From an uncultured archaeon (lineage in GTDB: Archaea; Asgardarchaeota; Lokiarchaeia; Sigyniarchaeales; SOKP01): a stretch of DNA of 15,982 nucleotides. Made by a program: the position numbers and the translations under genes. This document shows, one piece after another, positions 1 to 15,982 of this stretch. The stretch's first letter is position 1. The number at the start of each line of letters is the position of its first letter. Location: assembly GCA_964583985.1 (NCBI GenBank), contig CAZOYD010000071.1, positions 1 to 15,982 of the forward strand, in the 5' to 3' direction. The notes under the pieces were generated by a model. That model saw only the letters and a program-made list of their open reading frames with translations, made no database searches and was not told the DNA's origin.

Positions 1-272
1 AATATGAATAGTAATCTATGGTTTTCTTCATTTGAAATTTTAACGGTTAAATTTGCTGATATTTCTAACTCTAACTCTTGATTGGGAAAAAAATAGCCTA
101 AAATATCTCCAATCTTATAATTATATACTTCATTCCCAATTTCTTTTAAAATTCCTGCGCAAAATAATGGTGTATTTAACAAATCTTTCCCAAATAAAAA
201 ATCATCTGGTTGATTTGAAAATATCGCATATTTATTTGTGATTTTAACTAGATCTAGTATTGACATTTTCAT
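1..272 (-). CDS. Partial CDS (runs off the left edge), degenerate MDR/GroES-like dehydrogenase-related protein; not in the ORF track
   Basis: Manual translation from ATG at 272 (alternative ATG at 266) is open for 90 codons to the edge: MKMSILDLVKITNKYAIFSNQPDDFLFGKDLLNTPLFCAGILKEIGNEVYNYKIGDILGYFFPNQELELEISANLTVKISNEENHRLLFI. It starts 11 nt after the stop of the upstream gene. PLFCAGILKEIG..V..YKIGD...NLTVKI resembles PLGYSCSGVVVE..V..YKPQD...NLTCKI in the neighbouring protein. Confidence 0.75.
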   Translation of the reverse strand, partial: MKMSILDLVKITNKYAIFSNQPDDFLFGKDLLNTPLFCAGILKEIGNEVYNYKIGDILGYFFPNQELELEISANLTVKISNEENHRLLFI

Positions 273-283
273 GGGAAACCGAT

Positions 284-2467
284 TTAATCTTGATTCAATT
301 TTATTGGTTTATTGGTTTTTATACTTTCAATTGTTTTAAATACTAATTCCATTGCTTTTAAAGCGTCATCTTCATTAACTAGAGCTGTTGATAATCCTAA
401 ATTAGTTAAAATTACCGTATTTAACTCATTTCGGTGTCCCTTGTCTTGTACATTTAAAAGAATGTTTCCAAAACCAAAACCAGAGGTGTTCATTTTTTTA
501 AAATCATCAATCATTATAGCTGAATCTCCAGAATATATCTCAATACGCTCTTTAGGCATGTCTGGACCATTTAGATCGGTATATATTAAGTTAGCTATTG
601 ATCCATTTTGAAAGCTAATCATGACAACGCAACTGTCGAATACCTCTGTATTTTTATGACTCATATTTCCACCTAGTGCAAATATCTCTACCGGGTTTGA
701 ATTCATTAAATATAGAATTAAATCAATAAAATGACAAAATTCACCAATAATTGGACCGCCTCCCGTTTTAGGATCAAATACCCAGTGACTTCCTGGTATG
801 AATGAGCTGGCAATTCGATAATTGATTATTATTGGATTCACGCGTTCGCTAATTAATTTCTTAACATCAATTATTAGTGGACTATATCTTCGATTAAATC
901 CAATACAATAATTTAAGTTAGTGTTTTTGACGGTATCGTGCACCTCAAGACATTCTTGATACGTAATTCCCATTGGTTTTTCGACATAAACATTTTTTCC
1001 AGCTTTAAGCGCCTCAATTGCGAATCTAGCGTGCGTATGATGCTGAGTATAAATAAAAACCGTGTTAATATCTGGATCTTTAAATATTTTTTTGTAATTT
1101 GTTGTTACATAGCCAGGTCTATATTTATCTTTACAAATATCAGCAGATTTTTGCGATTTAGTTGCGATTGCTTTAATCGTGCAATTTTTATTCGGTAATA
1201 AAAGGGGTAAATGCGTTCCTTGAGCGAAGCTTCCACACCCTACTAAACCAATTATCAATTTTTCATGCGGTTGTTTATTTGGGATCTCATGCTGATTAAT
1301 GAGCTTTTCATTCGTTTCTTCTGAAAATTTCAATAATATAGCGATATTGTCGATAGGATCCTCATCTAATTTTTTATAGGCTTGGTCTGCTATTTCAGCG
1401 GGGATAATCTCAGAGATCAACGGAGAAACATCGATTTTTTTCTCTGAGAGTAGTTTTAAAAATAATTCCATATTTCTTTGCTCTGTCCAAGGTACATATT
1501 CTTTAGGATAATCAAAACCTTCAAATTCATAATAAGGGTCATACCTACCAGGTCCATAAGACCGTGAGATCAATAAGTCAGCTTCTTTGTAATATATCTT
1601 ATTCCTATCAACAGAAATTGGAAAAGCGCCTAGCATGACGATTTTTCCTTTATCTCGGATTAATGAAATTGCATCATCTAAGATTTTTGCTGATTTGGAT
1701 GTAGCACAAATTATTACCGTATCTAATAACTTACCATTTGTGAATTCACTGACAATACTTACGCTATTATAATAATTTGGATTGCAAATCGAATCAGCTC
1801 CCAATTTTTTAGCCAAATTTAATCGTTTATTAATTAAATCAAAAGCGATAACTTGAGCTCCACATGCTTTTGCTAATTGAATTGTGATCAAGCCGATCAA
1901 TCCTGTTCCAATTACTCCTATAAATTCTCCAGCGACAATATTTGCTCTATGAATTCCATTAAGAGCTATAGCTCCCAATGTCGAAAAAGCAGCTTCTTCT
2001 AATGAGACATTATCTGGAATTTTACATGTTAGATTTTTAGCCGAAAAAATCATTTCTGCATGACTAGATCCAGCACAAGCTACTCTATCTTGTGGTTTAT
2101 AAGCATCAACATTAGATTCTACTACTACACCTGAGCAACTATAACCCAAAGGTGAAAAATCTGAAAGTGGATTTTTGAAATTTTTCAAAATATTCTTTTC
2201 TTTGTAGATTTTAAATAGTTTTAACAACCTTCTGATTGAATGCTTTCTTAATTCCTCAAACATTTTCCCACGTAAATACTTTGACGAAATAAATTGTTTT
2301 ATTATAGAGGCGCTGATTAATCGTTTCCACTTTATTGCTGCGAGTTCTGTACCGGAACTAATCAATGCATAACTAGTTTTTACAACAGCTCCTAGTGTTT
2401 GCAATTGAGGTTCTCCGACTTCTTTCAAAACTACTTGCCCTTGTGGATTAATATAGAGCTTTTTCAT
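284..2467 (-). CDS. Bi-domain oxidoreductase (N-terminal MDR/Zn-ADH-like domain + C-terminal Gfo/Idh/MocA domain), polysaccharide-biosynthesis associated
   Basis: 727 aa. Motifs LISSGTE, PLGYSCSG, Rossmann GTGLIG and SRSYGPGRYDPYYE..G.DYP..YV.WTE.RN; second Rossmann VGCGSFA, plus VYVEKP, GFNRRYSP, GGPIIGEFCHFID and KERIE. Confidence 0.9.
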   Translation of the reverse strand: MKKLYINPQGQVVLKEVGEPQLQTLGAVVKTSYALISSGTELAAIKWKRLISASIIKQFISSKYLRGKMFEELRKHSIRRLLKLFKIYKEKNILKNFKNPLSDFSPLGYSCSGVVVESNVDAYKPQDRVACAGSSHAEMIFSAKNLTCKIPDNVSLEEAAFSTLGAIALNGIHRANIVAGEFIGVIGTGLIGLITIQLAKACGAQVIAFDLINKRLNLAKKLGADSICNPNYYNSVSIVSEFTNGKLLDTVIICATSKSAKILDDAISLIRDKGKIVMLGAFPISVDRNKIYYKEADLLISRSYGPGRYDPYYEFEGFDYPKEYVPWTEQRNMELFLKLLSEKKIDVSPLISEIIPAEIADQAYKKLDEDPIDNIAILLKFSEETNEKLINQHEIPNKQPHEKLIIGLVGCGSFAQGTHLPLLLPNKNCTIKAIATKSQKSADICKDKYRPGYVTTNYKKIFKDPDINTVFIYTQHHTHARFAIEALKAGKNVYVEKPMGITYQECLEVHDTVKNTNLNYCIGFNRRYSPLIIDVKKLISERVNPIIINYRIASSFIPGSHWVFDPKTGGGPIIGEFCHFIDLILYLMNSNPVEIFALGGNMSHKNTEVFDSCVVMISFQNGSIANLIYTDLNGPDMPKERIEIYSGDSAIMIDDFKKMNTSGFGFGNILLNVQDKGHRNELNTVILTNLGLSTALVNEDDALKAMELVFKTIESIKTNKPIKLNQD

Positions 2468-2489
2468 AGGATTAGATACTAAATTGATT

Positions 2490-2551
2490 GTGCTAAAAGT
2501 TCTTTAAGCAGATGAGTATATAAATAAGCTTTGCTAAAAAAAGATTAGCAC
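2490..2551 (-). promoter_or_regulatory. Putative archaeal-type TATA box (TTTATATA on minus strand, 2517-2524) flanked by two imperfect palindromes
   Basis: TGCTAAAAGTTCTTTAAGCA (2491-2510) and TGCTAAAAAAAGATTAGCA (2532-2550) sit either side of TATATAAA, about 50 nt upstream of the ATG at 2467. Confidence 0.45.
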
Positions 2552-2556
2552 GAATT

Positions 2557-4629
2557 TTATTGGCTAATGACTTTAAATTCTGTAGTGATATTCACACTAT
2601 TTTTACTTGCAAAATTTTCAAATAGTTGTATCTTTAAGACCGGTATTTGTTGAGATTCTCCATATTTGGGAGCAATTTCAGCACTATCTAGTTCATATTG
2701 AAAAGACGAATCTGATGAGATGTTTAGCATTATCTCCTTATTAATTAAGACATTATTCTGTTCTTTTAAATCAATATCTAATAATGTATCTTCAGCAAAA
2801 TGATATATCAAGGCTATTTCATGTGTTTTATTCTCATAATTTTTACTTCTATCTGGCTGAATCATATCTTTAATGATAATTGTTTTTAAATTCCTTGAAA
2901 CCATAACATGCCGTTGAACTAAAAATCCATTATATCCGTCATGATTACATGAAAATTGAACCAAATCATTGCTCTCAATGACTTTTCTGCTAATCTTGGG
3001 TTTTTGGGCCCAACTAAACCAATATAATGGTATAGCTTGACTCTTATTATCAATTGAAATCACATTGTGAGCCATGCTATTCCGGAAATAATTTCTTTCT
3101 TTCATTGATTTATTGTAGGATTTTGTTCCGCTATCTATTAGAATATCTTTCCCGTTATATGAAAAAATTATATTTGATATTCCACTATGAGAATGTGGTG
3201 CATTTTGCGGGCCGAAGTTTCCTAAATCGCTAAATAAATAACTCGATTTATCTCCCCACCCGTCTCTTATGAGAATATATCCAGAATTTTCATAAAATAT
3301 CACTTTTTTTTTTTGCTCATTGAATTTTAAAGAATCTACTGAATTTATCTTTTCGATACCCATCAGTAAGAGTGATATAGGAGATAAATTTTTATTGATA
3401 TTTTTTAAATCAGAAGATTTGAATAAAATGCTGCCCAGGTTTATTAAATCCAAATGCGACTTGTCATTATAACCAGATAATAAAAGAACTTTTCCATTAT
3501 CAACATCACCAACTAAAGGAAGTTTTCCATTAGGTTTAACGATATCCGATAAATTTATAATCATATTTTTGATTATAATCCCTTCAAGACTTTCGATTAA
3601 ATCTTTATTTAGTAGAATAAAAAGTATAAAAAATTCAAGTACAAATCTATGGTAATTAACTGATTGCTCTATGTTAAATCCATCTGGTCGAGTCTGTAAT
3701 GATATTTGTGCTTTTAATTTAGGATATAAGACATGTTCCCAACTTTTTACCTTCTTGTAACCATTAAATATGTTGGAAAATAAGTATCCTCCAAATAATT
3801 CGCCAATAGTATGGTTGAATGATCGTTTGGTGTAAAAAAATCGCAAATAATAAGCATGTTGAAACATGGATCGAAAAATAACCTTGAAAAATTGAGAATC
3901 ATTAATTATTTCTGAGTTTTTAAAAAAATAGAGAGTAAATATCCAAGAAATTAAACGGATCGAAATTTCTAATCCAGAGTACCAATTAATTCCAATCATT
4001 GGTGGATTGCATTTTATCCAGTCCAAGATTATTTCCTTAAATTTAAGAGCATATTTCTCATCTTGAGTGTAATAATATGCAAACCCCAAATATGTTAAAA
4101 AGAGATGTCGGTTTAATTCCCAAACATATTTTACATCAATATTTTGACCATTAAATTTTGGTCTGATTTCTAATTGATTAGATTGAATCATTCTCCAATT
4201 GTAATTATCTACAAAACCATAATGCCAATTAATACCTTTTTCAAATTTTATGCGTTTTTCAAATATCTGAAAGTCATCCTCAATTATACAATTAGCATAG
4301 TCAATAAATTGATCCTTCTCTTTAGAGCATTCCTTGTCCAAGTAGTTAATTATAGCTGAACGTTCTTCTATATTTGAATAAAAGAAGAAACTTTCTTGAA
4401 AAAAAGTCTTGGATAACTCATCAATCTGGAGATTTTTTCCCAGATATTTATTAAATAGGAATTCTGAAGATTTAGAATTGCGTAAATATCTCCTACGTTT
4501 CTTAATTATAGGAATTTGAATGAATTTTTCGAAAAGGATTTTGTAATAATTAACTAAGTTAAAGTATGTTATGGGTCTGGGATTTTTTAAAAATGGGAGT
4601 TTACCCATAATGAATCGCTTATTTATCAT
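2557..4629 (-). CDS. Heparinase II/III-like (alginate lyase fold) protein
   Basis: 690 aa. Motifs DVKYVWELNRH, WI..NPP..GINW, LEISIRLISW, NH, EQSVNYH, GDVD, GP..APHSH, DSGT..Y and R..FR...AHNVI.ID. GAGGA SD-like motif upstream; no obvious signal peptide. Confidence 0.88.
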   Translation of the reverse strand: MINKRFIMGKLPFLKNPRPITYFNLVNYYKILFEKFIQIPIIKKRRRYLRNSKSSEFLFNKYLGKNLQIDELSKTFFQESFFFYSNIEERSAIINYLDKECSKEKDQFIDYANCIIEDDFQIFEKRIKFEKGINWHYGFVDNYNWRMIQSNQLEIRPKFNGQNIDVKYVWELNRHLFLTYLGFAYYYTQDEKYALKFKEIILDWIKCNPPMIGINWYSGLEISIRLISWIFTLYFFKNSEIINDSQFFKVIFRSMFQHAYYLRFFYTKRSFNHTIGELFGGYLFSNIFNGYKKVKSWEHVLYPKLKAQISLQTRPDGFNIEQSVNYHRFVLEFFILFILLNKDLIESLEGIIIKNMIINLSDIVKPNGKLPLVGDVDNGKVLLLSGYNDKSHLDLINLGSILFKSSDLKNINKNLSPISLLLMGIEKINSVDSLKFNEQKKKVIFYENSGYILIRDGWGDKSSYLFSDLGNFGPQNAPHSHSGISNIIFSYNGKDILIDSGTKSYNKSMKERNYFRNSMAHNVISIDNKSQAIPLYWFSWAQKPKISRKVIESNDLVQFSCNHDGYNGFLVQRHVMVSRNLKTIIIKDMIQPDRSKNYENKTHEIALIYHFAEDTLLDIDLKEQNNVLINKEIMLNISSDSSFQYELDSAEIAPKYGESQQIPVLKIQLFENFASKNSVNITTEFKVISQ

Positions 4630-4640
4630 AAATAATCCTC

Positions 4641-5897
4641 TTAAGTAAATTCAACAAATATTTTCTCAATTTCTTTAACTCTATTATCCCACGTATATTG
4701 ATGTAGTTGTTCTGGAGATATACTTGACTCAATTCGGTTTTCTTTTAAACCATTTATTATTTCTTCAAATTTTTTTAGTCCTGTTTCAAAATCGTTGATT
4801 GGAATGGTATAACCGAGATTATTCTTGTCTAAAAATTCTGCTGTATAAGAATTATCTCTCCCTAAATAGAGTATCTTTTTTCCCATGCTTAAATATTCCA
4901 AGATTTTAAAACTTAATGTTGGATAATTAAGATTTTCTCCTACATGTAAAGCTAAAGAAGAATTATATACTTCTTCTAAGCACACTTCACGAAGGACAAA
5001 TCCCTCTAAATGAAAATATGTGGAAACCTCATATTTTTTGAATAGAGATGTTAAACGTGTTGCATCATATCTACCAAATATTTTAATATTTAAAGATATA
5101 TCAGTAAGCTTTCCTAATTTATGAGATATAGATACGATTTTCACTAATGGTTCAAGATCCCTGAGACCATATAAATTACCTGTAAAAGTAAAGGTAATTT
5201 CTTTAGGATTAGCATTTCTTCTAGTTAATTTACTACTCTCATCAACATTGATACCATGAGGAATGGCATGAACATTATTACTTTTTACTTCAGGAAAATT
5301 ATCTAGTAAGAATTTTTTCATACCTTCACTTATTGCAATTATCCTATCAGCAGAATTGAGGATCCTTTTTTCCATTTTCAAATAAAAATTTTCAATTGAC
5401 TTAGTCATCGTGTCTTTTAAATACGGGTTATAAGACCAAGGATCTCTGTATTCTATAATTAAAGGGATTTTACAAAAAAATTTTAATAAATATCCTATTG
5501 GTAAGGTAAAGAATGGTGGTGCCGATACATATATCAATTTTATATTATTCTTTTTAATAATTCTCCTACTTGCCAGAAATGCTAAAGGAATCCAATGAAG
5601 AAAAAGGATAACATTAAAAATCTCAAAATATAGCGTAGTTTTTTTAATATTTGATTGAAATCCTTCCTTCGCAAAACTTAAATTGAAAACCTTCGTGTTT
5701 TTAATTAAGGGAGATTTAACTTTCTTAAGGAGTTCTTTATCCTCATGAGCATTTTTATTCGATTTCGCACTTACAACAAAAATCTTATACCCCTTTTTCG
5801 CTAATCTTTTCGTAATCTCAGAAGCTCTAATGCTCAAAATGTTGCTAAATGGGGGGAAATGGTAAGAAATGAATAATATTTCTTTTAACATGGGCAA
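4641..5897 (-). CDS. Glycosyltransferase family 4 (GT-B); start may be ATG at 5891
   Basis: 418 aa. Motifs FISYHFPP, SAPPF, EYRDPWS.NPY, IPHG, FTGNLY..RD and KILEYLSMGKKIL. Confidence 0.88.
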   Translation of the reverse strand: MPMLKEILFISYHFPPFSNILSIRASEITKRLAKKGYKIFVVSAKSNKNAHEDKELLKKVKSPLIKNTKVFNLSFAKEGFQSNIKKTTLYFEIFNVILFLHWIPLAFLASRRIIKKNNIKLIYVSAPPFFTLPIGYLLKFFCKIPLIIEYRDPWSYNPYLKDTMTKSIENFYLKMEKRILNSADRIIAISEGMKKFLLDNFPEVKSNNVHAIPHGINVDESSKLTRRNANPKEITFTFTGNLYGLRDLEPLVKIVSISHKLGKLTDISLNIKIFGRYDATRLTSLFKKYEVSTYFHLEGFVLREVCLEEVYNSSLALHVGENLNYPTLSFKILEYLSMGKKILYLGRDNSYTAEFLDKNNLGYTIPINDFETGLKKFEEIINGLKENRIESSISPEQLHQYTWDNRVKEIEKIFVEFT

Positions 5898-5961
5898 CTC
5901 TTTTACGTTTTTTAATAAGATAGTGATAAATATTTAAGATATCACGAAAATTAAAAATTTT

Positions 5962-7128
5962 TCATTTCTCCTCGGATTCTGCAAGATATTTCATAAAATC
6001 TTCTTTATATTCTTCTGGATTTTTGTTAGGTCGCTTTAATTCTGCTTTCGTTCCCCGTTTTATATTAATTACTATTAAAATTGGGCCATCTCTCGTTTTG
6101 ATTTCAGGAATGATTTCACCTAATTCTGTTAGAGTATTAACTAAATAAGCAGATTTGTAATTCGATGCCAAGGCAACCTCGCAAAAGTCAACCGAATCTG
6201 AATTTGTTGGTTGACCTCCTGTAGATTCATGAGTATTATTATTGAATATAATTTGTACAAAATTCGTGGGTTTATATTTGCCCACCGTGGAAAACGTACC
6301 AAATTGCATAATTGCTGCGCCATCACCATCAAAAACTACAATTCGCCTATTTGGCTTTTGAAGTGCTATACCTAAACCAATGGAACTCGCACATCCCATA
6401 GAACCGATATTATAAAAACTCTTATAATGATCTTTTTCTCTTTCTTCTCGATATTCATATAGTTCTCGTGAAAGATGACCGGTGCTAGAAATGATTATAC
6501 CTTCAGAAGTGAGATTCTCCATTAAAAAAGTTATGGCATCTTCCCTGTTAATTTCGTATGAATTTTCTGCTATTTCTGAATCGCTATATTTTTGGAATAA
6601 ATTGGGTTTAATAATCAGTGCAAAAGGACCTTTTTTTTCCTTTAGATAACTAATGGCTTCAGAAACATGTGTTTGAATTAATTTTATATCAGGTTCTAGG
6701 ATTTTGTATGGAATCTGAAGAGTATCTAACAGAGATAATGTAATTTTTCCCATTTTCTTATGTTGAGGGGCATCTTTTGTTCCAGGTTCACCTCTCCATC
6801 CAATCATCATGAGAATTGGAATCGAATATACTTCTCTATCGCATAACGAAGTCAATGGATTAACAGTTTTTCCAAGTCCTGAATTTTGTAAGTAAACAAT
6901 ACCAAATTTCTTTGTTGCTAAATGATAACCTGTAGCTATAGCAATTGCTTCACATTCATTGCATGCGACAATGTTTCGCAATAATTCTGGATCCTTTTCA
7001 ATAATGAACTTCATCCACTCCTTGAAAGTCGAATCCGGAATTCCTGTAAAGAAGGTTAAATTATTATCCTTCAAAATCTTAAAAAAATCTTCACATTTTA
7101 TCATATCCGCATCAATCTCTTTAGTCAT
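5962..7128 (-). CDS. aepY: Phosphonopyruvate decarboxylase (Ppd), ThDP-dependent, single chain
   Basis: 388 aa. Motifs FFTGIPDS, YLQNSGLG..VNPL, IGWRGEPG.KD.PQH, GSMG.AS, ThDP motif GDGA...NN and HESTGGQPT. Co-located with PEP mutase; ATGA overlap with the upstream gene and GAGGA upstream. Confidence 0.92.
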   Translation of the reverse strand: MTKEIDADMIKCEDFFKILKDNNLTFFTGIPDSTFKEWMKFIIEKDPELLRNIVACNECEAIAIATGYHLATKKFGIVYLQNSGLGKTVNPLTSLCDREVYSIPILMMIGWRGEPGTKDAPQHKKMGKITLSLLDTLQIPYKILEPDIKLIQTHVSEAISYLKEKKGPFALIIKPNLFQKYSDSEIAENSYEINREDAITFLMENLTSEGIIISSTGHLSRELYEYREEREKDHYKSFYNIGSMGCASSIGLGIALQKPNRRIVVFDGDGAAIMQFGTFSTVGKYKPTNFVQIIFNNNTHESTGGQPTNSDSVDFCEVALASNYKSAYLVNTLTELGEIIPEIKTRDGPILIVINIKRGTKAELKRPNKNPEEYKEDFMKYLAESEEK

Positions 7129-7847
7129 CTTAATTCCTCTTTATAATAAGTTCGAGCTACTTCTAAATCTTCAAAATCATCAATTTCCATGCACTTCTCG
7201 TCATTGATATAGTTAGGTCTCAAATCTAATTTGTCTAAAATCTCATTTAAAGCATCTTCCGCATAACAAGAAACTTGATCGTTTTTTACGTATTTTTCTA
7301 TTTCTTTAAACCATTCCTCAAAGAAATGTTTTGAAAGTTTATACAACGGGGCTAAGAAAGCACAATCCTCCCCAAATTCATTTACACCAATTTTTATGAT
7401 TCTATCATCAATAATTCGCGCTTTAAAATCTTTTTGAGGGACTTGCATTTCTCTATTAACTAGAACACAATTTTTTTCATCATTTTTAATAATTTGATTC
7501 AAAATATTGTCCGAAAAGATTAAATCTCCATGCATTAATAGAACATCATCATTGATTTGATTTTTAGTTAAATATAAGGAATAGATGTAATTAGTTTGAT
7601 CATATTTTGGATTTTGTATATAGACCACATGAAGACTTGGATAGTTCAATTCAACATGGTGCTTAATCATGCCTTCAAAAGGCCCAGTGAGAATCACGAG
7701 TTTTTCTAAACCACTTTTGATGAGATTTTCAAGTTGAACATCCAATATAGTTTTATCATTATTCACTTTAACTAAACATTTAGGATTATTTTCCGTGAGA
7801 TGACCAAGTCTTTTTCCAATTCCCGCATTCAAAATTATAACTTTCAT
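7125..7847 (-). CDS. LicC/PntC-family nucleotidyl (cytidylyl) transferase, probably phosphonate-activating
   Basis: 240 aa. Motifs IILNAGIGKRL..LT...PKCL, NPKYDQTNYIYSL, LLMHGDL and EIDDFEDL. ATGA overlaps on both sides (7844-7847 and 7125-7128). Confidence 0.88.
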   Translation of the reverse strand: MKVIILNAGIGKRLGHLTENNPKCLVKVNNDKTILDVQLENLIKSGLEKLVILTGPFEGMIKHHVELNYPSLHVVYIQNPKYDQTNYIYSLYLTKNQINDDVLLMHGDLIFSDNILNQIIKNDEKNCVLVNREMQVPQKDFKARIIDDRIIKIGVNEFGEDCAFLAPLYKLSKHFFEEWFKEIEKYVKNDQVSCYAEDALNEILDKLDLRPNYINDEKCMEIDDFEDLEVARTYYKEELR

Positions 7848-8992
7848 CTTATTTCTCTTAAAATACCCCTCAGTTCTGATTCAGTCAGTATTCTTGGGTT
7901 ATTTTTAACTCTATTAGGTGTGAAACCATTTTTTATAATTAATTCGATATCATCTTCTGATTTTATTCCTAGCGAGTGTAAATTTGTTTCTAATGCTATA
8001 TCATCCATTAGAGTTAATATGTTGGCTTTAGCTTCTTCGAAATTTGATGCATTCAAAAAGGATATCAAATCTTTTAATGTTTTTTTCACGAATAAGACAC
8101 CCCTTGCATCTTGACAATCTTTTTCTTTTATTTCTGAATTGAAAATAATCATCGGAGGTAAAGTTAAAGCAACGGCGTGACCGTGAGGTACATGGAAATA
8201 TGATGTTATAGGATATGATATTGCATGACATGCTGTAGTTTTTGTAATATTTATTGCTTTTCCTGCATAATTAGCAGCAATTGCCATGTTTATTCGAGAA
8301 TCTTTATCTGGATCATTCACGGCCTTAACAAGATTAGACATTATTAACTCAATTGCTTTTTTTGAATATCCTTTTGATTCGTTAGTGGAATATATATTCC
8401 AATACGATTCAATTGCTTGAGTTAAGGCATCCATTCCTGAATAAGCGGTAATTTTCTTTGGTAATTTTAGGCTGAACTGGGGATCAACAATGATATAATC
8501 GGGTTTTAAGAAATTTTGATCTACCAAGGAATATTTCGTTTTTCCGATATAAACTACTGCAAAATGTGTTGCTTCACTACCAGAACCCGCAGTTGTCGGG
8601 ATTCTAATTAGTGGAATGCCTTTTTTCGAGATCGGTATTTCTTTTTTTATTATTTTTATTGGATCCCCTTCATTTGATGAAAATATAGAAATGGCTTTCC
8701 CCATATCCTGAACAGAACCCCCTCCAATGGCAATTATTACATCATAGCTCTCTTGTTTGAATAAATCTAACCCCTTTTTAATATCTTGAATGTTTGGATT
8801 AGGTGCGAAATCGTTAAATTGATAGTATTGGACTCCCCTGAGTAAATCTAGCATAACACTTTTAATCTCTTTCTGTTCAAATGAGTTCTTTCCAGTAATC
8901 AAGAATATCTTTTTAAAATTATTCTTTTCTATGATATCCTTTAAATTCTCAATTGAATCAAATCCAATGTATTCCAGCATGCGATTTCTCAA
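7844..8992 (-). CDS. Phosphonoacetaldehyde reductase (iron-containing group III ADH, HEP-forming); start TTG at 8992 or ATG at 8980
   Basis: 382 aa. Motifs PNP, GGGSV.D.GK, IPTTAGSGSEATHFAV, DALTQAIES.W, AGKAINITKTTACHAISYP and PHGHAV, typical of the PhpC/FomC-like subfamily. Lies between pepM and ppd. Confidence 0.9.
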   Translation of the reverse strand: MRNRMLEYIGFDSIENLKDIIEKNNFKKIFLITGKNSFEQKEIKSVMLDLLRGVQYYQFNDFAPNPNIQDIKKGLDLFKQESYDVIIAIGGGSVQDMGKAISIFSSNEGDPIKIIKKEIPISKKGIPLIRIPTTAGSGSEATHFAVVYIGKTKYSLVDQNFLKPDYIIVDPQFSLKLPKKITAYSGMDALTQAIESYWNIYSTNESKGYSKKAIELIMSNLVKAVNDPDKDSRINMAIAANYAGKAINITKTTACHAISYPITSYFHVPHGHAVALTLPPMIIFNSEIKEKDCQDARGVLFVKKTLKDLISFLNASNFEEAKANILTLMDDIALETNLHSLGIKSEDDIELIIKNGFTPNRVKNNPRILTESELRGILREIR

Positions 8993-9017
8993 GGAAATTT
9001 ATGATTTACTCTTTTTG

Positions 9018-9053
9018 TATTTAAAAATTATTTAAAAATTATTTAAAAATTAT
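9018..9053. repeat. Perfect tandem repeat (TATTTAAAAAT) x3 plus a partial copy
   Basis: 11-bp units at 9018-9028, 9029-9039 and 9040-9050, then TAT. Overlaps the pepM stop codon. Confidence 0.9.
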
Positions 9054-10744
9054 AGAAGCTTTTCAGCCACTTCTACATCATTCTTATTATGGATTTCAAA
9101 CCAACCCTTGTATACTTCTAATAAATTGACTTTAAAGCCCCTATCAATAACCTCTTGAATGAAATCGGTAAAAGAAGCATTTTCAAAGGATTCGGCTTCG
9201 TGAAATGGATCATCATGATTTGCAACACATTCATGATAAATTTTCTTTATTATACTTGCACCATATTCTGAAAAATACGCGATCCCGGTGAATTCATAAT
9301 CCGCCATGTTTGTATTTATATTTTTTCCTATTCTTATGACTTCATTATCTTTTAGGTACAACATCCTACGCTCTTTGATAGGTTTATTTTTGGCCAAAAT
9401 TAAATCCAATTTTTTATCAACGTCGTGTTTATGATAAGTATAGGAATTATCAACCACTAATACCATATCTTGAGACGTATTTAATAAATTATTAATTATT
9501 TGCTTGTCAAATAAGATATCCGAATTAAGATAAATGAACCCATTACTCATGTCTTCTTCAGCTTTAAATAAAGAATGGAGGATATACGTTTTATCATAAT
9601 CGGGATTATATACATACTTTATCCCATCGATATTGATTAAGTTTCCCTTGTATCCTTTAACTACGGTGATGTCTTCTAACCCGCAACTTCTTAGTATTTC
9701 TCTCTGGCGCACGAGTAGTTCTTTCCCTTTGACTTTGACGACTGATTTGGGTTTATCAAATAACAAATCTTTTCCAGCAGCCGGAATAATGACCCGTATA
9801 TTTCTTTCTTTATACTTTAAATCCTTTTCCCTTACCTCAATAAATCCCACGTCTTCAAAAATCGTGTTAACAGGACTGCACATTGATTCAACTTCAAAGG
9901 CTCTCCCATGTTTTAAAATATTCAAAGCTGTTTCTTTCATTACTTTATGAGCCGCGCGAAGCAAATGGTTAGCATAAATTACAACATTAAACCCTTTTTC
10001 TCTCAATTCCGCTTCACTTACGGTATTATATGTGGTCGGAACGCAAATGAGAGGTTTTCGCATGCCTAATTCCTCTGATAATTTTTGATATTCCCTAGCA
10101 AAGTCAAAAATATCTTCTGGATTATCTTTTTTAGAATGAATCATGATTGCATCCACTCCCGCATCCAAATATTTTTTTGCTCTGAATAACGCATCTTCCA
10201 GACCTGCTCCAGCAATAAAACTTTCTATTCTGGCAGCGATCATGAAATCTGGTGATAATTGAATGCTTTTTCCTCTCTCAATTTTGATCGCAAAGGTATT
10301 AGGGTCTTCCTGAGTCTGCTTCGCTCGAGGATCCAAGCTATTTCTCTTTGGGAATACTTTATCTTCAATAATGACCATGGAAACGCCCATATTTTCCAAT
10401 TCTCTTATAAAATACTCAAAATTTGTAGCTTCCCCTCCCGTATCTCCATCAACTATTAACGGTTTAGTAGAACTATTGAGGATCTGCTTAATTGTGGTGT
10501 ATCTTGATTCAGAGCCCACTATGTCCGCATCAGGATACCCTTTTGAGGCACTATCCGTTAAACTGCTTTCCCATAACGCGTCAAATTCATATACTTCATC
10601 CCCAACCTTTTTTTTAATGTCATTTGCAATAATCGCACTCAATCCATTATGTGCTTCAATTACTCTTACAAAACCTTTCTTATCAAGCAATTGCTTTAAT
10701 GCCTTCCTTCTTTCTTCTGGGGCTATCCTGTTCTTTAAACTCAT
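9050..10744 (-). CDS. aepX: Phosphoenolpyruvate mutase (PepM) fused to a C-terminal nucleotidyltransferase-like domain
   Basis: 564 aa. Diagnostic EDKxxxxxNS motif EDKVFPKRNS (10337-10366), plus EAHNGLSA, WESSLTDS..KG.PD, VDGDTGG, ARIES, MIHS, VPTTY and VIYANHLLRA. From about 9797 an NTP-transferase domain: VIIPAAG...PK, VVKGY, YILHSL, SDILF, GWFEIH. Confidence 0.96.
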   Translation of the reverse strand: MSLKNRIAPEERRKALKQLLDKKGFVRVIEAHNGLSAIIANDIKKKVGDEVYEFDALWESSLTDSASKGYPDADIVGSESRYTTIKQILNSSTKPLIVDGDTGGEATNFEYFIRELENMGVSMVIIEDKVFPKRNSLDPRAKQTQEDPNTFAIKIERGKSIQLSPDFMIAARIESFIAGAGLEDALFRAKKYLDAGVDAIMIHSKKDNPEDIFDFAREYQKLSEELGMRKPLICVPTTYNTVSEAELREKGFNVVIYANHLLRAAHKVMKETALNILKHGRAFEVESMCSPVNTIFEDVGFIEVREKDLKYKERNIRVIIPAAGKDLLFDKPKSVVKVKGKELLVRQREILRSCGLEDITVVKGYKGNLINIDGIKYVYNPDYDKTYILHSLFKAEEDMSNGFIYLNSDILFDKQIINNLLNTSQDMVLVVDNSYTYHKHDVDKKLDLILAKNKPIKERRMLYLKDNEVIRIGKNINTNMADYEFTGIAYFSEYGASIIKKIYHECVANHDDPFHEAESFENASFTDFIQEVIDRGFKVNLLEVYKGWFEIHNKNDVEVAEKLL

Positions 10745-10797
10745 GTTCTGCTAACTATTTTTTATATTTTAAAAATCAAATTTTCTTTCAATGGTGT

Positions 10798-10823
10798 TAT
10801 CATTACCAAGACTATCATTACCA
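10798..10823. repeat. 11-bp direct repeat TATCATTACCA x2 in the pepM/tagF divergent intergenic region
   Basis: Exact copies at 10798-10808 and 10813-10823. Confidence 0.75.
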
Positions 10824-10884
10824 TGAATAGATATCTTTTACTATTCCTCATAAATATTTATCGATCATACTATAAACTAATATT

Positions 10885-10950
10885 TTATTTTGATAAGTTA
10901 TAGAGAGAATTTATGTTTTCTCCCATGGCAAAATAAATCTCATCGGACAT
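10885..10950 (-). pseudogene. Decayed 5' fragment of a wecB duplicate
   Basis: Reads (LNL)MSDEIYFAMGENINSLYNLSK* versus WecB (LNL)MSEEIYFVAGARPNF. By hand count 29/32 nt are identical between 10929-10960 and 13503-13534. Confidence 0.75.
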
Positions 10951-11044
10951 CAAATTCAATCAGAACCTTCAAATTTTGTATTTTTTGTAGAAGTTGTAAA
11001 ATAAATATATTTAATACAAGATTAAATGCATTCAATTAGAAAAA
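10921..11044. repeat. Degenerate direct repeat, copy 1 (copy 2 at 13495-13618)
   Basis: Two conserved blocks at the same 2574-bp offset: CAAAATAAATCTC.TC.GACATCA.ATTCAAT and ACAAGATTAAATGCA..CAAT.AGAAAAA. Confidence 0.85.
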
Positions 11045-11069
11045 AAAATATGATAAAGAGAAATATGCA

Positions 11070-12290
11070 ATGAATTTACAATTTGAGAAGTTCTCGTTTA
11101 TAAATAAGAGTTATTATTATAAATTTATAAGGGACATTCTCCTACCTTTCGGTCTCAAAATTATTTCCAAATTGTTTCGGGGCAATATTGATGAAAAGCT
11201 AATAATTATGGGCGCTTATGGTGGAAATTTTTACTTGGGAAATCCTCGAGCATTATTTGAATTCTTAAACAAGCACTCAAATTATAAAGTGGTCTGGATA
11301 ACGAAATCAAATAATTTAGTTAAAGAATTAAGAAGAAAGGGGTATAATGTCATTTACTCGTTAAATATTAATGCAATTAGATTATTAAGAAAAGCAAAAT
11401 TTGTCTTTATTACTCATGGAATCTATGATGTATTGCCAATAGAATTTTCCCCCGGTACAACAATTATTCAAACTTGGCATGGAACCCCAATAAAAAAAAT
11501 CGTTCTTGACGAAACAGGTAACTACGCATACTCAAAATGGAGTAATATACTAAAATTAAAATTGAGATATGACCAGTACATAGATTTCTTGTTAACTCCA
11601 ACAAGGGGCGGCTTGGAGCACGAAAACTTAAGCTCAGCCTTTAAGATCCCTCTAAATAAAATTATCAGTCTAGGATACCCAAGACATGATATTTTATTTA
11701 ACAAAGATGAGGAATTTATCAAATCTTTAAAGAAAAAATTTGAGATCTCTGATGATTTTAATAAAATTATGTTGTATTGCCCAACTTTTAGAGAGTTTGA
11801 AACAACAAGCTTTAAGATTTCAGATAGAGATTTAGAAAACCTAGATGGCATGCTAAAGGAAACTAACTCGCTTTTTCTAATCAAAGGCCATCTTTTTGGA
11901 AAATTAGCTGATCATCGAGGACATGCTAATATTAGAAATATCTCAAGAGAAATTGACATTCATGAACTATATCTAATTTCAGACATATTAATCACCGATT
12001 ATTCGTCAGCGATGATTGATTTCTCTTTATTGGATAAACCAGTTTTACTATTTCCATATGATTTAGATGAATACATTAAAAAGCGAGGCTTCTATTACAA
12101 TTTAAATGATATTGCACCTGGACCTTTAATATTTACTTTTACTGAATTAATTGAAGCGCTGAGAAATATTGATGAAATTGAAAAAATTTACGGTGAAAAA
12201 CGAAGAAAAATACGAGATCGCTTCAACAAGTACGTGGATGGAGATTCTACAAAAAGAATTTTAGACTTCTTACAAATTCCCTATTATTAA
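11070..12290 (+). CDS. CDP-glycerol:poly(glycerophosphate) glycerophosphotransferase family (TagB/TagF-like) protein
   Basis: 406 aa. Motifs QTWHGTPIKK, GYPRHD, LYCPTFR, KGH, LITDYSSAMIDF and YDLDEY...RGFY. Confidence 0.92.
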   Translation: MNLQFEKFSFINKSYYYKFIRDILLPFGLKIISKLFRGNIDEKLIIMGAYGGNFYLGNPRALFEFLNKHSNYKVVWITKSNNLVKELRRKGYNVIYSLNINAIRLLRKAKFVFITHGIYDVLPIEFSPGTTIIQTWHGTPIKKIVLDETGNYAYSKWSNILKLKLRYDQYIDFLLTPTRGGLEHENLSSAFKIPLNKIISLGYPRHDILFNKDEEFIKSLKKKFEISDDFNKIMLYCPTFREFETTSFKISDRDLENLDGMLKETNSLFLIKGHLFGKLADHRGHANIRNISREIDIHELYLISDILITDYSSAMIDFSLLDKPVLLFPYDLDEYIKKRGFYYNLNDIAPGPLIFTFTELIEALRNIDEIEKIYGEKRRKIRDRFNKYVDGDSTKRILDFLQIPYY

Positions 12291-12426
12291 ATCCCTCATC
12301 GATTCTGTTGCGTTTCATGCTTTACTTTTTAACTTAAAAATTATATACAGCAACTACCATCCAATAATTCTATTGACAATTCAACCGTATCATAAAATTT
12401 TATGCAATTGAAATTAATCATCCATG

Positions 12427-13539
12427 TTATTCAAAATATTTTATTTTAATAATATCCATGATTCTTCTTGCCGCGTTTCCATCCCACCCTGCAATTTCTT
12501 GCCCTTTCTTGTATTTAGACTCTAAAATGTCATTGATTTGACCCTTTAACAATTCAAAATCTCGCCCGATAATCGTGTTTGTTCCAAATTCTACGGTAAT
12601 AGGACGTTCAGTATTCTCTCTCAGAGTTAAGATAGGTATTCCCAGATAAGAAGCCTCTTCTTGAATGCCTCCTGAATCCGTTAAGATCAATTTTGAATTA
12701 ACCATCAAATTTAGAAACTCTAAATATCCGATAGGTTCGCTTATAATCAAATTTTCACTTTTTAATCGTTCATATAAACCATATTCAATGAGATTCTTAT
12801 TTGTTCTCGGATGAACTGGGAAAAAAATCTTAATTCTCTCACTTAGATAATTTAACGCATCAACTATTTTTATTAAATCCTCTTTTTTATCTACATTAGA
12901 AGGTCTATGGAGTGTGATTAGAGCGTATTCCTTTTTTCGCAATCCCAAACTCTTATAAGTATCAAGAAGTTTTGCTTTTTCCAAATTCATGACCAAAGTA
13001 TCAATCATCACATTCCCAACAAAAAAAATCTTCTCTTCCTCAATTCCTTCATTCTTTAAGTTGATTTCAGCGTCTTTTTCCGATGTAAACAAAAGATCAG
13101 AGATTTGATCAGTTAAAACCCTGTTAATCTCCTCTGGCATCTTTCTATCAAAGCTTCTTAGTCCTGCTTCCACGTGTGCAACATCAATAAAAAGTTTCTT
13201 AGCAACTAACGCACACGCAATGGTGGAATTCACGTCTCCGACCACTACGACAAGCTTCGGCTTTTCTTTTAACAAGAGTTTCTCAAATTCAATCATTATT
13301 TTTGCTGTTTGGTATGCATGTGTCCCAGATCCTGCTTCAAGAAAATGATCCGGCTCGGGAATCTTTAAGGCATCAAAAAATACACGAGACATGTTGTAAT
13401 CATAATGTTGACCAGTATGAATGATTTTAAACTTGATTCCTAGCTCCACCGATTGATGAACTAATGGAGCAATCTTCATGAAATTCGGTCTCGCTCCTGC
13501 GACAAAATAAATCTCTTCTGACATCAGATTCAATTCCAA
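12427..13539 (-). CDS. wecB: UDP-N-acetylglucosamine 2-epimerase (non-hydrolysing); likely start ATG at 13524
   Basis: Motifs GARPNFMKIAP, HTGQHYD, VGDVNST, HVEAGLRS, MPEEINR, TLHRPSNVD, TDSGGIQEE, RENTERP and WDG.AA.RI. Confidence 0.96.
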   Translation of the reverse strand: MELNLMSEEIYFVAGARPNFMKIAPLVHQSVELGIKFKIIHTGQHYDYNMSRVFFDALKIPEPDHFLEAGSGTHAYQTAKIMIEFEKLLLKEKPKLVVVVGDVNSTIACALVAKKLFIDVAHVEAGLRSFDRKMPEEINRVLTDQISDLLFTSEKDAEINLKNEGIEEEKIFFVGNVMIDTLVMNLEKAKLLDTYKSLGLRKKEYALITLHRPSNVDKKEDLIKIVDALNYLSERIKIFFPVHPRTNKNLIEYGLYERLKSENLIISEPIGYLEFLNLMVNSKLILTDSGGIQEEASYLGIPILTLRENTERPITVEFGTNTIIGRDFELLKGQINDILESKYKKGQEIAGWDGNAARRIMDIIKIKYFE

Positions 13540-13618
13540 CCTTTATTTTCTACTGGTGATATTGTAATTTTTTTACGAATTAATTTTACACAAGATTAAA
13601 TGCAAGCAATAAGAAAAA
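13495..13618. repeat. Degenerate direct repeat, copy 2 (wecB 5' end and upstream region)
   Basis: Colinear with 10921-11044; by hand count 29/34 nt identical for 13585-13618 versus 11011-11044. Confidence 0.85.
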
Positions 13619-13679
13619 GTTGATTTATCCAACAAACGTGAAAGTCTTGATCTTGCCATGTACTTAAAAATCAACCATT

Positions 13680-15599
13680 TCATATAATTTCATACAATTG
13701 AAATTGCTGAATACTATTTCCTCCCGCTATTCTCTCAAATAACGTCTCATTTTCAATATGCAATCGGAGAGCTTCATTATAATTTGCCAATTTTATGATA
13801 AAGTATTCTACATTATTAATTTGCCAAAAAGTAGTAAATTCGGTTATCGTCAAGTTGTAGTCATCTGAATAAGGAAATAGATGCTGATTAAACAACAATC
13901 CAAAAGGGGAATGCGTTTCTTGGAACGTGTAATTTATATAATTCCACCCTACCCCAATATTAGATGACACCTCTGAAGTATTCTCGATATAAAACACAAT
14001 AGCAATGAGCGAATCATCATATCTATATTCAAATTCTAAATTCTCTCGAACATAGATCAAATTCAAGCAAGATGCAAGAATGATTGTAAAAATTATTAGG
14101 TTCGGAACATTTAATACCCGACTAAACTGATTATCCGCATTAATCCACTTGTTAAATTTTAACTTGGAAATTTTGAGTTTTTGCCAGTAGTTTTCTAAAT
14201 ATAATTTTAATCTATACAATGAAATTCCAGATAGAAGAACAACACAAGGAAAAAAAGCTTCGAGAATTCTGGGGTAATAAGTATCAAAAAAACCTATTTT
14301 AATAAAAATTGGGAGAATGCAAAATATTCCAAACGTTAATAGTACGCAAATTTTTAGGAAACGATAAAAATCTCTCCTTTTCTGATCTTTAACATCTCTA
14401 TTTCTGATGAAAATTCCCATGATAGGTAAAACTAAGAATATAAAGTAATAGACTCCACCTAATATTAAGTTAAATACATTGGTTTCTTCAATAATAATAG
14501 GAGTGAAAGAAATAGTAATTGCATCGATTGTGGAGTATTGGATAAAATATGCGAAAATCTCAACAATATTTTTCCCATAAAACATGATTACACTAATACC
14601 ATACACCGATAAAAAAAATAATGACAATAACGCAATTGACCCCACTTCTCTATAAATCAAGGATCTCTTGGATCGGAAGTTTAAGATTTCATGGGAAGAA
14701 AAAACAATTAATGCTAATAAAATAAAAAACGAATAGACCGGATTAATGAGAAAAATAGCCGGTAGTATAAATCCTACGAAATAATTCGGAATTTCCGTTA
14801 AAAGAATAATCAATGAAATCAAGATCAGCAAAACTGCAAGACTGGATGAGAGAAAACTAAAAATCCGATATAAAAAATACATGTTAGACAAAACTGCTAA
14901 TAAACAAAAGAATATTAGAAAGTTCTCCTTGAATATCCTTCTCGATATCGTGTATAAAATTAAAACATACAAATTGAGATATGGAAAACATGCCAATTTC
15001 ATGAAATAATAGGTCGTGGTAAAATCAGGTGAAATCATTACACTTCCACTGCAAAACATGATGAAACCCCACGGATAAGTCCAACCCTGCTCTTGATAAT
15101 TTACCATCCCATTTTCATTAAGATACATTACTTGCCGAGTCCAATAATAGGGGTCACCAGCCAATAACGCCGAATTCTCAAAGATTGATGACCAATAAAT
15201 CAAAAATTGAACTAAAAAGATAAAGAATATAATAAAACCATGAATAAGGAGTTCTTTTTGGTTCGACTTTAACGCTCTTATTAAATAAGACCATGTTTCA
15301 TGAAATGTCTTATTTCTGAGAAAATAAAATAGAAGAAGTGCCAAGATTATTAACAGCGGTAAATACGCGGTGTAAAAATTAAAAATCTTGAAACTGATAA
15401 GGATATATCCTAAGCATAGGTATATCATTATCCCAACAGCAAATGAAATAAAGCAATATTCAAGTAGGGTTAGATTCCATCGTTTTTTGCTGTATTTCCG
15501 AAGTATATATACAACCATTCCTCCCAATGAAGCAATGAGAACAAAAAATAATGAAAATTGTGCATAAGTTATTAGGAGTTGATTGGTTATTGTCATCAT
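13680..15599 (-). CDS. Polytopic membrane protein (about 13-14 hydrophobic segments by eye), putative GT-C/STT3-like glycosyltransferase
   Basis: 639 aa, strongly hydrophobic. Loop motifs LLAGDPYYW and YPWGF; soluble C-terminal domain of about 120 aa. The CDS is secure, the function tentative. Confidence 0.7.
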   Translation of the reverse strand: MMTITNQLLITYAQFSLFFVLIASLGGMVVYILRKYSKKRWNLTLLEYCFISFAVGIMIYLCLGYILISFKIFNFYTAYLPLLIILALLLFYFLRNKTFHETWSYLIRALKSNQKELLIHGFIIFFIFLVQFLIYWSSIFENSALLAGDPYYWTRQVMYLNENGMVNYQEQGWTYPWGFIMFCSGSVMISPDFTTTYYFMKLACFPYLNLYVLILYTISRRIFKENFLIFFCLLAVLSNMYFLYRIFSFLSSSLAVLLILISLIILLTEIPNYFVGFILPAIFLINPVYSFFILLALIVFSSHEILNFRSKRSLIYREVGSIALLSLFFLSVYGISVIMFYGKNIVEIFAYFIQYSTIDAITISFTPIIIEETNVFNLILGGVYYFIFLVLPIMGIFIRNRDVKDQKRRDFYRFLKICVLLTFGIFCILPIFIKIGFFDTYYPRILEAFFPCVVLLSGISLYRLKLYLENYWQKLKISKLKFNKWINADNQFSRVLNVPNLIIFTIILASCLNLIYVRENLEFEYRYDDSLIAIVFYIENTSEVSSNIGVGWNYINYTFQETHSPFGLLFNQHLFPYSDDYNLTITEFTTFWQINNVEYFIIKLANYNEALRLHIENETLFERIAGGNSIQQFQLYEII

Positions 15600-15875
15600 T
15601 AAAAATGAATCAATTTGCCTTTAAAAATTTATATGCAAAAACACCATATCAATTGAGATATCCCATACCAATCAAAAAAACGAGGAATTAAAACCACTTG
15701 ACCAAAATTCTGATTCAAAATTTTGTGAACAAAACATTTAAATTTCGATTCAGCATATATATATTTACCAATAAGATAAGAAGATACATTTATATGTAAT
15801 TCGAAACATAGTCTATACGTATAAGAAATTCAAAATTATTAAAAGACAAATTAACATCGGTATAAATAAAAGAAT

Positions 15876-15982
15876 ATGCATTCCAAGAGTCTACCCCCTA
15901 AAAACTTTATAACAGAAGTTCAGAATGATTCTCTACCATCTCTCTCACCCCCATCAAATCCAGATCTGTTAATCTCCGTCAT
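15876..15982 (+). CDS. Possible partial CDS (runs off the right edge); may be the N-terminus of a GT2 glycosyltransferase
   Basis: Open from ATG at 15876: MHSKSLPPKNFITEVQNDSLPSLSPPSNPDLLISV(I/M). It ends in an LISVI-like strand typical of the start of GT2 proteins, but only 35 codons are visible. Confidence 0.4.
   Translation, partial: MHSKSLPPKNFITEVQNDSLPSLSPPSNPDLLISV

Follow-up and report, generated by a model that had tools for sequence, protein, structure and literature searches.

A candidate 2-hydroxyethylphosphonate cassette among variable surface-glycan genes of an Asgard archaeon

Introduction

The early steps of fosfomycin biosynthesis lead to CMP-2-hydroxyethylphosphonate (CMP-HEP) through Fom1, a cytidylyltransferase-PepM fusion, Fom2 (Ppd) and FomC (Fe-ADH), and the methylphosphonate cluster of Nitrosopumilus maritimus consists of ppm-ppd-pdh-mpnS. 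In the wall teichoic acid pathway TagD makes CDP-glycerol, TagB, TagF and TarF transfer glycerol phosphate, and MnaA/WecB supplies the ManNAc of the GlcNAc-ManNAc linkage unit. HEP phosphonoglycans have been described from Stackebrandtia nassauensis and Glycomyces sp. (Yu et al. 2014, J Bacteriol 196:1768, as cited in PMC8942020 and PMC13576164), and the Pnt pathway for 2-AEP combines Ppm, Ppd, AEPT and PntC with LicD-like transferases (Rice et al. 2019, PMC6697681). Among known Ppm enzymes 33% are fusions of PepM to PF12804, and there are also descriptions of clusters that combine a fused with a separate nucleotidyltransferase (NTase) (PMC6697681); the HEP type accounts for 8.5% of ppm neighbourhoods (PMC8942020).

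Here we analyse an archaeal locus that carries the genes for a comparable pathway. We consider it likely that this is an intact phosphonyl-tailoring cassette of five genes within a variable Asgard surface-glycan island, in which a TagF-like enzyme would transfer the phosphonate from CMP-HEP to a glycan and HEP would be the final phosphonate.

Results and Discussion

The window is one entire 16-kb contig (G000:C71) of a Promethearchaeota (Asgard) MAG of 138 contigs, with an estimated completeness of 100%. Since the window is the whole contig, the surface-glycan island runs past both of its ends, and since the assembly is in 138 contigs, gene absences from the MAG fall short of proof. All genes named in the original prediction were recovered in place as open reading frames with profile matches, and the features of the window are as follows.

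284-2467, minus strand: bi-domain oxidoreductase, Zn-ADH-like plus Gfo/Idh/MocA (PF00107, PF01408, PF22725)
2557-4629, minus strand: heparinase II/III-like protein (PF07940, PF16889)
4641-5897, minus strand: GT4-family glycosyltransferase (PF13439 at 3e-16)
5962-7128, minus strand: Ppd, phosphonopyruvate decarboxylase (TIGR03297, 427 bits against a cut-off of 312.5)
7125-7847, minus strand: NTP2, stand-alone LicC/PntC-like nucleotidyltransferase (NTP_transferase match, PDB matches)
7844-8992, minus strand: Fe-ADH (PF00465, PF25137)
9050-10744, minus strand: PepM with C-terminal LicC-like NTase domain (TIGR02320, PF13714, PF12804)
10745-11069, no strand: pepM/tagF-like intergenic region, 325 bp (from gene positions only)
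11070-12290, plus strand: TagF/TarF-family transferase, Glyphos_transf (PF04464, 265 bits)
12427-13539, minus strand: WecB, non-hydrolysing UDP-GlcNAc 2-epimerase (TIGR00236, 343 bits against a cut-off of 210)
13680-15599, minus strand: polytopic membrane protein of 639 aa with a predicted GT-C fold (AF2 model and Foldseek)

Both predicted ATGA overlaps are real, one at 7844-7847 and the other at 7125-7128, where the start of ppd overlaps the stop of NTP2. For Fe-ADH the ATG at 8980 is a more likely start than the TTG at 8992, because the resulting protein of 378 aa is as long as the 81%-identical orthologue of locus L029. The 325-bp region between the divergent pepM and tagF-like genes presumably holds both promoters.

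The combination of PepM-NTase, Ppd, Fe-ADH and NTP2 is kept in every Asgard PepM locus that we examined, and the flanking glycan genes vary among loci (GT2, GT4, Wzx, methyltransferases, sulfate activation, NeuB). PepM itself was present in ~10 of 200 Asgard genomes sampled. The same core recurs across many phyla among the 92 PepM loci compared, and HEP phosphonoglycans, PepM-NTase fusions and CMP-phosphonates are already published, so that the description of this locus as a candidate new phosphonoglycan system has to be abandoned: the chemistry is known from bacteria and the cassette is found in many other lineages.

The family assignments of PepM and Ppd, like the gene order, are read from the sequence itself. 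The PepM domain spans residues 1 to ~300 of a protein whose translation contains IIEDKVFPKRNS, scores 342 bits with TIGR02320 (cut-off 319.6) and retains an intact EDKVFPKRNS motif of the EDKxxxxxNS type; the fused LicC-like NTase domain occupies residues ~317-564. A genome-wide search found this to be the single PepM of the genome, and it falls in the other deep PepM clade from Fom1. The Fe-ADH scores 191 bits with TIGR03405, under the curated cut-off of 424 for phosphonate Fe-ADHs. Orthologues of it occur in 51 of the 92 compared PepM loci, mostly adjoining Ppd (one such locus has MpnS), and from gene context we infer a group III enzyme acting as phosphonoacetaldehyde reductase, the role of PhpC, FomC and Pdh. 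The PepM domain would thus convert PEP to phosphonopyruvate, Ppd would decarboxylate this to phosphonoacetaldehyde, and Fe-ADH would reduce the latter to HEP, so that the route originally proposed is complete in the window.

As far as can be judged from the papers that cite them, the Stackebrandtia and Glycomyces systems likewise use PepM, Ppd and Fe-ADH to make HEP as the end phosphonate, which is there esterified to an extracellular polysaccharide; those are actinobacteria, whereas the Asgard cassette is archaeal. The fosfomycin pathway runs through these three reactions too and then cytidylylates HEP, but the Asgard locus is without Fom3, FomD and Fom4. N. maritimus is likewise an archaeon with a pepM-ppd-Fe-ADH core that has NTases and glycan genes close by; unlike there, MpnS was not found in the Asgard window or genome.

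Two NTase domains had been predicted and both are present, but they are not equivalent, since the fused domain is without the GxGxR signature. Its G-loop is degenerate (PAAGKDLLF instead of AAGxGxRL), as it is in all 27 fused forms aligned. NTP2 has a canonical G-loop, LNAGIGKRL, and matches LicC (PDB 1JYK, 3e-12) and Tde-PntC (6PD1, 1e-9), in keeping with the predicted CMP activation by a LicC/PntC-type enzyme. Glu104 of Tde-PntC hydrogen-bonds the amine of AEP (PMC6697681); the aligned residue of NTP2 is His106. A histidine stands at this position in 24 of 24 NTP2 orthologues, all 24 of them in Fe-ADH loci, and the glutamate is kept in the eight NTases of class-V-aminotransferase loci. We infer that NTP2 is a CTP:HEP cytidylyltransferase, which would form CMP-HEP from HEP and CTP. 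The Asgard cassette resembles the Pnt pathway in its PepM-PF12804 fusion with a separate LicC-like cytidylyltransferase, and in the likely use of a CMP-phosphonate as activated donor for cell-surface glycans. It differs from that pathway in the residue that replaces the amine-binding glutamate, in a TagF-family gene where Pnt has LicD-like transferases, and in an Fe-ADH in place of the AEP transaminase, which points to HEP rather than AEP. Fom1 differs in turn by carrying an N-terminal PF01467 cytidylyltransferase domain; in the Asgard system the fused domain is C-terminal, belongs to PF12804 and has a degenerate loop, and there is a separate LicC-like enzyme.

No AEP transaminase and no MpnS/HepD cupin was found among the window's open reading frames of at least 80 aa, as the original prediction had stated. 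To extend the search to the genome we used as MpnS query a 452-aa protein confirmed as MpnS-like by its match (6e-93) to PDB 6B9S, the MpnS structure. No MpnS/HepD homologue was found anywhere in the 138-contig MAG. PhnW/AepZ searches of the genome gave nothing that reached the cut-off; the best class-V aminotransferase (175 bits against 361) adjoins serA. From these two results, both of which favour the original prediction, HEP is likely to be the end phosphonate, and not an intermediate to AEP or methylphosphonate. Off-contig enzymes might nevertheless turn HEP into methylphosphonate, hydroxypropylphosphonate or a small-molecule phosphonate natural product, given that MpnS occurs in other HEP loci (L088, L058), as do Fom3-type B12 radical-SAM genes (L055, L056, L088, L095), and that the genome is fragmented, with the contig ending within the island. 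Weakly similar class-B radical-SAM genes are indeed present on contigs C4 and C6, but they are only 24-27% identical to the Fom3-like genes of other HEP loci and are unlinked to the cassette. With such genes in 0 of 14 Asgard family-f1 loci, several with 10-kb flanks, and with glycan-related genes throughout the surroundings of the cassette, we regard this fate as very improbable.

The closest solved relative of the TagF-like protein is TagF (PDB 3L7I, 7e-42), and the catalytic-His motif of TagF, IQTWHGTP, is retained. We propose that it acts as a CMP-HEP:glycan 2-hydroxyethylphosphonyl transferase, which would take the 2-hydroxyethylphosphonyl group of CMP-HEP, attach it to a hydroxyl on a lipid-linked glycan and release CMP, mirroring glycerol-phosphate transfer from CDP-glycerol. 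The parallel with wall teichoic acid lies in a small cytidylyl-activated alcohol-phosph(on)ate, a TagF-family transferase of the GT-B type that keeps the conserved catalytic His, and a UDP-GlcNAc 2-epimerase encoded next to it. The Asgard system differs in its putative donor, a CMP-phosphonate, and in its archaeal host, which has no peptidoglycan; equivalents of TagD, TagO and TagA were not identified. The best TagD candidate in the genome scored 28 bits where the cut-off is 165, and nothing scored above cut-off as IspD/TarI.

The same route to CMP-HEP could also feed a polymerase, with the free 2-hydroxyl of each transferred HEP attacking the next CMP-HEP to give poly(2-hydroxyethylphosphonate), a C-P analogue of teichoic acid on a ManNAc-containing linkage unit. 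HEP has a free hydroxyl, as glycerol phosphate does; the solved relatives that follow TagF, itself a polymerase, are the polymerases Cps3D and TarL; WecB beside the TagF-like gene recalls the teichoic acid linkage unit; and two genomic TagF-like paralogues could serve as primer and polymerase. However, the protein is 406 aa long, the size of the non-polymerising TagB/TarF class, its best NCBIfam match is TarF, and the papers that cite the published HEP glycans describe the HEP in them as a side group (Yu 2014, as cited in PMC8942020). Single addition and polymerisation are inseparable by sequence alone, and on balance we judge polymerisation quite unlikely.

Transfer from CMP-HEP is favoured by the company that TagF-like genes keep. 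In Asgard relatives (L007, L022, L023, L029-L033) a gene of this kind adjoins pepM or sits within ~3 kb of it, and TagF-like ORFs occur in 16 of 51 PepM/Fe-ADH loci from at least eight phyla but in 0 of 14 aminotransferase (AEP-type) loci. A second, unrelated Glyphos_transf subfamily ends Fom1-type PepM/Ppd/Fe-ADH operons in at least seven bacterial phyla, its genes standing directly after PepM with an N-terminal PF01467 cytidylyltransferase domain, then Ppd and Fe-ADH. The corresponding domain of Fom1 is a HEP cytidylyltransferase by experiment (as cited in PMC6697681).

The TagF-like subfamily also occurs without PepM in four Asgard genomes that are 95-98% complete (G120, G152, G103, G143), and a second copy, 56% identical to that of the window, lies on contig C33 of the same genome. 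The subfamily can therefore function with a donor that does not come from a PepM of its own cell, and because of the PepM-less genomes CMP-HEP is named here as a presumed rather than a demonstrated donor. HEP and CMP-HEP could be made while the TagF-like enzyme takes another CDP-alcohol, supplied by the PepM-fused NTase domain or an NTase elsewhere; in that case HEP would be delivered to its target along some other path, or would remain a soluble or exported metabolite. Consistent with this, the TagF-like gene stands next to a LicC-like NTase of another kind and an MFS transporter in G120 and next to yet another NTase type in G152, and in the window it is divergent from pepM, unlike in relatives. 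No TagF-like gene lies within 10 kb of pepM in three PepM-bearing genomes of a sister genus, and in one of the three, G191, none was found genome-wide at E <= 1e-30. Sister-genus loci instead pair the core with genes for an MFS protein, a sulfatase-family protein and a CDP-alcohol phosphatidyltransferase. Set against the associations above, and with neither a TagD/TarI-type enzyme nor an orthologue of the G120-type NTase in our genome, another donor seems unlikely.

For transfer from CMP-HEP, the acceptor would be a glycan assembled by the neighbouring GT4 enzyme with ManNAc from WecB; a glycan destination fits the conserved gene neighbourhood. The GT4 gene lies on the same strand as ppd, 64 nt downstream of it, and has a 78%-identical orthologue in the same position in L029, where an 88%-identical WecB orthologue adjoins the TagF-like gene. 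WecB indicates a supply of UDP-ManNAc, in line with the ManNAc half of the predicted ManNAc/uronate glycan; the uronate half is unsupported, there being no UDP-sugar 6-dehydrogenase in the window.

The 639-aa membrane protein had no match in Pfam or NCBIfam, and its 39 homologues are from Promethearchaeota wherever the source is named, suggesting a family confined to Asgard-derived sequences. The top Foldseek matches of its AF2 model (pLDDT 80, pTM 0.83) are all GT-C enzymes, namely STT3, AglB, PglB, ALG9, ArnT and AftA (E ~1e-5, TM 0.44-0.48). Judged by this model it is probably a glycosyltransferase that works outside the cell from a lipid-linked donor, and its presence among the island's genes points to a glycan pathway that is lipid-linked and extracytoplasmic, in which it may handle the assembled glycan. 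Homologues lie ~16 kb from PepM in three other genomes. The bi-domain oxidoreductase, all of whose NCBIfam matches are far under cut-off, is probably a sugar-nucleotide oxidoreductase, and the heparinase II/III-like gene belongs to the same co-directional gene array.

Gene array and contig

As read from its sequence, the window holds a real and intact cassette for the synthesis and activation of 2-hydroxyethylphosphonate (HEP), set in an Asgard glycan island. The window takes up the entire contig C71 of its source assembly (3.8 Mb in 138 contigs), which includes an archaeal 16S gene. We ruled out that the contig was mis-binned, because its GC content (30.9%) fits that of the genome (31.7 +/- 1.3%) and because the nearest homologues of PepM and of the 639-aa GT-C-fold protein described below are from Promethearchaeota; those of PepM (88-93% identity) are named Promethearchaeota or Lokiarchaeota. 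A minus-strand array makes up nine of the ten large ORFs. The gene set of the original prediction and both of its ATGA overlaps were borne out, each gene in its predicted position.

Features of the window (coordinates, strand, gene)
10744-9050, minus strand: pepM with a fused nucleotidyltransferase (NTase) domain
8992-7844, minus strand: Fe-ADH, after a 57-nt gap from pepM
7847-7125, minus strand: NTP2, a stand-alone LicC/PntC-like NTase, with an ATGA overlap with Fe-ADH
7128-5962, minus strand: ppd, with an ATGA overlap with NTP2
After ppd, minus strand, in this order: the GT4 gene, one that is heparinase II/III-like, a bi-domain oxidoreductase gene and, at the contig end, a truncated ORF
11070-12290, plus strand: TagF-like gene, divergent from pepM and on its other side
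Beyond the TagF-like gene, minus strand: wecB, then the gene for the 639-aa membrane protein

We also noted that the heparinase II/III-like gene and the bi-domain (Zn-ADH/Gfo/Idh/MocA) oxidoreductase (together 284-4629, minus strand) recur near PepM in a Cyclobacteriaceae locus (L062, 8021- and 15815-), with 30% and 35% identity. Elsewhere in the window's genome (G000), two contigs of ~11 kb carry homologues of a 759-aa protein (G000:C92:2554-4791, 41%) and of a Wzx-like flippase (G000:C89:3024-4646, 38%), proteins that the sister genus encodes next to its PepM cassette. The two contigs may be additional pieces of the window's island.

Enzymes of the predicted HEP synthesis

The single PepM of the genome scored 341.8 bits against TIGR02320 (equivalog cut-off 319.55) and 344 bits in the genome search. 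It carries the Ppm motif EDKVFPKRNS, in which E127, D128, K129, N135 and S136 are invariant across our PepM alignment; the EDKxxxxxNS motif is what tells Ppm from its isocitrate-lyase relatives (PMC6697681). Ppd scored 426.7 bits against TIGR03297 (cut-off 312.5) and matched both ThDP domains, PF02776 and PF02775. The Fe-ADH fell below the curated phosphonate model TIGR03405 (Phn_Fe-ADH; 190.8 bits against a cut-off of 423.7), and a lactaldehyde reductase model was slightly ahead on it (208 bits). Its orthologues, which form one BLAST cluster, were found in 51 of 92 PepM loci, mostly adjoining Ppd, and include that of the MpnS-bearing locus L088. From this conserved linkage to pepM and ppd we infer that the Fe-ADH is a candidate phosphonoacetaldehyde reductase, which would convert phosphonoacetaldehyde to HEP with NAD(P)H.

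Nucleotidyltransferases

The G-loop of NTP2, LNAGIGKRL, is the canonical (A)AGxGxRL signature, and the protein matches LicC (1JYK) at 3.4e-12 and the 2-aminoethylphosphonate (AEP) cytidylyltransferase Tde-PntC (6PD1) at 1e-9. In Tde-PntC, Glu104 and Glu196 hydrogen-bond the amine of AEP (PMC6697681); in a HMMER alignment the former falls on His106 of NTP2. Among 41 LicC-like NTases from PepM loci, which are related proteins whose counts are not independent, every one of the 24 NTP2 orthologues (all from Fe-ADH loci, in about eight lineages) has His here, 8 of the 8 enzymes from class-V-aminotransferase (AEP-type) loci have Glu, and a third group has Tyr. This His/Glu split is the pattern expected of a putatively HEP-specific enzyme. 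His106 argues against AEP as the substrate of NTP2 but not against cytidylyltransferase activity. Knowing whether His, Glu or Tyr occupies the position may help in predicting the phosphonate that a given LicC-like enzyme activates.

The NTase domain fused to PepM (9050-9796, minus strand) reads PAAGKDLLF where LicC-like enzymes read AAGxGxRL, without GxGxR and without the Arg. The degenerate loop is common to all 27 C-terminally fused PepMs aligned, those of Nitrospinota included, and has 3-4 residues fewer in the Asgard forms; the domain keeps the PK lysine and the SD aspartate. It could be a regulatory domain or one of altered specificity. Rice et al. characterised only stand-alone enzymes (PMC6697681).

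HEP as the probable final phosphonate

The original prediction had named HEP as the end product, a claim that mpnS or transaminase genes elsewhere in the genome, by diverting flux, would have undermined, and a genome-wide search agreed with it. One of 80 PepM loci taken from species-representative genomes, that of a marine archaeon, encodes a 452-aa cupin protein (L088:8211-9569) between NTase and PepM, and this protein was our query for MpnS/HepD. It aligns with the structures of MpnS (6B9S, 6e-93) and HepD (6B9R, 3e-65). This query had no match in G000 (E<=10; tblastn E<=0.1), and no AEP transaminase of the PhnW/AepZ type (TIGR03301, TIGR02326) scored above cut-off in the genome, the best reaching 174.8 of 360.8 bits. 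We take the best class-V aminotransferase, on contig C34, to be a housekeeping enzyme of serine metabolism, because it adjoins phosphoglycerate dehydrogenase (serA) and because the model for BhcA (aspartate-glyoxylate aminotransferase) scores higher on it. The loci of Asgard relatives contain no MpnS, transaminase or Fom3-type radical-SAM gene. With no MpnS/HepD match, no transaminase over cut-off and neither in the relatives' loci, the best reading of this fragmented assembly, whose completeness is estimated at 100%, is that HEP is the final phosphonate.

Other products were weighed against this reading. AEP was ruled out by the lack of a linked transaminase, by the position of the best candidate beside serA and by the absence from NTP2 of the amine-binding Glu. 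Methylphosphonate is known from an archaeal HEP-type neighbourhood, that of N. maritimus, and was rejected for now, MpnS/HepD not being found in the genome. A fosfomycin-like small molecule was rejected as well, on finding no Fom3-type radical-SAM, FomD or HppE gene in the window or in the 14 Asgard PepM loci of its family.

Two observations concern other HEP-type loci. In a Vampirovibrionales locus (L058, 7634-9538, plus strand) an MpnS-like protein of 634 aa begins with ~160 residues similar to the NTase domain of the window's PepM fusion (28% identity to window 9056-9505). This apparent NTase-MpnS fusion is a hint that MpnS may act close to a cytidylylation step. Genes for B12-binding radical-SAM proteins, which Pfam marks as Fom3/PhpK-like, recur in those of a CPR bacterium, DPANN archaea, a marine archaeon and an Elusimicrobia bacterium (L055 2332-3780 and 5192-, L056 3925-, L088 10900-, L095 15785-), where they could methylate CMP-HEP. 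None was found in the window or in the 14 Asgard loci of its family.

The TagF-like gene and its donor

The TagF-like protein scored 265 bits on PF04464 (Glyphos_transf; gathering threshold 22.1) and aligned with the TagF catalytic domain at 7e-42, its IQTWHGTP being the TagF motif that includes the catalytic His H444 (alignment to 3L7M). It fell under all teichoic-acid equivalog cut-offs (TarF 203/550, TarL 103/1000 and TarB 87/500 bits). We did not find TagD (TIGR01518, best 28 bits against 165) or TarI/IspD (PF01128, under its cut-off) in the genome; its PF01467 matches are PPAT, NMNAT and generic members. The PF01467 gene near a second TagF-like copy, on contig C33, was considered as TagD and rejected, being pantetheine-phosphate adenylyltransferase beside PheRS genes. 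In a genome with neither TagD nor IspD/TarI, only the cassette's own enzymes are therefore available for activation.

With an HMM made from the TagF-like sequences, we detected genes of this kind in 16 of the 51 Fe-ADH loci, whereas the 14 aminotransferase loci had none (Fisher p = 0.014, which overstates the significance, the loci being related). Another Glyphos_transf subfamily, unrelated to this one, directly adjoins PepM/Ppd/Fe-ADH operons in seven bacterial groups (Melainabacteria, Gemmatimonadota, Ignavibacteriota, Rifleibacteriota, Elusimicrobiota, Actinomycetota and Bacteroidota). At its N terminus, PepM in these operons has a Fom1-type cytidylyltransferase domain (PF01467), and Fom1's own domain is, according to experimental work cited in PMC6697681, a HEP cytidylyltransferase. 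The occurrence of two Glyphos_transf subfamilies in HEP clusters is the strongest argument that CMP-HEP would be their donor.

An alternative is that the TagF-like enzyme uses a donor that does not depend on PepM. Its subfamily is also present in four PepM-less Asgard genomes of the same family (G120, G152, G103 and G143), and the copy on C33 (G000:C33:34969-36171, minus strand; locus L120, 14961-16040), 56% identical and ~600 bp from the contig end, adjoins a GDP-mannose-dehydratase-like gene. Because of these PepM-less genomes and this paralogue, we regard CMP-HEP as the donor of the TagF-like enzyme with only moderate confidence. One of the PepM-less genomes, G120, which belongs to the window's genus, has a three-gene module (L133 = G120:C23, 5927-9303) in which the TagF-like gene is accompanied by an MFS transporter and a LicC-like NTase of the Tyr type. 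This NTase is 82% and the transporter 81% identical to the members of a pair adjoining PepM in the sister genus (L026, 10975-13068), and a similar pair adjoins PepM in Ca. Lokiarchaeum ossiferum (L070, 6963-9246). The pair may be a putative salvage branch that imports and activates the same or a similar compound; it was not found in the window's genome.

A literature search revealed no paper tying TagF-family proteins or glycerophosphotransferases to phosphonyl transfer, and the gene is a concrete candidate for the step from CMP-phosphonate to glycan. A bolder proposal, that the TagF family supplies the missing phosphonyl transferases of HEP clusters and that CMP-HEP would serve in Asgard archaea either for the decoration of N-glycan HexNAc or for a teichoic-acid-like chain of poly(2-hydroxyethylphosphonate), strikes us as improbable. 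If it is true, the closest prokaryotic relatives of eukaryotes would in either case bear a surface polymer with C-P bonds.

The sister-genus loci L024 and L026 contain no TagF-like gene within 10 kb of PepM. A sulfatase/LtaS-family membrane protein adjoins PepM in both (L024 7360-8946; L026 13231-14736), and L026 also has a CDP-alcohol phosphatidyltransferase (16019-16894), a gene content that may indicate an alternative route through a phosphonolipid. For the window a phosphonolipid is not favoured, since that phosphatidyltransferase has no orthologue in G000 at 1e-10.

Glycan context and acceptor

The 639-aa membrane protein (13680-15599, minus strand) matched no Pfam or NCBIfam model, and its homologues were found only in Asgard-derived sequences. 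The best 30 Foldseek PDB matches of its AF2 model (pLDDT 80) are all of the GT-C fold (STT3, AglB, PglB, ALG9, ArnT, AftA and DPY19; probability 1.00, TM 0.36-0.48). The translation does not show WWDxG (compare the oligosaccharyltransferase signature WWDYG); it has an invariant Asp149 in the first external loop region. Homologues lie ~16 kb from PepM in three other genomes (G170:C18:13035-14975, G008:C12:15519-17459 and G191:C30:56756-58696), and the family HMM had no match in L. ossiferum. The modelled fold supports a lipid-linked, extracytoplasmic glycan pathway and does not tell a protein from another final acceptor. Of the ManNAc/uronate glycan originally proposed, the ManNAc part stands, in that the predicted WecB indicates a ManNAc supply; nothing in the window points to uronic acid.

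The N-glycans of Promethearchaeum syntrophicum include a residue of 311.08 Da with no assigned identity, and its 909.30-Da and 801.30-Da glycans are 108.00 Da apart, the difference lying on an apparent HexNAc derivative as judged from fragments (PMC11284389). The mass that we computed for HexNAc plus C2H5O3P is 311.077 Da, compared with 310.093 with AEP and 281.066 with methylphosphonate. HEP on an N-glycan HexNAc would, if true, explain the residue; the mass fits, isobaric alternatives exist, and we treat the match as a lead and not as evidence. No protein named for P. syntrophicum was among the best 120 homologues of the L. ossiferum PepM, and PepM had no match in one 4.4-Mb genome of its family.

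Relation to known phosphonate clusters

Phosphonates form a large pool of organic phosphorus in the sea and in sediments. In marine dissolved organic matter, HEP is a major polysaccharide-bound phosphonate (PMC8942020, PMC13576164). HEP-type clusters account for 8.5% of ppm neighbourhoods, from which two products only are known, methylphosphonate in N. maritimus and a HEP-polysaccharide in S. nassauensis (PMC8942020). PepM-PF12804 fusions constitute 33% of Ppm enzymes, and published work describes both clusters that have a separate NTase besides the fused one and the role of CMP-phosphonates as surface-tailoring donors (PMC6697681). The chemistry of the original prediction, from PEP to HEP and its activation, was right, but its description as a new phosphonoglycan system was not upheld: because the chemistry is established and the cassette common, the Asgard cassette extends known biology and overturns nothing. 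Our literature search found no paper on phosphonates in Asgard archaea or Lokiarchaeota, and the cassette places an archaeal lineage that lives in sediment among the likely makers of glycan-bound HEP. A related PepM/Ppd/Fe-ADH/NTP2 locus (L070) is present in the cultured Ca. Lokiarchaeum ossiferum, so the prediction is testable in culture.

Conservation and history of the cassette

The PepM domain was detected in 10 of 200 genomes sampled from the phylum and in 2 of 14 from the window's own genus. PepM-NTase, Ppd, Fe-ADH and NTP2 occur together, in varying order, in all loci of the window's family, and a TagF-like gene adjoins pepM in six of them (L007, L029-L033) and lies ~3 kb away in two (L022, L023). 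The surroundings differ from locus to locus, with GT2, GT4, Wzx, methyltransferases, sulfate-activation genes, NeuB and ABC-2 exporters. A constant core with changing neighbours is the pattern of a cassette that probably moves among variable glycan islands.

The junction of pepM and the TagF-like gene appears to be a mosaic. Against L029, the closest locus, the core genes show 81-88% identity and the TagF-like gene only 56%, although pepM and wecB on either side of it are 88% identical. In the window the TagF-like gene and pepM lie on opposite strands, whereas the copies in relatives (L029 840-2063, L007 154-1368) share the strand of pepM. The window's gene is 80% identical to the copy in genome G124, though pepM there is only 71% identical. 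The discrepancy between 56% and 81-88%, together with the inversion, points to recombination at this junction.

In the PepM tree we found two deep clades, each with 100% SH-aLRT. One comprises the C-terminal PF12804 fusions, with the window's family as a single group alongside Nitrospinota, Chloroflexota, Thermoplasmata, Methanosarcinales, Bathyarchaeia and a CPR bacterium, and the other the N-terminal PF01467 fusions of the Fom1 type, with Ca. Lokiarchaeum ossiferum, a second Asgard family and DPANN archaea. Asgard PepMs fall in both and are therefore of two different origins. The Nitrospinota PepM-NTase fusions (L038, L040, L042-L044, L046-L048 and L051), ~50% identical to that of the window, have no Ppd or Fe-ADH within 10 kb. 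The one annotated locus among them, L038, has the housekeeping neighbours ProRS and an M50 protease, and the gene clusters of these neighbours recur in most of the Nitrospinota loci listed.

Follow-up and report, generated by a model that had tools for sequence, protein, structure and literature searches.

A TagF-like enzyme encoded beside pepM in an Asgard archaeon as a candidate CMP-2-hydroxyethylphosphonate transferase

To our knowledge, the attachment of phosphonates to the glycans of the cell surface has not yet been assigned biochemically to any enzyme, and the surface chemistry of the Asgard archaea, which among prokaryotes are the closest relatives of eukaryotes, is almost uncharted. 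The part of the pathway that follows C-P bond formation has been termed 'enigmatic' (Rice et al., 2019, PMC6697681), and phosphonoglycans are thought to be relevant to grazing and virus resistance and to the marine phosphorus cycle (PMC8931226). In our study, a stretch of 15,982 nucleotides from an Asgard archaeon (hereafter the window) was found to contain a TagF-like gene next to pepM. The question raised by this locus is which head group the encoded enzyme transfers. The original prediction was that it takes a CMP-phosphonate made by the products of its neighbours. No description of a TagF-like phosphonate transferase was found in the literature searched, and the locus, together with its relatives, is a defined candidate for glycan phosphonate attachment.

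The TagF-like protein and its neighbours

Metagenome runs from salt marsh, dated 2019, were found to contain the stretch, and none of the runs listed for it was of RNA. A contaminant contig was considered and rejected, because the GC content of the window (30.8%) is near that of the genome (31.7%) and the gene order is common to genomes of the same genus. The features of the window are as follows.

284..2467, minus strand: two-domain oxidoreductase (ADH_zinc_N and GFO/IDH/MocA), part of the conserved frame (profile, related loci)
2557..4629, minus strand: heparinase II/III-like protein, part of the conserved frame (profile, related loci)
4641..5897, minus strand: GT4-family glycosyltransferase, part of the conserved glycan frame (profile, related loci)
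5962..7128, minus strand: phosphonopyruvate decarboxylase, Ppd (TIGR03297, 427 bits, above cut-off)
7125..7847, minus strand: LicC/PntC/IPCT-like nucleotidyltransferase of 240 aa (profile, alignment)
7844..8992, minus strand: iron-containing alcohol dehydrogenase, Fe-ADH (profile; under the Phn_Fe-ADH equivalog cut-off)
9050..10744, minus strand: PEP mutase (PepM) with the motif EDKVFPKRNS and a fused C-terminal NTP_transf_3 domain (TIGR02320, 342 bits, above cut-off)
10745..11069, no strand: AT-rich divergent spacer of 325 bp between pepM and the TagF-like gene
11070..12290, plus strand: TagF/TagB-family GT-B phosphotransferase, candidate CMP-HEP transferase (profile, alignment, model)
Residues 15-36 of this protein: N-terminal amphipathic basic helix
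11475-11498, plus strand: W136-H137, catalytic base, in the loop WHGTPIKK (alignment)
11883-11897, plus strand: second catalytic histidine, His274, in KGHLF (alignment)
11994-12008, plus strand: nucleotide-binding TDYSS, residues 309-313 (alignment)
12427..13539, minus strand: WecB, non-hydrolysing UDP-GlcNAc 2-epimerase (TIGR00236, 343 bits)
13680..15599, minus strand: protein of 639 aa with no family match, whose homologues recur near TagF-like genes in related loci

The TagF-like gene is a single intact open reading frame with an ATG start, encoding 406 aa. The protein matched PF04464 (Glyphos_transf) over residues 39-400 with an E value of 1.3e-78 and 265 bits (cut-off 22). It lay under all NCBIfam equivalog cut-offs; the best match was TarF (203 bits against a cut-off of 550), followed by TarL (103 against 1000) and TarB (87 against 500). 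The alignment with Staphylococcus epidermidis TagF (3l7i) covered the entire catalytic domain with an E value of 7e-42 and 27% identity. The AlphaFold model had a pLDDT of 89, and the top Foldseek matches were TagF 3l7i (TM 0.76), TarL 8va1 and Cps3D 8qoy, TagF being the closest. H137 and H274 aligned with H444 and H584 of TagF (H300 and H433 of TarL) and were invariant across 36 homologues. The family membership, fold and catalytic residues are established by these results, and the original prediction of a TagF-like enzyme at this position was confirmed. With its amphipathic helix at the N terminus, the protein may bind the membrane in a monotopic manner.

The TagF-like gene was indeed divergent from pepM, as had been noted from the sequence. 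A degenerate direct repeat was present, with copy 1 (10920-11044) in the divergent spacer and copy 2 (13494-13618) spanning the start of wecB. The cassette contained an Fe-ADH and no AEP transaminase; the Fe-ADH would reduce phosphonoacetaldehyde to 2-hydroxyethylphosphonate (HEP) in the manner of PhpC/FomC. Two nucleotidyltransferase domains were present in this HEP cassette, one fused to PepM and the other in the stand-alone 240-aa protein. The latter is the putative HEP cytidylyltransferase, and contained His106 at the position of the amine-contacting Glu104 of Treponema denticola PntC.

The absence of a TagD/TarI-type polyol cytidylyltransferase from the window, which the original prediction had pointed out, was borne out by profile searches. 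It also extended to the genome, where the best match to TagD (TIGR01518) reached 30.9 bits (cut-off 165) and the IspD/TarI profiles gave nothing above their cut-offs. Of four PF01467 genes found in the genome, one was CoaD, two were NMNAT-like and the fourth encoded an unassigned protein of 146 aa; nine NTP_transf_3 genes of unassigned specificity were also present. No match to LicD (PF04991) was found in this genome, whose completeness by marker genes is 100%. The genome was also devoid of homologues of a CDP-alcohol transferase and a sulfatase-fold enzyme that are companions of the HEP cassette in other Asgard genera. A second PF04464 paralogue was found on another contig (C33), 54% identical to the window protein.

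Linkage to pepM and the donor loop across Asgard genomes

Phosphonate decoration genes were common in Asgard archaea. Two genomes of the same order as the window genome, each closed in one contig, G138 (6.04 Mb) and G143 (4.32 Mb), contain the HEP cassette. Among 399 Asgard genomes, a TagF-like gene was found within 10 kb of a true PepM in 12 of 42 loci, belonging to five genera and three families. In the clade of the window TagF (the window, the genomes G252, G241, G264, G265 and G243, and a P0011 contig), all seven members were encoded no more than about 1.5 kb from pepM. In five cases the two genes were co-directional, with gaps of 6-111 bp, and in relatives the TagF gene lay inside the phosphonate operon or overlapped its genes. 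A single clade for the PepM-linked TagFs was rejected (AU p 1e-28); therefore the linkage arose repeatedly, in at least three distinct TagF clades. The co-occurrence of orthologues with pepM, to which the original prediction had looked for support, thus held throughout the window clade and was often absent outside it.

The supply cassettes found with the TagF-like genes were interchangeable: some were for HEP or AEP, and others contained an inositol-phosphate synthase or an organophosphate transporter. The conserved frame consisted of WecB, TagF, the supply slot, GT4, the heparinase-like protein and the ADH-GFO oxidoreductase. The supply slot contained either the HEP cassette or a nucleotidyltransferase with an MFS protein of the organophosphate-antiporter type, and the type of TagF varied accordingly. 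Further TagF clades adjoined an inositol-phosphate synthase and an IPCT-like nucleotidyltransferase. Neighbours of about 268 aa were rejected as nucleotidyltransferases, being HAD-IIA hydrolases drawn in by single-linkage clustering.

The donor head-group site of TagF and TarL is the loop after the catalytic histidine (PMC10901376). In our study, the motif of this loop was found to covary with the cassette, and Asp was seen only next to amine-supplying cassettes. When the search began from the motif, all TagFs with a GD or AD loop (4/4) were found within operons encoding PepM, Ppd, a nucleotidyltransferase and AEP transaminase. Relatives with GF or IL loops were present in the same locus frame without PepM. 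The nucleotidyltransferases follow the same cassette-dependent pattern, as the AEP-cassette enzyme retained Glu104 and Glu196 of PntC whereas the window enzyme contained His at the Glu104 site. Both the gene linkage and the covariation of loop motif with cassette are established for the TagF-like gene, and they provide a testable sequence rule, in which Asp in the donor loop corresponds to amine head groups.

The probable donor and the alternatives

The nearby activating enzymes belong only to the phosphonate pathway, and therefore the donor is probably CMP-HEP. Taking the sequence evidence together, we consider it fairly likely that the TagF-like enzyme transfers HEP from CMP-HEP to a glycan. 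PepM, Ppd and Fe-ADH would make HEP, which the 240-aa LicC/PntC-like nucleotidyltransferase would convert to CMP-HEP with CTP. In the membrane-associated GT-B enzyme, His137 would deprotonate a hydroxyl of a lipid-linked glycan, which probably contains a WecB-derived sugar of the ManNAc type. The glycan hydroxyl would attack the phosphonate phosphorus and CMP would depart with the assistance of His274; the reaction would be that of TagF, with glycerol phosphate replaced by a phosphonate. The glycan so formed would carry one or a few HEP phosphonoesters and would subsequently reach the cell surface for display. We infer the donor, the acceptor and how many units are added.

This reading is supported by the fact that no other phosphotransferase candidate is tied to the cassette in the genome. 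The main caveat is provided by the loop, which is of glycerol type, and by sister enzymes in genomes where PepM is not detected. The glycerol-type P-L motif is found in the loop of TagF, TarF and TagB-type enzymes (PMC10901376), and WHGTPIKK of the window protein is a canonical PL-like motif of this type (WHGTPLK in TagF). A loop identical to that of the window was found in the sister clade, whose genes have no nucleotidyltransferase gene beside them, and members of this clade were found in genomes without detected PepM, such as G249 (98% completeness). The two clades differed at eight positions, all of them conservative, and no clear specificity signature was found among the residues that mark the PepM-adjacent clade. 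Since the loop and active site are like those of the sister clade, no phosphonate-specific adaptation is visible, and the use of CDP-glycerol or a small CDP-alcohol is possible.

In that case the enzyme would be an ordinary CDP-glycerol or small CDP-alcohol phosphotransferase adding a glycerol-phosphate-type unit to the same glycan, with HEP attached by another enzyme or not to this glycan at all, and the proximity to pepM would mean that the two share a glycan product and not a substrate. The PepM-fused nucleotidyltransferase domain or one of the nine other NTP_transf_3 genes could supply the CDP-alcohol, and the number of these domains and genes also counts against the CMP-HEP reading, as does the inverted orientation of the window TagF-like gene relative to the pepM operon. 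In a bacterial sample of 401 genomes of one actinobacterial order, with 18 PepM-like matches and 13 loci examined, a TagF-like reading frame within about 9 kb of PepM was found in none of the 13 loci, three of which contained PepM, Ppd and Fe-ADH; one gammaproteobacterial locus examined in addition also had none. Therefore, TagF is not needed by phosphonate cassettes in general. When assembled genome contigs were searched for related loci, the only matches were three distant TagF homologues of bacteria, none of which had PepM in its vicinity. Against the use of CDP-glycerol stand the genome's lack of a TagD equivalog and of TarI, and of any LicD, CDP-alcohol transferase or sulfatase-fold enzyme linked to the cassette. 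The embedding of the TagF gene in the phosphonate operon of relatives and the loop motif, which in other members of the family tracks the head group of the cassette, also argue against it, and we regard this alternative as rather unlikely.

The claim that the TagF-like enzyme takes the CMP-phosphonate of its neighbours therefore stands in part. The pepM linkage, the lack of TagD, TarI and LicD, the loop covariation and the precedent of FtaD, described below, speak for it, whereas the glycerol-type loop, the nearly identical sisters without PepM and the frequently pepM-free orthologues outside the window clade speak against it.

The related Asgard loci were found to contain multiple TagF-like genes, together with fusions of two TagFs and with ABC exporters, and in this they resemble, by analogy, teichoic-acid assembly lines. 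On a more speculative view, to which we give little credence, the Asgard TagF-like enzymes would be modular head-group installers in which the loop specifies whether HEP, AEP, inositol phosphate or an imported organophosphate is the donor, and the HEP-linked ones, including that of the window, would not stop at capping a glycan but would build a teichoic-acid-like polymer with a phosphonoester (C-P) backbone. The original prediction had likewise raised a teichoic-acid-like poly(HEP) phosphonoester chain, for which no support was found. In such a chain the free 2-hydroxyl of the last HEP would be the acceptor; HEP has a terminal hydroxyl as glycerol phosphate has, the catalytic domain is nearest to the polymerase TagF, and the multi-TagF loci are in keeping with polymer assembly. 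However, only about 38 residues, with one amphipathic helix, precede the GT-B domain, and the protein has the size of TagB or TarF, whereas the polymerases of the family carry an additional N-terminal domain (the TarL paper, PMC10901376). No ABC exporter is present in the window and the sequence is silent on processivity; we consider the polymerase improbable. Least probable of all is that the window protein (contig C71) and its C33 paralogue, which have the same loop and few differences around the active site, act promiscuously or in trans on any small CDP or CMP head group, the cluster setting supply and not specificity: PepM is encoded elsewhere in 10 of 14 genomes whose TagF-like gene adjoins neither pepM nor a nucleotidyltransferase gene, but the variation of the loop motif by cassette type argues for matched specificity, and the window and sister clades remain distinct lineages.

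Comparison with known systems

The window protein is like TagF, TagB and TarF (PF04464; 3L7I-3L7M) in its GT-B fold, both histidines, the W-H stacking pair, TDYSS and the glycerol-type P-[L/I] loop. Unlike these enzymes, it belongs to an archaeon without peptidoglycan or teichoic acid, in whose genome TagD, TagA and TarI were not found, and it probably uses CMP-HEP as donor, in which a C-P bond replaces the C-O-P ester of glycerol. A WecB neighbour, as in wall-teichoic-acid loci, was common for TagFs of the window type. The proposed analogy with the teichoic-acid linkage unit is favoured by this neighbour and weakened by the genome, where a search for TagA/WecG found no homologue.

CMP-HEP itself is known as a metabolite, being the product of Fom1 (PMC6697681). 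The early fosfomycin steps (Fom1, Fom2, FomC) also proceed through PepM, Ppd and Fe-ADH to HEP and CMP-HEP. The cytidylyltransferase of Fom1 is an N-terminal PF01467 domain, whereas the window nucleotidyltransferases are of LicC/MobA type, and CMP-HEP is a transient antibiotic intermediate there, whereas the window cluster is a glycan locus. HEP-modified exopolysaccharides were isolated from Glycomyces and Stackebrandtia, so HEP esters on polysaccharides exist; in the account of PMC8942020, citing Yu et al. (2014), these are the only isolated HEP-glycan conjugates, and they come from actinobacteria, unlike the window.

The Pnt pathway (Rice et al., 2019, PMC6697681) shares the PepM-nucleotidyltransferase fusion, a second LicC-like nucleotidyltransferase leading to a CMP-phosphonate, and transfer to a surface glycan. 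Of the marks of Pnt loci, a true PepM (EDKxxxxxNS) with a fused or nearby nucleotidyltransferase was found in the window, and a LicD-like transferase was not. The window differs in its head group, HEP, made with Fe-ADH and no AEP transaminase, and in its transferase, which was proposed to be LicD-like or a glycosyltransferase in the Pnt pathway (PMC6697681), whereas in the window genome a TagF-like enzyme is found in the place of LicD.

The closing comparison is with FtaD (CD0244) of Clostridioides difficile, a TagF-like CDP-N-methylthreonine:GlcNAc phosphotransferase characterized in vitro (bioRxiv 10.64898/2026.02.12.704994). It differs from the window enzyme in using a phosphate ester of an amino acid, where a phosphonate is proposed for the window, and in its acceptor, O-GlcNAc on flagellin. 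Going by its description, FtaD resembles what is proposed for the window enzyme in that a TagF-like enzyme is combined with a dedicated nucleotidyltransferase, the donor being a non-polyol CDP compound and the product a single decoration and not a polymer. FtaD is a biochemical precedent for TagF-like enzymes whose CDP donor is not a polyol.

Family, fold and neighbourhood of the TagF-like protein

The TagF-like gene encoded a 406-residue protein, which matched PF04464 (E 1e-78) and aligned over residues 38-400 with S. epidermidis TagF (E 7e-42). The catalytic H444 and H584 of TagF aligned with H137 and H274 of the target, which also retained the W-H pair and the TDYSS motif; these and the catalytic histidines were invariant across 36 homologues. 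The AlphaFold model (pLDDT 89, pTM 0.88) was closest to the C-terminal domain of TagF (TM 0.76), followed by TarL and the Cps3D capsule polymerase. The family match, both histidines and the fold confirmed the gene as TagF-like. A single amphipathic basic helix (residues 15-36) was found ahead of the GT-B domain. The polymerases of the TagF/TarL family have an additional N-terminal domain (PMC10901376), which was absent from the target, whose size was that of the TagB or TarF class. The poly(HEP) chain suggested in the original prediction, a polymer of 2-hydroxyethylphosphonate (HEP), was thus left unsupported.

Nearly all homologues came from metagenome bins of Asgard archaea, under the labels Promethearchaeota, Lokiarchaeia, Thor- and Hodarchaeota. 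The window spanned the entire contig C71 (15,982 bp). The genome was 3.8 Mb in 138 contigs, with a GC content of 31.7% (30.8% in the window), and the contig sequence was present in salt-marsh metagenome runs. The window contained the following genes.

Genes of the window
284-2467, minus: ADH_zinc_N plus GFO/IDH/MocA oxidoreductase
2557-4629, minus: heparinase II/III-like protein
4641-5897, minus: GT4 glycosyltransferase
5962-7128, minus: phosphonopyruvate decarboxylase, Ppd (TIGR03297, 427 bits)
7125-7847, minus: 240-residue nucleotidyltransferase
7844-8992, minus: Fe-alcohol dehydrogenase
9050-10744, minus: PEP mutase (PepM) fused to an NTP_transf_3 domain (EDKVFPKRNS; TIGR02320, 342 bits)
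11070-12290, plus: TagF-like gene
12427-13539, minus: WecB
13680-15599, minus: 639-residue protein of no family

No transaminase for the amine-bearing phosphonate AEP was found among these genes, and the cassette was therefore assigned to the HEP type. On either side of tagF and wecB stood the copies of a degenerate direct repeat, 80-83% identical and at a spacing of 2574 bp: one (10920-11044) in the pepM-tagF spacer and the other (13494-13618) over the wecB start. In the closest relative (locus L086) the order was PepM-WecB|TagF. The repeat and this order suggest that duplication and loss would have brought tagF, inverted, beside pepM.

Linkage of TagF-like genes to pepM

We searched 399 Asgard genomes with the target protein and the PepM equivalog model, and examined flanks of about 9 kb to both sides of all TagF homologues and of 20 PepM loci. 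The window protein and five clade relatives (G252, G241, G264, G265 and G243; 57-80% identity) each directly adjoined a PepM fusion, and in the five relatives the two genes were co-directional with gaps of 6-111 bp. In the seventh clade member (contig P0011, 82% identity) wecB alone separated TagF from pepM. PepM-linked TagFs were also found in separate clades (G147/G145, G170/G175, G048, G013). A single-clade constraint on the PepM-linked proteins of family f1 was rejected (AU p 1e-28), for a group defined by gene context, yet after the tree had been inspected. Among the 399 genomes a TagF-like gene lay within 10 kb of a true PepM locus in 12/42 cases. In family f1, PepM was present in 20 of 36 TagF-bearing genomes versus 11 of 98 without TagF, an association inflated by kinship among the genomes. 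In the actinobacterial sample a TagF-like gene was near PepM in none of 13 loci. A PepM-Ppd-FeADH-nucleotidyltransferase cassette with no TagF-like gene near it was carried by two Asgard genomes of the same order, each closed as a single contig (L076, G138:C1:4923000-4942500; L077, G143:C1:1146000-1165500).

Supply modules and donor loops

A LicC/IPCT-like nucleotidyltransferase was the most frequent neighbour of TagF-like genes phylum-wide. The pair adjoined one of several supply modules.

Supply modules beside TagF-nucleotidyltransferase pairs
HEP cassette
AEP cassette, in which AEP transaminase (TIGR03301, 442 bits) replaces Fe-alcohol dehydrogenase
Two inositol-phosphate synthase genes with an IPCT-like nucleotidyltransferase
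Organophosphate:phosphate-antiporter-type MFS transporter, resembling PgtP, UhpC and GlpT

The window frame (WecB, TagF, supply genes, GT4, heparinase-like, ADH-GFO) was found again in G248 and on contig P0036, where a nucleotidyltransferase and an MFS gene of this type stood in place of the HEP cassette and the TagF was from a different clade. Such pairs (nucleotidyltransferase of 254-310 residues) were present in L017, L018, L020 and L109, and adjoining pepM in L066-L074; they stood beside TV-loop TagF-like genes in PepM-bearing and PepM-free genomes, and the head group may be imported rather than synthesised. The inositol module, with two tandem synthase genes and a TagF-like gene of loop WHGVQ-NKRN, recurred in L030, L032, L033, L036 and L040 (e.g. 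L032:5886-10221), which suggests a TagF-like enzyme dependent on CDP-inositol. We know of no description of CDP-inositol as a donor for this family.

In genus g12 the HEP cassette was not paired with TagF; its partners were instead a gene of the sulfatase/alkaline-phosphatase fold and one resembling CDP-alcohol phosphatidyltransferases (L066-L074, L081, L082; e.g. L067:5477-16280), a pairing that would give the activated phosphonate a second route, of membrane type. A search of the 20 PepM loci with an HMM of the TagF alignment yielded no family member. The HEP cassette therefore has at least two downstream solutions, of which TagF is one. By tblastn, neither of the two partner genes, which accompany the HEP cassette in other Asgard genera, had a homologue in the window's genome.

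Double TagF-TagF fusions of about 815-826 residues were observed in L034:3184-5631, L036:4909-7353, L041:3214-5694 and L101-L108, with further TagF-like genes, methyltransferases, radical SAM enzymes and Wzm/Wzt-type ABC exporters. These loci look like a teichoic-acid-style assembly line.

The donor polyol site of TagF and TarL is the loop directly after the catalytic histidine, which reads P-L where the polyol is glycerol and G-A-F where it is ribitol (PMC10901376). The loops of the Asgard proteins sorted into discrete classes.

Loop classes and gene context
TP: HEP cassette, or neither nucleotidyltransferase nor supply genes alongside
GD or AD: AEP cassette
VQ: inositol-phosphate synthase genes
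TV: nucleotidyltransferase and MFS transporter
GF or IL: GD/AD-type locus frame, without PepM

Proteins were then chosen by motif only and their contigs looked up afterwards. All four GD/AD proteins were within PepM-Ppd-nucleotidyltransferase-AEP-transaminase operons; two of the genes lay between nucleotidyltransferase and transaminase, and one had a 4-nt overlap with the transaminase gene. The GD/AD-type frame, without a PepM cassette, surrounded two GF proteins and one IL protein, the VQ protein had an inositol-phosphate synthase gene 6 kb off, and the TV protein was accompanied by a nucleotidyltransferase and MFS. A QD protein adjoined a nucleotidyltransferase-aminotransferase fusion. The acidic loop residue, found solely with amine-bearing head groups, is expected if the head group of the activated phosphonate is bound by the TagF-like enzyme. 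The same pattern held for the nucleotidyltransferases: that of the AEP cassette scored 146 bits against T. denticola PntC and kept the amine-contacting Glu104 and Glu196; the 240-residue enzyme of the window scored 42 bits, with His at the Glu104 position.

The QD locus (L105:7096-10236) contained the 600-residue fusion (class I/II aminotransferase), divergent from the TagF-like gene and with no PepM nearby; it may be a further amine-bearing head-group module. At L036:11626-12864, in an AEP-type frame of a PepM-free genome, a TagF-like gene lacked the near-invariant Trp before the catalytic histidine (GHGGG), possibly by decay after cassette loss.

The probable donor and known systems

A CMP-phosphonate donor, as originally predicted, is the best-supported reading and a rather likely one: pepM linkage was repeated, the loop tracked the cassette, and the genome contained no TagD, TarI or LicD. 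The predicted co-occurrence of orthologues with pepM held for all seven members of the window clade, but often failed outside it. The sister clade contains the second PF04464 gene of this genome (on contig C33; listed ORF 359 residues, open frame 418). The window loop WHGTPIKK was an ordinary glycerol-type motif common to the sister clade, the two clades differed at only eight conservative positions, and sister-clade enzymes occurred in at least one nearly complete genome lacking both PepM and the MFS module (G249). The sister-clade genes were neighboured by PheRS, RNase PH and epimerase genes, and no nucleotidyltransferase was near them. Either HEP, as a small neutral hydroxyalkyl group, would fit a glycerol-type pocket unadapted, or the donor would be a small CDP-alcohol. 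This ordinary donor is the main rival and seems unlikely. Nine NTP_transf_3 genes of unassigned specificity make its supply from an unlinked gene possible, but the TagD equivalog was not found genome-wide (top score 30.9 bits, cut-off 165), and no IspD/TarI match exceeded its cut-off. TagA/WecG was also absent from the genome. The four PF01467 genes were CoaD, two NMNAT-like genes and one unassigned 146-residue protein, which we take, from archaeal RibL, to be a likely FAD synthase. In the region C35:5656-7439 (L008:657-2439) its gene and one for a CDP-alcohol phosphatidyltransferase were two genes apart; it may encode a RibL-type FAD synthase or a member of a CDP-alcohol lipid head-group pathway.

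Judged from sequence, the target is an archaeal TagF-family phosphotransferase within a modular head-group system, and probably works on a phosphonate donor. Our full-text literature search found no paper on Asgard phosphonates, nor any that proposes or tests a phosphonate transferase of the TagF-like kind. The metabolite CMP-HEP is already known as the product of Fom1, and for AEP the proposed Pnt logic runs from a PepM-nucleotidyltransferase fusion through PntC to a LicD-like transferase (PMC6697681). According to work cited in PMC8942020, HEP esters on polysaccharides were isolated from actinomycetes. A non-polyol donor has been described for the TagF-like FtaD, which used CDP-N-methylthreonine in vitro (2026; bioRxiv 10.64898/2026.02.12.704994).
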